From assembly GCA_946628965.1 (NCBI GenBank), contig CAMOXI010000004.1, positions 2,639 to 66,638 of the forward strand: DNA of 64,000 bases, in the 5' to 3' direction. Positions within the stretch are counted from its first letter, which is position 1. Every line of letters begins with the position of its first letter. This document shows, in pieces, positions 1 through 64,000 of the stretch. This DNA comes from an uncultured Clostridia bacterium (lineage in GTDB: Bacteria > Bacillota > Clostridia > Oscillospirales > Oscillospiraceae). The notes beneath the pieces are model-generated. The model saw nothing but the letters and a program-made list of their open reading frames with translations. It was not told where the DNA came from and did not search any database. The position numbers were made by a program, and so were the translations under genes.

Positions 1-16
1 TCCCTTTTGCGCAGCA

Positions 17-54
17 AAAGGCGGAAGTCGACCGTGAAGTCGGCTTCCGCCTTT
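17..54 (-). terminator. Terminator-like hairpin downstream of the amino-acid ABC ATPase gene
   Basis: 16-bp stem with one mismatch (AAAGGCGGAAGTCGAC / GTCGGCTTCCGCCTTT) and a 6-nt loop. It starts 9 nt after the stop at 63. The minus-strand RNA ends in a short U run. Confidence 0.55.
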
Positions 55-62
55 ATGTATGC

Positions 63-842
63 TTACCGATAAGACCCCAGGAACTGCCGCGTCCGCTCCG
101 ACTGCGGGTTCCGGAACACCTGCTCCGGGCTCCCCTGCTCGGCGATCAGGCCGCCGTCAATGAAGAGCACCTGGTCGGACACAGCCTCGGCAAAGCCCAT
201 TTCATGGGTCACGATGACCATGGTCATCTTCTCCTCCGCCAGCTTTCGGATGACCCGCAGAACTTCTCCGGTCAGCTCCGGGTCCAGGGCGGAGGTGGGC
301 TCGTCGAAAAACAGCACCTCCGGCCGAAGCGCCAGGGCGCGGGCGATGGCCACCCGCTGCTGCTGCCCGCCGGAGAGCTGGTGGGGATAAAAGTCCAGCT
401 TGTCCCCCAGACCGACGCGGCCCAGCAGCTCTGCGCACTGTGCGTCGATCCGCGCGTTGATCTCTTTGCGCGCTGCGCCGTTCCCGGCCTCGCTCTTCGC
501 CTGCAGCTTCAGCGCGAGAGCCACGTTCTCCAGCGCCGTATACTGGGGAAAGAGGTTGAAGTTCTGAAACACCAGGCCGAAGTGCAGCCGGTTCCGGCGG
601 ATCTCCCGCTCGGACACGGTTTTCGCGTCAGATGCGTCAAAGAGTGTCCGGCCGCCCACGGCGATGCTGCCGCCGGTCGGGATCTCCAGGAAGTTCAGGC
701 AGCGCAGCAGCGTGGTCTTGCCGCCGCCGCTGGGGCCGATGATGGACAGGTTCTCCCCCTGCTCCATGGAGAAGCTGATGCCCTTGAGCACCTCCAGCTC
801 CCCAAAGCTCTTTTGCAGATTCTTGACTTCCAGCAATGCCAT
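63..842 (-). CDS. Polar amino-acid ABC transporter ATP-binding protein (GlnQ/ArtP type)
   Basis: ORF 63..854 trimmed to the ATG at 842 (MALLEVKNL). Walker [10 protein letters not shown], signature LSGGQQQR, Walker [12 protein letters not shown]. Lies 8 nt downstream of the permease gene. Confidence 0.9.
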
Positions 843-850
843 CGCGCACC

Positions 851-1510
851 TCACACCTTGAAGTAGTCCAGCTTTTTCTCGATCCAGCCCAGCAGCAGCG
901 TAAGCAGACCCGAGAACAGCAGATAGTACAGGCCCGTGAAGAACAGCGGCCAGATGATGCCGGCGGACTTGATGAATTTCTCGCCGTTCCAGATGATCTC
1001 ATAGACCGAGATCACGCGCACCAGCGAGGTGTCCTTTACGAGGGTGATGATCTCGTTGCCGATGGGCGGCACAATGCGCTTGATGACCTGCATCAGCGTC
1101 ACCTTGAAGAAGATCTGGGTATTGGTCAGGCCGAGTACCTGCCCCGCCTCCCGCTGGCCCCGGGGCACGCCCTGGATGCCGCCGCGGAAGATCTCGGAGA
1201 AATAGCAGGCATAGTTGAAGATAAAGGTCACTACCGCGGCGGTAAAGCGTCCGCCGGTGCTGCCGCCCCAGATGTTGTTGCCCAGGAGGATACCGGGGCC
1301 GTAGTAGATGATCAGCAGCTGCAGCATCAGCGGCGTGCCGCGGACGATCCAGACGATGGTTTTGACCGGAAAGCGCAGGAGCTTCCAGCGGCTCATGGAG
1401 CCGAAGGCGATCAGGAAGCCCAGCGGGATCCCGCCCAGCAGCGTCAGGCCGAAGATCTGCAGGGCCTTGAGAAAGCCCAGATTCAGGGATTGCAGTACAG
1501 TTTGGAACAT
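851..1510 (-). CDS. Polar amino-acid ABC transporter permease (HisM/GlnP family)
   Basis: 219 aa, multi-TM. EAA-type loop [18 protein letters not shown] and the [15 protein letters not shown] segment typical of this family. Operon position is between the binding protein and the ATPase. Confidence 0.9.
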
Positions 1511-1548
1511 GAGGACCTCACAAATCAGAAAGTGGTGAGAACACAGGG

Positions 1549-1576
1549 CAGGGGCGGCCCATCAGCCGCCCCTGCG
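1549..1576. repeat. Left copy of a 28-bp direct repeat (GC-rich hairpin) flanking the four-hairpin element
   Basis: CAGGGGCGGCCCATCAGCCGCCCCTGCG. It recurs at 1740..1767 with a single A/T difference in the loop. The sequence is itself a GGGGCGGC/GCCGCCCC stem-loop. Confidence 0.85.
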
Positions 1577-1739
1577 CAGACTGCAGACATATCCATGCGG
1601 CAATAGTCGGACGCGCATGGGGAGAGCGCGAGAGGGGATTGGTTATTCCCTCTCGCGTTTGATCTATACAAAAATGAGAACTTTTCGGAAGTTCTCATTT
1701 TTGCTGTTAAAGATGTCGACACTTTGTCGACATCTTTAA
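1577..1739 (+). mobile_element. MITE-like / structured intergenic element, copy 1 (four consecutive hairpins, no ORF)
   Basis: About 85-90 percent identical by eye to 53044..53205. Hairpins: CATGCG..CGCATG; CGCGAGAGGG..CCCTCTCGCG; AAAAATGAGAACTT..AAGTTCTCATTTTT; AAAGATGTCGACA..TGTCGACATCTTT. Sits between the binding-protein and permease genes of the ABC operon. Confidence 0.7.
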
Positions 1740-1767
1740 CAGGGGCGGCCCTTCAGCCGCCCCTGCG
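1740..1767. repeat. Right copy of the 28-bp direct repeat flanking the element
   Basis: CAGGGGCGGCCCTTCAGCCGCCCCTGCG, 27/28 identical to 1549..1576. On the minus strand it lies 20 nt after the binding-protein stop codon, so it is the native intercistronic or terminator hairpin. Confidence 0.85.
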
Positions 1768-1786
1768 GTGTCATATGGGAATCGTT

Positions 1787-2653
1787 TTACGCGCCGATGA
1801 TGGACTCCTGCACGCCGTAGGTCTCGGCGATCTGCATCACGGTGCCGGCGTCCCAGGCCGCCTTGTAGAAGGCGGTATAAGCGTCCACCAGATCGCTGCC
1901 CTTGCGGAAGCCCACGCCGTACTCTTCACTGGTCAGGCTCACGGTATAGGCCAGATCCGGGTAGCTGGTGCCCTCGCCGATCATGGCGCCCGCCATCAGC
2001 AGGTCGATGATGCAGGCGTCGGAGGTGCCGGCGGCGACCTCCATCAGGGCCTTGGCCTGGGTGTCGCACTCAATGTAGTTGAGACCCGCTGCGTCCGCAG
2101 CTTCCTGACCGGCGGAGCCGGCCTCCACGGCGAAGCTCAGGCTCTGGATGCTCTCCGCGCTCTGATACTGTTCGGCGGCTTCCGCCTTGACGACAACCAC
2201 CTGGGCGTTGTTGCAGTAGGCGGCGGGGCAGCTCATGGCGGCCTTCACTGCGTCGGTCAGGGTCATGCCGTTCCAGACGCAGTCAATGCTCTTGCCGTCC
2301 AGCTCCAGCTCCTTGTTGTCCCAGTTGATCTCCACGAATTCGGCCTTCACGCCGATGCTCTCGGCAAAGGCCTTGGCCATGTCGGCGTCAAAGCCGATCC
2401 ATTCTCCGTTTTCCTGGAAGTCCATCGGGGCAAAATCGGTGATGCCCACCACCAGGCTCCCCTTGCCCTGAATATAGGCAAGGTCACTGTCGGCCGCGGG
2501 CTCTGCCGCAGCGGCTTCCGCGGGGGCTTCCGCGGGGGCTTCCGCGGCGCTCTCCGCGGGAGCGGACTCCGTCGCGGCGGGTGCGGCATTCCCACAGGCG
2601 CACAGGGCCAGCAGCATTGCAGCCGCCATCATCATTGCAAGCATCTTTTTCAT
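1787..2653 (-). CDS. Amino-acid ABC transporter substrate-binding lipoprotein
   Basis: Signal peptide with lipobox LLALCAC-G, an AEAPAEAPAEA linker, and a family-3 solute-binding fold by resemblance. The start is ambiguous (ATG 2659 or 2653); GGAGG spacing favours 2653. Confidence 0.85.
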   Translation of the reverse strand: MKKMLAMMMAAAMLLALCACGNAAPAATESAPAESAAEAPAEAPAEAAAAEPAADSDLAYIQGKGSLVVGITDFAPMDFQENGEWIGFDADMAKAFAESIGVKAEFVEINWDNKELELDGKSIDCVWNGMTLTDAVKAAMSCPAAYCNNAQVVVVKAEAAEQYQSAESIQSLSFAVEAGSAGQEAADAAGLNYIECDTQAKALMEVAAGTSDACIIDLLMAGAMIGEGTSYPDLAYTVSLTSEEYGVGFRKGSDLVDAYTAFYKAAWDAGTVMQIAETYGVQESIIGA

Positions 2654-2733
2654 TTTCATATCCTCCCTCGGAGTGTTTTCTGACGTTAGCATGATACCAC
2701 ATTAGTCAGATAAAGCAATAAATATTTGAAGAT

Positions 2734-2758
2734 TCACTGTGCAAATTTTGCACAGTGA
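2734..2758. promoter_or_regulatory. 25-bp perfect palindrome between divergent operons (candidate Rrf2 operator, or a plus-strand hairpin with T-run)
   Basis: TCACTGTGCAAA-T-TTTGCACAGTGA, 12-bp arms. Located between the ABC-importer promoter region and the Rrf2-nifS-nifU operon. Followed by CTGTTTTTT on the plus strand. Confidence 0.45.
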
Positions 2759-2836
2759 CTGTTTTTTATGAATTGTCTCTTTAATTCCTACCAAATCTAT
2801 AGTAGTATAGCTTCGGTATCCGAAAGGAGGCTTATC

Positions 2837-3268
2837 ATGAACGTTACCAGTAAGGGCCGCTATGCCCTGCGCGTGATGCTGGATCTGGCCCAGCACACGG
2901 CGGACGGCTTTGTGTCCCTCAAAACCGTGGCAGACCGGCAGGGCATTTCCATGAAATATCTGGAAATGATCGTGGGCTGCCTGAAAAAGGCGGAGCTGCT
3001 GGACAGCACCCGCGGCAAAGAGGGCGGCTACCGCCTGAACCGTGAGCCTGCCGACTATACCGTGGGCGAGATTCTGCGCTCCATTGAGGACAATCTGGCC
3101 CCCGTGGCCTGCATCAAAGACGGCGTTGTTCAGTGCGATCATGCTGCCGCCTGCCAGACCGTTCCGATGTGGAAGGAGCTTGACGATATCACCAACGCCT
3201 ATCTGGACGCAATCACGCTGGCCGATCTGCTCTCAGGCGACAAGTGGCGCAGTGTTGACAAAACGTAA
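2837..3268 (+). CDS. Rrf2-family transcriptional regulator (IscR/CymR-like)
   Basis: ATG 2837 preceded by AAAGGAGG. N-terminal wHTH SKGRYALRVMLDLAQH..VSLKTVADRQGIS. Three-Cys cluster ACIKDGVVQCDHAAAC. First gene of a nifS-nifU operon. Confidence 0.9.
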   Translation: MNVTSKGRYALRVMLDLAQHTADGFVSLKTVADRQGISMKYLEMIVGCLKKAELLDSTRGKEGGYRLNREPADYTVGEILRSIEDNLAPVACIKDGVVQCDHAAACQTVPMWKELDDITNAYLDAITLADLLSGDKWRSVDKT

Positions 3269-3332
3269 TCCTGTGCTATAATTCCCATTAGACCAGTAGG
3301 AAATTATTTTCAGACAGAAAGGACGATCTTTT

Positions 3333-4520
3333 ATGTTTGTATACGCCGACAACGCGGCGACCACCAGCGTCTCCAAGGCCGCGCTGGACGCCATGCTGCC
3401 GTATCTGACGGAATACTACGGCAACCCCTCCAGCCTCTACGCTTTCGGCCAGAAAGCCGCGGAGGCGCTGCAGGAGGCCAGAGAGACCGTGGCCAAGTGC
3501 ATCAACGCGGAGCCCCGGGAGATCTACTTCACCTCCGGCGGTTCCGAGGCGGACAACCAGGCCATCATCTCCGCGGCGAAGCTGGGCGCGCGCAAGGGCA
3601 AGAAGCACCTGATCTCCACCCAGTTTGAGCACCACGCCGTGCTGCACACCCTGGCGAAGCTGGAAAAAGAGGGCTATGAGGTCACGCTGCTGGACCCGCA
3701 CAGTGACGGCGTCATCCGCGTCGAGGACGTGGCGGCCGCTATCCGGCCCGATACCGCGCTGGTGACCATCATGTTCGCCAACAACGAGATCGGCACCGTG
3801 CAGCCCATCGCCGAGATCGGCGCCCTCTGCCGCGAGAAGGGCATCCCCTTCCACACCGACGCCGTGCAGGCCGCCGGCCACATGCCCATCGACGTGAAGG
3901 CCATGAACATCGACATGCTCTCCATGTCCGGCCACAAGTTCCACGCGCCGAAGGGAGTGGGCGTCCTGTATGCCCGCCGCGGCATGGTGCTCACGAACAT
4001 TATTGAGGGCGGCGCCCAGGAGCGCGGCAAGCGCGCCGGCACCGAAAACGTGGCCGGGATCGTGGCCATGGCCGTAGCGCTCAAGGAGTCCTGCGAGCAC
4101 ATGGAGGAGAACACCGCGAAGATCATCCCCATGCGCGACAAGCTCTTTGCCGAGCTCTCCAAGATCCCCCACAGCAAGATCAACGGCAGCCTGGAGCATC
4201 ATGTGCCCGGCACCGTGAACATGTGCTTTGAGGGCATTGAGGGCGAGAGCTTGCTCCTCCTGCTGGACGACGCGGGCATCTGCGCCTCCTCCGGCAGCGC
4301 GTGTACCTCCGGCTCCCTGGATCCCAGCCACGTGCTGCTGTCCATCGGCCTGCCCCACGAGGTGGCCCACGGCTCCCTGAGGCTCTCCATCGGCGAATAC
4401 AACACCATGGAGCAGATCGACCACATCATTGAGACCGTGCCCAAGGTGGTCTCCTATCTGCGCGGTATGTCTCCGGTCTGGGACGAGCTGCAGAAGGGCG
4501 AAAGACCGCATCTGATTTAA
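3333..4520 (+). CDS. nifS: Cysteine desulfurase, NifS type
   Basis: 395 aa. PLP-lysine motif [12 protein letters not shown] and catalytic Cys loop [17 protein letters not shown]. Adjacent to the IscU/NifU scaffold gene. Confidence 0.9.
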
Positions 4521-4538
4521 GTCATCAATTCCTTATAG

Positions 4539-4589
4539 CCTCCCCTGCCAAGGGGAGGGGGACCGCAAAGGCGGTGGAGGGGTTTCCCC
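4539..4589 (+). repeat. REP-like intergenic repeat (family CCTCCCCTG..AAGGGGAGG - short hairpin - GAGGGGTT)
   Basis: CCTCCCCTGCCAAGGGGAGG hairpin, then ACCGC-AAAG-GCGGT hairpin, then GAGGGGTTT. Two further copies lie in inverted orientation at 63443..63577. Confidence 0.7.
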
Positions 4590-4621
4590 GAATTCTATTC
4601 AACTTAAAGGAGAGAACTACA

Positions 4622-5065
4622 ATGGCTCTATACAGTGAAAAGGTAATGGATCATTTCCGCAACCCCCGCAACGTGGGGCAGATCGACGATGCTGACGGCA
4701 TCGGCGAGGTCGGCAACGCCAAGTGCGGCGACATCATGCGCATGTATATCAAGGTGGATGATGATCAGGTCATCACCGACATCAAGTTCAACACTTTCGG
4801 CTGCGGCTCCGCCATCGCCACCAGCTCCATGGCTACCGAGATGATTAAGGGCAAGACCATTGATCAGGCGCTGGAGCTCTCAAACAAGGCTGTCGTCGAG
4901 GCGCTGGACGGCCTGCCCACCCACAAGATCCACTGCAGCGTTCTGGCCGAGCAGGCTGTGCGCGCCGCCGTCAAGGACTATTACGACCGTAAAGGCATCG
5001 CTTACAATCCCGAGGATTTCCGGGAGATGGACGACGAGGAGCTCCACGAGCACTGCGGCGTCTGA
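4622..5065 (+). CDS. nifU: Fe-S cluster assembly scaffold NifU/IscU
   Basis: ATG 4622 after AAAGGAGAG. The three conserved scaffold Cys contexts are present: GNAKCGD, FGCGSAIA, IHCSVLA. Confidence 0.9.
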   Translation: MALYSEKVMDHFRNPRNVGQIDDADGIGEVGNAKCGDIMRMYIKVDDDQVITDIKFNTFGCGSAIATSSMATEMIKGKTIDQALELSNKAVVEALDGLPTHKIHCSVLAEQAVRAAVKDYYDRKGIAYNPEDFREMDDEELHEHCGV

Positions 5066-5083
5066 GCGTCTTTCATCCAGAAT

Positions 5084-5128
5084 AAGAACAATACCCGCTT
5101 CCCAATCTGGGAAGCGGGTATTGTTCTT
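5084..5128. terminator. Bidirectional terminator hairpin between convergent nifU and the minus-strand operon
   Basis: Perfect 21-bp stem AAGAACAATACCCGCTTCCCA / TGGGAAGCGGGTATTGTTCTT with a 3-nt loop. Confidence 0.8.
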
Positions 5129-5153
5129 GCTTGGGAGAGCAGGGATCGCAGTT

Positions 5154-5534
5154 TCAGTCGTAGAGCACGAAAGGTACTTCCACCGTTTCATTTGCCCCGG
5201 CGCTTCCGTTCGAAACCGAAGGAGCAGCAGGAGTGCTTTCCACGCCGACGGAGGACCCCGCCTGCGTCTGCTGTGCAGCGGCAAGCGCTTCCTCCGGAGT
5301 CTCGATCGCGATATCCGACAGCTCGTCCTCTTCTTCCTCGGGCGCTGCCATCTGCTGTTCCGGTTCCGGCTCAGCAGGAGGCTGCTGCTCTGTGGGGATT
5401 GCTTCGGTCGGCTGCTCGGTAGGGGTCGGCGCAGTCGAATCCTTCAGAACGCGCAGCACCAGCAGCCCAAGGAGCAACACCAGCAGCAGGACCAGAATCA
5501 GTCCTGTGCCTTTTCCATTTCTTCTTTTTTTCAC
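5154..5534 (-). CDS. Hypothetical membrane-anchored acidic Pro/Glu-rich protein
   Basis: GTG start without a clear SD. N-terminal KKRRNGK plus hydrophobic anchor LILVLLLVLLLGLLVL, then a low-complexity acidic region. It is the last ORF before the 21-bp terminator. No family recognised. Confidence 0.5.
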   Translation of the reverse strand: MKKRRNGKGTGLILVLLLVLLLGLLVLRVLKDSTAPTPTEQPTEAIPTEQQPPAEPEPEQQMAAPEEEEDELSDIAIETPEEALAAAQQTQAGSSVGVESTPAAPSVSNGSAGANETVEVPFVLYD

Positions 5535-5564
5535 TGATATTTACAGCAAACTACGACGACTGTT

Positions 5565-5711
5565 TCAGCCGTTGCCGCCGCCTTCGTCGCCCCAATCATC
5601 GTCATCATCGAAGTTGAAATCGCCCTCATCGGTCTCATTGGATGACGTAATCACGTCGTTAGCTGCAAAGCGGATAAGCTCAATATCCAGTTCCTGATAG
5701 CTCTTTTTCAT
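5565..5711 (-). CDS. Unannotated 48-aa acidic small ORF (below the ORF-track cutoff)
   Basis: My own translation: MKKSYQELDIELIRFAANDVITSSNETDEGDFNFDDDDDWGDEGGGNG. SD AAAGGAG lies 8 nt upstream of the ATG at 5711 and 17 nt after the stop of the 1217-aa gene. Confidence 0.5.
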   Translation of the reverse strand: MKKSYQELDIELIRFAANDVITSSNETDEGDFNFDDDDDWGDEGGGNG

Positions 5712-5727
5712 TTTATACGCTCCTTTG

Positions 5728-8700
5728 TTATTCAAAATAGGCGTTCGCCGCCTGGTTATACAGGTACAGAGATCTGCTGATGTTCAGTTTCTCTTCGGTA
5801 AGCGCTGCTTCCGAGAGAATGGTGTAGCAGTAGGCCAGGGCGCTGGTGCGGACCTGCAGGACTTCTTCTCCCCTGGTGATCTTCAGTGTGTACATCCGAT
5901 CCAGATCTTTCGCAGCGATGTTGCGGATGGTCAAAACGTAGCGGTCGCCGTCCAGTACCGGCGTCACGGCCGCGCCGTCCAGCTCAAAGACATAGTCCCC
6001 GATGCTGTATCCGTCCTCCAGGATCATCTTCAGATTGATTTCGGTGGTGGACTCCAGATTCAGCGAGATCTTGCTGATGCGGAGACCCGTGACGGAACCC
6101 TTCCCCCTGTTTCGGGAGGCATACATATCCTGGGCCGTAACGGAAGCGACATCCGGATTTGTGGCAACAGCCTTCGGGAGCACGTCCGGCGCCGCCTTGC
6201 CCAGGCCTATGTATGCGTGATAGCAGTAGCTGTTCAGCATCTGGATCAGGGCATAAGAGCCGCTCGTTTCACTCAGCGAGTTTGCGTATTTCTGCGCCGA
6301 GTAACTCAGAACGTCATCCTTTAGCCTTGCGCCGTTGCCCACGAAGGGGATCGTGTTCTCGCCGTCCATGAACTTCAGGCTGACGGTATTGGCAAACTCT
6401 GCCGCCGGGATGTAGAAGGTGAAGGTATAGTAGCCGCGATCGTCGGGCACCATGCCCTCAATGCCGCTCGGGTACTCCCTGTCCTTGTAGATAAACACGG
6501 CCTGCAGATTCTCTTTGGCAAGCACCGAATCGGACAGCGTCACCTTGTAGTTAACGCCGATGGTGCCGTCCAGATTCAGCGAAGCCTTCTGCGCCGTTGC
6601 CAGCATGGGACCGGTTCCGGCGGAATTGAGCAGCTTCAAACCGTCAAACCCGGCCGTGTAACCCAGGACGTACTCGAACATGCTCTCCGTCACACCGCTC
6701 AGCCTGGTGAAAGGATCGCTTCCATCCCGGCTGACGCCCAGCGTACCCGTGCCGGAATAGTCGCCGAAGGCGGCCGTTACGCTGCCCAGCAGCTTCAGAT
6801 CGCCATTGTTGAGCATGACGCCGCTCAGGTCCTGGTTGACGCCGAACTCAAGATTGCTCTGGTTGCTCAGCATCCCCGCCACGTTCATGGCTGCATTGGC
6901 TTTGATGTAGCCATTATTCGCAAGCCCCAGCCCGGACGGAACGGTGATCGCGTAAGCCAGAGTCAGGCTGACGTTTTTCGGAACGGTCAGGTTGCTGGTG
7001 AGCGTTACCGCAGCGTTCAGCGTCAGCTGATAGCTGACTGCCGTGTCCTTGACACACTTGGAAGCCTTGCTGCAGATTTCCCGCAGCGCCGCCTCGGTGT
7101 TGGGCTTTGCCTCCACGATATAGCTGCCGCCGCTGGCAAGCATCTTTTCCGTGCGGGCAAAGGCCGGATCGCGCGAGGTGACAGTGCCTGCGTTGTCCAG
7201 GGTGCCATCCACGTCAAGGTTCGTCACCGTCACTTTGCCGCCGGTAAGCACATTGGCAGCACCGGTAACATTCAGCGTTGTTACGGTGATCTCACCGGCA
7301 TTTTCGAGCGTACCGCCCACGTTCATCGCAGACGTGCCGGAATTGACCTTGGCCAGGCCGCCGGACAGGACGCGAAGCGCACCACCGGTCGCCACATTCA
7401 GGGCGGAACCATTGATATACATATTGAGATAGCCGCCGGAGAGGATACGGACCTCACCGCTGACAGTCATGGCAAGGGTTTTGACCGTACCTGCGTTCTG
7501 CAGGGTGCCGTTCACGGTCAGCTCGTAATTTTTGTAATTCACAATGAGCGTGCCGCCGGCCGCCACGTTCATCGTGCCGTCGATCACAGCATTTTTTGCC
7601 GTGACCGTGCCGTATTTGGCAATGGTCATGGTGACCCCGGATTTTACATAGAGATTGCCTTTGAGGACCTGGAAAGATACCGTCGCGGGGATGGTAATAT
7701 CCTCACCCACATAGAAATCACCATCGCCGGGGTAGCTGAGCGTACCAGTCTCGCCGCCTTCCTGCATCTCAGCAATCGCCGCCTTCAACTGGTCTTCGTT
7801 CCAGACCTCACCGGTCGCATGCGCCTGGATGTCCTCCAGATAGGACTTTGTGGAGATCGTCAGCTCAGCGGTGCTGAAATTGCCGAGGACCTTGTCTTCG
7901 TACCGATAAGTAATGCTGCTGTCGCCGATGGTGACGGTGTAGCCGTCTGCCACCGAGCCGGAGGTGACGCCAGCGAGAAACAGCTTGTCCGGCGCGCCGA
8001 TGGAGCCCTCGTCGCAGTTGGTCACATCGACGATGTAGTTCTTTTTGTTCTCCATGCGGACAATGTTCCACATGTGGTTGCCTGCCCCGGTGCCGCCGCT
8101 CATGACGCCGCTGACCGAGTAGGTCATCATTTTGCCGCTCAGATTACCGATATCGCAGAGATACTGGAAGGCCTTGGCATAACCCTCGCACACCACGTTG
8201 GTGTTCTCTCTGCCGTCAAACACATAGATAATCTGCCAGGGATCGCCGTAATCCACGCCGGGATTCAGGGCGTCATCATTGTAGGACACCAGGCTGCAGA
8301 TCTCGTTCTTGAAGCCCAGCAGCTTTTCGTAATCCGAAAGACCGGCATAGCGGGCGACAATGTAGCCCGCGTTGGTGACCGCCGCACTGACGGTCTCACC
8401 GGTGTCCGGATTGATGCCGCAGCGGACGACCTGTCCGCTGAGCTGGATCGTCGTACCGTCGCAATATACGCCGTTTACGTTGAAGTAAAAGGTCATGCTG
8501 CCGGTGATCTCAATGCTGACTGCGGTGCCGTTATAGCCGTACGACCGCTGAACCGTGCCGATGGTCTTGTCGTACCAGTAGAGCTCGTAAGGGCAGTCCG
8601 ACAGAAGGGCGGTAATGACCTTCTGCAGTGTGAAGCCGACCTGCTCATCGACTTTAGCCATCGCCTCATCGGAGTAGGTAGTCTTACCGTCCGGGCCGAC

Positions 8701-9381
8701 AACAGTCAGCGATTCCAGGCCGAGTTCCGCGGCTGTCCAGCTCGTCTTGCTCAGGCCCAGACTCTCCACCGAAATCTCAAACACCGTGGACGTGCGCTGT
8801 CCGGCAGCAACGGCGGCGATCTGATCCTTCAGATTGTAAAAGACCGTGCGGTCCACGCCGGTAAGACGAAGCCCACTGTCGTGCACGGCGTTGATGGTCA
8901 TGCCCTGGGGACGCAGCGAATACAATTGCTGATTCGCATACTCGTCCAGCAGGGAGCCGTCATCCTCCGAAGCGCCGGGGGCATAGGTGACGATTTTAGG
9001 CTCGACACTGATCTCAACATCCTCGTCCTCGTCGGCCTCTTCGGGTTCCTCCCCGGCTTCCTCGCCAGGTGCGGCTTCCTCTTCGGATTCCTCCGCCGCT
9101 TCGGGGAGCGGCTCCTCCTCGACAGGGGCGGGAGCTTCGGGATCCTCCTCTGCGGAAGGCACTTCCGCCTCCGCCTCGGCAGGCGTTTCCGCCTCCGCTG
9201 CATCCTCAAGTGCAGCCTGCTCCGGCTCCTCAGGTTCCTCCGGCTCAGCCGCGCTGTCCTGCAGCACTGCCTGTCCGGCCTCCTCCGCCACCGGCTCCGC
9301 CGCGAAGGCCGCTTCCGGGAAAAGCGACAGGCACATCAGCAGGCAAAGCAGCAGAGAAACAGCCTTCTTGAATAAAGTCAT
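5728..9381 (-). CDS. Large secreted protein with a transglutaminase-like Cys-His-Asp core and beta-helix-type repeats
   Basis: Signal peptide MTLFKKAVSLLLCLLMCLSLFPEAAFA, then an acidic Glu/Pro/Ala linker. Core motifs: VCEGYAKAFQYLC (Cys), GNHMWNIV (His), IVDVTNCD (Asp). Repeats of the form GTLxNAGTVxxxxxxVxG. Two similar C-terminal domains. Confidence 0.85.
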   Translation of the reverse strand: MTLFKKAVSLLLCLLMCLSLFPEAAFAAEPVAEEAGQAVLQDSAAEPEEPEEPEQAALEDAAEAETPAEAEAEVPSAEEDPEAPAPVEEEPLPEAAEESEEEAAPGEEAGEEPEEADEDEDVEISVEPKIVTYAPGASEDDGSLLDEYANQQLYSLRPQGMTINAVHDSGLRLTGVDRTVFYNLKDQIAAVAAGQRTSTVFEISVESLGLSKTSWTAAELGLESLTVVGPDGKTTYSDEAMAKVDEQVGFTLQKVITALLSDCPYELYWYDKTIGTVQRSYGYNGTAVSIEITGSMTFYFNVNGVYCDGTTIQLSGQVVRCGINPDTGETVSAAVTNAGYIVARYAGLSDYEKLLGFKNEICSLVSYNDDALNPGVDYGDPWQIIYVFDGRENTNVVCEGYAKAFQYLCDIGNLSGKMMTYSVSGVMSGGTGAGNHMWNIVRMENKKNYIVDVTNCDEGSIGAPDKLFLAGVTSGSVADGYTVTIGDSSITYRYEDKVLGNFSTAELTISTKSYLEDIQAHATGEVWNEDQLKAAIAEMQEGGETGTLSYPGDGDFYVGEDITIPATVSFQVLKGNLYVKSGVTMTIAKYGTVTAKNAVIDGTMNVAAGGTLIVNYKNYELTVNGTLQNAGTVKTLAMTVSGEVRILSGGYLNMYINGSALNVATGGALRVLSGGLAKVNSGTSAMNVGGTLENAGEITVTTLNVTGAANVLTGGKVTVTNLDVDGTLDNAGTVTSRDPAFARTEKMLASGGSYIVEAKPNTEAALREICSKASKCVKDTAVSYQLTLNAAVTLTSNLTVPKNVSLTLAYAITVPSGLGLANNGYIKANAAMNVAGMLSNQSNLEFGVNQDLSGVMLNNGDLKLLGSVTAAFGDYSGTGTLGVSRDGSDPFTRLSGVTESMFEYVLGYTAGFDGLKLLNSAGTGPMLATAQKASLNLDGTIGVNYKVTLSDSVLAKENLQAVFIYKDREYPSGIEGMVPDDRGYYTFTFYIPAAEFANTVSLKFMDGENTIPFVGNGARLKDDVLSYSAQKYANSLSETSGSYALIQMLNSYCYHAYIGLGKAAPDVLPKAVATNPDVASVTAQDMYASRNRGKGSVTGLRISKISLNLESTTEINLKMILEDGYSIGDYVFELDGAAVTPVLDGDRYVLTIRNIAAKDLDRMYTLKITRGEEVLQVRTSALAYCYTILSEAALTEEKLNISRSLYLYNQAANAYFE

Positions 9382-9439
9382 TTTTCATATCCTTTCCGCA
9401 AAACGCAGATTTCCACAATAAGCGGAATTATATATAGTA

Positions 9440-9467
9440 ATTATATCACATCGCTTATTGCTGTCAA
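9440..9467 (-). promoter_or_regulatory. Near-consensus sigma-A-type promoter for the 1217-aa gene
   Basis: Minus strand: TTGACA, 16 nt, TGATATAAT (extended -10). About 60 nt upstream of the ATG at 9381. Confidence 0.55.
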
Positions 9468-9499
9468 GCCAAACTCTGCGGCAATTTTCCATCACTTCT

Positions 9500-9532
9500 C
9501 TGACAAAATCCACAAAGCAGGCGTGCTACAAT
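9500..9532 (+). promoter_or_regulatory. Candidate spoIIGA promoter with an over-long spacer
   Basis: CTGACA (9500-9505), 21 nt, TACAAT (9527-9532). The -10 ends 6 nt before the spoIIGA ATG. No SD precedes that ATG. Confidence 0.35.
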
Positions 9533-9538
9533 CTCGTC

Positions 9539-10360
9539 ATGCAAGTGATCTATGTGGACTCTCTTTTCTGTCTGAACCTGCTGACTGACTACCTGCTCTG
9601 TCTGACGGCAGGGCGGATCTGCGGCCTGAGGCTGCGGCGCGGGCGCTATCTCGCGGCGGCGCTGCTTGGCGCGCTCTATGCCGCGGCGGTTTTCCTGCCC
9701 GGGCTGCGCTTTCTCTCCCTGCCGGCGGGCAGGCTGGGCTGCGGGATCTGCATGGGTCTGCTCGCCTTCGGCAAGGAGCGGCAGCCCCTCCGCTGTACCG
9801 GCGTGCTGCTCGCAGCCGCGGCAGCCTTCGGCGGCGCACTCTGGGCAGTGTCCTCCGCTGTCAGCGGGGATGCCTGGAGCTTTGCCGTTCCCCTGTCCCT
9901 GCCGGTGCTGCTGCTCAGTTTCGGCATTTTCTATGCCCTGCTGAGCGCTCTCATGCGGGCGCGGCGGCTGCTGACAGAGCGGCGCCGGGTCCCCGTCGTC
10001 GCTGTGCTCGGGGAGCGTGAGGCCGCGTTCACTGCCCTGGAAGACACGGGAAATGCGCTGTCCGATCCGATCACGGGGCGGCATGTGCTGGTGGCAAGCC
10101 CAGCCGCGCTGCGGCCGCTGCTGCGGGAATCCGCCCCGCTCTTCGAGGCGCTTGCGCCGGTGGAGCTGCTGGAGGCGCTCTCTGCCGACGCGAGACTGCG
10201 CGGCCGCTTCCGGCTGCTCCCCTGCTCCCACGTGGGCGGCAGCAGCCTGCTGCCGGTCTTTCGCCCGGACAGTCTGCGCGTGGATGGGGCGCAGACGGCG
10301 GATCTGCTGATCGCCGTCTCCCCCCACGCCCACGGAGAGGGCTATGAGGCCATCCTCTGA
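9539..10360 (+). CDS. spoIIGA: Sigma-E processing peptidase SpoIIGA
   Basis: N-terminus MQVIYVDSLFCLNLLTDYLLCL is typical of SpoIIGA. Multi-TM N-half and aspartic-protease motif ALEDTGNALSDP. Directly upstream of sigE. Confidence 0.85.
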   Translation: MQVIYVDSLFCLNLLTDYLLCLTAGRICGLRLRRGRYLAAALLGALYAAAVFLPGLRFLSLPAGRLGCGICMGLLAFGKERQPLRCTGVLLAAAAAFGGALWAVSSAVSGDAWSFAVPLSLPVLLLSFGIFYALLSALMRARRLLTERRRVPVVAVLGEREAAFTALEDTGNALSDPITGRHVLVASPAALRPLLRESAPLFEALAPVELLEALSADARLRGRFRLLPCSHVGGSSLLPVFRPDSLRVDGAQTADLLIAVSPHAHGEGYEAIL

Positions 10361-10389
10361 CAGAGAAAACAATTTGAAAGGAGATTATT

Positions 10390-11112
10390 ATGTTATGTAA
10401 ACCGCAAATCGTATTTCTGCGGGAGCAGCTCCTGCGCATTCTCGGTATCCGTCCGCCCGCGGTGTTCTACATCGGCGGCAGCGACACCATGCCGCCCCCG
10501 CTCGGCCGGGAAGAGGAGGAAAAAGCCATCGCCGCGCTGGAGGCCGGGGACGACGGCGCTCGCCGCCTGCTCATTGAGCGGAACCTCCGCCTCGTGGTCT
10601 TCATCGCCCGGCGCTTTGAAAACACCGGCATCAACATCGAGGATCTGATCTCCATCGGCACGATCGGGCTCATCAAGGCCATCAACACGTTCCAGTCCGG
10701 CAAGAACATCAAGCTCGCCACCTATGCCTCCCGCTGCATCGAAAACGAGATCCTGATGCACCTGCGCAAAGTCAGCTCCCAGCGGGGCGAGCTGAGCTTC
10801 GACGAGCCGCTGAACACCGACTGGGACGGCAATGAGCTGCTCCTGTCCGACATCCTCGGCACAGACGCCGACGAGGTCTCCCGCCCGCTGGAGGACGACG
10901 CGGAGCTGCTGATGCTGCAGGAGGCCCTCGCCGCGCTGGACGAGCGGGACCGGCAGATCATCCGCATGCGCTTCGGCCTGCCGGGCTGCAAAGAGTACAC
11001 ACAGAAGGAGGTGGCCGACACCATGGGCATTTCCCAAAGCTATATCAGCCGCCTGGAAAAGCGGATCATCGAGCGTCTGCGTCGGGAGATGATGCGGAAA
11101 ATGGAGGTTTAG
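10390..11112 (+). CDS. sigE: Sporulation sigma factor SigE (pro-sigma-E)
   Basis: ATG 10390 after AAAGGAGA. N-terminal pro-sequence. Region 2 [17 protein letters not shown] and region 4 [26 protein letters not shown]. Conserved spoIIGA-sigE order. Confidence 0.9.
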
Positions 11113-11210
11113 GGACTTGATGGACAGCAGAGAAAAACCATCCGGGACGGCTCCTTTGCAGAGCCTTCCCGAATGGTTGATACGATGAACCCGCGCTCAT
11201 GGGCGCCTGT

Positions 11211-12596
11211 TCAGTCTTCGGTTTTTACCAGATTGACCACCCATTTCCCGCTGCGCACGAGCACAAAGCCCAGCAGACACTTGAGCAGGTTCAGGCCCTC
11301 CACCACGGCGTACATGGGCAGGATCGGCATCGCCGTGAAGCGGGAGAGCACGAAGGCAGCCGGGATCGACACCACCCAGGTGAAAAGGCTGTCGAACACG
11401 AAGGTGATGACGGTCTTGCCGCCGGAGCGGAGCGTGAAGTAGCAGGCGTTGGCGTAGGCGTGCACCGGCATCAGCGCCGCGCCCACCAGCAGCAGCTGCA
11501 CCGCAAGAGCGCGGACGCCCTCGGTGGTGTTGTAGAGCCGGGGCATCAGCGGCGAGACCAGCGCCATCAGCCCGCCCACCGCGACGCTCAGCGCCACGGA
11601 GAAGGCGATCAGCTTCCGGTCGTCGTCCCTGGCCTTCTCCAGTTCTCCCGCGCCGAGGAGCTGGCCGACGATGATGGCGATGGCGTTGCCCATGGCCAGA
11701 AAGGCGCAGAAGAAGAGGTTCGAGATCGTGGAGGAGATGTTGAAGGCGGAGACGACCTCCAGCCCGCGCAGGGAATAGCACTGGTTGAGCGTGGTCATGC
11801 CGCCGGACCAGAGGAACTCATTGAGCAGCAGGGGCAGGCCCATCAGGGCGATCTTGCCGAAGAGCGCGCCGGGCACATACAGGCTGCGGAAAGCACGCTC
11901 CACATAGGGGCAGCGATCCCGGTGCCGGTAGGGCCAGATCACCACGATGGCGCACTCCACAAAGCGGGCGATCACTGTGGCGATCGCGGCGCCGACGACG
12001 CCCATGGCCGGGAAGCCCAGCTTGCCGAAGATGAAGATGTAGTTGAAGACCAGATTCACGAACACGGCGATGATGCCGGCCTTCATGGGCAGCATGGTCT
12101 CCCCCGCCTCGCGCAGGGTGCTGGCATAGATCTGGCAGAGTGCAAAGGGGATCATCTGCCAGAACATGACAGCGAGATAGGACTGCCCGAAGCGCAGCGT
12201 CGCCTTGAGATCCAGGCCCTCGCTGCCTTCATGGAGGAAGAGGCCGATCAGCGCGCCGCCCCAGCGCAGCAGCACCGTGCCGAAAACGAGCACCGCGCCC
12301 GCCGCCACGAAGAGCTTGACGCGCATGGTATAGCGCACACCGTCCCGGTCACCCTTGCCGTAGAACTGGGCGGTGAAGATGCCCGGCCCGGCAAGGCCGC
12401 CGAAAATGCAGAGGTTGAAGACGAAGAGCAGCTGGTTTACGATGGCCACGCCGGACATGGGCTCCGTGCCCACCTGGCCCACCATCACATTGTCCAGCAG
12501 GCTGACGAAGTTCGTGATCAAATTCTGGATCAGGATCGGCACCATCACCGTGAACAGCTTCCGGTAGAAGGCGCGATTGCCGATATAGTTATGCAT
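11211..12596 (-). CDS. MATE-family efflux transporter
   Basis: 461 aa, about 12 TM. N-terminus FYRKLFTVMVPILIQNLITNFVSLLDNVMVGQVG is typical of MATE/NorM proteins. Confidence 0.9.
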   Translation of the reverse strand: MHNYIGNRAFYRKLFTVMVPILIQNLITNFVSLLDNVMVGQVGTEPMSGVAIVNQLLFVFNLCIFGGLAGPGIFTAQFYGKGDRDGVRYTMRVKLFVAAGAVLVFGTVLLRWGGALIGLFLHEGSEGLDLKATLRFGQSYLAVMFWQMIPFALCQIYASTLREAGETMLPMKAGIIAVFVNLVFNYIFIFGKLGFPAMGVVGAAIATVIARFVECAIVVIWPYRHRDRCPYVERAFRSLYVPGALFGKIALMGLPLLLNEFLWSGGMTTLNQCYSLRGLEVVSAFNISSTISNLFFCAFLAMGNAIAIIVGQLLGAGELEKARDDDRKLIAFSVALSVAVGGLMALVSPLMPRLYNTTEGVRALAVQLLLVGAALMPVHAYANACYFTLRSGGKTVITFVFDSLFTWVVSIPAAFVLSRFTAMPILPMYAVVEGLNLLKCLLGFVLVRSGKWVVNLVKTED

Positions 12597-12630
12597 GGGA
12601 AAACACCTGCGATCCTATAAACTGCGCGCC

Positions 12631-12659
12631 ATTGTACACGATCGGGCCGCAAAATGCAA
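12631..12659 (-). promoter_or_regulatory. Candidate sigma-A promoter of the MATE gene
   Basis: Minus strand: TTGCAT, 17 nt, TACAAT. About 35 nt upstream of the ATG at 12596. Confidence 0.5.
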
Positions 12660-12687
12660 GAGCGCATCATCAAATGAGGACATAACC

Positions 12688-12720
12688 GAAAAACAGGGCC
12701 GACGCAAAATGCGGCGGCCC
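12688..12720 (-). terminator. Rho-independent terminator after prsW
   Basis: Minus strand: GGGCCGCCGC-ATTTT-GCGTCGGCCC (one mismatch) followed by TGTTTTTCGG. Lies 14 nt after the stop at 12734. Confidence 0.7.
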
Positions 12721-12733
12721 GTTTCATATGCAG

Positions 12734-13453
12734 TTAAAACAGATCCCACTGGGGCGTCATATATTCATCCTGCTTCGACATCCGGGACACCAGCCTGAGC
12801 GCCCCGATGAACATGGCAAGGACGAAGACGATAAACACGACCGTCAGCGCCTCGGTCTGGCGGGCGGCGATGAAATCATAGGCCCCGTGCAGCAGCGCCG
12901 GAACCAGCACCGCCATCCGGCGGCAGCGGGCGGAGCGTTCGGGATCGCCCATCAGCTCCCGGCGTTTGGCAAAGCCGTACCAGGCGCCCATGAATACGCC
13001 GAAGCAGGCATGCCCGGGCACGGCGGTCAGCGCCCGGGCGACGGCAGCCCCCATGCCGTAATAGAGCACATAGCCGATGTTCTCCCACAGCGCGAAGCCC
13101 AGGGAAACCGCCACGGCATAGACCACGCCGTCGAAAAGACAGTTGAACTCAGGGGAGCGCCAGCTGCGATTTTTCAGCAGCAGGTACTTGAAGCCCTCCT
13201 CCGAAAAGGCCACCACGATGAAATACATCAGGATATCGTAGGGAAGCGTGCCCTCAGGAAAGAAATAGGACAGCGCAAGATCCCCCAGCTGCTCGGTGAT
13301 GGAGGCGAACACCGTGGAAAGGACCCCCAGCGCAACCAGCAGCAGGACGAGGCCCACCGGCTCTTTTTCCAGCCGGTCGGCCTTATAGATTTTGACCAGC
13401 AGCCACAGCGCCGGCACGACGGCGGCGGCGATCAGGATCAGTTCATCACTCAT
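12734..13453 (-). CDS. prsW: PrsW-family intramembrane glutamic/metallo-protease
   Basis: 239 aa, multi-TM. Diagnostic EEGFKY and HGAYDF motifs. Confidence 0.85.
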   Translation of the reverse strand: MSDELILIAAAVVPALWLLVKIYKADRLEKEPVGLVLLLVALGVLSTVFASITEQLGDLALSYFFPEGTLPYDILMYFIVVAFSEEGFKYLLLKNRSWRSPEFNCLFDGVVYAVAVSLGFALWENIGYVLYYGMGAAVARALTAVPGHACFGVFMGAWYGFAKRRELMGDPERSARCRRMAVLVPALLHGAYDFIAARQTEALTVVFIVFVLAMFIGALRLVSRMSKQDEYMTPQWDLF

Positions 13454-13456
13454 AGC

Positions 13457-13957
13457 TTATCCCTCCACGCGGATGCGTTTGACCAGGATCCCGGCAAGCA
13501 GGCCGATCACGAAACCCGTCACCACACCGCTGACGATCAGGATCGGCAGATAGTAGCGCAGCAGATCCGTCTCCAGCAGGAGGCTCGCCACCAGGATCTG
13601 TCCCATGTTGTGCAGGACGCCGCCGGCCACGCTGACTGCGATCTCGGAGAAGAGCCCGGTCTTTTTCAGCAGCATCATGCCAGCAAGGCTCAGCACCGCG
13701 CCGGCCGCGCTGTACCAGATCAGGCCCAGGTTGCCAAAGAGCAGCGTCACCAGGAAAACGCGGATCAGCGAGATCATGGCCGCCTCTTTCCAGCCCAGCT
13801 TGTATAGAACAAAGACCACCGCGATGTTGGCAAGGCCCATCTTGACGCCGGGGATGGCCACCAGCGCGGGCACCTGGCTCTCCACAAAGGAGAGGATCAT
13901 TGCCAGCGCCACCGCAAGGCCCATGACCGCCACTTTTTTCGTTCTCATATTTCTCAC
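13457..13957 (-). CDS. Gx transporter family protein (heptaprenyl diphosphate synthase component I-like, PF07456 type)
   Basis: 166 aa, 5 TM (SFVESQVPALVAIPGVKMGLANI, HNMGQILVA). Usual pairing with an upstream NusG-II-domain gene; the two overlap by 4 nt. Confidence 0.8.
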   Translation of the reverse strand: MRNMRTKKVAVMGLAVALAMILSFVESQVPALVAIPGVKMGLANIAVVFVLYKLGWKEAAMISLIRVFLVTLLFGNLGLIWYSAAGAVLSLAGMMLLKKTGLFSEIAVSVAGGVLHNMGQILVASLLLETDLLRYYLPILIVSGVVTGFVIGLLAGILVKRIRVEG

Positions 13958-14331
13958 CCGAAAATGTCCACGCCGCCGTCATCCCCGCCTTCGATGGTGA
14001 CGATCACACCGTTGGGCAGGCAGACGATCAGCTGGCCGTCCAGATGGATCCGGCCCATATGCACACAGATCTGATCCGGGCATTCCGCCTCGCTCATCCA
14101 TGCATAGCCGTTTTCAATGACCAGGGTATTGGTGCCGCCGTTGAGGACATGGGTCCCGTTTTTGGTGAGCGGATAACGGGCCGCCTCCACGCCGTCAACG
14201 ATGACCACAACGTCAGCCCCCGCTTCCTTTGGGACGCCGAAGCTGAAATACAGTACTCCTGCCAGGATCAGCAGCGCCAGGATCAGTGCGAGATCCAGCC
14301 AGAGCCGTTTCTTTTTTGGTGCTTCTTTCAT
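13954..14331 (-). CDS. NusG domain II-containing membrane-anchored protein
   Basis: 125 aa. N-terminal anchor, then VVVIVDGVEAARYPL...CPDQICVHMGRI...LIVCLPNGVIV, typical of this family. Confidence 0.75.
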   Translation of the reverse strand: MKEAPKKKRLWLDLALILALLILAGVLYFSFGVPKEAGADVVVIVDGVEAARYPLTKNGTHVLNGGTNTLVIENGYAWMSEAECPDQICVHMGRIHLDGQLIVCLPNGVIVTIEGGDDGGVDIFG

Positions 14332-14437
14332 AGTGTTTACCTACAATACCTGTTCATTCTTCTGTCATACATTTTAGAGTCCGGACGGCGGATTGTCAAG
14401 CACGGAAGGACGGCGGCGCGCCGTCGGGGAAACGCGG

Positions 14438-14481
14438 AAAGGGAACGCCGGAAAACGTTCAGGTTTTCCGGCGTTCCCTTT
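14438..14481 (-). terminator. Terminator hairpin after the PII-like gene pair
   Basis: 19-bp perfect stem AAAGGGAACGCCGGAAAAC / GTTTTCCGGCGTTCCCTTT with a 6-nt loop. Lies 13 nt after the stop at 14494. Confidence 0.7.
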
Positions 14482-14493
14482 TTCAGGATCGTT

Positions 14494-14859
14494 TTATTTT
14501 TCTTCCGCCTGTGCAGTCTCTGCTTTCGCCTTGTCCGAAAAATCGCTCAGGCCGAGTGCGCGGTCCACCGGCAGGGAGAAGATGATCCCCTGCCCGGCGT
14601 TGCTCAGCCCTGCGGAGTGATACAGCTCCCGCAGGACGTTGTCCTTGATGTCCTCCGGCACGAGCAGCATCACGATCTCCTTCTCGGGCTGCACCGTGAT
14701 CTTGAACAGCCGCTCCGCCTCCAGCGGGGCGGTGCCGCGGCCCTTGAGGATCGTGCCGCCGGCGGCGCCGGCCTTGCGGGCGGCAAACATCACGTCATCG
14801 GAAAAGCCCGCGTTGATGACGCAGAAAACAGCCTCATATTTCTTTTCCATCTCATTCAT
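14494..14859 (-). CDS. P-II family (nitrogen-regulator-like) signal protein
   Basis: 121 aa. The pattern AVFCVINAGFSDDVMFAARKAGAAGGTILKGRG..KEIVMLLVP is typical of the PII-like proteins that accompany DUF1538. Confidence 0.8.
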   Translation of the reverse strand: MNEMEKKYEAVFCVINAGFSDDVMFAARKAGAAGGTILKGRGTAPLEAERLFKITVQPEKEIVMLLVPEDIKDNVLRELYHSAGLSNAGQGIIFSLPVDRALGLSDFSDKAKAETAQAEEK

Positions 14860-15259
14860 CCCCCTTGATCATGCGCCGTTCGTTGCTCAGAAACGCGTAG
14901 CTCAGTTTGCCGATCACGCTCGAGAGCGGAATGGTGAAGGCAATGCCCGTGCCGCGGTTGACGGTCTCAAAGCGCTCCTGCAGCGCGGCGAAGATGCTGT
15001 CCACCCGGTCTTCCCGCACTACGGAGAAGATCACGCTGCGCTTGTTGTCCTTCAGGCCCAGAAACTCCACCAGGTCTGCCTGGGCCGTTCCGGTGCCCAC
15101 GAGGCAGATCTGCAGATTGGCATCAAAGGTCTTCAGATAGTCCGCGAAAAAAGTGCCCTTGCCCTTCTGCACCACCGTCACCAGCAGCACCAGCCGGTTC
15201 GGTGCCACAGAGCCGCCCCCGGCCGGGGCGGTGGGGTGCTGTTTTTGCCGTTCTGTCAT
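14852..15259 (-). CDS. Second P-II-like protein
   Basis: ORF trimmed to the ATG at 15259 (MTERQK), just after the DUF1538 stop. Contains LVLLVTVVQKGKG..RSVIFSVV..GIAFTIPL. Overlaps the next PII gene by 8 nt. Confidence 0.75.
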   Translation of the reverse strand: MTERQKQHPTAPAGGGSVAPNRLVLLVTVVQKGKGTFFADYLKTFDANLQICLVGTGTAQADLVEFLGLKDNKRSVIFSVVREDRVDSIFAALQERFETVNRGTGIAFTIPLSSVIGKLSYAFLSNERRMIKGDE

Positions 15260-15269
15260 TCTGTGCACC

Positions 15270-16796
15270 TCACTTGAAATAGATGATCTGCGCATCGTCC
15301 GCCGAGAGGATCTTCCGGATCGCGGCCTTCTCGCGCATGACGCGGGAGAGGATGGAGCGGAAGCCCAGCGACTGGATCGTAATCAGCGGTGTCATGGCCA
15401 CCAGGGCGACCACGCCAAAGGCGAAGTCCATCACCGCATCCGCCCCGCGCAGCGTCACGCAGGCGCCGATCGTCATGGGCAGGATAAAGCTGCTGGTCAG
15501 CGGGCCGCTGGCCACGCCGCCGGAGTCAAAGGCGATGGCCGTGTAGATCTTCGGCACGAAGAAGGAAAGCCCCAGGGACAGCAGATAGCCCGGGATCAGG
15601 TAATACAGCAGGGAGAAGCCCATCAGCAGCCGCAGGATCGAGAGCCCGATGGACACGCCCACGCCGATGGAGAGCGCCAGCAGCATCTGATTCCGGGTCA
15701 CCGTGCCGTCGGTCACTTCCTCCACCTGCTGGTTGAGCACGTGCACCGCAGGCTCCGCCAGGACTACCACCATGCCGATGATAAAGGCGAAGGCCAGCAG
15801 CGCCTTGCCGCTGAAGGCGGCCATGGACGAGCCGATGCGGTAGCCCACGGGCATGAAGCCCACCGAGACCGCGACGAGAAAGACCACCAGACCGACAAAG
15901 GCAAAGATCAGACCGAAGAGGATCTGCATCAGCTTCTGCGCGGGCAGGTGCAGAACCGTCAGCTGCAGCACCGCGAAAAAGGCGATCATCAGCAGCAGGG
16001 ACTTGGCGACTTCCCAGGCCGTCTCCCCGGTCAGGTGCCGCAGCGCGGCGCCGGAGACCGCCATCGTATAATCGGGCAGCGGATACTGGATCTCGCCGCC
16101 CGTGGCCGTCAGGCTCAGCAGCAGCACGGCCAGCACCGGGCCGACCGAGCAGAGCGCGATCAGGCCGAAGCTGTTCTCCCCCGCGTCGCGTCCGCCCAGC
16201 GTATGGGCGATGCCCACGCCCAGCGCCATGATGAAGGGCACGGTGATCGGGCCGGTGGTCACGCCGCCGGAGTCGAAAGCCAGCGGCAGGAAAGCCTGCC
16301 CGCCCACGGAGATCAGCAGCGCCGCAAAGGCAAACAGCAACATGTAAAAGAAGAGCAGCATGGCCGTCAGATCCGTGCGCGTCACGATGCGGATGATGGC
16401 CAGGGACAGGAACAGGCCGACGCCGACGCCCACCGTGACGATCAGCATCGTCGGGTTCACCACCGCGCTGATCTGCCCGGCCAGGACCGAGAGGTCCGGC
16501 TCCGCCACGGTGATGAGCACGCCCATCAGGAACGAGACCGCCACCAGGATGGCAAGCCGTTTGGATTTGGTCAGGCCGATGCCGATATGCCGCCCCATGG
16601 GGGTCATGGCCAGGTCGGCGCCCAGATTGAAGAGCCCGATACCCGCCACCAGCAGCAGCGCGCTGAGGAGGAACACCCCGCGCTCCCCCCAGCTGAGAGG
16701 CGCGAGCGGCGTAAAGGAAATCACCAGGACGATCGCCGCCACCGGCAGGACCGAGACCAGCGCCTCCCAGAGTTTGTTCATCAATGCTTTCTTCAT
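15270..16796 (-). CDS. DUF1538 family integral membrane protein (duplicated domain)
   Basis: 508 aa. Two homologous halves, each ending in a DSGGV(T/A)(T/S)GP motif (AFDSGGVTTGPITV and AFDSGGVASGPLTS). Conserved partnership with PII-like genes. Confidence 0.85.
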   Translation of the reverse strand: MKKALMNKLWEALVSVLPVAAIVLVISFTPLAPLSWGERGVFLLSALLLVAGIGLFNLGADLAMTPMGRHIGIGLTKSKRLAILVAVSFLMGVLITVAEPDLSVLAGQISAVVNPTMLIVTVGVGVGLFLSLAIIRIVTRTDLTAMLLFFYMLLFAFAALLISVGGQAFLPLAFDSGGVTTGPITVPFIMALGVGIAHTLGGRDAGENSFGLIALCSVGPVLAVLLLSLTATGGEIQYPLPDYTMAVSGAALRHLTGETAWEVAKSLLLMIAFFAVLQLTVLHLPAQKLMQILFGLIFAFVGLVVFLVAVSVGFMPVGYRIGSSMAAFSGKALLAFAFIIGMVVVLAEPAVHVLNQQVEEVTDGTVTRNQMLLALSIGVGVSIGLSILRLLMGFSLLYYLIPGYLLSLGLSFFVPKIYTAIAFDSGGVASGPLTSSFILPMTIGACVTLRGADAVMDFAFGVVALVAMTPLITIQSLGFRSILSRVMREKAAIRKILSADDAQIIYFK

Positions 16797-16949
16797 GTTT
16801 CCCCCCTGCCGAGAGAAGAATCAGGATTTCTGTCAAAACAGCGCAGCAAAACGCCTGTCAGCATCTTGCTGTTGAATAGGTATTATAGCAGATTGCAGGC
16901 CCTAAAAACAAGAGCTTTGCCGGATTCTGTACGGACAGTTAACAGCGCG

Positions 16950-16985
16950 CAGCAGAAAGCCCGGAGCGGTTTTACCGCTCCGGGC
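16950..16985 (-). terminator. Rho-independent terminator after the LysM gene
   Basis: Minus strand: GCCCGGAGCGG-TAAAA-CCGCTCCGGGC followed by TTTCTGCTG. Lies 20 nt after the stop at 17006. Confidence 0.7.
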
Positions 16986-17005
16986 CTGTTGGTATTGGTT
17001 TTTTC

Positions 17006-18358
17006 TCAGCCGGCGGGCTTGAAGGTCACCACGATGGAGACGGGGTAGGCGGGCATCACGAAGCTGTTGTTCGTAACGGCCACGCGGTCGGTGCCGCCGG
17101 TCTTGGTGACGGAGATGCTCTCCAGCGCGTAGCCATAGTCGGGGATGGGGACGACCGTGACGGTCTGGCCCTGGTTGGCGGTATTGACCACCTGGCCGCC
17201 GACCTGCAGCACATAGGTGCCGTTGGAGCTGGTGTGCAGGCTGTAGGCGCCGCTGCTGGACGGGGTCACGCTGCCGCCGCCCGTGGGCGTCACAGCGCCG
17301 CTGCCGCCGTTTGCGGGCGCCTCACCGTTGGCGATGGTGCCGGGGGCAGGCAGCGTCAGCACCTGGCCGACGTAGATCTTGCTGTAGTCCTTGATGTTGT
17401 TGATGTTGGTGATCCAGCCGTAGTTCTTATAGAAGTCGATGCCCAGGCTCTGGCAGACCTTGGCCACGGTGTCGCCGCTCTTCATCGTGTACTTGATGGT
17501 GGGGACCGTGCCAGCCGGGACCGTCGTGCCGGTGGTGCCGCCGGTGGTGGGCGTCACCGTTCCGGTGCCGGGTGTGACCGTGCCGGTACCGGGAACGACC
17601 GTGCCTGCCGCCGTGCTCTTGATGGGTACATAGAAGGTCTCGCCGACCTTGATGCTGGTCAGATCGTTCTTGTTGTTGAGAGCCTTGAGCATGTCGATGT
17701 TCTTGCCGTACTCGATGCCGTTGGCGGAGCAGATCGCCACCACCGTGTCGCCGCTGACGACCTTGTGGGCCACGATCTTGTAGTACTCGCCGGAAGCGGG
17801 GGCAGTGGTGCTGGGCAGCAGCAGGACCTGGCCGACCTTGAGATTCGTCCAGTTGGTGATGTTGTTGAGCTTGGAGATGGTGTTGGCATTGGCGTCAAAC
17901 TTGATGCCGTAGCTGTTGCAGACGCTGTAAACCGTCTCGCCGGACTTGAGAGTGTGGGCGATCAGGTAGTAGGCGACGGCGTCGCCCGTGGTCGCGGTGC
18001 CGGCAGCGGGGGCCACGACCGGAGACGTGGTGGTGCCGGTAACGACCGTCCCGGGGGCTGTGGTCGTCGTCGTGCCCGGAGCGGCCGCGGCAGTGGCAAT
18101 GGTGCCGGGGGCGGGCAGGATCAGCACCTTGCCGACCGGCAGGGCGGAATAGTTCGTGATGTTGTTCATCGAGGTGATCCAGGCGTAGTTCTTCACGAAA
18201 TCGATGCCCAGATCCTGGCAGACCTTGGCCACGGTATCGCCCGACTTGAGCGTGTAGGTAATGGTAGCGTCGTCCGCATAGGCGGTGACGCCCAGGCCGC
18301 CGGCCAGGGACACGACCAGCACCAGGCTCAGCAGAGCGGAAAGCACTCGTTTTTTCAT
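17006..18358 (-). CDS. Secreted protein with four LysM peptidoglycan-binding modules
   Basis: Signal peptide MKKRVLSALLSLVLVVSLAGGLGVTAYA. Four LysM repeats (YTLKSGDTVAKVCQDLGIDF, HTLKSGETVYSVCNSYGIKF, HKVVSGDTVVAICSANGIEY, YTMKSGDTVAKVCQSLGIDF) separated by Thr/Gly/Pro linkers. Confidence 0.85.
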   Translation of the reverse strand: MKKRVLSALLSLVLVVSLAGGLGVTAYADDATITYTLKSGDTVAKVCQDLGIDFVKNYAWITSMNNITNYSALPVGKVLILPAPGTIATAAAAPGTTTTTAPGTVVTGTTTSPVVAPAAGTATTGDAVAYYLIAHTLKSGETVYSVCNSYGIKFDANANTISKLNNITNWTNLKVGQVLLLPSTTAPASGEYYKIVAHKVVSGDTVVAICSANGIEYGKNIDMLKALNNKNDLTSIKVGETFYVPIKSTAAGTVVPGTGTVTPGTGTVTPTTGGTTGTTVPAGTVPTIKYTMKSGDTVAKVCQSLGIDFYKNYGWITNINNIKDYSKIYVGQVLTLPAPGTIANGEAPANGGSGAVTPTGGGSVTPSSSGAYSLHTSSNGTYVLQVGGQVVNTANQGQTVTVVPIPDYGYALESISVTKTGGTDRVAVTNNSFVMPAYPVSIVVTFKPAG

Positions 18359-18451
18359 ATTGTTCCTCCCATTCGGCCCATCCGGGCCGGATTCCGTCGC
18401 AGCGGGAAAAGTGACAGTCTTCCCCCGGCTTCGCGCATATTGGTATACATA

Positions 18452-18480
18452 ATTATAAAATGTCGGTTACCATAATGCAA
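18452..18480 (-). promoter_or_regulatory. Candidate sigma-A promoter of the LysM gene
   Basis: Minus strand: TTGCAT, 17 nt, TATAAT. Leaves a ~90-nt leader. Confidence 0.5.
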
Positions 18481-18490
18481 GAGGAAAAAT

Positions 18491-19780
18491 CTAAAAATCT
18501 TCTTTTTTAAGATTCGGCCGCTTTTTCTGCGCGCGGAGCATCTTGAAACGCTCCTCCGTGGCAAGCCGGGCCTTCGCCACCGGGACCTTCCCCTTCGGGA
18601 AGCAGTAGTACTGGGTCTCCCGGTCGCCGATGCAGATGATGTCCCCCAGTTCGTACCAGAAATAGTCGGCATAGAGGCTGTAGTTCTGGGCCGCGGGGCG
18701 CTCAAAATGCAGTTTTCCGTCACAGCCGTCCAGGGTGAAGCCGCCGCTGTCATGCCGCAGTCGGCCTTCGCCCACCAGGTAGATGGCCTTGAAATCCACC
18801 AGCATGCCGATCTCCACCGGCGTATCCAGCAGATAGCGGCCCTCCTCCAGCTCCTTCCTCACCTCCGCGCGCTCCCAGGCGTACCAGTCCGGCACATGGG
18901 TGAAGGCTGGCTCGCCCTCCAGTGCGCGCAGGAAGCCGTGGGTGTCCAGCTCATAGACCCGTCCGCAGGCATGGCACACAAGCTTCGTTCCCTTGCCCTC
19001 GGTCTCCCCTTCCGCGCCGCAGTGGGGGCACTTGTAGAGGATACGCTCCAGGCCGTCGGCCCGGAATTCCTCGTCGATCACGACGCCGTTTTCCTGCTGC
19101 CAGCGGAATCCGTCGAAGGTAAAGAGCTCGTCGAGCATGGCGTCCAGTTCGGCGTTCGTGTGCGCTTTGATCTCCTCAGGTGTCAGCAGACCCCGCACCA
19201 CGGCGCTGACGCTGACTTTCCGCTTCTGCAGACAGTTATAGAGCGGATCGCGGGAGAAGGCGCCCCGGGTAAAGATCCCCACCACGGGCACCTTGAGCCG
19301 CTTGAGCATGACGCCCATGCCGCGGGGCAGCGGCGTCGCCGTGCCGTCAAAGCTGTAGCTGGCCTCCGGGTAAAGAAGCACGCTGCAGTTTTTCTCGAAC
19401 GCGGCGGCCATGTCCGACACCAGAGAGAGGTCGGTGGCAAACTTGTTGGTCGGGATGCAGCCGATCTGCCGCATCAGCCATTCCTTGCCCACAAAGCCGT
19501 CCGAGGTGCAGACGATGCAGTAGGGCTTCGGGTACATCACGCGGGAAACGATCTCCAGATCGATGAAGCTGGAGTGGTTCATCAGGATGAGGTACGGCCC
19601 CTCCCCCAGCTCCTCCATGCGCTCGGTCGTGAAGCTGAACTGCGCGTCCTTCAGGTCGCCCGCTGCGGCCGCCCGCACCAGCGTGCGGAAGAAGAGATTC
19701 GGTCGGACGGGATCCCGATGCTCCGGCCGCGGCAGGGCCATCACCTGCTCATAGGGCATCGCTTTCGTTTTGATCTTCAT
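18491..19780 (-). CDS. Lysophospholipid (1-acyl-glycerol-3-phosphate-type) acyltransferase family protein
   Basis: ORF trimmed to the ATG at 19780 (MKIKTKAMPYEQ), after the stop of the upstream gene. HX4D motif NHSSFID. CPHC..CHAC zinc-ribbon-like segment. Confidence 0.8.
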   Translation of the reverse strand: MKIKTKAMPYEQVMALPRPEHRDPVRPNLFFRTLVRAAAAGDLKDAQFSFTTERMEELGEGPYLILMNHSSFIDLEIVSRVMYPKPYCIVCTSDGFVGKEWLMRQIGCIPTNKFATDLSLVSDMAAAFEKNCSVLLYPEASYSFDGTATPLPRGMGVMLKRLKVPVVGIFTRGAFSRDPLYNCLQKRKVSVSAVVRGLLTPEEIKAHTNAELDAMLDELFTFDGFRWQQENGVVIDEEFRADGLERILYKCPHCGAEGETEGKGTKLVCHACGRVYELDTHGFLRALEGEPAFTHVPDWYAWERAEVRKELEEGRYLLDTPVEIGMLVDFKAIYLVGEGRLRHDSGGFTLDGCDGKLHFERPAAQNYSLYADYFWYELGDIICIGDRETQYYCFPKGKVPVAKARLATEERFKMLRAQKKRPNLKKEDF

Positions 19781-19811
19781 AAGCGTTCTCCCGGGCATGC
19801 AGCCCTCTGTC

Positions 19812-20450
19812 TCAGCCCTGCGCCTCCGCGATGGCGGCATCCAGGGCAGGGGTATAGCCGTCCACATACGCGCCGACGATCGGCTCGCCGATCACATGGC
19901 CCTGGCTGTCGATGAAAAAGCTGGTGGGAATGGCCGAGACCGGGAAGAGATCATAGACCCCGTCCCAGGGCAGCAGGATCGTGTAGCTCGCGCCGGCCTC
20001 CTGCAGTCTCGCCTTGCCGTCGGCCAGGCCCTGCTCCTCGTCACCATCCAGCAGGAGGCCCACGATGGCGCAGTTTTTCTCTGCAAATTCCCCGTTCAGC
20101 CGCTGCAGCTCCGGCAGCTCCCGCACACAGGGAGGGCACCAGCTGGCCCAGACGTTGACCATCGTCATCGTATGGGAGGAGAAGAGTTCCTCCGCCGTGA
20201 CCGGATTGCCCTCCAGATCCATGGTCTCGAACACGACGCCGTCCCAGGCCGCGGCGCTCTCCTCCGCAGGTTCCTCTGCAGGCGCAGGCGCCTCTGCGGG
20301 CGTAGGTTCTTCGGCTGCGGCGGCTTCCGCTGCCGGGGCGGCAGTATTCTCGGGTGCACCGTTCACCGCCGCGGGGCCTGTCGCTCCGCAGGCCGTGAGC
20401 AGCAATGCCGCCAGCAGAAGTATGGGCAGGAAAAGGTGTCTCTTTTTCAT
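19812..20450 (-). CDS. TlpA/ResA-like thiol-disulfide oxidoreductase lipoprotein
   Basis: ATG 20450 (MKKRHLFLPILLLAALLLTAC-G lipobox). Ala/Glu/Pro linker. Thioredoxin motif WASWCPPC. Confidence 0.85.
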   Translation of the reverse strand: MKKRHLFLPILLLAALLLTACGATGPAAVNGAPENTAAPAAEAAAAEEPTPAEAPAPAEEPAEESAAAWDGVVFETMDLEGNPVTAEELFSSHTMTMVNVWASWCPPCVRELPELQRLNGEFAEKNCAIVGLLLDGDEEQGLADGKARLQEAGASYTILLPWDGVYDLFPVSAIPTSFFIDSQGHVIGEPIVGAYVDGYTPALDAAIAEAQG

Positions 20451-20546
20451 TTGATGCCGTCTCCTTTTGATTGCAATTTGATAACCATTATGTATCATCA
20501 TAACACAGCTGTGACGCCGATGCCACCGTTATTGTTCCGTCGGTTC

Positions 20547-23057
20547 TCAGGACAGCTCCCGCCGCAGATAGCGGCCGGTCACGCTCTCGGGATTTGCCGC
20601 GATCTCCTCCGGCGTGCCGGCAGCGACGATGGTCCCGCCCTTTTCGCCGCCGCCCGGCCCCATGTCGATCACATAGTCTGCGTTGGCGATCAGATCCAGA
20701 TCGTGCTCGATGACGATCACGGTGGCCCCGGCCTTCACCAGCCGGTCGAAGACCCCCAGCAGCACCTGCACGTCCAGCGGATGCAGGCCGATGGTGGGCT
20801 CGTCAAAGACAAAGACCGAGTCCTCCTGGCTTCTGCCCATCTCGGAGGCGAGCTTGAGCCGCTGGGCTTCGCCCCCGGAGAGAGCGGGCGTATCCTCGCC
20901 CAGGGTCAGATAGCCGAGGCCGAGCTCGTTCAGCACTCTGAGCTTTTCAAAGACCTTCTTCTGTCCCGCAAATACCGCCATCGCATCGCTCACGGTCATG
21001 GCCATCAGTTCCGGGAGGGTATAGGCGCGTTCGCTGTTTTTCGGATGCCAGAGGAGCTTTGCCGCATCGCTGCCGTAGCGCCCGCCGCGGCAGTCCGGGC
21101 AGGTGATGGTCACATCCGGCAGAAACTGCACGTCCAGCGAGATCTGCCCCGTCCCGTCGCAGGTGGGGCAGCGCAGGGAGCCGGTGTTGTAGGAGAAAGC
21201 CCCGGCGCCGAGTTTCTTTGCTCTGGCCTCCGGCGTCGCGGCATAGAGCTTCCGCAGCTCATCCAGCACGCCGCTGTAAGTGGCCACGGTGGAGCGGATG
21301 TTGATGCCGATGGGCGTGGCGTCGATGAGATTTGCCCGCACGATGCCATCGCAGGAGATGCTTTTCACATGGGCGGGCAGCTTCTCCCCGGCGGCCGCTG
21401 CGTTCACGGCGGGGATCAGGCTCTCCAGCACCATGGTGGTCTTGCCGGAGCCGGAGACGCCTGTCACAGCCGTCAGGCGGCCCCGCGGGATCTCCGCCTC
21501 CAATGCGTGCACGGTGTGGATCGGCGCGGTCTCCAGGCGGATCCTGCCTTTGGTGAAAAGCTCATCTTTCCCGGAGCGCACCCGTGTGCGCACCTTTTCC
21601 TCGCCGCTCAGAAAGCCCGCGATCTTCGAGCCGGGCGTCTGCACGATCTCCGCGATCGTGCCCTGGGCGATGACGGTGCCGCCGCCGCTGCCGGCGCCAG
21701 GCCCCATCTCGATCATGTGGTCGGCCCTGCGGAGCACGTGCACGTCGTGATCCACCAGCACCACGGAGTTGCCGTCAGCGATCAGGCTGTCCACCACCGC
21801 CATCAGTCCCTCCACGTTGGAGGGGTGCAGGCCGATGCTGGGCTCGTCCAGCACATAGAGGACGCCCGTGGTCTCATTGCGTACAGACCGGGCCAGCTGG
21901 ACACGCTGCCGCTCTCCGGTTGAGAGGGTGCTGCTCGCCCGGTCCAGGGACAGATAGCCCAGGCCCAGATCCATGAGCCGCTTCGCGTTATCCAGGAAAG
22001 AACGTAGGATGCTCTCCGCCATGGGGCGCATGGGCTCGGGCAGCGTTTCCGGCACTTCCCCGACCCAGACGATCAGCTCGTCCAGGGTCATGGCCGTGGC
22101 CTCGGCAAGGTTTTTGCCGTGCAGCCTGCTCTGCCGCACCTTCGCGCTCAGGCGGGTACCGCCGCAGTCCGGGCAGGGGCACTCGCTGAGAAACTTCTCC
22201 ACCCGCTTCATGCCCTTCTCGTCCTTGACCTTGTTAAGGGCGTTTTCCACGGTGTGCACGGCGCTGTAATAGGTAAAGTCCATCTCCGTGGCGATGTTGC
22301 TTTTTTCGTTGACATAGAAGATATGCCGCTTCTCCGCCGGGCCGTGCAGGACGATCTCCCGCTCCCGCGGCGTCAGCTCCCGGAAGGGCACGTCGGTGCG
22401 CACGCCCATGTCCCGGGCGAGGTCTTTCATCAGCGACCACATCAGGCTCTGCCAGGGGGCGACGGCCCCCTCGTCGATCGTGAGCGACTCGTCCGGCACA
22501 AGGGTGCTCTCATCCACGGAGCGCACGGTGCCGGTGCCGCCGCAGGTGGGACAGGCGCCGTCGGAATTGAAGGCCATGGCCTCCGCGCCGGGGCCGTAAA
22601 ACTCCTCCCCGCAGACGGGGCAGCGGGTGGGCAGCATCAGGGCCACGTCCATGCTCGGCGGGCAAGGATGCCCGTTCGGGCAGCAGTGGCTCCCCAGGCG
22701 GGAGAACATGAGGCGGAGACTGTTTAATAGTTCCGAGGCCGTGCCGAAGGTGCTGCGCACGCCGGGGACGCCCGGCCGCTGGTGCAGCGCCAGGGCGGCG
22801 GGCACATGCTTTGCCCCGTCCACGTCCGCCCGGCCGGCCTGGCTGATGCGGCGGCGGGTATAGGTGGAGAGGGCCTCCAGATAGCGGCGTGAGCCCTCGG
22901 CATACAGGGTGCCCAGGGCCAGGGAGGACTTGCCGGAACCGGAGACGCCCGCGATGGCCACGAGCTGCCCCAGCGGGATGTCCACATCGATATTTTTCAG
23001 ATTGTGCACCCGGGCGCCGCGGATCTCCATGGTCTCGGGCGCGGTTTTCTTTGTCAT
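20547..23057 (-). CDS. UvrA-like ABC ATPase paralogue lacking the UvrB-binding insert
   Basis: 836 aa. N-terminus IRGARVHNLKNIDVDIPLGQLVAIAGVSGSGKSSLA and a second Walker A GVSGSGKTT. Only ~20 residues separate the first zinc-module Cys pairs (CCPNGH...CPVCG), where canonical UvrA carries a >100-aa insert. Confidence 0.85.
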   Translation of the reverse strand: MTKKTAPETMEIRGARVHNLKNIDVDIPLGQLVAIAGVSGSGKSSLALGTLYAEGSRRYLEALSTYTRRRISQAGRADVDGAKHVPAALALHQRPGVPGVRSTFGTASELLNSLRLMFSRLGSHCCPNGHPCPPSMDVALMLPTRCPVCGEEFYGPGAEAMAFNSDGACPTCGGTGTVRSVDESTLVPDESLTIDEGAVAPWQSLMWSLMKDLARDMGVRTDVPFRELTPREREIVLHGPAEKRHIFYVNEKSNIATEMDFTYYSAVHTVENALNKVKDEKGMKRVEKFLSECPCPDCGGTRLSAKVRQSRLHGKNLAEATAMTLDELIVWVGEVPETLPEPMRPMAESILRSFLDNAKRLMDLGLGYLSLDRASSTLSTGERQRVQLARSVRNETTGVLYVLDEPSIGLHPSNVEGLMAVVDSLIADGNSVVLVDHDVHVLRRADHMIEMGPGAGSGGGTVIAQGTIAEIVQTPGSKIAGFLSGEEKVRTRVRSGKDELFTKGRIRLETAPIHTVHALEAEIPRGRLTAVTGVSGSGKTTMVLESLIPAVNAAAAGEKLPAHVKSISCDGIVRANLIDATPIGINIRSTVATYSGVLDELRKLYAATPEARAKKLGAGAFSYNTGSLRCPTCDGTGQISLDVQFLPDVTITCPDCRGGRYGSDAAKLLWHPKNSERAYTLPELMAMTVSDAMAVFAGQKKVFEKLRVLNELGLGYLTLGEDTPALSGGEAQRLKLASEMGRSQEDSVFVFDEPTIGLHPLDVQVLLGVFDRLVKAGATVIVIEHDLDLIANADYVIDMGPGGGEKGGTIVAAGTPEEIAANPESVTGRYLRRELS

Positions 23058-23288
23058 AAGCGCTCTCCTGCATGAGAAAGGATTTGAGATGCTCTGAGTA
23101 TAGCACGAATCCCGCTCCCTGCGAAGGGGTTAAACGGCTTATTTCACCCGAATCCGAAAAATCCCTTGCGCCGGGAAAGCGGAATATGATAAGGTAGGAA
23201 AACAGACGGCATTCTGTTCGGAACACACCGTGCTTTCCGGATTTCCGCGGTGCTTCGCCGCGATAAACAGCCTGAATCGGAGACCTGT

Positions 23289-25052
23289 ATGAAACTGATC
23301 TTTCGCGAGCTTGGCCGGTATCGGCGCGGGGTCGCCCTGTCCATCCTGGTCAAACTCCTCGGCACCATGGCGGAGCTGACGCTCCCCTACATACTGGAGC
23401 ACATCATCGACGATATCGTCCCCCTGGGGCAGATGCGCGGCGTGATCCTCTGGGGCCTCGGCATGTTCGCCGCAGCCATCCTCTGCCGGCAGCTCAACGT
23501 GACCGCCAACCGCATGGCTATTGTGAACGCTCACAAAATCAGCTACGACGTGCGGCAGGAGCTCTTTCGCAAAACCGCGAATCTCAGCGGCAGCCAGTTT
23601 GACGCCTTCGGCCTGCCGAGCCTCATCTCCCGCATGACCAGCGACAGCTACAACGTCCAGTCCGCCGTGCAGCAGTTCCAGACCCTGTGCGTGCGCGCGC
23701 CGATCATGCTCTTCGGCGGGACACTGGTCGCGCTGCTGATGGACTGGCATCTGGCGATGATCCTGCTGGTGATGATCCCCTTCCTGCTGGGGGTCGTGCT
23801 CTTTGTCTCCTCCCGGGGCATCCCGCTCTACGCCGGGGTGCAGCAGAAGCTGGACGCCGTGGTGCGCATCATGCGGGAGAATATCACCGGCATCCGGGTG
23901 GTCAAGGCCCTGAGCAAGGAGAACTACGAGCGCGGCCGCTTCGGCGCGGCCAATGCCGCCATGGCCGACCAGGACATCCGCGCCTCCACCGTCATGGCCA
24001 TCCCCGGGCCCTTCATGCAGCTCTGCCTGAACACGGGGCTGACGCTGGTGGTCTTCTTCGGCGCAAAGCGCGTCGACGCGGGCGTGACGCAGCCCGGTGT
24101 GATCCTCGCTTTTCTTACCTATTTCAATATGATCGCCATGGGCGTCATGGGCTTAAACCGCATCTTTATGACCATGAGCCGGGCCAGCGCCAGCGCCGAC
24201 CGCATCGACGCCGTGCTGCAGGCGGACACCGATCAGGCCCTCCTGCCGGAGGAGGATGCCGCCGTGCCCCAGGGGGATGAATTCATCCGCTTCGAGCACG
24301 TGAGCTTCCGCTACGGTGAGGACAGCGTGGGCCACGACCGTTCCGGCTTTGTGGGCGGCAAGCGGGAGCAGGCGCTGGAGGATATCTCCTTTGCCATCCG
24401 CCGTGGTGAGAGTCTGGGCATCATCGGCCCCACCGGCTGCGGCAAGAGCACGATCATCAATCTGCTCATGCGCTTTTACGACCCCAAAGAGGGCGCCGTC
24501 TTTGTGGACGGGAAGGATCTGCGCTGCTGCGACCGGGACAGCCTGCGCCGCAGATTCGGCACTGTGTTCCAGAACGACATGATCTTCAAGGACACGCTGC
24601 GGGAGAACATCGACTTCGGCCGCACTCTCAGCGAAACCGCCCTGCGGCAGGCCGTGGAGGACGCCATGGCCGCCGAATTTATCGACAGCCTGGACGAGGG
24701 GCTCGATTACGCCGCCGCCATCAAGGGGGCAAACCTCTCCGGCGGGCAGCGGCAGCGCATCCTCGTGGCGCGGGCCCTCGCCGCCGCGCCGGAGATCCTG
24801 GTGCTGGACGACAGCTCCAGCGCCCTGGACTACAAGACCGACGCCGCCATGCGCCGCGCCATCCGGGAGCACTACCCGGACGCCACGCTCATCATGATCG
24901 CCCAGCGCGTCTCGAGCGTGATGGGCATGACGAAGATCCTCGTCATGGACAACGGCCGCTGCATCGGCTACGGCAGCCACGAGGAGCTGCTGCAGAGCTG
25001 TGAAGCCTATCGGGAGATCTACCGGATCCAGATGGGCGAAATGACAGAATAG
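23289..25052 (+). CDS. ABC exporter, fused TMD-NBD half transporter (degenerate-site subunit)
   Basis: ATG 23289 (MKLIFRELGRY). Six-TM domain, Walker A GPTGCGKST, signature LSGGQRQR. Walker B is ILVLDDSSSALD, i.e. Asp in place of the catalytic Glu. Confidence 0.9.
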   Translation: MKLIFRELGRYRRGVALSILVKLLGTMAELTLPYILEHIIDDIVPLGQMRGVILWGLGMFAAAILCRQLNVTANRMAIVNAHKISYDVRQELFRKTANLSGSQFDAFGLPSLISRMTSDSYNVQSAVQQFQTLCVRAPIMLFGGTLVALLMDWHLAMILLVMIPFLLGVVLFVSSRGIPLYAGVQQKLDAVVRIMRENITGIRVVKALSKENYERGRFGAANAAMADQDIRASTVMAIPGPFMQLCLNTGLTLVVFFGAKRVDAGVTQPGVILAFLTYFNMIAMGVMGLNRIFMTMSRASASADRIDAVLQADTDQALLPEEDAAVPQGDEFIRFEHVSFRYGEDSVGHDRSGFVGGKREQALEDISFAIRRGESLGIIGPTGCGKSTIINLLMRFYDPKEGAVFVDGKDLRCCDRDSLRRRFGTVFQNDMIFKDTLRENIDFGRTLSETALRQAVEDAMAAEFIDSLDEGLDYAAAIKGANLSGGQRQRILVARALAAAPEILVLDDSSSALDYKTDAAMRRAIREHYPDATLIMIAQRVSSVMGMTKILVMDNGRCIGYGSHEELLQSCEAYREIYRIQMGEMTE

Positions 25053-25068
25053 AGAGGAGGGACAGCCT

Positions 25069-26847
25069 GTGCCGGGACCCGGTGACCGGGGCGGCGTCAA
25101 AGCCAAACCGAAAGACACCCGCGGCGCGCTGCGCCGCATCATCCGCTATCTGATGGCCTACCGCTATCTGGTGCTGTTCTTCCTCGTCTGCGCCTTTTTG
25201 AGCAACATCGGAAACCTCATGGGCCCCCGTTTCGCGGGCAAGGCCATCGGCGCTGCCGCCGCCGGGGCGGGAAAGGTGGACTTTGCCGCGGTGGGGCGCT
25301 ACGCCCTGCTGATGCTCATCGCCTATGTGGGCAGCAACGTCATGAACTTCCTGGTGAATTTCGGCATGATGCGCGTCGGCCGCCGGGTGGCGCAGAATAT
25401 GCGCCGGGACGTATTCGACAAGCTGATGAAACTGCCGGTGGGCTATTTTGACCGCAACCAGGCGGGCGATATCATCAGCCGCGTCTCCTACGACATCGAT
25501 GTGGTCAGCACTTCCCTCTCCAGCGACGTGATTCAGATCCTCACCAGCACCGTGACCGTGGCGGGCAGCTTTGCCATGATGTGCATCATCTCGCCGCCGC
25601 TGGTGCTGTGCATGCTCTTCACGATCCCCGCCTCCATCCTCTTCACCCGCCACATGAGCAAAAAGACCCGCCCCCGCTACGCCCGCCGCAGCGCCGCCTA
25701 CGGCGAGATGAACGGCTTCGCCGAGGAGATGTTCACCGGGCAGAAGACCGTGCTGGCCTACGCCCACGAGGACGCCGTGTGTGAGCAGTTTTCCGCCATC
25801 AACCGCGCGGCCGCGGAGGCCTACCGGGACGCGGACGGCCTGGGCATGACCATGGGGCCGACCATCGGCATGATCAACAACTTCGGTCTGGCCGCCATCG
25901 GCATGGGCGGCGCCGCCCTGTATCTGCTGAACATCGTGGGGCTGGAGCAGATCTCCAGCTTTATCCTCTACAGCCGCAAGTTCTCCGGTCCCATCAACGA
26001 GATCTCCAACATCATAAACGAGATCTTCTCCGCCCTGGCCGCGGCCGAGCGCGTCTTCCAGCTGCTGGATCAGCCGGAGGAGATCGCCGACCTCTACGGC
26101 GCCGAGACCCTCGCGGACTGCAAAGGCCATGTGCAGGCCGAGGGCCTGGACTTCGGCTATCTCCCCGGCAAGACCGTGCTGCACGACCTGAATCTGGAGG
26201 CCAGGCCCGGTGAGACCATTGCCATCGTCGGCCCCACCGGCGCAGGCAAGACCACGATCATCAACCTGCTCATGCGCTTCTACGATCCGGAGCGGGGAGC
26301 CGTGCTGGTGGACGAGAAGGACATCCGGGAATACACCCGGGAGAGCCTGCGCCGCAGCTACGCGATGGTGCTGCAGGACACCTGGCTCTTCCGCGGCACG
26401 ATCTATGACAACATCGCCTACGGCAAGGAAAACGCCACGATGGACGAGGTAGTGGCCGCGGCCAAGGCCGCGCGCATCCACAACTACATCATGCGCCTGC
26501 CCGAGGGCTACAACACCGTCATCAGCGAGGACGGCGGCAACATCTCCAAGGGGCAGAAGCAGCTGCTGACCATCGCCCGGGCCATGCTCTACAACAACAA
26601 TATGCTGATCCTGGACGAGGCCACCAGCAACGTGGACACCGCCACCGAGCGCCAGGTGCAGAAGGCCATCCGTTCCCTGATGAAGGGCCGCACCTGCTTT
26701 GTGATCGCCCACCGTCTCTCCACGATCCAGAACGCCGACCGCATCCTGGTCATCGACCACGGCGACGTGGTGGAGCAGGGCAGCCACGAGAGCCTGATGG
26801 CCCGGAAGGGCTTTTACTACAAGCTCTACGCCAGCCAGTTTTCCTGA
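25069..26847 (+). CDS. ABC exporter, fused TMD-NBD half transporter (consensus-site subunit)
   Basis: GTG 25069, 7 nt after GAGAGGAGGG. Walker A GPTGAGKTT and Walker B ILDEATSNVD. The signature is degenerate: ISKGQKQL instead of LSGGQ. Confidence 0.9.
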   Translation: MPGPGDRGGVKAKPKDTRGALRRIIRYLMAYRYLVLFFLVCAFLSNIGNLMGPRFAGKAIGAAAAGAGKVDFAAVGRYALLMLIAYVGSNVMNFLVNFGMMRVGRRVAQNMRRDVFDKLMKLPVGYFDRNQAGDIISRVSYDIDVVSTSLSSDVIQILTSTVTVAGSFAMMCIISPPLVLCMLFTIPASILFTRHMSKKTRPRYARRSAAYGEMNGFAEEMFTGQKTVLAYAHEDAVCEQFSAINRAAAEAYRDADGLGMTMGPTIGMINNFGLAAIGMGGAALYLLNIVGLEQISSFILYSRKFSGPINEISNIINEIFSALAAAERVFQLLDQPEEIADLYGAETLADCKGHVQAEGLDFGYLPGKTVLHDLNLEARPGETIAIVGPTGAGKTTIINLLMRFYDPERGAVLVDEKDIREYTRESLRRSYAMVLQDTWLFRGTIYDNIAYGKENATMDEVVAAAKAARIHNYIMRLPEGYNTVISEDGGNISKGQKQLLTIARAMLYNNNMLILDEATSNVDTATERQVQKAIRSLMKGRTCFVIAHRLSTIQNADRILVIDHGDVVEQGSHESLMARKGFYYKLYASQFS

Positions 26848-26879
26848 AACAATCTGTCAAAATAAGAGGAGGTACTGAT

Positions 26880-27392
26880 ATGGAATTCAAGGAAGTCGTC
26901 AGAAATCGCTATTCCTGCAAGAAGTACAGCGATCGCCCGGTAGAGCGTGAAAAGCTCGCGGCGATCCTGGAGGCGGGCCGCCTCGCCCCCACGGCGAAGA
27001 ACCTGCAGGAGCAGCACATCTATGTGCTCCAGTCCCCCGAAGCTCTGGCGAAGGTGGACGCGGCCACGCCCTGCCGCTACGGCGCGGGCACCGTGCTTGC
27101 CGTGACCTTTGACCGGGAAAACGTCTTCACCTATCCCGGCGGGAAACGGGATTCCGGCGTGGAGGACGCCGCAATCGTGGCGACCCATATGATCCTGGCC
27201 GCGGCCGACGAGGGCGTGGACAGCTGCTGGCTCAATTTCTTCGACCCGGACAAGCTGGCCGAGGCCCTGGGTCTCCCGGAAAACGAGGAGATCCTGATGC
27301 TGATGGACCTGGGCTACGCCGCCGAGGGCGCGGGTCCCCTGCCGAACCACGGCAATCGCAAGGCATTAACCCACACGGTCAGCTATCTCTGA
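26880..27392 (+). CDS. Nitroreductase family protein
   Basis: 170 aa. N-terminus VVRNRYSCKKYSDRPVEREKLAAILEAGRLAPTAKNLQ is typical of the NfnB/nitroreductase fold. Confidence 0.85.
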   Translation: MEFKEVVRNRYSCKKYSDRPVEREKLAAILEAGRLAPTAKNLQEQHIYVLQSPEALAKVDAATPCRYGAGTVLAVTFDRENVFTYPGGKRDSGVEDAAIVATHMILAAADEGVDSCWLNFFDPDKLAEALGLPENEEILMLMDLGYAAEGAGPLPNHGNRKALTHTVSYL

Positions 27393-27482
27393 TCGTCATC
27401 GCCGCTCCGAAATCGGGGCGGCGAACGCACTCTTTCTTCCGAAAGGGACAGAAGAGCCGAAAAGGCAGGAGATGAGAAGGAT

Positions 27483-28388
27483 ATGAAAAAGAGAAGACTG
27501 CTGCTCGCCGTATTCTGTCTGCTTCTGCTGCTCTGCGGCTGTCTTCTGCTGCTGCGCATGCGGAAAGACCGGGTGGAGCCTGTCACCGGGATCAGCGAAG
27601 CGGGTAAGCCCCTGGTCGGGCAGCTGCTGGGCGATCTGCTGACAGCAACGGAGAGCCCCTCGGGCAGCGGCGCGCAGACCATCGCGGCCGATCTCGCGGC
27701 CATCCGGGCCCAGAGCTGCTCCGACTATGAGATCGCGAACAGCATTGCCGATCACTGGCAGCGGGTCTATCTGGATCCGGAGTACCGCCTGTATCCGGAC
27801 ACCGGCGACGCATCCTCTGCCCGCGCCGAGGCGGGCATCCCGGACAGTGCGCGCCACGCCATCGCGGTGCTGGGCTATGAGCTGCGGGACGGGCAGATGC
27901 AGCCGGAGCTTGTCGGCCGCTGTGAGGCGGCCGCCGCGCTGGCCCGGGCCTGCCCCAGCGCGATCCTGATCTGCTCCGGCGGCGCCACCGGGGCGAGCAA
28001 CCCCGAAGGCCACACCGAGGCGGGGCTGATGAAGGACTATCTGGTGAACGCCTGCGGGATCGAAAGCGAGCGCATCTTCATCGACGAGCGGGCCATGACC
28101 ACCGCCGACAACGCGGTGAACAGCTACGTCATCATGCAGGAACATGGCGTCACGAGCATGACCATCGTCACGTCCTCTTATCACCAGCGCTGGGGACAGG
28201 CGCTCTACAACGCCGTGGGCGCGCTCTACCGGCAGCAGTACGGCTACGCGCCGGAGATCATCGGCAACTACTGCTATGACATCGAGACCGACAACCCGGT
28301 CTTCCGTAACAGCGCCCGCATCGCCCTGCAGCAGATCGCAGGCGTCCTCGGTGTGCCGATGAATGCGGGGCGAGCGCCGAGGCCATGA
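27483..28388 (+). CDS. YdcF/DUF218 family protein with N-terminal anchor
   Basis: Signal-anchor or lipobox-like N-terminus MKKRRLLLAVFCLLLLLCGC. DUF218 core AIAVLGYEL..ILICSGGATG..TEAGLMKDYL..IFIDERAMTTADNA..TIVTSSYH. Confidence 0.8.
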   Translation: MKKRRLLLAVFCLLLLLCGCLLLLRMRKDRVEPVTGISEAGKPLVGQLLGDLLTATESPSGSGAQTIAADLAAIRAQSCSDYEIANSIADHWQRVYLDPEYRLYPDTGDASSARAEAGIPDSARHAIAVLGYELRDGQMQPELVGRCEAAAALARACPSAILICSGGATGASNPEGHTEAGLMKDYLVNACGIESERIFIDERAMTTADNAVNSYVIMQEHGVTSMTIVTSSYHQRWGQALYNAVGALYRQQYGYAPEIIGNYCYDIETDNPVFRNSARIALQQIAGVLGVPMNAGRAPRP

Positions 28389-28418
28389 CAGAAAAAGGGA
28401 ATCATTGTTGTTAAGCCC

Positions 28419-28447
28419 TTTACAGGAAGCGGACGAACCCGTATAAT
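28419..28447 (+). promoter_or_regulatory. Candidate sigma-A promoter
   Basis: TTTACA, 17 nt, TATAAT. About 35 nt upstream of the ATG at 28483. Confidence 0.5.
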
Positions 28448-28482
28448 GGACGCAGTTCAACAACGGGAACGGGGGCTTCCGC

Positions 28483-29199
28483 ATGAGTATCTACGTCGCC
28501 TTGTCGCTTTTCTCCCTGATCATTCTGCTCTACTGGGTAATCACGGAGATCTTCACCATCCTCTTCCGCTTCACCGGCCTGCCCGATGAGCGGGCGCGCT
28601 TTCAGGTGATCTCCCTGCTCACCGGCTGCGGCTTCACCACCAAGGAGAGCGAGATGATCCTCTCCAATCGCAGGCGCAGACGCCTGGCCCGGATCACGAT
28701 GCTCTTCGGCTATGTGTTCAACATCACGATCGTGTCCGCCTTCATCAATGTCTTCCTCTCCCTCAAGCTGAGCCAGGTGGAGCATTTTTATCTGGGTGTG
28801 CTGATCCCACTGGGCGCCATCGCCATCATCTTTATCTTCATGCGCGTGCCCGGCATCCGCTCCTGGGGCGACGGGCTGCTGCAGCGGATCCTGGACCGCA
28901 TCTTTGTGCGGGGCGAGACCTTTAATACCGTGCTGCTGATGGACTACATCGGTACGGACACCATTGCGCAGGTGCAGCTCAAGTACATCCCGCAGGAGTA
29001 CCAGGGCCTCACCCTGGCGCAGACCGGTCTCCGGGCCGGGACCGGCATCCTTGTGATGCTGGTGGAGCGCGCAGGTGAAAAGGCCCGCCCCGCCCAGGCG
29101 GACACGGTCTTCCAGGTCGGCGACAAGCTGACCGTCTTCGGCGACTATGCCACGATCTGCCGTGCCTTCCACGCCCGCGAGCACTTCGCGGATACCTGA
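28483..29199 (+). CDS. Membrane protein with a C-terminal TrkA-C (RCK-C) domain
   Basis: Four predicted TM segments, then LTLAQTGLRAGTGILVMLVERAGE..VFQVGDKLTVFGD, characteristic of TrkA-C. Confidence 0.7.
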   Translation: MSIYVALSLFSLIILLYWVITEIFTILFRFTGLPDERARFQVISLLTGCGFTTKESEMILSNRRRRRLARITMLFGYVFNITIVSAFINVFLSLKLSQVEHFYLGVLIPLGAIAIIFIFMRVPGIRSWGDGLLQRILDRIFVRGETFNTVLLMDYIGTDTIAQVQLKYIPQEYQGLTLAQTGLRAGTGILVMLVERAGEKARPAQADTVFQVGDKLTVFGDYATICRAFHAREHFADT

Positions 29200-29222
29200 A
29201 GCCAGATGCCACTGTAGTTTTC

Positions 29223-29250
29223 GCCCGGCTCCGAGGAGCCGGGCATTTTG
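29223..29250 (+). terminator. Rho-independent terminator
   Basis: GCCCGGCT-CCGAGG-AGCCGGGC followed by ATTTTG. Lies 24 nt after the stop at 29199. Confidence 0.7.
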
Positions 29251-29322
29251 CGGTTCGGGAGCCGTTTACAAAGCCGGGAAAAAATGCTATGATGCATCCC
29301 GTAAGCAGAGGGAGGCGAGGAT

Positions 29323-30144
29323 ATGCACATTCAGCTCCGGCCGGATGCCGATCTGCGGGTGGAGAAAGCAAAGATCGGCCGCGTTCCCGTGCTGATCCTG
29401 CGGCCCCGGACAGGGCGCGTCACCTGCGCCATCCTCTGGATCCACGGCGGCGGCTATATTACCGGCACGAAGGAAATGGTCTACATGAGCCGGGCCGCCG
29501 AACTCTGCAAGAAGTATCACGCGCTGATCGTCTCCCCGGGCTACCGCCTCGCCTGGCAGAAGCCATACCCTGCCGCCGCGGAGGACTGCTTTACGGTGCT
29601 CGAATACATGAGCGGCCACAGCGACACGTTGGGCTATCCCCGCTCCGCCCTCATGGCGGGCGGCGAGAGCGCGGGCGGCGGTCTCTGCGCCGCCGTGTGC
29701 ATGATGGCGCGGGACCGGGGCATCCCGGTTGCCTTCCAGATGCCGCTCTACCCGATGCTCAGCAACATTGATACCGCAAGCTCCCGTGACAATCACGGCC
29801 GCATCTGGAACACACGCCGCAATCACTTCGGCTGGCGGCTCTATCTGCGAAAAGACGCGAAAGCGCAGGTCTCCCCCTACGCCGCCCCGGCGCAGCAGAC
29901 GGATTATCGGGGTCTCCCGCCCTGCTACACCTTTGTGGGCGAGGGCGAGCCCTTCTACTGCGAGACGCTGGAGTATGTGGAGAATCTGCGGCGTGCGGGC
30001 GTGGAGGCCTCCGCGGATGTGTACAAAACCGATATCCACGCCTTTGACATGCTCTATCCCGAGCTGCCCGTCAGCCGCGAGGCTATCGCCGCCTTTGAGA
30101 GACAGTTTGAATCCGCGCTTCATCGCGCGCAAAAAGGAGAATAA
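29323..30144 (+). CDS. Alpha/beta hydrolase, esterase/lipase (HGGG, Abhydrolase_3 type)
   Basis: Oxyanion motif WIHGGGY and nucleophile elbow GESAGG. Confidence 0.85.
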   Translation: MHIQLRPDADLRVEKAKIGRVPVLILRPRTGRVTCAILWIHGGGYITGTKEMVYMSRAAELCKKYHALIVSPGYRLAWQKPYPAAAEDCFTVLEYMSGHSDTLGYPRSALMAGGESAGGGLCAAVCMMARDRGIPVAFQMPLYPMLSNIDTASSRDNHGRIWNTRRNHFGWRLYLRKDAKAQVSPYAAPAQQTDYRGLPPCYTFVGEGEPFYCETLEYVENLRRAGVEASADVYKTDIHAFDMLYPELPVSREAIAAFERQFESALHRAQKGE

Positions 30145-30148
30145 CACC

Positions 30149-30775
30149 ATGAAGAAACTGCTTTGCCTGTGTCTTTCCCTGCTGCTTGTGCTGGCGCTCT
30201 GCGCCTGCGGCGGCACGCAGACCGTCTCCACCTCCGCCCCCGCCGCGGCGGGCGGCGCGGAAGCGCCGGTCCCCTTTCAGACCGTGCGCCACGCGGAGAT
30301 TACCATCAAGGACTACGGCACCGTCAAACTGGAGCTGGACGAGGGCTGCGCGCCCATCACCGTGGCCAACTTCGTAAAGCTCGCACAAGCGGGCTTCTAT
30401 GACGGGCTGACCTTCCACCGCATCATGGACGGCTTCATGATCCAGGGCGGCGATCCGACGGGCAACGGCACCGGCGGCTCCGGGGAGACGATCAAGGGCG
30501 AATTCAGCCAGAACGGCGTGAACAATCCCATCAGCCATGAAAAAGGCGTGATCTCCATGGCGCGGGCCCAGCCCTTTGACAGCGCCAGCTCCCAGTTCTT
30601 TATCACCGTTGACGACGCTACGTTTCTCGACGGGAGCTACGCCGCCTTCGGCCGCGTGACCGAGGGCATGGAGATCGTGGAGCAGATCGCGAAGGACGCA
30701 AAGCCTGTGGACAACAACGGCACGATCCCACCTGCCGAGCAGCCGGTGATCGAGAGCATCGTGATCACCGACTGA
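30149..30775 (+). CDS. Cyclophilin-type peptidyl-prolyl isomerase lipoprotein
   Basis: ATG 30149 after AAAAAGGAGA. Lipobox LVLALCAC-G. Cyclophilin core FHRIMDGFMIQGGDPTGNGTGG..SQFFI. Confidence 0.9.
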   Translation: MKKLLCLCLSLLLVLALCACGGTQTVSTSAPAAAGGAEAPVPFQTVRHAEITIKDYGTVKLELDEGCAPITVANFVKLAQAGFYDGLTFHRIMDGFMIQGGDPTGNGTGGSGETIKGEFSQNGVNNPISHEKGVISMARAQPFDSASSQFFITVDDATFLDGSYAAFGRVTEGMEIVEQIAKDAKPVDNNGTIPPAEQPVIESIVITD

Positions 30776-30794
30776 GTCTGAGGAGGACACGAAA

Positions 30795-31445
30795 ATGAAG
30801 AAAGACAAAGCCTTTGAGCAGGAGAAGAAGCGGAAGCTCAGCCCCCGGGAAGAGCAGCGGCTCGCCCGCTTTGAGACGCTCTGCGCGGAGATGGAGCAAA
30901 AAGGCTACCGGAAACGGGAGCTCATGATCGGCATCGTCAAGGCGAATGTGGTCACGATGCTGCTGGCCATTCCCCTGTGCGCCGCCGCGATCCTGCTGTT
31001 TCTGGCTGTCAGCCCCGGCAGCCTGCATTCGCTGAGCCTGACGGAGATGATCATCTGGCTGGTCTCGTTTTTTGCCCTGACCGCGGTGCACGAGGGCATC
31101 CACGGCCTGACCTGGAGCCGCTTTACCCCCAACGGCTTCCGGGACATCGACTTCGGTTTCATGAAGCAATATCTGACGCCCTACTGCACCTGCGCGACGC
31201 CCCTCTCCAAGTGGGCCTATATTGCCGGGGCGCTGATGCCGCTCATCGTGCTGGGGATCCTGCCCTGGATCGTCTCCATGATCACGGGCTCCACGCTGCT
31301 GCTGTATATCAGCCTCGTGATGATCCTCGCCGCCGGCGGAGACATCATGATCGTGCTGGAGATCCTGAAAGCCCGCTCCGACGCAAAAGAGCAGCTGATC
31401 TACGACCACCCGACCCAGGCCGGCTGCGTGCTCTTTGAGCGCTGA
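30795..31445 (+). CDS. DUF3267 putative zincin membrane peptidase
   Basis: 216 aa, TM segments, HExxH motif HEGIHG. Confidence 0.75.
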   Translation: MKKDKAFEQEKKRKLSPREEQRLARFETLCAEMEQKGYRKRELMIGIVKANVVTMLLAIPLCAAAILLFLAVSPGSLHSLSLTEMIIWLVSFFALTAVHEGIHGLTWSRFTPNGFRDIDFGFMKQYLTPYCTCATPLSKWAYIAGALMPLIVLGILPWIVSMITGSTLLLYISLVMILAAGGDIMIVLEILKARSDAKEQLIYDHPTQAGCVLFER

Positions 31446-31454
31446 GGGCGACGC

Positions 31455-31838
31455 ATGAAGCTTGACAGCATCCACCACGCGGCGATCATCGTATCCGACT
31501 ACGCCGTATCCCGGGATTTCTACGTGAACAAGCTGGGCTTTGCCGTCTTGCGGGAGAACCAGCGGCCCGAGAAAAAGGACTGGAAGCTGGATCTGCGCCT
31601 GAACGACGAGACGGAGCTGGAGATCTTCGCGCCGGAGAATCCGCCGAAGCGGGTCACCCGGCCGGAGGCCTGCGGCCTGCGCCACCTGGCCTTTCACGTG
31701 GAGAGCGTGGAGGCGACCGTGCGCGAGCTGGAGCGCCTCGGCATCCCCTGCGAGCCGATCCGAACGGACAGCTTCACCGGCAAAAAGATGACCTTCTTCT
31801 CTGACCCGGACGGCCTGCCGCTGGAATTGCACGAATAA
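31455..31838 (+). CDS. VOC/glyoxalase-family protein (YaeR type)
   Basis: 127 aa. Contains IHHAAIIVSDYAVSRDFY..GLRHLAFHV..FFSDPDGLPLELHE. Confidence 0.85.
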   Translation: MKLDSIHHAAIIVSDYAVSRDFYVNKLGFAVLRENQRPEKKDWKLDLRLNDETELEIFAPENPPKRVTRPEACGLRHLAFHVESVEATVRELERLGIPCEPIRTDSFTGKKMTFFSDPDGLPLELHE

Positions 31839-31933
31839 ATAAGGAAAGCATAATTTCCGATCACCTTTATGAGTTGAGTAGTCTGCGGTATTCAATAACC
31901 ATTTCTCTTTCCAGGTTGTGGGAAGGAAATGGC

Positions 31934-32056
31934 GGGCCGCCGAGGGCGTCGGCCCCTACGGTGAAGAACGAACGCTTAATCGTAGGGGCGGCTATTAGCC
32001 GCCCGCATGTCAGATTGCGTACCATGCCCAGCGGGCGCGTAAGCCCCTCCCCTACA
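31934..32056. repeat. Cluster of GC-rich REP-like hairpins carrying a CCCCTAC / GTAGGGG motif
   Basis: GGGCCG-N10-CGGCCC followed by CTACG; then CGTAGGGGCGGCT-ATT-AGCCGCCCG in inverted orientation; a third CCCCTCCCCTACA follows. No plausible ORF. Confidence 0.65.
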
Positions 32057-32228
32057 ATGAGGGACGGACGTATGGGAGAAAGATGATCCCGGATTTGTAC
32101 AGCAAAGCGGCAGCAAACACTGAAACGCCAAATGCTTGCCAATATTAGGATGGCGGCGAATGCGTCGTCGCAAGCTCCATATCGTTCGCCTCCGCCAGGT
32201 GTGGCGAAGGCTCATTCATTCCGCTGCT

Positions 32229-32273
32229 CCTCCTTTTCAAAGCAAAGCATTTCGCTTTGCTTTGAAAAGGAGG
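32229..32273. repeat. Perfect 20-bp-stem palindrome
   Basis: CCTCCTTTTCAAAGCAAAGC-ATTTC-GCTTTGCTTTGAAAAGGAGG. Confidence 0.85.
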
Positions 32274-32354
32274 AAGGAGGGAGCAGAGCGCAGTTTTCGT
32301 CACGCCTGACGGAAACGGAGTGGCGTGAGCTTCTTCTGACGTTCGGGCGCGGCG

Positions 32355-32392
32355 CTATCTTTCTTTTCGGGCAAGATCGAAAAGAAAGATAG
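32355..32392. repeat. Perfect 15-bp-stem palindrome
   Basis: CTATCTTTCTTTTCG-GGCAAGAT-CGAAAAGAAAGATAG. Confidence 0.85.
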
Positions 32393-32464
32393 GGGGGCGC
32401 ATGTTGCAGCTAATCATCTATGAGCAGCCCCTTAAGAATCTATATTTTACAAGGAGAAAACGCC

Positions 32465-33118
32465 ATGCGCCGTTTGCCTGCTGACCCGATGGATTCATCC
32501 GATTTTGTTCTGCTGGGGGACTATGTGCCCGACATCGTGCAGGAGATCCGCTACTACTCCAGCTATAATTTTGTGGGAGAACGCGTCGACGGCTATGAGG
32601 AGCCTGTCGCCCTGCTGACGATGGAGGCGGCCCGGGCGCTGAAATCCGTCAGCAAGGAGCTGAACGTGCAGGGCTACCGCCTCAAGATCTTTGACGCCTA
32701 CCGCCCGGCGCGGGCGGTGAAGCATTTCGTGCTCTGGGGCATCGAGGATCTGGATCTGCGCATGAAGCCCTTCTTCTACCCCGCGCTGGAGAAGCAGGAG
32801 CTCTTTGCCAAGGGCTATATCGCGAGCCAGTCCGGCCACAGCCGCGGCAGCACCGTGGATCTGACGCTGCTGGACATGCGCACGGGCAAGGAAGTGGACA
32901 TGGGCAGCCCCTTCGATCTGTTCAGCGAGGTCTCCCACCCGGATTACCGGGGCGTCAGCGCCGAGCAGTATCAGAACCGGATGCTGCTGCAGAAGGCCAT
33001 GCTGCGAAACGGCTTTCTGCCCATCGACTGCGAGTGGTGGCACTTTACGCTGAAGGATGAGCCCTACCCCGAGATCTATTTTGATTTTCCTGTTTCGGCT
33101 TCCTGCCTGAAGCGGTGA
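32465..33118 (+). CDS. D-alanyl-D-alanine dipeptidase (VanX/DdpX, peptidase M15D)
   Basis: ATG 32465 after AAGGAGAA. Contains IRYYSSYNF, FDAYRPARAV, zinc and catalytic segment SGHSRGSTVDLTL, and EWWHFTL. Confidence 0.85.
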   Translation: MRRLPADPMDSSDFVLLGDYVPDIVQEIRYYSSYNFVGERVDGYEEPVALLTMEAARALKSVSKELNVQGYRLKIFDAYRPARAVKHFVLWGIEDLDLRMKPFFYPALEKQELFAKGYIASQSGHSRGSTVDLTLLDMRTGKEVDMGSPFDLFSEVSHPDYRGVSAEQYQNRMLLQKAMLRNGFLPIDCEWWHFTLKDEPYPEIYFDFPVSASCLKR

Positions 33119-33134
33119 TACCGGAGGCGACACT

Positions 33135-33938
33135 GTGAGCATAGAGATCAAAACCGTCAAAACCGAACGCTTTTCCATGCGCTATTTCCATTTCGGCATG
33201 GGTGCGCGCACCATGGTCATTCTCCCCGGGCTGAGCCTGCAGAGCGTAATGGATCTCGCCGATGCGGTGGCCGAGAGCTATCGGAGCCTCGCGGAGGGCT
33301 TTACGATCTATCTCTTCGACCGGCGGGAGGAACTGCCGGAGGACTATACGGTCTACGATATGGGCCGCGACACGGCGGAGGCCATGCAGGCGCTGGGGCT
33401 CCGGGACGTATCCCTTTTCGGCGCGTCCCAGGGCGGCATGATGGCCCAGGTCATCGCCATCGAGTACCCGGAGCTTGTGCACAGGCTGGTGCTGGGCTCC
33501 ACCTCCTCCCATGTGCTGCCCGAGCAGTACGCGGTCATTGAGGAGTGGATCCGCCTCGCGGAAGCGAAGGACGCGGTGGGCCTCTGCCTGGACTTCGGCC
33601 GCAGGATCTATCCCCCTGCCGTATTCGAGCAGGTGCGCGGGGCCCTGGCCGACGCGGGAAAAGCCGCGACCGGGGAGGAGCTGCGCCGCTTTGTGATCCT
33701 CGCCCGGGCGATCCGGGGCTTCTCGGTGGTGGATCGGCTGGATCAGATCCGCTGCCCGGTGCTGGCCATCGGCGACGCCGGGGACGAGGTGCTGGACGCG
33801 GATGCCACCATGGAGATCGCGGAGAAGCTGGATTATCGGCCGGACTTCCGACTCTATCTTTACACCGGCTTCGGCCACGCGGCCTTCGACACCGCGCCGG
33901 ACTACCGCAGGAGAATTCTGGATTTCTACAAAGACTGA
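33135..33938 (+). CDS. Alpha/beta hydrolase
   Basis: GTG 33135, 7 nt after GGAGG. Nucleophile elbow GASQGG. Contains LVLGSTSS and a C-terminal GHAAF. Confidence 0.8.
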   Translation: MSIEIKTVKTERFSMRYFHFGMGARTMVILPGLSLQSVMDLADAVAESYRSLAEGFTIYLFDRREELPEDYTVYDMGRDTAEAMQALGLRDVSLFGASQGGMMAQVIAIEYPELVHRLVLGSTSSHVLPEQYAVIEEWIRLAEAKDAVGLCLDFGRRIYPPAVFEQVRGALADAGKAATGEELRRFVILARAIRGFSVVDRLDQIRCPVLAIGDAGDEVLDADATMEIAEKLDYRPDFRLYLYTGFGHAAFDTAPDYRRRILDFYKD

Positions 33939-33940
33939 CA

Positions 33941-33972
33941 AAACCGAGGGAACGAAATGTCCCTCGGTTTTT
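33941..33972 (+). terminator. Rho-independent terminator
   Basis: AAACCGAGGGA-N8-TCCCTCGGTTT followed by TT. Lies 3 nt after the stop. Confidence 0.8.
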
Positions 33973-34064
33973 GCATTTACTATTTGACGGTGTAACGCAT
34001 GATATGATAGACTAAAATCAGAAATTGGGGACAGTCCCCAGAAAAAAACGGAAAGGAGCATTCT

Positions 34065-35732
34065 ATGAAAAAAGCAGTATCTCTTCTTCTGATCCTGGTT
34101 CTGTGCCTGAGTCTTCTCAGCGGCACCGCCTTCGCCGAGGGTGAGGAGCGCAGCGCCGACGTGGTGATTCTCTTCACCAGCGACGTGCACTGCGGCATCG
34201 ACCAGGGCTTCGGCTACGCCGGTCTCCAGCAGATCCGCGATTACCTGATCGCCGGGGGCAACGAGGTCATTCTCGTTGACGACGGCGACAACATCCAGGG
34301 TGAGCCTGTCGGCACCATGACCAAGGGCGAGACGTGCGTGGACCTGATGAACAAGATGGGCTACAGCGTCGCCATCCCCGGCAACCACGAGTTCGACTAT
34401 GGCATGGAGCAGTTCCTGGCCCTGACCGAGAAGGCCGATTTCGACTACATCAGCTGCAACTTCAACAAGAGCGGCGAGCTGGTGTTCCAGCCCTACGTGA
34501 TCCGTGAGCTGGACGGGCTGAAGATCGCCTTTGTCGGCGTGACCACGCCTGAGACCCTGACTTCCTCCACCCCGCGCTACTTCCAGGATGAAAACGGCGA
34601 GTTCGTTTACGGCTTCTTCCAGGATGAGACGGGCGAGGGCGTCTACAATGCGGTGCAGACCGCGGTGGACGACGCCCGTGCCGAGGGCGCCGATTATGTC
34701 GTGGTCATGGGCCACATGGGCAATGAGGAAGCCTGCCGCCCCTGGACCTATGACGATGTGATCTCCCACACCAACGGCATCGACGTGTTCTTGGACGGCC
34801 ACAGCCATGACACCAACCAGGTCACCATGAAGAACAAGGACGGCGAGGACGTGCTCCGCTCCGCCTGCGGCACGAAGCTGGCCTGCATCGGCTGGTGCCG
34901 GATCGACAAGGAGGGTAAGCTTTCCACCGGTCTCTACACATGGAGCAACCCGGATTCCGCTCCCAAGATGCTGGGCATCCGGAACGAGATGGCCGAAGCG
35001 GTCGCCGCGGCAACCGATACCCTCAATGAGAAGCTGGGCGAAGTGGTCGCCACCTCCCAGGTGGATCTGACCATCAGCGACCCCGTGGAAGTGGACGCCA
35101 ACGGCCGTCCCATCCGCATGGTCCGCCGGGCTGAGACCAACCTGGGCGACCTCTGCGCCGACGCCTATCTGAACCAGTCCGGCGCCGACATCGCCTTTGT
35201 CAACGGCGGCGGCATCCGCGTCAACATCAGCGCGGGCGACATTACGCTCAACGATATCCTCAAGGTTCACCCCTTCGGCAACGCCATGTGCGTGATTGAG
35301 GTCACCGGCCAGCAGATCCAGGACGCTCTGGAGTGGGGCGCCCGTGCGATCCCCAGCGAGAACGGCGGCTTCCTGCAGGTCGCGGGTCTGACCTACGAGG
35401 TCCACAGCTACATCGAGAGCTCCTGCGTGACCGATGAGAACAACATGTTCGCCGGCGTCGAGGGCGAGTACCGCGTCAAGAACGTGATGGTCGGCGGCGA
35501 GCCTCTGGACATGGACAAGACCTACACCCTGGCCAGCCACAACTACATGCTGCTGGAGCACGGCGACGGCTACACCATGTTTGACGGCGCCAAGATCCTG
35601 CAGAACAGCGTGAAACTGGACAACCAGGTTCTGATCGACTACATCGTTGATACCCTCGGCGGTGTTGTCGGCCCCGAGTACGAAGAGCTGACCGGCCAGG
35701 GCCGCATCGTGATCTACGACGAAGCGCCCTGA
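34065..35732 (+). CDS. Secreted bifunctional metallophosphatase / 5'-nucleotidase
   Basis: Signal peptide, then metallophosphoesterase motifs ILFTSDVHC, DDGDNIQG, GNHEFD, GHMG, GHSH. C-terminal 5'-nucleotidase domain contains FVNGGGIR. Confidence 0.9.
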   Translation: MKKAVSLLLILVLCLSLLSGTAFAEGEERSADVVILFTSDVHCGIDQGFGYAGLQQIRDYLIAGGNEVILVDDGDNIQGEPVGTMTKGETCVDLMNKMGYSVAIPGNHEFDYGMEQFLALTEKADFDYISCNFNKSGELVFQPYVIRELDGLKIAFVGVTTPETLTSSTPRYFQDENGEFVYGFFQDETGEGVYNAVQTAVDDARAEGADYVVVMGHMGNEEACRPWTYDDVISHTNGIDVFLDGHSHDTNQVTMKNKDGEDVLRSACGTKLACIGWCRIDKEGKLSTGLYTWSNPDSAPKMLGIRNEMAEAVAAATDTLNEKLGEVVATSQVDLTISDPVEVDANGRPIRMVRRAETNLGDLCADAYLNQSGADIAFVNGGGIRVNISAGDITLNDILKVHPFGNAMCVIEVTGQQIQDALEWGARAIPSENGGFLQVAGLTYEVHSYIESSCVTDENNMFAGVEGEYRVKNVMVGGEPLDMDKTYTLASHNYMLLEHGDGYTMFDGAKILQNSVKLDNQVLIDYIVDTLGGVVGPEYEELTGQGRIVIYDEAP

Positions 35733-35757
35733 GTACCCGGAGAATTCCTTTTCACAG

Positions 35758-35791
35758 AAAAAACATCCGCCCCGCGGGGCGGATGTTTTTT
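35758..35791. terminator. Bidirectional terminator between convergent genes
   Basis: AAAAAACATCCGCCCC-GCGG-GGCGGATGTTTTTT. Confidence 0.85.
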
Positions 35792-35813
35792 GCTTGTATG
35801 GAGCGTATGGAGC

Positions 35814-36755
35814 TTATCGGCGGTCGCGGTCGATGAACTCCAGGGCGATGATGGCAACCACGATGGACACCAGAGCGATCACGCCCAGCAGCGTCCAGCA
35901 GTGCAGCACATTTTCCACCGTGCTGACAAAGAGCTCGTTTTGATTGTAGGAGCCGGACCAGAGCAGGAAGTCGTTGACCTTCCCCTCCTTCTCGATCGTC
36001 CGGATGATCTCCAGCAGGGGCTTCTCGCCCATGAACTCGATGTTTCGGAATTTGAAAACCGTGTTCCACAGCGTGACCATGCCCTGCTCGTTGTAGCGGC
36101 CGATGGCACAGACGCTGTTGAGCCCCCAGTAGGAGGCGGAGACCACGCGGAGCTTTGCCGCAAAGCCGGAGAGCTGGAAGAAGCCGCCCGAGAGCAGCAG
36201 CTGGAAGATCAGCATGAAGGGCATGACCGTCATGGCGGCGGTGGTGTTTTTCATCATGCAGGAGACGGCGAGGGCCATCATGTCCGAGGCAAAGGTGACC
36301 AGCAGCAGCGAGATGCCCAGGTCCAGCACGCCCCAGCGCGTGATCGTCCCCTGCGCAGGCAAAGCCACCTTGGCCAAGCGGCAGACCAGCAGCAGGATCA
36401 CCGTCTGGGCCACGCAGAGCAGGAACTGGTAGATCACCTGCGCCGCCACATAGGAGGACATGTGCAGGCCGGCCCGGTGCTCCCGCTTGACGATGGCGCG
36501 CTCACGGCAGACCACCTGAATGGAGTTGAAGAAGCCGTTCCAGAGGCAGACGCACACCAGGGCGAAGGAGCCCATCAGCGTGCCCTCCTGGGTGACGAAG
36601 AGGTTGCCGCCCACCACGAAGACCACGGCGGCCGCGATGATGGCGGCCATGGGCAGCACCTTCCAGTCGTTCTGGTAGACGAACATGCGCAGGAACTTGC
36701 CCAGGTACAGGAAGGTCTGGGACACCCGGCCCCGATAAGTCTGTTTCGTGTTCAT
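35814..36755 (-). CDS. ABC-2-type transporter permease
   Basis: 313 aa, 6 TM. ABC2-membrane pattern FALVCVCLWNGFFNSIQVVCRERAIVKREHRAGL. Overlaps the upstream ATPase gene by 4 nt. Confidence 0.8.
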   Translation of the reverse strand: MNTKQTYRGRVSQTFLYLGKFLRMFVYQNDWKVLPMAAIIAAAVVFVVGGNLFVTQEGTLMGSFALVCVCLWNGFFNSIQVVCRERAIVKREHRAGLHMSSYVAAQVIYQFLLCVAQTVILLLVCRLAKVALPAQGTITRWGVLDLGISLLLVTFASDMMALAVSCMMKNTTAAMTVMPFMLIFQLLLSGGFFQLSGFAAKLRVVSASYWGLNSVCAIGRYNEQGMVTLWNTVFKFRNIEFMGEKPLLEIIRTIEKEGKVNDFLLWSGSYNQNELFVSTVENVLHCWTLLGVIALVSIVVAIIALEFIDRDRR

Positions 36756-38110
36756 TGCGCCGCCGCCTCCTCTTTCCCGGCTGCGAGCCGGGCATAGCGC
36801 TCGATGTATTCGTCGGCAAGGCCCTCGCCGCCGGCGTCCTTGCTGTTGACACGCAGGACCACGCCTTCCATGGAGTCCCGCTCAAAGAAGGCGTGGGCCT
36901 CCTCGGGGCTGCCGTAAAAGGCCAGACGGCCGCAGCGGCCGGAGTCGCGCGCCAGGACGATGACCTTGTCGAAGAGGTCGATGACGCGGTCCGGTGTGTG
37001 GGTGATGACCAGCACGATCTTGCCCGTATCCGCGATGGCGCGCAGCTGGGTGAAAAGCTCCCGGGCGATGACGCCGTCGAGACCGGAGTCCGGCTCATCC
37101 AGCACGAAGAGCTCCGGATCGGACACAAGCTCCATCGCGATGGAGATGCGGCGCAGCATGCCGCCGGACTTCTTGCCCACCAGGCCCTGGCTGCCGGCCG
37201 TCAGGCCCATCAGGGCCATGGCGTCCTCCCGTCTTTTCTTCCGCTCCTCCGCCGGTACCTCCCGCGGGATGCGGAGCCGGGCTGCGTCGTCGATGGTATG
37301 CAGGACCGTGTCGCTGCCGCGGATCAGGTTCTGCTGCTGCACAAAGCCGATGCGGTATTTCATGCGGCCGTAGTCCTTGTAGATGTCCGAGCCGTTGAGC
37401 AGGATCGTGGCGTCCGCCTTCTCGTAGCCGATGATCGCGTTGATAAAGGTGGTCTTGCCCGCGCCGGAGCCGCCCAGCAGCAGCACGAGAGAGCCGTTCG
37501 GGATATTGAGCTGAATGTCCTTGAGCAGGTAGCGTTTTTTGGAAAGATCGCGCACAGAGCGCTCCCGCAGGTCTATGCTCAGGCCGGTATCCTTCATGGC
37601 GAAGCCCTTGTGCTCTTCCGCGCCTTCGATCTCGGCCGGGGCGGTCCCCGCCTTCACCTCGTCATCCAGCTCGCCGGAGTCCGGATGATAGCGGTCGGAC
37701 AGAGCCAGGATGAACAGCATGGCCGGCGGCACAAAGATCCACAGGATGAGCCAGGTCTTCTTCGCGTGATAGGTGCGCAGCAGCGTCAACCCCAGGCGGA
37801 TGCGGTAGATCAGGCGAAAAACCGACAGGATCAGGTGTACCAGGATAAAGCCCAGGTATACCTTATCCGGCGCCTTCTCCCAGGGGAAGAAGGGCAGCAC
37901 CGTAGTCAGCAGATAGGTGATAAAAAATCCCCATCCGTCCCGCTCCGCATCCAGCTCCTGCCCCATGCGCAGATAGCCGAGGCCCGGGATCCAGAGCTGC
38001 CAGCGCTTCTGCCAGCCCAGCTTGCGCGCGAGCAGCAGGAAGCCGATCGATGTCGCGAGCCATTCGAGTATGCTCACCCCGCCGTCGAGCACGAAAGATA
38101 AAATAACCAC
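36752..38110 (-). CDS. ABC transporter ATP-binding protein with a ~170-aa N-terminal membrane extension
   Basis: Start set at GTG 38110, 7 nt after GGGGAGGA. Four hydrophobic segments, then Walker A GGSGAGKTT, signature-like KSGGMLRR, Walker B LFVLDEPDSGLD. Confidence 0.75.
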   Translation of the reverse strand: MVILSFVLDGGVSILEWLATSIGFLLLARKLGWQKRWQLWIPGLGYLRMGQELDAERDGWGFFITYLLTTVLPFFPWEKAPDKVYLGFILVHLILSVFRLIYRIRLGLTLLRTYHAKKTWLILWIFVPPAMLFILALSDRYHPDSGELDDEVKAGTAPAEIEGAEEHKGFAMKDTGLSIDLRERSVRDLSKKRYLLKDIQLNIPNGSLVLLLGGSGAGKTTFINAIIGYEKADATILLNGSDIYKDYGRMKYRIGFVQQQNLIRGSDTVLHTIDDAARLRIPREVPAEERKKRREDAMALMGLTAGSQGLVGKKSGGMLRRISIAMELVSDPELFVLDEPDSGLDGVIARELFTQLRAIADTGKIVLVITHTPDRVIDLFDKVIVLARDSGRCGRLAFYGSPEEAHAFFERDSMEGVVLRVNSKDAGGEGLADEYIERYARLAAGKEEAAAQ

Positions 38111-38289
38111 GGCGCATTCCTCCCCGTCTCTTGTTCTCCCCGGCGCCAAAGCGCGGGGAAACTTGTCATTTTATATATTATATATCCAATTCCGCCCTTC
38201 TGGCAAGAGAAAGACTGCGCCCGCGGCACTTGCAGAATCGAACGGAACAGAGTAAGATAAGGAAAAACAATATTGACAAGGAGCATGAC

Positions 38290-39609
38290 ATGAAGCTGCA
38301 GCTGCATACCACCTACGGCGGCGGAAACTGGGACGAACAGTTTACGCAGACCGTTCTGTTTGTCCCCGGCGAGACGGAAAACCGCGTCGTCAACCTCTAC
38401 CCCGAGATCGCGTTCCAGACGCTGGAGGGCTTCGGCGGCGCCATCACCGATTCGGCCGCCTATATCTATTCTTTGATGAATGCGCCCCAGAAGCGGAAGC
38501 TGATGGAGACCTACTTCTCCCCCGAGCGCATGAACTATCAGATGGTCCGCATCCCCATCGACAGCTGCGATTTCTCCGTGGAGCAGTATGAGGCCTGGAC
38601 AGAGAGCGGCGCGCTGGACTTTTCGCGGGTGGAGAAGTACATTCTCCCCATGCTGCGGGACGCCGAGGCCGCTGCCGGGCGGAAGCTCCCGCTGCTGCTG
38701 GCGCCCTGGTCCCCTCCCGCCCACATGAAGACGAACGGACAGCGCCATCAGGGCGGCAAGCTCCGGGAGGAGTGCCGGGCGGGCTACGCCGAGTATCTCT
38801 GCCGATATATCGAGGAGTATCAGAAGCGTGGCTTTCTCGTCCGGGCCCTGAGCCTCCAGAACGAGCCGAAGGCCGTGCAGACCTGGGACTCCTGCGTCTA
38901 CACCGCCGCGGAGGAGAAGGCCTTCCTGCGCGATTATCTCCGGCCCGCGCTGGAAAAGCATGGGCTCACGGGGCTGGAGATCTATCTCTGGGACCACAAC
39001 AAGGAGCGTGTCTACGAATGGATGCGGGATATTATCGACGATACGACCGATCCCATGGTCACCGGCGCCGCCTTCCACTGGTACAGCGGCGACCATTTTG
39101 ATGCCCTGGATCTCTGCCGGCAGCGCTTCCCGGATAAGAAGCTGATCCTCTCCGAGAGCTGCATCGAGTTTTCCAAGTTTGACGCCGATGATCACTTTGG
39201 CGCAGCCTCGCTCTTCGCCCACGAGATGCTGGGCGATCTGAACCATGGCATCTGCTTCTTCGGCGACTGGAACCTGCTCCTCGACGAGGAGGGCGGCCCC
39301 AACTATGTGGGCAACTACTGCCTTGCTCCCTTCCTTTTTGACACGAAGAAAAAGCAGCTGCAGCCCCAGCTTCTGCAGCAGTATATGGAGCATTTCTCCC
39401 GCACGCTGACGCCCGGCTCCGTCCGCATCGGCATGAGCCGCTATGCCGAGGGCGTGGAAGTCACGGCCTGGAAGCGGCCGGACGGAAGCCTCGCCCTGGT
39501 GCTGCTCAACAAGGGCGAAAAGGAAGCGCCCGTAGTCGTCCGTCTGAACGATCAGGAGGCGGCCCTGCTGCTCATGCCCCGCTCCATCTCCAGCGCGGTG
39601 ATCGAGTGA
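38290..39609 (+). CDS. Glycoside hydrolase family 30 (glucosylceramidase-like)
   Basis: ATG 38290. Contains EGFGGAITDSAA, acid/base context LSLQNEP, nucleophile context LILSESC, and a C-terminal beta-sandwich. Confidence 0.85.
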   Translation: MKLQLHTTYGGGNWDEQFTQTVLFVPGETENRVVNLYPEIAFQTLEGFGGAITDSAAYIYSLMNAPQKRKLMETYFSPERMNYQMVRIPIDSCDFSVEQYEAWTESGALDFSRVEKYILPMLRDAEAAAGRKLPLLLAPWSPPAHMKTNGQRHQGGKLREECRAGYAEYLCRYIEEYQKRGFLVRALSLQNEPKAVQTWDSCVYTAAEEKAFLRDYLRPALEKHGLTGLEIYLWDHNKERVYEWMRDIIDDTTDPMVTGAAFHWYSGDHFDALDLCRQRFPDKKLILSESCIEFSKFDADDHFGAASLFAHEMLGDLNHGICFFGDWNLLLDEEGGPNYVGNYCLAPFLFDTKKKQLQPQLLQQYMEHFSRTLTPGSVRIGMSRYAEGVEVTAWKRPDGSLALVLLNKGEKEAPVVVRLNDQEAALLLMPRSISSAVIE

Positions 39610-39626
39610 CCTTTTTCTCAGAAATG

Positions 39627-39661
39627 CAAAAACGGCGTCCCAAACGGGACGCCGTTTTTTT
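39627..39661. terminator. Bidirectional terminator between GH30 and the sugar ABC operon
   Basis: AAAAACGGCGTCCC-AAAC-GGGACGCCGTTTTTTT. Confidence 0.85.
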
Positions 39662-39672
39662 GATGGTATGCC

Positions 39673-40533
39673 TCAGCCTTTCACCGCGCCGCTGGTCATG
39701 CCGGCGATGATCTGCTCCTGGAAGAGCACGTAGCCGATGATGGACGGGACGATGGAGATCACGATGGCCGCGTACATGGACACGTAGTCGGTGGAGAACT
39801 GGTTGGTGAAGTAGCGGATACCGACCTGGATGGTGCGCAGCTTCTCGGAGGAGACGATGAGGTTTGCGAAGATGAATTCGTTCCAGCAGGTGAGGAACTG
39901 GAAGGTGGCCGCGGTGACGATGCCGGTGCGGCTCAGCGGCAGGATGATGTGGAAGAAGCGCCCGTAGAAGCCGCAGCCGTCGATGTAGGCCGCCTCCTCC
40001 AGCTCCATGGGGATGGAGTCCATCAGCCCGCGGATCAGGAAGGTGGACATGGGGATGCCGATGGCGCAGTAGAGCAGGATCATGCCGCCATAGGTGTTGT
40101 AGAGGCCCAGCTTGTTGATGATGACGAAGTAGGGCACCATCAGGGCGCTCAGCGGCACCAGAATGCCGGCGGTGAAGAGCGTGTAGATGCTCTCACGCCC
40201 GCGGAAGCGGAAGCGGGAGATACAGTAGGCGCCCATGCTGGCGATGATCACGTTCACAAGCGTTGCCACCAGACCCACGATGACGGAGTTGAGCAGCATG
40301 CGGCCCAGACCCGCCACGGACAGGGCGTTGGTGTAGTTCTGCCACTGGGGGACGGCGGGCAGCGCAAAGGGCGACTTGGTCAGGAACTCAAAGTTTGTCT
40401 TCAGCGAGGAGGACAGCAGCCACAACAGCGGGAACAGGGTGTAGACCGCGAAGAAGATGATCAGGATCCAGCGCAGGATCGCGAGCACCAGCTCTTTTCC
40501 GCGAAGAGGAGGACGGAGACGGGTTTCACTCAT
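39673..40533 (-). CDS. Carbohydrate ABC transporter permease (MalG/CUT1 type)
   Basis: 286 aa, 6 TM. EAA loop LEEAAYIDGCGFYGRFFHIILP. ATGA overlap with the upstream permease gene. Confidence 0.9.
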   Translation of the reverse strand: MSETRLRPPLRGKELVLAILRWILIIFFAVYTLFPLLWLLSSSLKTNFEFLTKSPFALPAVPQWQNYTNALSVAGLGRMLLNSVIVGLVATLVNVIIASMGAYCISRFRFRGRESIYTLFTAGILVPLSALMVPYFVIINKLGLYNTYGGMILLYCAIGIPMSTFLIRGLMDSIPMELEEAAYIDGCGFYGRFFHIILPLSRTGIVTAATFQFLTCWNEFIFANLIVSSEKLRTIQVGIRYFTNQFSTDYVSMYAAIVISIVPSIIGYVLFQEQIIAGMTSGAVKG

Positions 40534-41438
40534 TTCACAGCCCTCCTTGCCTTCTTGGGCTTGACCGTTTCGCCGCGGCCGTTGAAAAGCGTGCGGATCG
40601 TGATGATGAAGATCACGCCCACGATGATCAGGATGACGGCCGTAGCGCTGGCAAGGCCGTAGCTCTCGCTCTGCAGGCGCTCGTACATGTACAGCACCAT
40701 CGTCGAGGTGCGGTGGTTCGGGCCGCCGTTTGTGAGCATGTAGACCTGCTCGAACTGCCGCAGACCCATGACGCTGGCCAGCGTCACGCAGGTCAGCAGC
40801 GAGGTCTTCTTTATCAGCGGGATCGTGATGTAGATCGCCTGCTGGAAGTCCGTCGCGCCGTCGATGGTCGCGGCCTCATAGTACGAAGTGTCGATCGTGG
40901 TGATGTCCGCCATCATGATGACCATGTAATAGCCCACATAGAAGACCCAGTAGATCAGCACCGCCGGGAAGGCCGTGCCGCTGTTGCCGAGCCAGTCGGT
41001 GGTGAGACTGCCGAGACCGATGGCGCTCAGCAGGCCGTTGAGCATGCCGTGTTCGGCGTTGTAGATCGCGCGCCACAGTGTAGCCAGCGCGATGCCGGAA
41101 ATGACCTGGGGGAAGAAGTACACTGTGCGGAAGAACTTCCAGCCCTTCGGCTTGCGGGAGAGGATGATTGCCATGACCATCGCGAGCGGCACCTGGATGA
41201 AGCCCGCCACCAGCGCCCAGATGATGTTATTCTTCAGGGAGCGCTGGAAGGTGGAGTTTTTCAGGAGCTTCACGAAGTTTTCAAGGCCCACGACCTGGGG
41301 CGCGGAGATGCCGTTCCATTTCAGGCAGCTGACCACAAGAACGTAGAGGATGGGAATGATGAAAAAGATCACCATGACCGCGATCGCAGGGGCCATGAAG
41401 GCCGCCAGCGCTCTTCTGTCAGATGATGTGGGTTTCAA
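40530..41438 (-). CDS. Carbohydrate ABC transporter permease (MalF/CUT1 type)
   Basis: Start set at TTG 41438, 6 nt after GAAGGAGG. EAA loop YYEAATIDGATDFQQAIYITIP. Confidence 0.88.
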   Translation of the reverse strand: MKPTSSDRRALAAFMAPAIAVMVIFFIIPILYVLVVSCLKWNGISAPQVVGLENFVKLLKNSTFQRSLKNNIIWALVAGFIQVPLAMVMAIILSRKPKGWKFFRTVYFFPQVISGIALATLWRAIYNAEHGMLNGLLSAIGLGSLTTDWLGNSGTAFPAVLIYWVFYVGYYMVIMMADITTIDTSYYEAATIDGATDFQQAIYITIPLIKKTSLLTCVTLASVMGLRQFEQVYMLTNGGPNHRTSTMVLYMYERLQSESYGLASATAVILIIVGVIFIITIRTLFNGRGETVKPKKARRAVK

Positions 41439-41631
41439 AGGACCGCCTCCTTCTAAAATCACCTGCAAAACGTCTGCTTTGCAAGCGAGGACTCGCGCTT
41501 ATCGCACGCGGCGGTGCGTGACGCGCCGCATCTGGTCGGCGAGAGGCCTCACAGTGTTCGGCTCAGGGAGTTTTTGCCGGAACGAAGCTCGCCAAAACGA
41601 TGGCAGCTCCCTTCGGGAGTGCTTTGTAATG

Positions 41632-41664
41632 GTACAGGCTGCGGCTCAGCACCGCAGCCTGTAC
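41632..41664 (-). promoter_or_regulatory. Intercistronic stem-loop after the binding-protein gene
   Basis: 13-bp perfect stem GTACAGGCTGCGG / CCGCAGCCTGTAC with a 7-nt loop. Lies 38 nt after the stop at 41702, inside a 263-nt gap before the permease start. Confidence 0.6.
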
Positions 41665-41701
41665 AGCGGATTCAACTAACTACGGTTCGGCTCGGTCAGG
41701 C

Positions 41702-42973
41702 TCAGGCCATGTCAATGGCTTCCTGGAGCTGATCGACGAAGCCCTGGGCGTCAACGTCGCCGTTGATGAGAGCGGCCAGAGCGGAGGGGAACTCGGTGGA
41801 GAAGGCGGTGGGGAAGGCGCCGTTCACATGCAGGATGGTGAAGGCGGCGTTGTTGGCAACCTCAGTGACCTTCTGGGAGATGGGACGGGTCTCCTCGGCG
41901 GGCGTATACTTGACGAAGAACATGGCGCCGGAGGACAGAGCCAGCTCGGAGACGTGCTCAGGATCGGTGAGGTACTGGAGGAACTTCACAACGGCAGCTT
42001 CCTTCGCAGGATCGTCCTGCTTGCCGGCAGCCAGGAAGCCCTGGACGGTGGTCACGAGACCGCCTTCGCCAAGGCCGCCCTCGTACACGGGGTTGGTGGC
42101 GACTTCGACGGAGTCAGCCAGGAGCTTGCCGTCAACAGCGTTGTCTTCTTTGTAGAAGTTGGCGATCCACCAGGGGCCGTTGAGGTAGATGGCGGTGTCG
42201 CGGGCGATGAAGTGGCCGTTCACGTCGGCAGCGCCGGCGGAGACAGCGCCGTCAAAGGTGTAGTCATACATCTTCTTGAGAACCTCGGCAGCTTCCACGA
42301 AAGCGGGATTCTCCAGGCCGTCGGCATAGACGTCCTTGCCGCCGATGGCCTCAACGATCAGGGAGTACCAAAGCATGGAGGACCAGCCGTTCTCACCGGC
42401 CATCTGGCCCATAACGTTGTAGCCGGCGGCCTTCACGTCCTCGGCCATCTGGAAGAACTCCTCATAGGTGGCGGGGAAGTGATCCCAGCCGGCAGCCTCG
42501 AAGATGTCCTTGTTGTAGATCGGGGTAAAGACAGCGGCCTCGAAGGGCAGGATGCTGACCTTGCCGTCAACGCTCCAGGCGTCGAAAGCACCGTCGGCAA
42601 AATCCTCGCCCCAGCCCTCTTCCAGGTACGGGGTCAGATCCATGAACTTGCCGGACTCGGCATAGGCCTTGATATCGAAGGTAGTGTCAAGGATGCAGAT
42701 GTCGGGGGTGTTGCCGGTGGTGACGGTGGTGCGGATCTTGTCACGGTAGGCCTGGTAGTCGGTCTGCTCTTCGACGACGACCTTGATGGAGCCGGCGTTC
42801 TCTTCGTTGAACTTCTCGATCAACTCAGACATGTAAGCGGCCTTGGAGTCGGTGCCGACCCAGATGCTGGGGAAGTTGATGACGATCTCACCGTCTGCAT
42901 GGGCAGGCTGGGCGATCGGGGCCAGGGTGAAGACCATGACCAGTGCAAGCAGCAGTGCAAATACTTTTTTCAT
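41702..42973 (-). CDS. Carbohydrate ABC transporter substrate-binding protein (candidate sulfoquinovose / SQ-glycerol binding protein)
   Basis: 423 aa with signal peptide MKKVFALLLALVMVFTLAPIAQPAHA and a family-1 sugar-binding fold by resemblance. The substrate is inferred only from the locus. Confidence 0.85.
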   Translation of the reverse strand: MKKVFALLLALVMVFTLAPIAQPAHADGEIVINFPSIWVGTDSKAAYMSELIEKFNEENAGSIKVVVEEQTDYQAYRDKIRTTVTTGNTPDICILDTTFDIKAYAESGKFMDLTPYLEEGWGEDFADGAFDAWSVDGKVSILPFEAAVFTPIYNKDIFEAAGWDHFPATYEEFFQMAEDVKAAGYNVMGQMAGENGWSSMLWYSLIVEAIGGKDVYADGLENPAFVEAAEVLKKMYDYTFDGAVSAGAADVNGHFIARDTAIYLNGPWWIANFYKEDNAVDGKLLADSVEVATNPVYEGGLGEGGLVTTVQGFLAAGKQDDPAKEAAVVKFLQYLTDPEHVSELALSSGAMFFVKYTPAEETRPISQKVTEVANNAAFTILHVNGAFPTAFSTEFPSALAALINGDVDAQGFVDQLQEAIDMA

Positions 42974-42986
42974 ACACGTTCTCCTT

Positions 42987-43007
42987 TTGATTAACTTCTT
43001 TAAGTAA
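42987..43007. promoter_or_regulatory. AT-rich 21-bp imperfect palindrome in the leader of the ABC operon (candidate ROK operator)
   Basis: TTGATTAAC-TTC-TTTAAGTAA. Shares TTGATTAA-N4-TTTAA with the minus-strand reading of 47369..47389. Lies between the promoter and the SD of the binding-protein gene. Confidence 0.4.
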
Positions 43008-43044
43008 TTCGCCGAAAAAAAGAACCCCGGCGGTCTGTATCTTC

Positions 43045-43073
43045 ATTATAGAGATACTTTCATTTTTTGTAAA
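43045..43073 (-). promoter_or_regulatory. Consensus sigma-A promoter of the sugar ABC operon
   Basis: Minus strand: TTTACA, 17 nt, TATAAT. Confidence 0.6.
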
Positions 43074-43130
43074 GCTTTTTGGCCTGCACGAATTCGTAGA
43101 TTCTCTCCCTATGTTTTTGTTGATATTCAC

Positions 43131-43168
43131 GAAAAAGAAAAACGAGAGCCCTTTTCAAGGCTCCCGTT
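43131..43168 (-). terminator. Rho-independent terminator after the GH31 gene
   Basis: Minus strand: AACGGGAGCC-TTGAAAAG-GGCTCTCGTT (one G-U pair) followed by TTTCTTTTTC. Lies 36 nt after the stop at 43204. Confidence 0.7.
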
Positions 43169-43203
43169 TTCATGCATTTTGACGCCGTTGATGGAGATAA
43201 CTG

Positions 43204-45195
43204 TCAGTTTTTGAGGCTCTCGAAGAGTGCGGCATCGTCCGTGCCGCGGCGATAGAAGACCGGGGGCTGCCCGATGGGGGCCGCGACCTCCGTCCAGCCG
43301 CCCGGATACTTTTCGCCGCTCCAGAGATGGATCCACTCCCCTGCCGGGAGCCACACACGCCGCCTTTCGGCGCCCGGTTCCACCACCGGGGCCACCAGCA
43401 GATCATCCCCCAGCAGATAGCTGTAGAGGCGGTGATCCCAGGCCTCCGCCGCCTCCGGCTGCAGGAAGAACAGCGGGCGCATCACCGGCAGGCCCGAGGC
43501 CGCGTTTTCTTCCACGCAGCGTTTCAGATAAGGCAGCAGCGCGTTGTGAAGTGATGTCATGTGCGCGGCAAAGGCCAGCAGCTCCGGCGTGTCGTAGAGC
43601 TGGACATTGGAGTCGGGGCGGTTGCCCTCATGGGTGCGCATGACCGGCGTGAAGGCCGCAAACTCCAGCCAGCGCTGCATCAGTTCCTCGTCCCGGTGCA
43701 GGTGGAAGAGCGTAGTGTAGCCGCCGATGTCGCAGGTGTGCAGGCCGTAGCCGCTGAGGCCGGCGCTGAGCGCCGCGGTGATCACCGAGGGCAGCCCGTC
43801 GTCCTCCGACCAGTCCACACACTGATCGCCCGCCCAGAGGAGCGTGGAATACCGCTGGCTCCCGGCCGCGCCGGAGCGCATGAAGAACACGCAGTCCCCC
43901 AGTTTGCCGGCCTCCTCCACGGCCTCGCGGTTGCACCTGGCCCAGAGCATGGGCCAGGCGTTGTGCATCTGCAGGCCGCTGCCGCCGCGGCAGACCGCGT
44001 CCGCCGGGAGATACTCGCCGAAGTCCGCCATCCAGCCCTTGAAGCCCAGGCCGATCAGATTTGTCTTGATGACTTCCTTGTACCAGGTGAAGGCCGCGGG
44101 ATCGGTCAGATCCACGACGCCGCAGTTGAATTCACCGAAGTCGAAGAGATAATCCTCCCCGGCGGCGTTTTTGACGAAATAGCCCTTTTCAGCCGCCTCC
44201 CGGAACAGGACGCCGCCCTCCACCAGGTAGGGGTTGATGTAGCCCATCCAGGCCGTGCCGGTATCCTTTTGAATGATCTCATCCAGGCCGGGATACATCT
44301 CCCGGTTCCAGCGCCAGTCCCACTGCAGGCGTTTGCCGAAGGAGGTGACGCGCTTGCCCTCCCAGTCCTGGATCCAGACGGCGGAGACGTCCAGCCCCGC
44401 ATCCAGGCAGCGCTTCTGCAGCGCGGTCACGCGCTCGGTGCCGCCCTGTACGCCGAGCCAGAGGCCCCGCATCGCCCAGTCGGGCAGGGCGGGCTGACGG
44501 CCCAGCAGGGCCGTAAGCTTTTCCAGCAGGGCGGGAAAGCTCTCCGCAGCGGCAAAGCTCAGGTGCACGCGGGTCGTCCAGAGGCCCAGCTCATGGAAGT
44601 CTCTCTCCCGCAGATCCAGCTCCGCATATTCATAATTGTGCAGATGGGCGAAATACAGCCGTGAGGACAGCAGGGTCGGCTGGGGGAAGAAGGTGGTGTG
44701 GTAATCGCCGCCGCTCCCGTCCAGCGCGTCGGCCAGGCGGGTGACCTCGGTCAGCTTGTTGCGGCCCACGCCCTGCTCCCGCGTCCAGATGGGCCAGAGC
44801 CTGCCGCGCAGGTCCAGCGCCGAAAACTGCTCGCCCCCGCCGCAGAGGTGCTCGCCCTCCTCGGCGTACAGGCGCAGCCAGAGCCGGTTCCAGTCCGGGT
44901 CATCACATTCGCCGGTGATGTCCAGGCGGCCCTCCCGCTCCGCAAAGCGCAGGCGGTATTCGCCTGTGAGGACGGGGCTTCCCAGCCGCAGCACGCCGTC
45001 CGCAAAGCCGATCGGGCGCAGCGCCGTGCGCTCGTCCACCCTGTCGCGGATGTCAAAATTGCCGCAGAACATGTGAATATTCTCTTTTCCCCGGCCGAGA
45101 AACAGCGCGGGGGCATCCGGGGTATCCTGGATCAGCAGTTTCCCGTCCAGCCGAAGCGCAAAGCCCTCGCCGGGGCGGATCTCCAATTCGTACAT
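43204..45195 (-). CDS. GH31 glycosidase with sulfoquinovosidase-type active-site pattern (YihQ-like)
   Basis: 663 aa. IQDWEGKRVTSFGKRLQWDWRW (Arg289-x-x-Trp292); nucleophile context GWMADFGE (Asp391); acid/base WAGDQ (Asp457); DIGGYT (Tyr493). The spacings match those I recall for E. coli YihQ R301/W304/D405/D472/Y508. Confidence 0.8.
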   Translation of the reverse strand: MYELEIRPGEGFALRLDGKLLIQDTPDAPALFLGRGKENIHMFCGNFDIRDRVDERTALRPIGFADGVLRLGSPVLTGEYRLRFAEREGRLDITGECDDPDWNRLWLRLYAEEGEHLCGGGEQFSALDLRGRLWPIWTREQGVGRNKLTEVTRLADALDGSGGDYHTTFFPQPTLLSSRLYFAHLHNYEYAELDLRERDFHELGLWTTRVHLSFAAAESFPALLEKLTALLGRQPALPDWAMRGLWLGVQGGTERVTALQKRCLDAGLDVSAVWIQDWEGKRVTSFGKRLQWDWRWNREMYPGLDEIIQKDTGTAWMGYINPYLVEGGVLFREAAEKGYFVKNAAGEDYLFDFGEFNCGVVDLTDPAAFTWYKEVIKTNLIGLGFKGWMADFGEYLPADAVCRGGSGLQMHNAWPMLWARCNREAVEEAGKLGDCVFFMRSGAAGSQRYSTLLWAGDQCVDWSEDDGLPSVITAALSAGLSGYGLHTCDIGGYTTLFHLHRDEELMQRWLEFAAFTPVMRTHEGNRPDSNVQLYDTPELLAFAAHMTSLHNALLPYLKRCVEENAASGLPVMRPLFFLQPEAAEAWDHRLYSYLLGDDLLVAPVVEPGAERRRVWLPAGEWIHLWSGEKYPGGWTEVAAPIGQPPVFYRRGTDDAALFESLKN

Positions 45196-45229
45196 GCTTT
45201 CCTCCTGGGATATTTATATGATCTGTCGT

Positions 45230-45847
45230 TTATTCATTGTACCAGGCGTCGCCCTCGTTCTGGTCGGCCGTAAGAGGGCGGAACACCGGCTCGATGCTCA
45301 GGCTCATCAGCAGGCAGAGAACGCCGGGCAGCAGCGGCAGCAGCGGCGGGATCAGCCAGACGATCAGGCCGAAGAGCGCAAGCTCCGCCGCAAGCAGCAG
45401 TGTGACGCCGAAATGCCGCAGGGCGAGATAGGCCGAGAATTTCAGCGTCCCACCCAGGCTGTTCTGAAAACGGGAGAGGAAGGCGAATAGCCAGGGAAAC
45501 AGCAGCAGCGGCAGCAAAAGCAGCAGCCGCACCAGATAGTAGAGCGCGCTCCCCCGCTCGATTCCCATGCTCCCCAACGCATACGCATTGGCAAGGCCGA
45601 TCAGGACATAGAGCACCAGCAGCAGCCACAGCAGGGTCCCCTGCCGGAAGTTTTCGCGGAAGGCACGAAAAAAGCTCTTCGTCAGGCTGCCCCGCTCATG
45701 CCGGATGCACTTGACCGTCACATAGTAGAGCGCCGTGCTGGCAGCGCCGACGGTGACAAGCGGCAGCGAACAGAGAAGCCACAGCACGCCCGCCCAGATC
45801 ACATCCGACAGCGCGGCCACCACCGCGTGGAAGCGGGACTGCTTCAT
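45230..45847 (-). CDS. YesL/DUF624 family membrane protein
   Basis: The sequence VIWAGVLWLLCSLPLVTVGAASTALYYVTVKCIRHERGSLTKSFFRAFRENFRQG is the family hallmark. Shares 1 nt (TGATG) with the upstream isomerase stop. Confidence 0.8.
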   Translation of the reverse strand: MKQSRFHAVVAALSDVIWAGVLWLLCSLPLVTVGAASTALYYVTVKCIRHERGSLTKSFFRAFRENFRQGTLLWLLLVLYVLIGLANAYALGSMGIERGSALYYLVRLLLLLPLLLFPWLFAFLSRFQNSLGGTLKFSAYLALRHFGVTLLLAAELALFGLIVWLIPPLLPLLPGVLCLLMSLSIEPVFRPLTADQNEGDAWYNE

Positions 45848-47184
45848 CAGTAGCGGTACACGGGGAAGCCGAACATCTCGGCCAGGGCGCTCAGGGTCTC
45901 GCCGTGGCGGCCCTTGAGCACCACGAAGTGGGGTTCAAATCCGTCACGCACGCTCTGCTCCACGATGGTGCGGCTGTTGTTGTCGGTACGCACCACGATG
46001 GAGGTGCCGATGAACTGCTTGGGCTTGTCCAGCGCCTCACCCTCGGTGATGAAGAAGCGGAAGCTGCCGTCCGGCTCGCGGCCGATGCGGAAGACTGTGG
46101 CCTCCGGGAAGGACTCGCAGCCGAAGTCCATGGCCGGGCCGATCTTGCGGTTGGGATGCACGCCCACCACCGCGCCGGTGTCGTGCCGGGCCAGGGAGCA
46201 GGCGGCCGCGCCGCAGTGCCAGAAAGTGATGGTGTTCTCCCCCTCGTCGAGAGAGACCGGGTCACCGAAGAAGACCGGCTCACCGGAGAGCTGCATGCCG
46301 ATCCACATGGACAATGCGCCGTAGATATCGGCCTCGCAGGCGGCGGCCACGCCCTCGTCGTTCAAAAGACTCAGCACCGTGCAGACGGGGGTGCCGAAGG
46401 CAGTGAAGAAATCGGGCCAGCAGCGGGAGGCCAGGGCGCCGATGTTGTGGCCGCGGACATAGTCGGTATAGGCCTTGTAGAGTCTCGCGTGGTCCAGGCG
46501 GTTTTTCTCCGGGGTATGCTCCAGGCCGCAGGTAGCCGCGTCGGTGCGCTGCAGATACTCGGCGCACTCCTCGTCGGTATAGCCCTTGGCCATGTCGATG
46601 AGCTCCCGGGCCTCGATGGCCTCCAGCTCCACGCCGAAGCTGTTCATGATCTCGCTGTCCAGCGCGCGGCCAAAGCCGAAGCCCTGGGGCGTGTGGCCCA
46701 CGGCGGACATACGCAGGGAGCGCATCGCCTTTTTGACCCGGGCGGCCTCCACCGCGGCCTTCGCCGCGCGGATGACAGGCTCCTCCTCCGGGGCGCCGAA
46801 GGTGTAGGAAAAGGCGCGGTCGTCAAAGGCGCGCAGCGTGTTTGCCGCCGAGTAGGCGCCGGTCAGGGAGTTGAGGCGCAGGCGGCCGCCGTCGATCACC
46901 GGCTCACGCAGGGTCCAGAGCAGCACCGGGCAGTCAAAGCGGCGCAGCACCTCGGACATGTAGGCGGCATTGGCGAAGGTCAGGTTCTGGAAGACGATCA
47001 GATCCGGCTGCAGCGGGGCCAGATAGGCGCGCAGATCGTCCAGATTCAGCAGCATCTTTTCAGGCACGACAAAGTGCTCATCCAGGCCGCGGAGCAGCCG
47101 GATGCTGCGCTCAAACTGATCCTGCGCGCTCTCCAGATGGAAGGTGGGCACCCCCACCGGAATATAGACAGGGCAAAAGCTCAT
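45847..47184 (-). CDS. L-fucose/L-arabinose-isomerase-family sugar isomerase (candidate sulfoquinovose isomerase)
   Basis: 445 aa. N-terminal Rossmann-like domain (VYIPVGVPTF..LIVFQNLTFANAAY..PVLLWTL) and a C-terminal FucI-type barrel by resemblance. The role is inferred from context. Confidence 0.75.
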   Translation of the reverse strand: MSFCPVYIPVGVPTFHLESAQDQFERSIRLLRGLDEHFVVPEKMLLNLDDLRAYLAPLQPDLIVFQNLTFANAAYMSEVLRRFDCPVLLWTLREPVIDGGRLRLNSLTGAYSAANTLRAFDDRAFSYTFGAPEEEPVIRAAKAAVEAARVKKAMRSLRMSAVGHTPQGFGFGRALDSEIMNSFGVELEAIEARELIDMAKGYTDEECAEYLQRTDAATCGLEHTPEKNRLDHARLYKAYTDYVRGHNIGALASRCWPDFFTAFGTPVCTVLSLLNDEGVAAACEADIYGALSMWIGMQLSGEPVFFGDPVSLDEGENTITFWHCGAAACSLARHDTGAVVGVHPNRKIGPAMDFGCESFPEATVFRIGREPDGSFRFFITEGEALDKPKQFIGTSIVVRTDNNSRTIVEQSVRDGFEPHFVVLKGRHGETLSALAEMFGFPVYRY

Positions 47185-47226
47185 AAAGAAATCCTCCCGT
47201 AAAATAATTAGTTAACGCTATGAAGC

Positions 47227-47255
47227 ATCATAGACCGACTTGTCCCTTCTGTCAA
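47227..47255 (-). promoter_or_regulatory. Candidate sigma-A promoter of the isomerase-YesL-GH31 operon
   Basis: Minus strand: TTGACA, 17 nt, TATGAT. The -10 lies inside the palindrome CTATGA-TGCT-TCATAG. Confidence 0.5.
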
Positions 47256-47334
47256 GGCGTTGTCGCAGAAAAGCTCCCGTCCGGGGCAGATCCTTCAAAA
47301 ACCTGTATAATTGTCCTTTTCTGCGATCTTGCTG

Positions 47335-47363
47335 TTGACAAAGCGGCCCGCAAGGGGTACACT
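47335..47363 (+). promoter_or_regulatory. Candidate sigma-A promoter of the transketolase operon
   Basis: TTGACA, 17 nt, TACACT. About 45 nt upstream of the TTG start at 47409. Confidence 0.5.
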
Positions 47364-47368
47364 TCTTT

Positions 47369-47389
47369 TTGGTTAAATCTTTTAATCAA
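47369..47389. promoter_or_regulatory. AT-rich 21-bp palindrome at the predicted transcription start (candidate ROK operator)
   Basis: TTGGTTAAA-TCT-TTTAATCAA, with 8 of 9 arm positions complementary. Lies immediately downstream of the -10. Confidence 0.45.
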
Positions 47390-47408
47390 TCATAAGGGGG
47401 AACCAGAA

Positions 47409-48236
47409 TTGAGCTACAATCTGAAGGAAGTCAGCAAGGATATCCGCTGCGATATTCTTCGCTGCATCGGGCATCTCGGCGTCGGCCACATCGGCGGCTG
47501 CCTTTCGGTGGCGGAGTTGCTGGCTGTGCTGTACTTTGAGGCGATGAACATCGATCCCGCCAATCCCAAGATGGAAGGCCGCGACCGCTTCGTCTGCTCC
47601 AAGGGTCACGCGGGCCCCGCAGTCTACGCTGCGCTGGCCAACCGCGGCTACTTTGACAAGAAGGAGCTGCTCACCCTGAACCAGGGCGGCACCAATCTCC
47701 CCTCCCACTGCGATATGAACCGCACCATCGGCATCGACATGACCACCGGCTCCCTGGGCCAGGGCTTCTCCTGCGCCGTGGGCGTTGCGCTGGGCAGCAA
47801 ACTGGAAGAGGACGGTGCGACCGTCTACACCCTGATCGGCGACGGCGAGAGCCAGGAGGGCCAGATCTGGGAGGCCGCCATGTTCGCCGCCGCGAAGAAG
47901 CTGGATAACCTGATCGCCTTTACCGACTACAACAAGTTCCAGATCGACGACTGCGTCGCCAAGGTCAACGACATCGCGCCGCTGGCGGAGAAGTGGGCTG
48001 CCTTCGGCTGGAACGTGATCGAGGTGGAGGACGGCAACGACGTGGAGCAGGTCTCCGAGGCCGTGAAGCACGCCAAGCTCGGCCGCGGCAGCGAGAAGCC
48101 CACCATGGTCATTCTCAACACCGTCAAGGGCTGCGGCGTCCAGTGGATCGTGGATCTGGGCGCGGGCAATCACAACTGCAAGATCACCGAGGAGCAGGCC
48201 GAGGAGGCCATCCGCGTGATCAGAGAGGAGAACTGA
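47409..48236 (+). CDS. Transketolase, N-terminal (TPP-binding) subunit
   Basis: TTG 47409, 7 nt after AAGGGGGA. Contains HIGGCLSVAELLAVLYF, SKGHAGPAVYA, and the TPP motif GDGESQEGQIWEAAMFAAAKKLDNLIAFTDYN. Confidence 0.9.
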   Translation: MSYNLKEVSKDIRCDILRCIGHLGVGHIGGCLSVAELLAVLYFEAMNIDPANPKMEGRDRFVCSKGHAGPAVYAALANRGYFDKKELLTLNQGGTNLPSHCDMNRTIGIDMTTGSLGQGFSCAVGVALGSKLEEDGATVYTLIGDGESQEGQIWEAAMFAAAKKLDNLIAFTDYNKFQIDDCVAKVNDIAPLAEKWAAFGWNVIEVEDGNDVEQVSEAVKHAKLGRGSEKPTMVILNTVKGCGVQWIVDLGAGNHNCKITEEQAEEAIRVIREEN

Positions 48237-48239
48237 GCC

Positions 48240-49163
48240 ATGGAAATGAGACAAGTTTATGCGAGCTGCCTGGCCGAACTGATGGAGAAGGACCGGCACG
48301 TCTGCGTCCTGGACGCGGACCTGGCCAAAGCCAGCGGCACCCGCGGCCTGTACGAGCGCTTCCCGAAGCAGATGTTTGACTGCGGCGTGGCCGAGCAGGA
48401 CATGGCCTCCATCGCCGCCGGTCTCTCCAGCTACGGCTTCAAGCCCTGGATCGAGAGCTTCACGCCCTTCGCCTCCCGCCGCATCTGCGACCAGATCGCC
48501 ATCTCCATCTCCTATGCCAAGCGCAACGTGAAGATCGTCGGAACCGACCCCGGCATCTCCGCCGAACTCAACGGCGGCACCCACATGAGCATGGAGGACA
48601 TCGGCGTTCTCCGTTCCATCCCCGGCGTCGTGATCTTCGAGCCGGTGGACGCGGTGCAGCTGCGCGCCGCCATGCCCGTGCTGAACGAGTACGACGGGCC
48701 TGTGTACGTGCGCCTGTTCCGCAAGGAGCTGCCGGACGTGTTTGAGGAAGGCTACCAGTTCGATCTCTTCAAGGCCGACCTGCTGAAGGAAGGCAGGGAT
48801 CTGACGATCTTCGTCAGCGGCTTCCAGACCAAGCATGTGCTGGACGTGGTGCCCGAACTGAAAGAGGCCGGCATCGACGCCGAGGTCATCAACATCCACA
48901 CCATCAAGCCCATCGACCGGGAGAGCGTCATTGCCTCCGCCCGCAAGACCGGCGCCGTGCTGACCGTGGAGAACCATAACGTCATCGGCGGTCTGCACTC
49001 TGCCGTGCTCGAGGCGCTGGCCGAGGAGAAGATCCCCGCCGTCGCCGTCGGCGTGCCCGACCGCTTCGGCGAAGTGGGCAAGATGCCCTACCTGGAGAAG
49101 GTGCTCGGCATGACGAAGGAAGACATCGTCGCCGCCGCGAAAAAGGCTGTCAGCCTTAAATAA
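48240..49163 (+). CDS. Transketolase, C-terminal (pyrimidine-binding) subunit
   Basis: 307 aa. Contains FDCGVAEQDMASIAAGLS, GGTHMSMEDIGVLRSIPG, and a C-terminal domain. Starts 4 nt after the N-subunit stop. Confidence 0.9.
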   Translation: MEMRQVYASCLAELMEKDRHVCVLDADLAKASGTRGLYERFPKQMFDCGVAEQDMASIAAGLSSYGFKPWIESFTPFASRRICDQIAISISYAKRNVKIVGTDPGISAELNGGTHMSMEDIGVLRSIPGVVIFEPVDAVQLRAAMPVLNEYDGPVYVRLFRKELPDVFEEGYQFDLFKADLLKEGRDLTIFVSGFQTKHVLDVVPELKEAGIDAEVINIHTIKPIDRESVIASARKTGAVLTVENHNVIGGLHSAVLEALAEEKIPAVAVGVPDRFGEVGKMPYLEKVLGMTKEDIVAAAKKAVSLK

Positions 49164-49175
49164 CAAATAACAAAG

Positions 49176-49208
49176 CCAGAAAACGCCCGGAAACCGGGCG
49201 TTTTCTGG
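49176..49208 (+). terminator. Intra-operon stem-loop (attenuator or partial terminator) between transketolase and the RpiB-family gene
   Basis: 15-bp perfect stem CCAGAAAACGCCCGG-AAA-CCGGGCGTTTTCTGG. No long U-tract beyond the stem. Confidence 0.5.
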
Positions 49209-49238
49209 AACATGATGAGATAAAGGAGAACAAACGCA

Positions 49239-49715
49239 ATGAAAATTGCTATCGGAAGCGACAAGTCCGGTTTTTCCGCCAAGGAAGCCATCAAGGCCTA
49301 TCTGCTCGAATGCGGCGCCGATTTTGAAGATCTCGGCACCACCGACCTCAACGCCGTCCACCCCTACTACCAGGTGGCATCTGAAGTCGCCCCCCTGGTG
49401 CAGAGCGGCAAGTTTGACCGCGCCATCCTGATCTGCGGCACCGGCGCCGGCATGTCCGTGGTCGCCAACAAGTACAAGGGCGTTTACGCCGTCGCCTGCG
49501 AGGGCGTGTACTCCGCCAAGATGGCCCGCGCCATCAACAACGCCAACATCCTCTGCATGGGCGGCTGGATCGTCGGCCCCGAGATGGCCGTCGAGATGGT
49601 CAAGACCTTCCTCGCCACCGACTGGTGCCAGGATCTGGAGGATTGGCGCGCCGCGAACATGCACAAGTTTGCCCGCCAGGTCTCCGCGATTGAGGACAGC
49701 ATCTATGATCGCTGA
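49239..49715 (+). CDS. RpiB/LacA/LacB-family sugar(-phosphate) isomerase (candidate sulfoerythrose isomerase)
   Basis: 158 aa. MKIAIGSDKSGF and the catalytic-Cys segment ILICGTGAGMSVVANK. Confidence 0.88.
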   Translation: MKIAIGSDKSGFSAKEAIKAYLLECGADFEDLGTTDLNAVHPYYQVASEVAPLVQSGKFDRAILICGTGAGMSVVANKYKGVYAVACEGVYSAKMARAINNANILCMGGWIVGPEMAVEMVKTFLATDWCQDLEDWRAANMHKFARQVSAIEDSIYDR

Positions 49716-50802
49716 GTTTGTATACAGCCAGCCGGTCAAGATCTGGTTCGGCGAGGGGCAGTTTGCCCGCCTGGGCGAGATCCTGAATGAGCTCGGAAGT
49801 CAGTCCTGCGTCATCGCCTGCGGCCGCCATTTTGCGCCCGAGGCCGAAGCGCTCATGGGCAGAGAGCCCCGTATCAAGGCCGTTTTTGGCGCTGTGGAGC
49901 AGAACCCGCAGCTTTCCGGCATTGAGGAGACCGTCCGGCTCGCCCGCGCGCACGTGGCCGACACCGTGATCGGCATCGGCGGCGGCAGCTCCATCGACAC
50001 GGCGAAGTTTGCCGCGGCCATCGCCCGCGGTGAGGGCGAGGCGGAGGAGTACTTCCGCGGCACCCTTCCCTTCCCCGCCGAACGGCTCACCATCGTGGCC
50101 GTGCCCACCACCGCCGGCACCGGCAGTGAAGTGACCCAGGTCTCCGTCGTGAGCTTCGGCAAAGAGAAGAAGACCATCAACAACCCGGTCTTCATGCCCC
50201 GGGCTGCCATCGTCGACCCGCTGATGAGCGCCGGCGTCCCGCCCCGCACCACGATGAACACCGGGCTTGACGCCATGGCCCACGCGCTGGAGGGCTACTG
50301 GAGCCGCAACCACCAGCCGATCCCCGATCTGATGGCGATCGAGGCGGTGCGTCTCATCCTGAATAACCTGGAGCGCGCCTGGCGCGACGGCTCGGACCGG
50401 GAGGCCCGCGCCGCCATGGCCTACGCCTCTCTCCTGGGCGGGCTCAGCTTCGCCCTGCCCAAGACCGCAGCGAGCCACGCCTGCTCCTATCCCCTGTCCG
50501 AGGATTACCATCTGCCCCATGGCGAGGCCTGCGCCTTCACGCTGGACAGCCTGGTGCGCATCAACGCCGACGAGCGGCTGGAGCATTTGGCGCAGGCCGT
50601 CGGCCTGAAGGACACCGAAGAGCTGGCCGAGCGCATCGCCGCCCTCAAGAAGATGGCCGGCCTGCGCACCCGTCTGAGCGAGCTGGGCGAGGTGGATCTG
50701 GACAAGCTCTGCCGCGACTGCGCGGCCCATCCGCTGATGAAGAATAACCCCGTCCAACTGGACGAGGCCAGACTCCGGGAGATGTTTGAAGCGCTGCAAT
50801 GA
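49705..50802 (+). CDS. Iron-containing (group III) alcohol dehydrogenase (candidate sulfoacetaldehyde reductase)
   Basis: ATG 49705 overlaps the RpiB gene by 11 nt. NAD motif GIGGGSSIDTAKF. Metal-site histidines in DAMAHALE and HACSYPL..HLPHGEA. Confidence 0.88.
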   Translation: MIAEFVYSQPVKIWFGEGQFARLGEILNELGSQSCVIACGRHFAPEAEALMGREPRIKAVFGAVEQNPQLSGIEETVRLARAHVADTVIGIGGGSSIDTAKFAAAIARGEGEAEEYFRGTLPFPAERLTIVAVPTTAGTGSEVTQVSVVSFGKEKKTINNPVFMPRAAIVDPLMSAGVPPRTTMNTGLDAMAHALEGYWSRNHQPIPDLMAIEAVRLILNNLERAWRDGSDREARAAMAYASLLGGLSFALPKTAASHACSYPLSEDYHLPHGEACAFTLDSLVRINADERLEHLAQAVGLKDTEELAERIAALKKMAGLRTRLSELGEVDLDKLCRDCAAHPLMKNNPVQLDEARLREMFEALQ

Positions 50803-51713
50803 GGGACGATCTCAAATACACGCTGATGGTCATCGGCATGGTCCTCTCCTGGTCGGTCTACTACGCGGTCAGCAAGATCGTCGTCGACGCCACGGGTTCT
50901 CCCCTGCTCGCGGGCTTTCTGCTGCGTTCGGCGGCGCTGGTGTTTCTCACGCTGCAGCTGCTGCTGGATCAAAACTTCTCCCGCCTCTTTCACCAGGGCA
51001 AGGCGGTGCTGATCCTGGTCGTCATTGGCGTCTTCGGCTTTCTGCTGGATCTCTTTGCAAACCTCGGCTACGCGGGCGGCTCCCTGAGCACCGGCACGGC
51101 CCTTCTGAAGACCGACGTGCTGATGGTGAACCTGGTCACTGTGATCCTCTACCACAAGAAGCTATACATCTCCGACTGGCTGGGCACGCTGGTCATGCTG
51201 GCCGGCGTCCTGCTGGTGCTGGGGGTGGACTTCGGCGGGATGCAGTTTCATCCCACGGATCTCTTCTTCCTCCTCAGTGCCCTCTGTGTGACCGCCAACG
51301 CCTTCATCATCAAGACCGCACAGGAGAAGTACCATGAGGACGCGGACATGATCTCCTACTACAACAACGCCGTCGTGCTGTTGCTCTTCGGCGGTTCCGC
51401 CGCCGCGGCGGGGCAGATCGGCGCCGTCGCCATCGAGCGCAGCCCCTCGTTCTGGCTGCTGGTCGTGCTGGGCGGCCTTGCCCAGACCGGGATCTACTTC
51501 TTCTATTACCGCAATCTCCGCCACTTTGAAGTGTGGCTGGTGAAGCTCTACCTGCTGCTGATGCCGGTGCTGAGCTGCTTCATCGGGGTGTGGTTTCTCG
51601 GGGAAACGCTCACCGCCACAAAACTGCTCGGCATCCTGGTGGTGCTCACTGGCGCCGCCATCATTCTCCTGCGCGGCCGCATCAACCGCGCGGGCCGTGT
51701 CCAACGAAGCTGA
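50799..51713 (+). CDS. DMT-superfamily (EamA-like) transporter (candidate isethionate exporter)
   Basis: 304 aa, about 10 TM, two EamA-like halves. ATGA overlap with the dehydrogenase gene. Confidence 0.82.
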   Translation: MRDDLKYTLMVIGMVLSWSVYYAVSKIVVDATGSPLLAGFLLRSAALVFLTLQLLLDQNFSRLFHQGKAVLILVVIGVFGFLLDLFANLGYAGGSLSTGTALLKTDVLMVNLVTVILYHKKLYISDWLGTLVMLAGVLLVLGVDFGGMQFHPTDLFFLLSALCVTANAFIIKTAQEKYHEDADMISYYNNAVVLLLFGGSAAAAGQIGAVAIERSPSFWLLVVLGGLAQTGIYFFYYRNLRHFEVWLVKLYLLLMPVLSCFIGVWFLGETLTATKLLGILVVLTGAAIILLRGRINRAGRVQRS

Positions 51714-51751
51714 AGCCGGCGCTGCCGGTCCGGAAAGGAGGGGAACCGACC

Positions 51752-52975
51752 ATGCCCTCTGCGGGTGACAATATGATGGGCGTCAAGCGCAATAACCGCG
51801 CCGCCGCGCTGCGCATCCTGCACGAGGAGGGGAGCGTCTCCCGCAAGCGCCTGGCCGAGACGCTGGGCCTGACCCCGGCGGCGATCACCAAGATCGTCGG
51901 CGAGATGCTGAACGAAAAGCTCCTGAACGAGGGCAGCGCCGTTCTGAGCAGCAGTGCCGGACGGCGGGAGATCCTGCTGGAGCTCAACCCCCGCTACGGC
52001 GCGGCGCTGGGCGTGCTGATCAATCTGCGGCAGGCCATCGTGTCCGCCGTGTGGCTGGACGGCACGGTGATCTTCTCGGAGGAGTTCACGCTGCAGCCGA
52101 AGGCCCCGGCGGAGCCCACGGCCGGCATGCTGGCCGGGCGGCTGCTCGCCCTGATGGAGGAGCATCAGCTTTCCCGTGAGCGCGTGATCGGTCTCGGCAT
52201 CGCGGTGCGCGGCATCTGCTCGGCGGACGGGCGCACCGTCTGCGACAGCTTCGGCGCTCTGGCGGAGGAGAATTTCCCGCTATGCCAGCGCTTTGAGGAG
52301 CTGACCGGTTTCCCCGCCGTGATGAGCAACAATGTGCGCGCGCTCTTTGCCGCTCAGATGTATCTCTCCCGCGACCGGGCCGAGGGCGCGCAGTTCTTCC
52401 TGCGCTGTGAGTACGGCATCGGCGCCTCCCTGTCCGTGGATGGGCAGATCTGGAGCGGCGTAACCGAGCAGTGCGCCGAGATCGGGCATATCCCCGTGAT
52501 CCCCCGGGGCGGCAAGCCCTGCTCCTGCGGCAAGAGCGGCTGTCTGGAGACCATCGCCTCCCCTGCCGCCATCGTCGAAGATGCGACAGCCATCCTCTCG
52601 GAGGAGAAAACGCCGGTGCTGTGGAAGCTCCGGCAGGAAAAAGGCGATGCGCCGCTGAACATCTACGACGTGATGAACGCCGCAGCCGGCGGCGACCAGG
52701 GCGCCTCCGCCATCGTGGACCGGGCGGTATCCGCCCTCGGCACGGCGCTCAAATCCGTCATCTATCTGCTGGACCCGGGCAAGATCGTCCTCTACGGCCA
52801 CATGTTCGAAGACCCCTATTACCTGCTGCGGCTCCTGAGCGAGATGCGCGAGGGCGTGGATACGCGCCATGCCGCGGTCATTGAGCGCAGCCGCTACAAT
52901 CTGAAGCTGGAGAACAAGGCGGCAAGCCTGCTGGCCGTGCGGAACTTTTACGAGCGCGGCGGCATCCGCGCCTGA
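51752..52975 (+). CDS. ROK-family transcriptional regulator
   Basis: ATG 51752, 7 nt after AAAGGAGGGG. wHTH RAAALRILHEEGSVSRKRLAETLGLTPAAITKIVGEM. ROK zinc motif CSCGKSGCLET. Confidence 0.85.
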   Translation: MPSAGDNMMGVKRNNRAAALRILHEEGSVSRKRLAETLGLTPAAITKIVGEMLNEKLLNEGSAVLSSSAGRREILLELNPRYGAALGVLINLRQAIVSAVWLDGTVIFSEEFTLQPKAPAEPTAGMLAGRLLALMEEHQLSRERVIGLGIAVRGICSADGRTVCDSFGALAEENFPLCQRFEELTGFPAVMSNNVRALFAAQMYLSRDRAEGAQFFLRCEYGIGASLSVDGQIWSGVTEQCAEIGHIPVIPRGGKPCSCGKSGCLETIASPAAIVEDATAILSEEKTPVLWKLRQEKGDAPLNIYDVMNAAAGGDQGASAIVDRAVSALGTALKSVIYLLDPGKIVLYGHMFEDPYYLLRLLSEMREGVDTRHAAVIERSRYNLKLENKAASLLAVRNFYERGGIRA

Positions 52976-53011
52976 TATCGGCTGTACCGATCCTTAAGGG
53001 AAGCTATACGA

Positions 53012-53043
53012 AAAGGAGCACATCGTTTTCGATGTGCTCCTTT
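53012..53043 (+). terminator. Terminator stem of the ROK gene, separated from its U-tract by the inserted element
   Basis: 14-bp perfect stem AAAGGAGCACATCG-TTTT-CGATGTGCTCCTTT followed directly by the element (CAGACTG...). A partial second copy, AAAGGAGCACATCGTTTCG followed by TTTTTTTT, lies at 53206..53237. Confidence 0.7.
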
Positions 53044-53205
53044 CAGACTGTAGACAAACTCATGCGACGGAAGCAGGACACGCATGGGGAGAGCGCGAGA
53101 GGGGATTGGTTATTCCCTCTCGCGTTTGATAATCTCAAAAATGAGAACTTTTCCGGAAGTTCTCATTTTTGATGCTCAAGGTGTCGACACTTTGTCGACA
53201 CCTTG
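53044..53205 (+). mobile_element. MITE-like / structured intergenic element, copy 2
   Basis: Collinear with 1577..1739, with the same four hairpins. The last stem carries compensatory changes: AGATGTCGACA/TGTCGACATCT in copy 1 versus AGGTGTCGACA/TGTCGACACCT here. Confidence 0.7.
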
Positions 53206-53330
53206 AAAGGAGCACATCGTTTCGTGCGGTTTTTTTTGCAGTTTTTTCTGATATTTTATGTAAACCCCTCTTTCCTTTTGCAATTTCTTGTGTTATGATA
53301 AGTGAGTATAATCATATATATGGTATATTG

Positions 53331-54101
53331 ATGGAGATTTGTACTGTGGATAACAAACAGGGAATTCAGAACGAGATCATCGAGGGCCGCAACGCCGTGA
53401 TGGAGGCGCTCCGCGCCGGGCGGGCCATCGACAAGCTGTTTATCAATAAGGGCGACGTGGACAAGACACTGGGCCACATCGCCTCCACCGCCCGGGACAA
53501 GGGCATCGTCGTCGTCGAGTGCGATCGGCGCAAGCTGGACTTCATGAGCCAGACCCACGCCCATCAGGGTGTGATCGCGGTCTGCGCCGTGCGGGAATAC
53601 TGCAGCGTGGACGACATTTTCGCCATCGCCGAGGAGCGCGGCGAAACGCCCTTTATCATCGTCTGTGACGAGATCAGCGACGGGCACAACCTGGGCGCCA
53701 TCATCCGTACCGCCGAGTGCGCGGGCGCCCACGGCATCATCATCCCCAAGCGCCGCAGCGCGGGGCTGACCGCCATCGTGGACAAGGCCAGCGCCGGCGC
53801 CGCCGAACACATGGCCATCGCCCGCGTGCCGAATCTGCCCACCGTGATCCGGGAGCTGAAGGATCGCGGACTCTGGATCTACGGCACCGCCGCCGACGGG
53901 CAGAGCGACCTCTGGCACACCGATTTCAGCGGGCCGCTGGCCCTGGTCATCGGCTCCGAGGGGGACGGCATGGGCCGCCTGGTAGCGGAAAGCTGTGACT
54001 TTATCGTGAGTCTGCCGATGAAGGGGCAGGTCAGCTCCCTCAACGCCTCGGCCGCCGCCGCGATCACGATGTACGAAATTCTCAGGCAGAGAAGCAGATA
54101 A
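53331..54101 (+). CDS. rlmB: 23S rRNA 2'-O-methyltransferase RlmB (TrmH/SpoU family)
   Basis: Contains IEGRNAVMEALRAGRAIDKLFI and the SpoU motifs HNLGAIIRTAECAGAHG, LVIGSEGDGM, SLNASAAAAI. An alternative GTG start at 53346 has the better SD (GGAGA). Confidence 0.85.
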   Translation: MEICTVDNKQGIQNEIIEGRNAVMEALRAGRAIDKLFINKGDVDKTLGHIASTARDKGIVVVECDRRKLDFMSQTHAHQGVIAVCAVREYCSVDDIFAIAEERGETPFIIVCDEISDGHNLGAIIRTAECAGAHGIIIPKRRSAGLTAIVDKASAGAAEHMAIARVPNLPTVIRELKDRGLWIYGTAADGQSDLWHTDFSGPLALVIGSEGDGMGRLVAESCDFIVSLPMKGQVSSLNASAAAAITMYEILRQRSR

Positions 54102-54139
54102 ACTTCAGAGACAGAATCAGGTTCGAAGAAGGCAGGAGC

Positions 54140-57100
54140 ATGGATCAGGACTTTTTGAAGGATATAGAGCCCTCGTCTATGAGCGTGGACGATATTCTCC
54201 GGGAGTTTTACGAGCAGGAGCAGGCTGCTTCCCCGCAAAAGCCGCGGGAGAGCGCCCGGCCTGTGCAGCCGGCTCCCCGGGAAGCGACGCCGGTACGCCG
54301 GGAGCCGCCCGTCCGCCCCTCTGCTCCCGCGCGCCGCTTCCCCTGGCAGCGGTCCGAAGCACGTCCGGTCTGGCAGGAAGCGGCCGAAAAACCTGAACCA
54401 GCAATACACCGCGGGAAAAACGCGGAGACGGAGAACGCTATGGATAAGGATGCGGAAATGGAACAGCGCGGCCGGGAGGACAGCGGCCGGGATCAGCAGC
54501 TGCTGGGTCTTTTGGGAGATCTCTTTGCGCGGCCGGACAGCGGTGAAGCTGACGGCGCCCCCGCTGCTCAGAGCGCGGAGGAAGAACCCACTGCAAAATC
54601 CGCCCCGGCGGATACCGGTGCGGAAACTGTGGCTGAACCGGAAGACGGCTCCTTCTCCCTGGAGGACATCATGAGCGAGTACGGCAGGGTCTTTGCCGAA
54701 AAGCCCGTCGAAGCCCCGGAGGAGCCCGCTGGAGAGACAGAGTTCTTCACGCCGAAAAAGCCCGCTCCCCAGTCCGAAGAGCGCGCCAGTGCCGCAGACT
54801 ACGCGGCCTACGCCGCCGGGACCAGCGCCGTCGCCTCCTCCCGGGAAAAGATCAGCACCCTCTCCTCCATGGCGGAAGAGGCCATGCGCTATATGCGCGG
54901 CCTGACGGACGAAGATTTTGACCGCATGGCCGCCGATTCCTCCGCGCCCGCCCCCTCGAAGCGGGACGCCGGGGCCGAGCGCTTCAACCTGGAAGGGCAT
55001 GAGAGCAAGATGGTCTTCGGCGACAAGGAGCTGGATCTGAGCCCGGACGAGAACTACGTCCCCCCCGCCCAGACCAGCGAGCCCATCTATCACTGGACCG
55101 CCGGGGAAGAGGATCTGCCCGATGTGCCCGAGGAAAAGCCCGGCCTGCTGCAGCGCATCATGAACTTCAACGGCAGCCGCAGAAAGAGCGGCAAGCGCGC
55201 GCTGAACGACACGGCGCGCCGCAGCCGCCGTCCGCTCCCCGTCAGCCCGGCCGCCGAAGCGGAAACGCCGGAGGCCGAAGCGCCCGCCGTTTCCGGGCCT
55301 GTCAGCGAAGAGACCCAGATCTTTGAGACGCAGCCCGCAGCGGAGACGACGCCCGCGGAGAAGGAGGCGCCAGCCTCCACGCCCCTGGATTTTGATTTTC
55401 ACATCGACTTTGACGATACCGAAACCGAGCCCGCCGCTTACGCACCGGACAAGGACTACGCACCCGAGGAATACCCGGCGGAGGACGGCGGCGACACGCC
55501 GGAGCCGGAAGCTTCCCCTGCCTCCCCGGCGGAAGGCGAAGAACCTTCCCCCGCCGAAGACAGCGTCGCTGCGGAGGATGAAGAACCCGCGCCGGAGAAG
55601 AAGCTCCTCAAACGCAGGCGCCGCAAGAGCCGCGTGGAGCGAGTGGAGGAAGATATCCCCCTGGATGAAAACGGGGAGTTTCCCAGCTTCACGCAGTATG
55701 TCGCACACCTGATCACCGGGACGCTCTACCGTCTGCGCGGCACCGGCGCCGACCCCGGCTCCGTCACCATGGACACGGAAGGAGAAGAGCTCGGTGCGGA
55801 GCTTTCGCCCGCCGAGGCTTCCAAATACTACGGTTCCTTTGTCTCCTCCCTGCGGATGCGTTTCCGCATCGGTCTTGTGCTGCTGGTGGTGCTGGCCTGG
55901 ATCAGCCTGGGGCTGCCGGTCAGCGGCATGCTGCGCACCGTGCGCGTGGCCGCCGCGATGTGCCTTGGCATTCAGCTGGTCATCATGCTGCTGAATCTGG
56001 ACGTGATCACCAACGCCGCCGTCAACCTGGCCCGGCTCCACTTCGGGGCTGACTCGCTGGCCGTACTCGTCTGTGTGCTCACCAGCTTCGACGCGCTTGC
56101 CGTGGCGCTGGACGCCTTCGGCTCGCCGCATATGCCGCTCTGCCTGCTCTCAAGCCTGTCGCTGATGGGCGTGCTGTACTCCTCTTATCTCTCCGCACGC
56201 GGCCTGCGCAAGGCCCTGCGCGTCCCCTCCATCGCCAAATACTGCAGCGCCGTGACCGGGGAAACAAACATGAAGGGCAAGGGCATCACCCTTTTGAAGA
56301 CCAGCCGTCCGATCACAGGCTTTGTCCGCCGCACCGAAGAGGCCGCGCCGGACGAGACCGTTTTCCTGCGCGTCTCTCCCCTGCTGCTGATCCTCTGCCT
56401 GGTGCTGGCCGCTCTGGTCAGCGCAGCCCGCAAGGCCGGCGGGGACTTCCTGTACATCTTCACTGCGCTGCTGATCCCCGCGGTACCGATTTCTGCTCTT
56501 TTGTGCTTTGCCCTGCCCTACTTCATCGGCTCCAACCGCATCTTTTACAGCGGCGCGGCGGTGGCAGGCTGGTCCGGGCTGAGCGACGTGGGCCGCAGCC
56601 AGAACCTGATCATCACCGACCGCGACCTCTTCCCAGAGGGCAGCGTGGAGATCGATACCGTTCGCATCTTCGCCGACGCCGATCCTGAACGCATCCTCTC
56701 CTACGCCGGCACCATGATCCTAGCCTCCGGCGCAGGCATTTCCTCCTGCTTTGCCGAGCTCATGAACCGCAACGGCGGCACCATGCGCCAGGTGGATGAG
56801 TTTGAAATCCTCCCCGGCGGCGGCATGAAGGGTATCATTGACGGCAGCACGGTCCTCTGCGGCAGCACGGAGCTGATGCGGCTGATGAACGTGCGCATCC
56901 CCTACCGGCTGGTGGACAAGACCACCGTTCTGCTGGCGGTGGACGGCGTGCTCTACGGCATCTTCAACATGAAGTACAGCGAGCAGCCCCAGGTTCGCAA
57001 GGCGCTGGTAGGCCTGATCCGCTCCAGCCGCCATCCGGTCTTTGCCGTGCGCGACTTCAACGTCAATCCTGAGATGCTGCGGGAGATTTTCGACGTGGCC

Positions 57101-57418
57101 ACCGACGGCTACGACTTCCCGCCCTATCTGGAGCGCTTCAAGCTCTCCGAGGCGCCGGAAGGTTCCGAGGCGCCTGTAGCTGCCGTAGTCTGCCGGGAAG
57201 GACTCGGCACCATGTCCCAGATGGCGGACACCGGCCGCAGCATGTATCTCTGCACCCGCTTCAACCTGATCGTGACGCTGATCGCCGCGGTAGTGGGCGT
57301 CTTTGCCGTGTTTATCCGCTTCCTCAACGTGGGCAGCGTGGGTATCGGCTTCCTGCTGCTCTTCGCCGTTCTCTGGGCGCTGCCCGTCGCAGCCGCAAGC
57401 CTGTTTCTGAAATACTGA
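54140..57418 (+). CDS. Large membrane protein: acidic disordered N-terminal ~560 aa fused to a degenerate P1B-type ATPase-like core
   Basis: The C-terminal ~530 aa is collinear by eye with heavy-metal P-type ATPases: FGADSLAVLVCVLTSF; VTGETN; IPAVPISAL in place of CPC; IITDRDLF in place of DKTGT; EILPGGGMKGIIDGSTVLCG; LLAVDGVLYGIF; CREGLG in place of GDGxND. Confidence 0.7.
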   Translation: MDQDFLKDIEPSSMSVDDILREFYEQEQAASPQKPRESARPVQPAPREATPVRREPPVRPSAPARRFPWQRSEARPVWQEAAEKPEPAIHRGKNAETENAMDKDAEMEQRGREDSGRDQQLLGLLGDLFARPDSGEADGAPAAQSAEEEPTAKSAPADTGAETVAEPEDGSFSLEDIMSEYGRVFAEKPVEAPEEPAGETEFFTPKKPAPQSEERASAADYAAYAAGTSAVASSREKISTLSSMAEEAMRYMRGLTDEDFDRMAADSSAPAPSKRDAGAERFNLEGHESKMVFGDKELDLSPDENYVPPAQTSEPIYHWTAGEEDLPDVPEEKPGLLQRIMNFNGSRRKSGKRALNDTARRSRRPLPVSPAAEAETPEAEAPAVSGPVSEETQIFETQPAAETTPAEKEAPASTPLDFDFHIDFDDTETEPAAYAPDKDYAPEEYPAEDGGDTPEPEASPASPAEGEEPSPAEDSVAAEDEEPAPEKKLLKRRRRKSRVERVEEDIPLDENGEFPSFTQYVAHLITGTLYRLRGTGADPGSVTMDTEGEELGAELSPAEASKYYGSFVSSLRMRFRIGLVLLVVLAWISLGLPVSGMLRTVRVAAAMCLGIQLVIMLLNLDVITNAAVNLARLHFGADSLAVLVCVLTSFDALAVALDAFGSPHMPLCLLSSLSLMGVLYSSYLSARGLRKALRVPSIAKYCSAVTGETNMKGKGITLLKTSRPITGFVRRTEEAAPDETVFLRVSPLLLILCLVLAALVSAARKAGGDFLYIFTALLIPAVPISALLCFALPYFIGSNRIFYSGAAVAGWSGLSDVGRSQNLIITDRDLFPEGSVEIDTVRIFADADPERILSYAGTMILASGAGISSCFAELMNRNGGTMRQVDEFEILPGGGMKGIIDGSTVLCGSTELMRLMNVRIPYRLVDKTTVLLAVDGVLYGIFNMKYSEQPQVRKALVGLIRSSRHPVFAVRDFNVNPEMLREIFDVATDGYDFPPYLERFKLSEAPEGSEAPVAAVVCREGLGTMSQMADTGRSMYLCTRFNLIVTLIAAVVGVFAVFIRFLNVGSVGIGFLLLFAVLWALPVAAASLFLKY

Positions 57419-57430
57419 TCAATGACGCAG

Positions 57431-57458
57431 AAAACCTCCCCAAATGGGGAGGTTTTTT
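57431..57458. terminator. Bidirectional terminator
   Basis: AAAACCTCCCC-AAAT-GGGGAGGTTTTTT, between convergent genes. Confidence 0.85.
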
Positions 57459-57473
57459 GTTGTTTCGGGGTAT

Positions 57474-58436
57474 TTAAGCTGTATGCTCCGCCAGCTTCTC
57501 CGCTGCTTTCACCGTATTGACCAGGTAGCGGATCACTTCCACCGGGTACTCGCCCGCGGCGGTCTCACCGGTGACCATGACGGAGGCCGCCCCGTCAAAG
57601 ACGGCGTTTGCGATATCGCTGACCTCCGCGCGGGTGGGCACCGGGCTGTGCTCCATGGTGTAGAGCATCTGGGTCACCACCATGAAGGGGACGCCCCTGC
57701 AGCGGCAGCTTGCGCTGATGCGCTTCTGCAGCACCGGCAGTTCCCAGAGCGGTACGGCGTTGCCCAGATCGCCCCGGGCGATCACGATCTCATCGGCGGC
57801 GTCCAGCAGCTCGTCCAGCTTCTCGACGCCGTCCCGGTTCTCGATCTTGGCAAAGAGCCGCAGGCCGGCCGGCAGGGCGGCGCGCACCGCCTCCAGATCC
57901 TCCCGGCCGCGGACAAAGGGCTGCATCACGCCGCTCACGCCGTAGTCGGCGGCCACGGCCAGGTTGTCCCGGTCCTGCTGTGTCAGGGCGGGAAGCCGAA
58001 TGTTTTTTCCAGGCAGGGCGGCGCTTTTGCGGCTCAGAAGGGTTCCGCCGCGCAGTACGCGCGCCCGCTCGGCCGTCTCGCATTCCAGCAAAATGCGGCC
58101 GTCGTCCAGCAGGATCTGCTGGCCCGGCTCCAGTGCCTCTTCCACCGTAGGCGGCAGCTGCAGCTGCGAGAGCGCCAGCGTGTCGTGCTCGGAAAGCACA
58201 AGGGGCTCTTTCAGTTTGCCAATGCGCAGCTCCGGCCCCTGCATGTCGATGAGCAGCTTCGGGTCGGTGCCGGTATGCCGGGCGGCCGCGTGCAGCAGCT
58301 CCACCTGCGTCGCCGCCTCCGGCAGGCTCACATGGCTCAGATTCAGGCGCATGCCCGTCATGCCGAGGCGCAGCATTTCTTCCAGCGTCTCCTGCTTTGC
58401 GCAGGCCGGCCCAAGCGTTCCGTAAATCTCGATCAT
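57474..58436 (-). CDS. Pyruvate kinase-like protein lacking the C-terminal regulatory domain
   Basis: ATG 58436 (MIEIYGTLGP). Contains RLNLSH, MQGPELRIG, FAKIEN, IARGDLG, MLYTMEHSPVPTRAEVSDIANAV. The protein ends after the barrel domain at 320 aa and is followed by a terminator. Confidence 0.75.
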   Translation of the reverse strand: MIEIYGTLGPACAKQETLEEMLRLGMTGMRLNLSHVSLPEAATQVELLHAAARHTGTDPKLLIDMQGPELRIGKLKEPLVLSEHDTLALSQLQLPPTVEEALEPGQQILLDDGRILLECETAERARVLRGGTLLSRKSAALPGKNIRLPALTQQDRDNLAVAADYGVSGVMQPFVRGREDLEAVRAALPAGLRLFAKIENRDGVEKLDELLDAADEIVIARGDLGNAVPLWELPVLQKRISASCRCRGVPFMVVTQMLYTMEHSPVPTRAEVSDIANAVFDGAASVMVTGETAAGEYPVEVIRYLVNTVKAAEKLAEHTA

Positions 58437-58686
58437 ATGTTCTCCCACTTCTTTTTCTTCGGAAAAGGAGCCGGACGGATGCCGCCCGGCTCCTTATAGA
58501 ATAAGCCTCGCAGAGTTTTTCGCCCGCAGGCGAAAAATCGGTCAAATCCGTTTTTTCCGGGGACATGTGCCTCGGAAAAAACTCTTCTCAGCCTGCCAGT
58601 GTGCGAGCGTCTCACGCAAGCGAGTGCATGCAGCAGGCTGCATCCCCTCAACGGAAAGCCCAGCGAAGCGGGTTTCCGTTGAAGTG

Positions 58687-60114
58687 TCAATCGCCGATCA
58701 TGGCCAGGGCTGCCGCAAACCAGTACTTGCCGCGGCGCACGAACACCATCTGCTCCGCGTTCTGCTCCGAGGAGCTGACTTCCTCCACCCAGGTAGACGA
58801 GGTCTTGTCCAGCTCAAACTCCACCGTGCAGGTATAGCAGTCGGTGCCGATGCGGTGCAGATTATCGTAATGCAGCTCCTGTTTCTCCACAGTGCTGTTG
58901 GCGGCCCACTTCATCGCCGCATTGGACTGGGCGATATAGGCCTGCAGCTGTGAGCCGCTGAGCGTGGCGCTCAGAAGGCGATAATACAGGTTGCTGTCAA
59001 AGGGCCTGGTGGTGTATTTCACATAGTTGTCAAAATAGCTCTCCGCCAGATCCCACAGGTGGTCAAGCTCCTTCTGGTCCTCCTCGTCGGCGGCCGCATC
59101 GGAGGGATGGAAGAAGATATAGGCATTCTCCCCGGTCATGATGGGCCGCAGTTCGTTCCCATCGGCGTCGAAGGCCTTCACCTCGGGCACTGTGTAGAGA
59201 CCGGTGAAGCTGTAGGTATTGGTCAGGAAGGCGGCGTCGCCGGTGTAACGCTCCAGTCCCTCCAGCAGCGCGTAAGAGCTGTCACTCACATCCTTTTTCG
59301 TCAGCTCCGCCCCGCCGACCGTGACGCGGATATCCTCCGGCGCCCGGATTGTCAGGCTGCCGGTGCCGCCTGTGACCGCGCGGTAGCGCAGGGTCTTACC
59401 GCTCTTCTCGGCGGCCAGCTCCTGCCCGTCGGCGCTCACATGAATGTCGCCGTACAGGGGGCCGACTCGATAGCTCATGAGCATCGGGACTACATCCATG
59501 CGGGATTCAATATCGCTCAGATCCTCGATCTCCAGCGGTTTTCCGGTCAGGTACTCCTCATCCAGCGCTTTATCGTTGAGGCGGATCTCCTGCCCTTCCA
59601 TGGCGTTGACCTCCACCGTCACCGAACTGAGGCTTTTGGTGATGTCCCCGCTGCTTACGCGGCCAAGCTTCCAGTCGTGGCGGCCAAAGGGCAGGCGCTT
59701 GTCGCCGGCCTTCAGTTCCACCCGGCAGAGGTTGGACGGGCCGGAGCGCACCACGAACAACATGTGCTCACTGTCGCTTTCGCTCTTCTCGCTGCGGTAG
59801 CTCAGGGGCTGATCCGTAGTCAGGGACTGACGGTACTCGGCAAAAAGCAGGTCCGGGTCCTCAAACTCGCTGAGTTCAAAGTCCAGATTCTCCGCCGCCT
59901 TGTCCAGCCAGTCCTCCGCGGTCATGATCTCCATGAGTTCATCCATGCGCGTTTCCGCCCGGGTGACCTCATAGATGCCCAGATACTGATAAAAGACAAA
60001 GCAACCCACGAGGCCCACCAGCAGCAGCGCCGCCGCCCAGCAGACCAGAAACAAAGGCCAGATGCGCGCGTTCTTCTCCGGCGCGGCGGCCTTGACCGTG
60101 ATCTCTTCAGCCAT
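58687..60114 (-). CDS. Hypothetical membrane-anchored extracytoplasmic protein
   Basis: Start set at ATG 60114 (GAAGGTG SD, ATGGCTGA overlap with the upstream stop). One N-terminal TM (IWPLFLVCWAAALLLVGLVGCFVFY). No family recognised. Confidence 0.6.
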   Translation of the reverse strand: MAEEITVKAAAPEKNARIWPLFLVCWAAALLLVGLVGCFVFYQYLGIYEVTRAETRMDELMEIMTAEDWLDKAAENLDFELSEFEDPDLLFAEYRQSLTTDQPLSYRSEKSESDSEHMLFVVRSGPSNLCRVELKAGDKRLPFGRHDWKLGRVSSGDITKSLSSVTVEVNAMEGQEIRLNDKALDEEYLTGKPLEIEDLSDIESRMDVVPMLMSYRVGPLYGDIHVSADGQELAAEKSGKTLRYRAVTGGTGSLTIRAPEDIRVTVGGAELTKKDVSDSSYALLEGLERYTGDAAFLTNTYSFTGLYTVPEVKAFDADGNELRPIMTGENAYIFFHPSDAAADEEDQKELDHLWDLAESYFDNYVKYTTRPFDSNLYYRLLSATLSGSQLQAYIAQSNAAMKWAANSTVEKQELHYDNLHRIGTDCYTCTVEFELDKTSSTWVEEVSSSEQNAEQMVFVRRGKYWFAAALAMIGD

Positions 60115-61153
60115 CCACGTCACCTTCTTCCATCAGCAGAAACGCCGTGGGGACCCGGCGCGGCCCCACTACGGAGGCGCAGTTGTTGATGATTTCTCCC
60201 CCATAGACCATGACGCTGGAGGAGCCGCCGTCCAGGTTGCCGGCGTTCACCGCGCCGTATTCCAGCATGATGTCCGCCAGATCGCGCATGGTCGCGCCGA
60301 GAGTGCTGATGCTGCGCCCGTCCAGCACGAGCAGGAGAAGGGCCCCGTCCTCCCGCTGGCCGATGGCCGTGCGGGGATTGACGCCGCCGCCCAGATTATG
60401 CTTCTGCACCTCGCCGTTGATAATCAGGGCCGAGGCCAGCCCGTCATAGGTCTCAAAGCTGACGGCCCAGCGGATGCCCGCGTCCAGCGCCTGCTGCACG
60501 GTCATGAAGCCCACATGCAGGATGCCGTCGTAGTCAAGGCCCACCACGTGGAAGCCGCCGGTATGGTTGCCGCCCCAGGTCACTTCCCCGTTGTCGATCA
60601 CGAGGCCCTGCGGGGTGCTGCCGTTGCCGCGGCCGCCCTCATCGTTGAAGCCGCCGGCGTTGATGCCGGCGATGGCGCCGTACTTCTCCACCATGGCGGT
60701 CATCTGCAGCCCGGGTTCCCGGCCGAAATTGTCGGAGGTGCCCAGAATGACGCGCTTGGGATCTTTGACAATGAGAAGCTTCCCCTTGCAGGTGCCCTCG
60801 GAAATCTCCACAAGCTCATAGCCCGGATCATCCTCATCCACGGTCTCCACGGTCTCGGCCATGTGTATCAGAGAGGTATTCACCGTTTTAACCTCATCGG
60901 TGGGAGAGCTGACGGATTTGTAGGCTTCCAGTTCTTCCTCGCTCAGGAAGATCCGGGACACCCAGCGGATGGCGCTGGTCTCCCGCACTGAGCGTGTAAA
61001 GGTCTCGGTCACCGTGGGAGACGGGCCCTTTTCCAGCACCCAGATCACGCCCAGCAGTACCAGCAGAATGCAGCCCAGCGTCACACCCAGAAAGCTCAGC
61101 GCCCGGGCGAGCCACTTCGGCATGCTTTTTTTCTTGACAGTTTCTGTCTCCAT
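60107..61153 (-). CDS. Phosphodiester glycosidase family protein (DUF2233/NAGPA-like), membrane-anchored
   Basis: ATG 61153, 5 nt after GGAGA. N-terminal TM. Contains GINAGGFNDEGG, GLVIDNGEV, LLVLDGRS, AVNAGNLDGGSSS. Confidence 0.8.
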   Translation of the reverse strand: METETVKKKSMPKWLARALSFLGVTLGCILLVLLGVIWVLEKGPSPTVTETFTRSVRETSAIRWVSRIFLSEEELEAYKSVSSPTDEVKTVNTSLIHMAETVETVDEDDPGYELVEISEGTCKGKLLIVKDPKRVILGTSDNFGREPGLQMTAMVEKYGAIAGINAGGFNDEGGRGNGSTPQGLVIDNGEVTWGGNHTGGFHVVGLDYDGILHVGFMTVQQALDAGIRWAVSFETYDGLASALIINGEVQKHNLGGGVNPRTAIGQREDGALLLLVLDGRSISTLGATMRDLADIMLEYGAVNAGNLDGGSSSVMVYGGEIINNCASVVGPRRVPTAFLLMEEGDVDG

Positions 61154-61189
61154 ACAGGTCTCCTGTGATAAGCATTTCATAACTTAATA

Positions 61190-61218
61190 ATGTTACCATT
61201 CCCGCACCGGCTTGTCAA
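61190..61218 (-). promoter_or_regulatory. Candidate sigma-A promoter of the phosphodiester-glycosidase unit
   Basis: Minus strand: TTGACA, 17 nt, TAACAT. Confidence 0.4.
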
Positions 61219-61242
61219 GAATTGCGCACCGATTGAGCGGCA

Positions 61243-61282
61243 GCAGAAAGAAGGACCGGCACCGGCCGGTCCTTCTTTCTGC
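61243..61282 (-). terminator. Long stem-loop after the histidine-kinase gene
   Basis: 17-bp perfect stem GCAGAAAGAAGGACCGG / CCGGTCCTTCTTTCTGC with a 6-nt loop. Lies 10 nt after the stop at 61292. The U-tract on the minus strand is weak. Confidence 0.55.
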
Positions 61283-61291
61283 TATTCTTTT

Positions 61292-63421
61292 TCACGCCGC
61301 CTCATCGAAGAGCAGCGTCGCCTTGAAGAGGTCGCCGTCCACGGCGATGCGCAGCTCGCCCTTCTGCAGTTTTGCAAGACTCATGGCGATGGAGAGGCCG
61401 AGGCCGCTGCCCTCGCTGCTGCGGGACGCATCGCCCCGCACGAAGCGCTCCGCCAGCTCTTCCCCGCTCACGTTCAGACGGCTGCGGGAGATGTTGCGGA
61501 AGGTGATCTCCGCACGCCCGTCCTTCGCGGCCAGATCCAGATAGACCCGCGTTCCGGGCTGGGCGTATTTGACGATGTTATTCAGCAGGTTATCAAAGAT
61601 GCGCCACATGTGCCGCCCGTCGCCCCGGGCCTGCACGGGCCGCTCCGGCTTGGATACCAGCAGCTCCAGCCCGGCCTTTTCCATGCGCTCCCGGTATTCG
61701 CCGGCCGCCTGGTCCAGCAGCACGCCCAGCTCCAGCGTCTCCCAGTTCACGCTGAGCGCGCCCGTGGATGCCTTGGACGCGTCCATCAGGTCTTCAATCA
61801 GCTTCTTAAGCCGGAGAGCCTGGCGGGAGAGCACCTCCACATAGCCCTTCGCGGTCTCGTTTTCCAGCTCCTCCTTCTCGAGCAAGTCCACATAGCTCAC
61901 GATGGAGGTCAGAGGCGTCTTGATGTCGTGGGAGACGTTGGTGATGAGCTCCGTGCGGAAGCGCTCGGACTTCATGCGCTCCTCCACCGCGGCGTTCACG
62001 CCGTCGCGGATGGCGTTTAAGTCCTCCGCGTGCTCCTTGAGCTCCAGGAACATGCCCTTCGTGTCCACGGTCGTATTCAAATTGCCGCTCGCGATCTCAT
62101 GGGCAGCCAGGCGGAGCTTGCGCATCTGCCAGATGCAGTACAGCACGGCCGGGCAGAGAACGAATAGATGGAAAAGGAACAGGAGCACCGTATTTCCCGT
62201 GGCCGCGAGCAGGAGCTCAAAGAGCAGTACGCCCCCCAGGATCGCAGCCCAGCGCCCCAGCATCGGCAGGGCCTTCAGGCCGCGCGCCGCGAGATGTACC
62301 AGCGTTTTGCAGACCTTGACACACCAGTGCCAGACGTGCGTGACCAGGTTATTCTTCCACACCGTGCCGCACTTGACGCGCACGGCCAGGCTCATGCACC
62401 AGAGCAGGAAGATGAGGCCTCCGAGAACCAGCAGCAGCGCTATGGCCGCAACGCTGACAGCACCGAAGACCCAGCCCGGTTCGAATATACCCACGAACAC
62501 AAGCGTCTCCGCCGAAAGGATCAGGATCGTGAAGAGGTCGAAGGGGATGCGGTCGACAAAGCTCTCCCGAGGCTTCTCCGCCCCCTTGTGCCAGCCCGCG
62601 GCGGCGATCAGGAACAGGAAGAGCAGGATGCCGAGCAGCAGGCTGCCCACAGCCAGCCAGGGCAGGATGCCGCGGTAGCCGTACAGCGTCCGGAACATAT
62701 ACAGCCGGCTCCAGATCTCGTCGCCCTCTTTGAGATCGCGCAGGATGTAGCCGTGCACACGCAGGGTATTCTCCTGCAGCCACTGCTGCAGGGCCTCCTG
62801 GCTCTCAAACTCGCGGATCTCGCCCGTCGTATAGTCCTCGGCCTCCCAGACCGTGACGATCCGGCCTTCATCGGCTGGCTTCGCGGTGGGTATAGGAACA
62901 GGCGCCGAGGTGACCATAACGTAATCATCCTGTGTCAGCGTGGGCACGGGGGGCGGGGTGATCTCGGGCGAGACCGTCACTTCCGGCTCCTCCCCGGTAA
63001 AGCCGCTCTCCTCCGGCGCATCCAGGCTTTCCGTGGTGCCGTCCTCGTACACGCGGCGCTCCCGGGTCCAGCTGCTGTATGTCGGCTCGTCCAGCACGAT
63101 CCGGTCCCAGAGCACATCCTCGCCCTCGTAGTCCGCGTAGAGCTCCGTCCCCTCGGCGTCCTCGATCACGCAGCGGAAGTTGACGGGCTTGCTGCCGTCC
63201 TCATAGGTGCCGAAGCGAACTTTGGCGGCTGCTTCCCGGGCGAGTGAATTGCCGATCCCGTCCACCGCGTCCCTGGCGGCGGCGTCATAGCCCATGGTGT
63301 AGGCGCCGCTCTCGGAGAGATAGAGCGCCCCGCCCGCGGAGCCCACGCAGAGCAGCGCCATCGCGCACAGCAGCAGCACCGCGAGCCCTTTTGCAAAGAT
63401 ACTTTGTCTGAGTGTTTTCAT
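61292..63421 (-). CDS. Sensor histidine kinase with a large extracytoplasmic N-terminal domain
   Basis: ATG 63421, 6 nt after GGAAAGGTG. H-box NVSHDIKTPLTSI, N-box FDNLLNNIVKYA, G-box GSGLGLSIA. Confidence 0.85.
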   Translation of the reverse strand: MKTLRQSIFAKGLAVLLLCAMALLCVGSAGGALYLSESGAYTMGYDAAARDAVDGIGNSLAREAAAKVRFGTYEDGSKPVNFRCVIEDAEGTELYADYEGEDVLWDRIVLDEPTYSSWTRERRVYEDGTTESLDAPEESGFTGEEPEVTVSPEITPPPVPTLTQDDYVMVTSAPVPIPTAKPADEGRIVTVWEAEDYTTGEIREFESQEALQQWLQENTLRVHGYILRDLKEGDEIWSRLYMFRTLYGYRGILPWLAVGSLLLGILLFLFLIAAAGWHKGAEKPRESFVDRIPFDLFTILILSAETLVFVGIFEPGWVFGAVSVAAIALLLVLGGLIFLLWCMSLAVRVKCGTVWKNNLVTHVWHWCVKVCKTLVHLAARGLKALPMLGRWAAILGGVLLFELLLAATGNTVLLFLFHLFVLCPAVLYCIWQMRKLRLAAHEIASGNLNTTVDTKGMFLELKEHAEDLNAIRDGVNAAVEERMKSERFRTELITNVSHDIKTPLTSIVSYVDLLEKEELENETAKGYVEVLSRQALRLKKLIEDLMDASKASTGALSVNWETLELGVLLDQAAGEYRERMEKAGLELLVSKPERPVQARGDGRHMWRIFDNLLNNIVKYAQPGTRVYLDLAAKDGRAEITFRNISRSRLNVSGEELAERFVRGDASRSSEGSGLGLSIAMSLAKLQKGELRIAVDGDLFKATLLFDEAA

Positions 63422-63442
63422 ACCAATCACCTTTCCTATCAC

Positions 63443-63577
63443 GCTCCCCTGTGCAAGTGGAGCTCCCGCGAAGCGGGTGAGGGGTTGTGTCCGTCATTTT
63501 CGTTATCGTTTCGGAGCGTTTGCCCCTTTCAACCCCTCCGCCTCCTTCGGAGGCACCTCCCCTTACACAGGGGAGGC
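63443..63577. repeat. Inverted pair of REP-like repeats (same family as 4539..4589) between the response-regulator and kinase genes
   Basis: Forward copy: GCTCCCCTGTGCAAGTGGAGCTCCCGCGAAGCGGGTGAGGGGTT. Reverse copy, read on the minus strand: GCCTCCCCTGTGTAAGGGGAGGTGCCTCCGAAGGAGGCGGAGGGGTT. Confidence 0.7.
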
Positions 63578-63580
63578 ATA

Positions 63581-64000
63581 TCATCCCTCGAATTTGTAGC
63601 CCTGGCCCCACACCGCCTTGATGTACCGCGGCTCCGCGGGGCTGATCTCGATCTTTTCCCGCAGGTGCCGGATGTGCACGGCCACGGTGCTCTCCGCACC
63701 GTAGGGCTCCTCGTTCCAGACGCGGCGGTAGATCGTCTTCGGCGCGAAGACCTCGCCCGCATGCTGCATCAGCAGCTTCAGGATCTCAAATTCCCGGGGC
63801 GTGAGTGTGACCGGCTCCCCGTCCACGGTGACGGTCTTTGCCCTGTCGTCCAGCGCCACCCCGCCGATGCACAGCGCGCTCTCCGGCTCTTTTCCGCCGC
63901 CGAGCTGCAGATAGCGCCGCAGCTGGGAGCGCACGCGGGCCAGCATCTCCACCGGGTTAAAGGGCTTGGTGATATAATCGTCCGCACCAACATTCAAGCC
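63581..64000 (-). CDS. OmpR-family response regulator (partial; N-terminus beyond the window edge)
   Basis: End of the receiver domain (GADDYITKPF) plus wHTH output LTPREFEILKLL..VHIRHLREKI..GQGYKF. Confidence 0.85.
   Translation of the reverse strand, partial: GLNVGADDYITKPFNPVEMLARVRSQLRRYLQLGGGKEPESALCIGGVALDDRAKTVTVDGEPVTLTPREFEILKLLMQHAGEVFAPKTIYRRVWNEEPYGAESTVAVHIRHLREKIEISPAEPRYIKAVWGQGYKFEG

Follow-up and report, generated by a model that had tools for sequence, protein, structure and literature searches.

Does a 13-kb gene cluster of an uncultured rumen Clostridia bacterium encode a transketolase-dependent (sulfo-TK) route from sulfoquinovose (SQ) to isethionate, as a first-pass annotation had proposed, and if so is it a new system? 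The cluster itself is real, and it lies within the window, by which we mean the whole 64-kb stretch of DNA that was analysed; sheep-rumen metagenome contigs carry the exact proteins of the locus. Judging from sequence comparisons, it is very probably an isethionate-forming sulfo-TK locus, and its source an uncultured rumen bacterium that probably belongs to the Oscillospiraceae.

Organization of the locus

All 12 genes exist, none of them more than about 70 nt away from the coordinates of the first reading (Table 1), each family assignment was upheld, and the starts of SqwG (47409), SqwF (49705) and the ROK protein (51752) are those of exact gene products in a public protein collection. The operon layout proposed earlier was right as to two divergent operons, but the transporter genes belong to a separate transcription unit, with a terminator and a promoter (43073-43045) separating yihQ from the binding-protein gene. 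The region between sftI and sqwG holds a minus-strand promoter (TTGACA-17-TATGAT at 47255-47227) and a plus-strand promoter (TTGACA-17-TACACT at 47335-47363), the latter conserved in the related loci L005 and L007. The overlapping start and stop codons noted earlier were measured as four overlaps of 1–11 nt, namely permease 1/permease 2 (4 nt), DUF624/SftI (1 nt, shared with the sftI stop codon), SqwI/SqwF (11 nt) and SqwF/EamA (4 nt); the SqwG-SqwH intergenic gap is 3 nt. The core, sftI together with sqwG-H-I-F-eamA-rok, is syntenic in three other Clostridia MAGs (55–91% identity) and partially so in an Izemoplasmatales MAG.

Table 1. Features of the locus, with coordinates in the window.
Feature	Coordinates	Strand	Match or remark
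CUT1-type ABC permease 2, MalG/UgpE-like	39673..40533	-	PF00528 6e-19; best NCBIfam GlcU, UgpE, MalG
CUT1-type ABC permease 1, MalF/UgpA-like	40530..41468	-	PF00528; best NCBIfam GlcT, UgpA, MalF
Extracellular solute-binding protein, family 1	41702..42973	-	SBP_bac_8 + SBP_bac_1
21-bp imperfect palindrome, candidate operator	42987..43007	.	Between -10 box and ribosome-binding site of binding-protein gene
Sulfoquinovosidase YihQ, GH31, cytoplasmic	43204..45195	-	NF007746 equivalog
DUF624 / YesL / MusI-family membrane protein	45230..45847	-	PF04854 1.3e-17
Sulfoquinovose isomerase, SftI/SqvD family, FucI-like	45847..47184	-	NF048012
Divergent promoter region	47185..47408	.	Between sftI and sqwG
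21-bp palindrome TTGGTTAAATCTTTTAATCAA, candidate ROK operator	47369..47389	.	Between sqwG -10 box and ribosome-binding site
Sulfofructose transketolase subunit G, ThDP-binding N-terminal part	47409..48236	+	PF00456 1.5e-46
Sulfofructose transketolase subunit H, Pyr + C domains	48240..49163	+	PF02779 + PF02780; RAFDR motif
Perfect hairpin, 15-bp stem	49176..49208	.	Between sqwH and sqwI
RpiB-family protein, SqwI-like	49239..49715	+	PF02502 6.6e-43
Sulfoacetaldehyde reductase candidate, SqwF-like Fe-ADH	49705..50802	+	PF00465 + PF25137
EamA/DMT transporter, candidate isethionate exporter	50799..51713	+	PF00892, two stretches
ROK-family regulator, NagC/Mlc-like, N-terminal wHTH + ROK	51752..52975	+	PF00480 8e-33; HTH_24

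Sulfoquinovosidase, isomerase and transketolase

Three independent sequence-level tests, each more specific than a family assignment, point to sulfosugar chemistry. The first concerns the GH31 enzyme, whose sulfoquinovosidase residue pattern had been recognized at the outset: it scored 877.9 bits against the YihQ equivalog NF007746 (cut-off 553), matched the E. coli YihQ structure 5AED with an E-value of 6.7e-219, and has the complete sulfonate-binding Q/E-RWY motif (defined in PMC12780224). All seven diagnostic residues are kept (Q250, Q276, R289, W292, D391, D457 and Y493, equivalent to Q262, Q288, R301, W304, D405, D472 and Y508 of E. coli YihQ), including the catalytic D405 and D472 of the E. 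coli numbering; the N-terminus is without a signal peptide. The second test was the HMM comparison with SQ isomerases that had been suggested for the FucI-family isomerase, the sole NCBIfam match of which was to NF048012, 'sulfoquinovose isomerase SftI' (E = 7.8e-114); at 380.8 bits this match is below the equivalog cut-off of 700, and it spans positions 5–440 of the 443 in the model. Orthologs with 70–83% identity occupy the same position in L005–L007.

The third test concerns SqwH, which matched the split transketolase 6YAJ (E = 1.3e-73). Its head-group residues R4, A31, F74, D103 and R161 form the motif RAFDR described for sulfofructose transketolases (PMC11659671), the canonical form being RSFHR, and the spacing of R4, A31, D103 and R161 is identical to that of R9, A36, D108 and R166 in Faecalicatena SqwH. 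SqwH also has N111 where 6YAJ has Asp; in a comparison of 80 genome loci, this pair of changes (H to D and D to N) sets a clade with all the sulfo-context transketolases apart from generic split transketolases. RAFD(N)R is also present in split transketolases that lack neighboring sulfo genes (L009, L010 and L086), and in an NJ tree these are the outgroups closest to the window clade; because of this the transketolase is assigned mainly by context. The partner gene, sqwG, starts with TTG behind an AAGGGGG ribosome-binding site (its homologs have 275 aa), and SqwG has the cofactor motif GDG...N at residues 144–175; it belongs with more than 120 clusters (formed at 90% identity) at 86–99% identity, the named ones being Oscillospiraceae or Clostridia MAGs. 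The hairpin downstream of sqwH, a possible attenuator or RNA-stability element, is not conserved in L005–L007. The SqwI-like protein retains the catalytic Cys of the CGTG motif but has Ile in place of the His in the RpiB 'HNxAN' motif and no GGRHxxR phosphate motif at its C-terminus, a derived pattern common to all homologs in the sulfo-context loci compared.

Regulator and candidate operator

The ROK protein scored 159 bits against the NagC model and 141 bits against the Mlc model, and an ortholog (55% identity) is found at the same position in L005. The zinc motif typical of ROK proteins, CxCGxxGCxE, occurs in it as CSCGKSGCLE. A candidate operator is a 21-bp palindrome of the form TTGNTTAAA-N3-TTTAANCAA, found at two sites only in the 64 kb (42987-43007 and 47369-47389) against 0.02 expected by chance, a statistic that is post hoc because the pattern was derived from these same two sites. 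The palindrome was not found in L005.

Importer module

The start of permease 1 is ambiguous, with candidates at TTG 41468, TTG 41438 (with a GGAGG ribosome-binding site) and ATG 41396; the public gene call (288 aa) corresponds to the last, and the true start is likely one of the latter two. The DUF624 protein, which scored 100 bits against the MusI-family model NF052431 (under the cut-off of 160), is likely an accessory subunit of the importer. The binding protein is presumed to bind SQ glycosides; its nearest solved structures are the xylo-oligosaccharide binders 4G68 and 8XBA (E about 1e-21), and SmoF is not among its structure matches at E ≤ 1e-5. These matches favor a reading in which the core is sulfo-TK but the ABC module is only a neighbor serving another oligosaccharide, SQ or its glycosides entering by a different carrier, and the same can be said of the terminator and separate promoter upstream of the binding-protein gene, of the GH30 gene just past the permeases, and of the lack of this transporter within 10 kb of the shared core in L005 and L007. 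We nevertheless consider this unlikely, as the palindrome is common to the binding-protein and sqwG promoters and occurs nowhere else in the 64 kb, the DUF624 accessory gene sits within the sftI-yihQ operon, and a cytoplasmic YihQ needs glycoside import; moreover, in a Halanaerobiales MAG (L012) binding-protein orthologs (43–61% identity) adjoin, and with permease orthologs flank, a TK/RpiB-like cluster. We thus favor an importer that would serve the pathway.

Candidate reductase and exporter

The top NCBIfam match of the Fe-ADH was the phosphonate-pathway Fe-ADH PsrA (TIGR03405; 204 bits, below cut-off), somewhat better than its match to the sulfoacetaldehyde reductase SarD (174 bits, cut-off 700). 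These scores, and the existence of sulfoacetate-forming sulfo-TK variants (PMC12890257), would fit an enzyme acting on another substrate (e.g., glycolaldehyde or lactaldehyde), with a different sulfonate end product such as sulfoacetate made by enzymes encoded elsewhere. We give this little credence: the gene overlaps both sqwI and the exporter gene, its orthologs in L005 and L007 (66–76% identity) are found at the corresponding place, no SqwD or SqwKL homologs are encoded in the locus, the archetypal SqwF is likewise a PF00465 enzyme (PMC9594981), and isethionate is formed in rumen microcosms (PMC13219744). A sulfoacetaldehyde reductase remains our preferred prediction, and the EamA gene that follows, conserved in L005 and L007 (63–76% identity), is the candidate exporter; a drug/metabolite permease has been proposed in this role for the Faecalicatena cluster (PMC11659671).

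Least probable of all, to the point of being hardly credible, is that the locus degrades a non-sulfonated alpha-glycoside by a transketolase route (apiose/apulose-like or via another unphosphorylated ketose) and resembles sulfo-TK superficially; L009 and L086, where sulfo genes are missing, do have an RAFDN split transketolase next to ordinary sugar ABC transporters, and transketolase identity alone is not discriminating, but the GH31 and isomerase matches above oppose it, as do the translational coupling of exporter to reductase and the absence of any sugar kinase among the profile matches of the locus genes, which a phosphosugar transketolase route would require.

Proposed pathway

The sulfo-TK reading from SQ to isethionate is thus the one that the three tests and the gene order support. 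Every enzyme class of the published route (SqvD/SftI, SqwGH, SqwI and SqwF, plus an exporter; PMC12890257) is encoded in the locus, contiguously and with translational coupling, and in content, order and coupling the genes appear to match the published pathway (PMC12890257, PMC9594981). The earlier claim that every function is present was slightly too strong, because the locus encodes no ABC ATPase and no SqvB/DUF4867 protein. The following steps are inferred by analogy with the route as published; the features of the sequence are those observed in the window. SQ glycosides such as sulfoquinovosyl glycerol would be imported by the CUT1 system, made up of the binding protein, both permeases and DUF624 as accessory protein and served by an ATPase encoded at another genomic site. 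From these glycosides cytoplasmic YihQ would release SQ, to be isomerized by the SftI/SqvD-type enzyme to 6-deoxy-6-sulfofructose. SqwGH, a split ThDP transketolase, would then move C1-C2 onto glyceraldehyde-3-phosphate, giving xylulose-5-phosphate and 4-deoxy-4-sulfoerythrose; the RpiB-like SqwI would form sulfoerythrulose, and a second SqwGH round would yield another xylulose-5-phosphate and sulfoacetaldehyde. The Fe-ADH would reduce the latter to isethionate, regenerating NAD+, and the EamA transporter would export the product. Until a sulfosugar effector is present, the promoters of sqwG and of the binding-protein gene are probably kept repressed by the ROK protein, acting at the 21-bp palindrome.

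Comparison with known systems

One close precedent is the sulfo-TK pathway known from Clostridium sp. MSTE9 (Liu et al. 2021: SqvD, SqwGH, SqwI, SqwF and SqwE; PMC12890257, PMC9594981), which the locus resembles, likened by family and order, in its enzyme families, logical order, YihQ-linked cluster and predicted isethionate-forming (reductive) outcome, and in the RAFDR of SqwH reported for sulfofructose transketolases. The first-pass annotation had allowed that the transporter set might differ, and so it does, with an EamA/DMT exporter rather than a TauE-type SqwE and a binding protein that is not SmoF-like; the window also differs in its ROK-family regulator and in having no SqvB/DUF4867 gene. 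Sulfo-TK clusters have also been reported from the rumen, in Oscillospiraceae (Ca. Limivicinus sp900317375) and in further taxa (ISME J 2026, PMC13219744), and in SQ-amended rumen fluid the core genes were transcribed and isethionate formed. These clusters share with the window its rumen origin, a YihQ gene and the isethionate-type pathway, and the nearest named homologs of the window proteins are from Oscillospiraceae or Clostridia MAGs; the published figure, however, names SmoE/SmoFGH and SqwE components, whereas the locus has no ATPase and an EamA exporter.

The bifurcated sulfo-TK/TAL system of Faecalicatena sp. DSM22707 (PMC11659671) likewise has an ABC importer, a drug/metabolite permease as its exporter candidate and an RAFDR motif with identically spaced residues, but the window lacks transaldolase genes, its sulfoquinovosidase is a GH31 YihQ of the classical kind and not an NAD+-dependent enzyme, and its binding protein has no detectable similarity to SmoF, to which that of Faecalicatena is 32% identical. 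With the canonical split transketolase of C. hydrogenoformans (6YAK) and RpiB of T. maritima (1O1X) the window proteins share fold, cofactor motifs and the RpiB catalytic Cys; they differ in that the phosphate-orienting His and neighboring Asp are Asp and Asn in SqwH, and SqwI has Ile for His and lacks the C-terminal phosphate motif.

With the pathway known since 2021 and found in rumen Oscillospiraceae in a 2026 report, the locus is most likely a further instance of sulfo-TK and not a new system. The earlier view of it as the most distinctive system in the window, and as a new instance should its organism not be among the few characterized, overstated the novelty, the pathway having been reported and shown to be transcribed in rumen Oscillospiraceae (PMC13219744) and a DMT-type exporter candidate having been noted already (PMC11659671); the ROK regulator and its candidate 21-bp operator are the sole details of the locus that are unreported in these known systems.

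Gene content and layout of the locus

The first-pass annotation had read the region 39673-52975 as a complete locus for sulfoquinovose (SQ) degradation via transketolase (sulfo-TK), with isethionate as the end product. All twelve ORFs that it named were recovered, each with a family assignment (see table), and its choice of shorter starts was correct, the 275-aa, 365-aa and 407-aa products being exact public protein entries; sqwG starts at a TTG eight bases 3' of AAGGGGG, and SqwG homologues are likewise 275 aa long. The overlapping starts and stops were also present, amounting to 4 nt between the two permease genes, 1 nt between the DUF624 and sftI genes, 11 nt between sqwI and sqwF, and 4 nt between sqwF and eamA. 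GC content is uniform over the locus region (60–65%), and neither tRNA genes nor Rfam elements were detected when the window was scanned. As for completeness, the claim stands for the enzyme classes, all of which are present, and is slightly too strong for the importer, as no ABC ATPase is encoded in the locus. The observation itself thus holds, and we consider the sulfo-TK interpretation, backed as it is by the sequence comparisons below, to be highly probable.

Genes of the predicted sulfo-TK locus and the basis of each assignment
Product (gene)	Coordinates	Strand	Basis
BPD_transp_1 permease (ABC importer)	39673-40533	-	family search
BPD_transp_1 permease (ABC importer)	40530-41468	-	family search
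Solute-binding protein, family 1	41702-42973	-	family search
GH31 (yihQ)	43204-45195	-	family search
DUF624 / MusI family	45230-45847	-	family search
FucI-like isomerase (sftI)	45847-47184	-	family search; NF048012
Split transketolase (sqwG)	47409-48236	+	family search
Split transketolase (sqwH)	48240-49163	+	family search; RAFDR motif
RpiB family (sqwI)	49239-49715	+	PF02502
Fe-ADH (sqwF)	49705-50802	+	PF00465
EamA/DMT transporter (eamA)	50799-51713	+	PF00892
ROK with N-terminal wHTH (rok)	51752-52975	+	HTH_24 + PF00480

The split transketolase and its head-group signature

In sulfofructose transketolases RAFDR replaces the phosphate-orienting RSFHR (Borusak et al., PMC11659671), the motif residues of Faecalicatena SqwH being R9, A36, D108 and R166 (PMC11659671). 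The split transketolase proposed for the locus agrees with this: when aligned to the split-transketolase reference structure 6YAJ, window SqwH (the Pyr/C part) has R4, A31, F74, D103 and R161, i.e., RAFDR, with residue spacing identical to that of Faecalicatena SqwH, and Asn111 replaces the 6YAJ Asp eight residues beyond the motif His. We used a transketolase alignment to search the species genomes of GTDB and compared the twelve window proteins with the resulting loci (at least 80). Among the 80 loci listed, the pair of His-to-Asp and Asp-to-Asn substitutions is found throughout the upper clade that holds all sulfo-context transketolases, and generic split transketolases retain the His and the Asp.

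The same signature occurs without sulfo genes in three other loci, L009, L010 and L086. The transketolase of L009 adjoins a Bmp-type ABC system and that of L086 is found with a CUT2 ABC system, DUF4432 and an aldehyde:ferredoxin oxidoreductase (AOR). In a neighbor-joining (NJ) tree of the loci listed, the transketolases of L009 and L010 branch closest outside the window clade. Because it is present in these non-sulfo contexts, the RAFDR motif is necessary and not sufficient, and since the signature is not exclusive, the role of the window transketolase rests on gene context together with a permissive motif; on these two grounds SqwGH is a predicted sulfofructose transketolase. Transketolase identity was rejected as a criterion of orthology: split transketolases that are 57–61% identical occur in non-sulfo contexts, and in a quick NJ tree those from sulfo contexts failed to group as a monophyletic clade of their own.

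Split transketolases with the His-to-Asp/Asp-to-Asn signature (in the forms RAFDN, RCFDN and KCFDN) and no accompanying sulfoglycolysis genes were seen in L009, L010 and L086 and at 17414-19175 in L005 (a Clostridia MAG locus). They hint at a wider and still little-explored group of split transketolases for non-phosphorylated ketoses, which the signature may identify and of which sulfofructose transketolase may be one branch. A further locus, L087, contains at 77-6454 co-directional genes for an AOR, a carrier of the Na+/sulfate-symporter family, a split transketolase (RAFAN), an SqwI-type RpiB-like protein and a TauE exporter; YihQ and SftI were not found on its 10.5-kb contig. Possibly L087 encodes a variant resembling sulfo-TK, with AOR oxidising the aldehyde.

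Isomerases and the iron alcohol dehydrogenase

The isomerase step was supported by a check against NCBIfam models, in which the sole match to the FucI-like protein was NF048012, the SftI 'sulfoquinovose isomerase', over its full length (E = 7.8e-114). As the score (380.8 bits) did not attain the equivalog cut-off of 700, the SftI assignment is at the family level only; a score below the cut-off is to be expected, however, as the published Faecalicatena sulfo-TK isomerase is itself just 32% identical to Bacillus SftI (PMC11659671). A PDB search with the window isomerase gave no matches.

The RpiB-family gene, also as first described, starts 75 nt 3' of sqwH. Canonical RpiB proteins (E. coli, M. 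tuberculosis) have a catalytic Cys, the His of 'HNxAN', which acts in furanose ring opening, and a C-terminal GGRHxxR, the Arg and His residues of which form the phosphate-binding cluster. Window SqwI has the catalytic Cys of CGTG, with an Ile in place of the 'HNxAN' His, and the C-terminal GGRHxxR is missing, both departures being common to all homologues found in sulfo contexts. It scored 126.3 against the TIGR01120 rpiB equivalog (cut-off 138.65) and, on its residues, is not a canonical RpiB with Cys, His and GGRHxxR. A protein without the His and the phosphate cluster would fit an acyclic sulfonated tetrose as its substrate.

The predicted iron alcohol dehydrogenase was likewise found, with the usual cofactor motifs and a match to PF00465, the family of SqwF. 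Its best NCBIfam scores, to the phosphonate-pathway PsrA (204 bits) and the sulfoacetaldehyde reductase SarD (174 bits), were both below cut-off, and its PDB matches were generic alcohol dehydrogenases only. We regard it as a candidate SqwF, the substrate of which cannot be inferred from sequence. Family searches of the locus identified no aldehyde dehydrogenase or CoA-ligase genes; SqwD/SqwKL are absent.

The predicted sulfoquinovosidase

The GH31 protein scored 877.9 bits against the YihQ equivalog model NF007746/PRK10426 (cut-off 553) and aligned along its entire length with 5AED, a structure of E. coli YihQ (E = 6.7e-219). In the alignment Q250, Q276, R289, W292 and Y493 of the window protein correspond to Q262, Q288, R301, W304 and Y508 of EcYihQ, and the sulfoquinovosidase residue pattern noticed in the first-pass annotation is fully kept as the sulfonate-recognition motif Q/E-RWY (Q276, R289, W292 and Y493) defined in PMC12780224. 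The prediction of a YihQ-type sulfoquinovosidase, hydrolysing SQ glycosides, is supported by these matches. D391 and D457 align with D405 and D472, which we take to be the catalytic pair of EcYihQ in the numbering of Speciale et al. 2016; PDB 5AEE, which relative to 5AED has Asn at a catalytic Asp position, agrees with that numbering. Window YihQ has no signal peptide, and the glycoside therefore has to be imported.

The GH31 genes that adjoin the orthologous sulfo-TK cores of two related loci, at 4526-6169 in L005 and 6655-8304 in L006, encode proteins with 37–41% identity to window YihQ. In these proteins Gln and Phe occupy the sites of R301 and Y508, the Arg and Tyr that bind the sulfonate. 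At such low identity these close relatives have non-orthologous GH31 genes, which may encode another type of sulfoquinovosidase or another glycosidase.

Transcription, transport and regulation

Sigma-70-like promoters point in both directions out of the 224-bp spacer 47185-47408: that of the minus strand is TTGACA-17-TATGAT, and that of the plus strand, which is kept in two orthologous loci, is TTGACA-17-TACACT. A terminator-like hairpin (43171-43138) lies 3' of yihQ and is followed by a TTTACA-17-TATAAT promoter serving the binding-protein gene, so that the importer genes form a separate transcription unit. A 21-bp imperfect palindrome, TTGNTTAAA-N3-TTTAANCAA, occurs in only two copies in the 64 kb (47369-47389 and 42987-43007), a count made with a pattern defined from these same two sites; both copies are placed between the -10 box and the ribosome-binding site, at the sqwG and binding-protein promoters. 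The palindrome was absent when searched for in the orthologous L005 locus, and alignment of the sqwG-upstream intergenic region with orthologous loci showed conservation confined to the promoter. We propose the palindrome as a candidate operator for the ROK protein, as a lead only, because the pattern was derived from its own two sites and is absent in L005. In addition, the 75-nt sqwH-sqwI gap contains a GC-rich hairpin with a perfect 15-bp stem (49176-49208, CCAGAAAACGCCCGG AAA CCGGGCGTTTTCTGG) that has no counterpart in L005-L007; it may act in attenuation or affect mRNA stability.

The only exporter candidate recognised in the locus by family searches is the EamA/DMT protein; no TauE match, as expected of the TauE/SafE-type exporter SqwE, was obtained in the locus. 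A drug/metabolite (DMT) permease was proposed as the exporter in Faecalicatena (PMC11659671), and by this analogy the EamA protein is a candidate isethionate exporter. On the import side, the best PDB matches of the binding protein were xylo-oligosaccharide binding proteins, and SmoF was absent among its 40 PDB matches (E ≤ 1e-5). Its N-terminus carries a signal peptide, MKKVFALLLALVMVFTLAPIAQPAHA, but no lipobox Cys, an unusual combination among the solute-binding proteins of Gram-positive bacteria.

The ROK membership of the proposed regulator was confirmed by its domains and by CSCGKSGCLE, a form of CxCGxxGCxE, which we take to be the zinc motif of ROK repressors of the NagC/Mlc/XylR type. 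None of the searchable papers connects the ROK family with sulfoquinovose, and neither a DMT exporter nor a ROK regulator is annotated in the supplementary tables of PMC13219744. Read jointly, these features tentatively suggest a version of sulfo-TK set apart by its regulation and transport, a reading to which we give somewhat less than even weight. Under it the ROK protein would be a sulfosugar-responsive repressor, the first of its family in sulfoglycolysis, with the 21-bp palindrome as its putative binding site, isethionate would leave via the DMT carrier, and SQ glycosides would be imported by the non-SmoF binding protein and a DUF624 partner.

Related loci and source habitat

Among the 80 loci listed, the core is common to three Clostridia MAGs: L005 has sftI(-) / sqwG-sqwH-sqwI-sqwF-eamA-rok(+) at 55–81% identity to the window, L007 keeps the window order up to eamA (76–91% identity) and L006 keeps it up to sqwI. 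More distantly, L011 (an Izemoplasmatales MAG) has yihQ, permeases, sftI, sqwGH and sqwI, and in L012 (a Halanaerobiales MAG) TK/RpiB-like genes adjoin orthologues of the window binding protein and permeases. Identical locus proteins are encoded on the sheep-rumen metagenome contigs ENA ERZ28612943 'SHIW14-1' and ERZ12302819, and the named near homologues are from 'Oscillospiraceae bacterium' or 'Clostridia bacterium' MAGs. Homologues are plentiful: more than 120 clusters (90% identity) match SqwG at an identity of 86% or higher, and 1029 proteins belong to the cluster of SqwI.

Other features of the window

The SpoIIGA and sigma-E genes at 9458-11112, a sporulation pair, indicate an endospore-forming Firmicute; like an Rrf2 regulator, a class-V aminotransferase (IscS/NifS-like) and a NifU-like scaffold at 2768-5065, they form a housekeeping context. 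Next to the locus, a GH30 gene (38131-39609, plus strand; PF02055, PF17189) and the last permease gene are convergent, and between them lies a palindromic hairpin (39624-39657, aaaaacggcgtccc aaa cgggacgccgttttttt) that resembles a bidirectional terminator. An ORF at 38074-39393 on the minus strand was rejected as an operon member; it has no family matches, lies opposite the GH30 gene and is probably spurious.

At 20547-23057 on the minus strand, next to two ABC exporter genes (23250-26847), is the gene for a UvrA-like protein of 836 aa, a double ABC ATPase. Homologues 79–84% identical to it occur on many rumen contigs, including those of Succiniclasticum ruminis and Acidaminococcaceae (Negativicutes); this unusually high cross-class conservation suggests lateral spread, and the gene was uninformative on the taxonomy of the source. 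Two very long ORFs with coding-like GC3 (5728-9381, minus strand, 1217 aa; 54140-57418, plus strand, 1092 aa) returned no family and no relative in Pfam and PDB searches; the second has only faint similarity (E about 1e-5 to 7e-4) to P-type ATPases, in their nucleotide-binding region.

Comparison with known sulfo-TK systems

Clostridium sp. MSTE9 is the organism in which sulfo-TK was first defined (SqvD, SqwGH, SqwI, SqwF and SqwE; PMC12890257, PMC9594981), and its physiology was demonstrated in Faecalicatena (PMC11659671). About 10 petagrams of SQ are produced each year, and the isethionate fermented from it sustains sulfite-respiring bacteria and H2S formation in guts (PMC12890257, PMC13219744). 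According to a 2026 report, sulfo-TK is the predominant way in which SQ is degraded in the cow rumen, encoded by 35.5% of 313 Ca. Limivicinus (Oscillospiraceae) genomes, with highly transcribed core genes and isethionate formation; SQ-dependent growth or induction with isethionate excretion was found for rumen communities and for Caproiciproducens KNHs216 (PMC13219744). The new instance suggested in the first-pass annotation is, as judged from its genes, a further member of that set, the same route having been published for rumen Oscillospiraceae.

Current understanding of the pathway is unchanged by the locus, which provides one complete, well-delimited sheep-rumen example with very abundant homologues, an abundance that speaks for sulfo-TK as the prevailing route of SQ turnover in ruminants, as already published. 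Its practical value lies in annotation rules (the YihQ motif, RAFDR with Asn, and a His-less RpiB) and in candidate parts (the ROK regulator and operator, the DMT exporter and a new type of binding protein). Compared with published sulfo-TK clusters, the window locus has neither SqvB/DUF4867 nor an ABC ATPase, and has a candidate ROK regulator and a binding protein without detectable SmoF similarity. Whereas the exporter of MSTE9 is the TauE-type SqwE, that of the window locus would be EamA, which is paralleled by the drug/metabolite permease of Faecalicatena (PMC11659671).

Follow-up and report, generated by a model that had tools for sequence, protein, structure and literature searches.

A probable YihQ-type sulfoquinovosidase in a sulfo-transketolase locus of a rumen Oscillospiraceae genome, and its paralogue without the sulfonate-binding arginine and tyrosine

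Whether the GH31 enzyme encoded by the DNA displayed above hydrolyses glycosides of sulfoquinovose or glycosides of neutral sugars is the question raised by this locus, which lies in a window of 64,000 nucleotides, i.e., the whole stretch of DNA analysed here, and to which all coordinates refer. Across positions 43204-45195, the sole long open reading frame with family support is one of 663 amino acids on the minus strand, with an ATG start at 45195 and an AGGAGG ribosome-binding site upstream. Since no signal peptide was found in the N-terminus of the protein, as read directly from its sequence, the enzyme is expected to be cytoplasmic. An earlier note on this DNA had picked out four motifs and five numbered residues in the translation, and had set them against the active site of YihQ from Escherichia coli to propose a sulfoquinovosidase (SQase) and not a generic alpha-glucosidase. 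A script run over the translation places the motifs as numbered there, namely KRLQWDW at residues 288-294, GWMADFGE at residues 387-394, WAGDQ at residues 454-458 and DIGGYT at residues 489-494; as such, R289, W292, D391, D457 and Y493 are all present, and the reported spacings of 102, 66 and 36 residues are correct. On the minus strand, the corresponding codons lie at 44329-44331 (R289), 44320-44322 (W292), 44023-44025 (D391), 43825-43827 (D457) and 43717-43719 (Y493), and thus the segment 43717-44331 singled out in the earlier note extends exactly from Y493 to R289.

Residue equivalence, family membership and predicted fold

For the comparison, the yihQ and yicI reference genes were taken from the annotated MG1655 record. 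In BLASTP, the GH31 protein aligns end to end with E. coli YihQ at 51% identity (664 columns, 8 gaps). When phmmer was run against all PDB chains, the best match was E. coli YihQ (5aed, E = 6.7e-219), followed by 8r56, 6pnr and 5ohs/5ohy, all of them solved SQases, whereas the first GH31 enzyme outside the SQase group, 4b9y, reached merely 1.5e-53. With such identity and such an E-value, chance is excluded and the resemblance of the two sequences is homology.

The residue roles are cited here from two later papers restating them. In the first (PMC12780224), the motif is named "Q/E-RWY" and comprises Q288 (E270), R301/R283, W304/W286 and Y508/Y491 of E. coli YihQ and Agrobacterium tumefaciens SQase (AtSQase), respectively; in the second (bioRxiv 10.64898/2026.02.11.705467), D405 is the nucleophile, D472 the acid/base, H537 a substrate-binding residue, and the pairing of Q262/K245 is given as well. 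The MAFFT alignment equates Q276 with Q288, R289 with R301, W292 with W304, D391 with D405, D457 with D472, Y493 with Y508 and H522 with H537, and together with the MG1655 gene it bears out the YihQ residue numbers and spacings (104, 67 and 36) given in the earlier note. R289 is thereby placed at the sulfonate-binding Arg, a position occupied by Arg in 42 of 42 Oscillospiraceae-type homologues, and Y493 at the sulfonate-binding Tyr, which is Tyr in 63 of 64 homologues; the catalytic Asp pair, namely the D391 (within WMADFGE) and D457 positions, is invariant (64/64). The Gln of the motif, Q276, sits in the sequence QDWEG with its codon at 44368-44370 of the minus strand. In the HMMER alignment, E270, R283, W286 and Y491 of AtSQase likewise fall on Q276, R289, W292 and Y493, and the Arg, Trp, Tyr and both Asp also match the pocket positions of the SQases from Eubacterium rectale and Bacillus megaterium. 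In the gap-free alignment with YihQ, where the numbering is shifted by 12 residues, Q250 takes the position of YihQ Q262, and it is invariant in a 27-sequence alignment; as Q250 and Q276 are both Gln, the enzyme belongs to the Q/Q type of E. coli.

It had also been asserted that ordinary GH31 enzymes are devoid of the Arg-x-x-Trp pair, which holds for its first member and fails for its second. At the positions of Q288, R301, W304, D405, D472 and Y508, the E. coli alpha-xylosidase YicI presents in the MAFFT alignment a gap, Ala312, Trp315, Asp416, Asp482 and Phe515, i.e., the Arg is missing but the Trp is retained. W292 is therefore non-discriminating, and it is the Arg, the Tyr and the Gln, the latter carried by an insertion, that tell the two kinds of enzymes apart instead of the Arg-x-x-Trp pair as a whole.

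Family models give a picture in which name and score have to be distinguished. The NCBIfam YihQ model, NF007746, whose cut-off is 553, gives the protein 877.9 bits; its description still reads "alpha-glucosidase", from the legacy name "alpha-glucosidase YihQ", and the Pfam domains found, PF01055 and PF21365, are generic to GH31, all of which would suit a generic alpha-glucosidase or alpha-xylosidase for neutral sugars. Against such an enzyme stand the scores of the models for the neutral-sugar activities themselves, namely 197.7 against a cut-off of 606 for the xylosidase model NF007940 and 120.1 against 800 for the MalA model NF040948.

An AlphaFold2 model built from an alignment of 27 natural homologues (mean pLDDT 92, pTM 0.92) exhibits, in agreement with PF01055 and PF21365, an N-terminal beta-sandwich, a (beta/alpha)8 barrel and C-terminal beta domains, which is the GH31 architecture. 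In a Foldseek search of the PDB with this model, ranks 1 to 23 are exclusively GH31 SQases (TM 0.94-0.98, rmsd 1.3-1.8 A), i.e., E. coli YihQ (5aed/5aeg/5oht) with TM 0.97-0.98 and rmsd 1.3-1.6 A, B. megaterium BmSQase (8r56) with TM 0.97, E. rectale SQase (6pnr) with TM 0.96 and A. tumefaciens SQase with TM 0.94-0.96. The next GH31 matches, YicI, Agd31B and a dextranase, all fit far worse, with TM of about 0.73, rmsd of 8.5-10.7 A and 21-23% identity. The structure-guided comparison with YihQ and the Agrobacterium SQase that had been proposed as a check was thus approximated by a superposition of whole chains, at the level of the fold and not of individual pocket residues, and it agrees with the sequence alignment.

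Neighbouring genes and the proposed pathway

The neighbours were annotated by Pfam and NCBIfam scans followed by start refinement, from which two divergent operons result. The minus-strand operon begins with a gene of the FucI family (45847-47184; PF02952), to which the role of an SqvD/SftI-type sulfoquinovose isomerase is assigned after PMC9594981; its only NCBIfam match is the model "sulfoquinovose isomerase" (NF048012, E = 7.8e-114), at 380.8 bits and hence below the cut-off of 700. It is followed on the same strand by a small membrane protein of the DUF624/MusI family (45230-45847), whose gene overlaps the SqvD stop codon and is syntenic in relatives, then by the GH31 gene and by a CUT1-type sugar ABC importer (39673-42973, minus strand), itself syntenic and 58-92% identical in relatives. 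The importer is composed of a binding protein (41702-42973; SBP_bac_1/8) and two permeases (40530-41438 and 39673-40533; BPD_transp_1). Among the 40 PDB hits of the binding protein at E <= 1e-5, no similarity to SmoF, the solved binding protein for sulfoquinovosyl glycerol (SQGro), was found, and the best matches are binders of xylo-oligosaccharides and other neutral oligosaccharides, a point in favour of a neutral substrate for the GH31 enzyme; the imported compound is therefore only presumed to be sulfoquinovosyl glycerol or sulfoquinovose.

The plus-strand operon starts with two halves of a split transketolase, SqwG (47409-48236, with a TTG start at 47409 and a ribosome-binding site) and SqwH (48240-49163), the pair of which contains Transketolase_N, Transket_pyr and Transketolase_C (PF00456, PF02779 and PF02780). 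Downstream on the same strand are (i) an isomerase of the RpiB/LacAB family (49239-49715; PF02502), the candidate sulfoerythrose isomerase SqwI after PMC9594981, (ii) an iron-dependent alcohol dehydrogenase (49705-50802; PF00465, PF25137), the candidate sulfoacetaldehyde reductase SqwF forming isethionate, which matches the sulfoacetaldehyde reductase SarD weakly (174 bits, below the cut-off), (iii) a syntenic EamA/DMT transporter (50799-51713; PF00892) in the slot of SqwE, presumably the isethionate exporter (PMC9594981, PMC13219744), and (iv) a NagC/Mlc-like transcriptional regulator of the ROK family (51752-52975), recognised in the Pfam and NCBIfam scans. No gene for DUF4867/SqvB (SftX), which accompanies many such loci, was found within the window; elsewhere in the genome (a MAG with 134 contigs, 2.18 Mb and a completeness of 74.8%), one DUF4867 gene of uncertain assignment lies on a small contig next to an FGGY kinase (contig C103), and its product shares mostly 38-43% identity with the SqvB proteins encoded at this locus in relatives, with one case at 56%.

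In the sulfo-transketolase (sulfo-TK) route (PMC9594981), SqvD yields sulfofructose, from which SqwGH forms sulfoerythrose; SqwI isomerises the latter, SqwGH then gives rise to sulfoacetaldehyde, and SqwF reduces it to isethionate. As SqvD/SftI, the split SqwGH, SqwI of the RpiB family and SqwF of the iron-dependent alcohol dehydrogenases are all encoded in the window, on both sides of the SQase gene, the match to this scheme is gene for gene and, as judged from gene content, the locus is a complete sulfo-TK pathway for sulfoquinovose ending in isethionate.

For the GH31 enzyme itself, the chemistry is inferred from homologues characterised both crystallographically and kinetically. Sulfoquinovosyl glycerol derived from plant sulfolipid, or a related sulfoquinovose glycoside, would enter the cell, presumably via the adjoining ABC importer. 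In the active site, R289, W292 and Y493 would hold the C6 sulfonate and Q276, with its partner Q250, would contact a sugar hydroxyl, while nucleophilic attack by D391 at the anomeric carbon would yield a covalent glycosyl-enzyme intermediate, as in a retaining glycosidase; D457 would protonate the leaving aglycone and then activate water, so that sulfoquinovose is released. The freed sugar would be isomerised by SqvD and cleaved twice by SqwGH, with the SqwI isomerisation in between, and the resulting sulfoacetaldehyde would be reduced by SqwF to isethionate, which would leave the cell through the EamA transporter.

With these elements in hand, i.e., the pocket alignment, the superposition at TM 0.96-0.98, the presence of Q276 and Q250 and the sulfo-TK context, the identification as a sulfoquinovosidase put forward in the earlier note is supported, and the probability that the gene encodes an ordinary, functional GH31 sulfoquinovosidase of the YihQ type can be put at about 93%, on the basis of its sequence, its model and the analogy with characterised enzymes. 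That a YihQ-type enzyme would instead be dedicated to another sulfonated glycoside, such as a sulfofucoside or another C6-sulfonated sugar or aglycone, and not to sulfoquinovosyl glycerol, is very improbable: bacterial catabolism of sulfofucose does exist (PMC12421959), and the conserved triad by itself reveals neither the aglycone nor the epimer preferred, but Q276 and Q250 preserve the pair by which E. coli YihQ recognises hydroxyls, and the downstream enzymes correspond to those converting sulfoquinovose to isethionate (PMC9594981). As for a generic alpha-glucosidase or alpha-xylosidase, it appears highly unlikely and is dismissed on the recognition residues Arg, Tyr and Gln, all there and properly placed, on the family scores, on the fold ranking and on a context where the flanking catabolic genes are all of the sulfo-TK type.

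A YihQ-like paralogue and the distribution of the locus

The sulfoquinovosidase is not the only YihQ-like GH31 protein of this MAG, as a second one, 39% identical to it, is encoded on another contig (C63, 7196-9178). In this paralogue, the two catalytic Asp are intact, as are the Gln and the Trp, but the Arg is replaced by Gln (GKQVWW) and the Tyr by Phe (DIGGFFS); its neighbours encode an MFS_2 symporter, an esterase and an acyltransferase, without sulfoglycolysis genes. Identical replacements of the Arg and the Tyr occur in 15 of 15 paralogues sampled in the same genus, and the class, whose catalytic Asp residues are intact, further carries WNGDQ in place of WAGDQ and RSHES in place of RTHEGN. 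In three genomes of the genus, the true sulfoquinovosidase is encoded within 1-3 kb of the paralogue. The paralogue of this MAG, without the Arg and the Tyr, serves as a natural, internal negative control for the motif. Gln at the Arg position is also seen in homologues of the Thermotogota type, whose genes nevertheless neighbour SqwGH. The C63 protein nonetheless passes the NCBIfam YihQ equivalog cut-off (596.5 vs 553); because this model accepts a paralogue lacking the RWY residues, its score alone is no proof of specificity, and sulfoquinovosidase calls in these genomes need inspection at the residue level. The two classes are separated by residue pattern and context, not by HMM membership. 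It is conceivable, if rather doubtful, that the paralogue class has an undescribed GH31 specificity, e.g., for a neutral glycolipid head group, exerted alongside sulfoquinovose release.

Regarding the enzyme of the window, a homologue scan in which each prokaryotic species was represented by a single genome yielded 72 loci, and the closest relatives, at 61-76% identity, come from MAGs of rumen and gut that bear the labels Ruminococcaceae, Oscillospiraceae or Candidatus Limivicinus. By tblastn with the proteins of the locus, the full locus, its gene order conserved, was found in about 40 species-level Oscillospiraceae MAGs from rumen and gut. When 80 other genomes of the same genus were sampled, an orthologue at 66-76% identity was present in 16, a form at 52-54%, with the full motif retained, in 3, and the paralogue at 36-45% in 16 (17 counting the window's own genome). 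This distribution can be read beside a study of cow rumen (PMC13219744, ISME J 2026), where yihQ richness was high in the samples analysed and mostly due to Ca. Limivicinus, 35.5% of 313 genomes of Ca. Limivicinus had the sulfo-TK pathway, some species had two yihQ copies, and isethionate production and sqwGHI transcription were reported for Ca. Limivicinus.

The enzyme family, the Q/E-RWY signature, the sulfo-TK pathway and its occurrence in rumen Ca. Limivicinus are thus all already published, and since PMC13219744 covers every level except this individual sequence, the novelty is nil to minimal. What is gained is that a gene which pipelines would name "alpha-glucosidase", after the NCBIfam name PRK10426, would be correctly renamed sulfoquinovosidase, and that a rumen Oscillospiraceae MAG would be marked as a sulfolipid degrader excreting isethionate, itself a substrate for sulfide-producing Desulfovibrionaceae.

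Comparison with known systems

Respective to the systems already described, the enzyme of the window shares with E. coli YihQ (5aed/5aee/5aeg/5oht) the Q-R-W-Y set, the Q262-type partner, the pair of Asp and the equivalent of H537, and differs from it by an N-terminus 12 residues shorter and by small indels; the genetic setting is however distinct, the E. coli gene being accompanied by the sulfo-EMP genes yihS/V/T/U and MFS transporters instead of sulfo-TK genes and an ABC importer. The A. tumefaciens SQase (5ohs/5ohy/7ofx) is 45-46% identical, with R283, W286 and Y491 equivalent to R289, W292 and Y493, but displays the K245/E270 variant of the motif, where the window enzyme has Q/Q as in E. 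coli. The SQases of E. rectale (6pnr) and B. megaterium (BmSQase, 8r56), both GH31 enzymes from Firmicutes, are 48-50% identical to that of the window, KRLQWDW, GWMADFGE and DIGGYT being near-identical in 6pnr; these bacteria nonetheless rely on a sulfo-transaldolase pathway leading to C3 sulfonates and not on the isethionate-forming transketolase (PMC9594981). The Ca. Limivicinus loci of cow rumen (PMC13219744) share the gene set and arrangement of the present one, with YihQ, SftI/SqvD, SqwGH, SqwI, SqwF, an exporter and an ABC transporter, the locus of the window differing in being without DUF4867/SftX inside.

YihQ homologues with an altered sulfonate motif

Regarding the GH31 sulfoquinovosidase (SQase) of the window, where R289 and Y493 are the Arg and Tyr of the sulfonate-binding triad, two sets of related enzymes carry Gln at the Arg position. 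In the first, i.e., the YihQ homologues of loci L049-L067, L070 and L072-L074 (37-48% identity), the motif reads K/S-Q-L-x-W. The other members of the Q-R-W-Y recognition set (Gln, Trp and Tyr) are retained, save for a Tyr to Phe change in one, and DIGGYTT is followed by an insertion of 7-14 residues. Their hosts are Thermotogota, Spirochaetota and Sphingobacteriales MAGs, as well as Fervidobacterium islandicum (L061), and most of these genes are adjoined by homologues of SqwG, SqwH, SqwI and SqwF.

The second set is a class of YihQ-like GH31 paralogues found in the window's own genome, on contig C63 (7196-9178, plus strand; locus L078), and in the same genus (L079-L092 and L096). Sharing 36-45% identity with the SQase, its members keep the catalytic Asp pair; the sulfonate Arg is replaced by Gln and the Tyr by Phe, while WAGDQ of the SQase becomes WNGDQ and RTHEGN becomes RSHES. 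With a score of 596.5, the paralogue exceeds the NCBIfam YihQ equivalog cut-off (553). On contig C63 its neighbours include an MFS_2 symporter gene and an esterase gene; in three other genomes of the genus (G030, G054 and G062) it lies 1-3 kb away from the true SQase.

Intergenic regions and flanking GH30 gene

Two intergenic regions, namely the 230 bp between the SQase stop and the binding-protein start (42974-43203) and the 224 bp between the divergent SqvD and SqwG genes (47185-47408, with SqwG starting at TTG 47409), likely serve the ROK regulator as regulatory regions. Directly past the ABC permeases, a GH30 glycoside hydrolase gene (38131-39609, plus strand) had no counterpart by tblastn in the relatives' syntenic loci and probably has no connection with the sulfosugar locus.

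Location of DUF4867

A single DUF4867 (SqvB/SftX) gene (locus L002; contig C103, 359-994, minus strand) was detected in the window's genome, outside the sulfo-TK locus and adjoined by an FGGY-family sugar kinase gene on a 2.5-kb contig. Whereas in many relatives DUF4867 sits directly past the ROK regulator of the sulfo-TK locus, here it is borne by this separate contig, C103.
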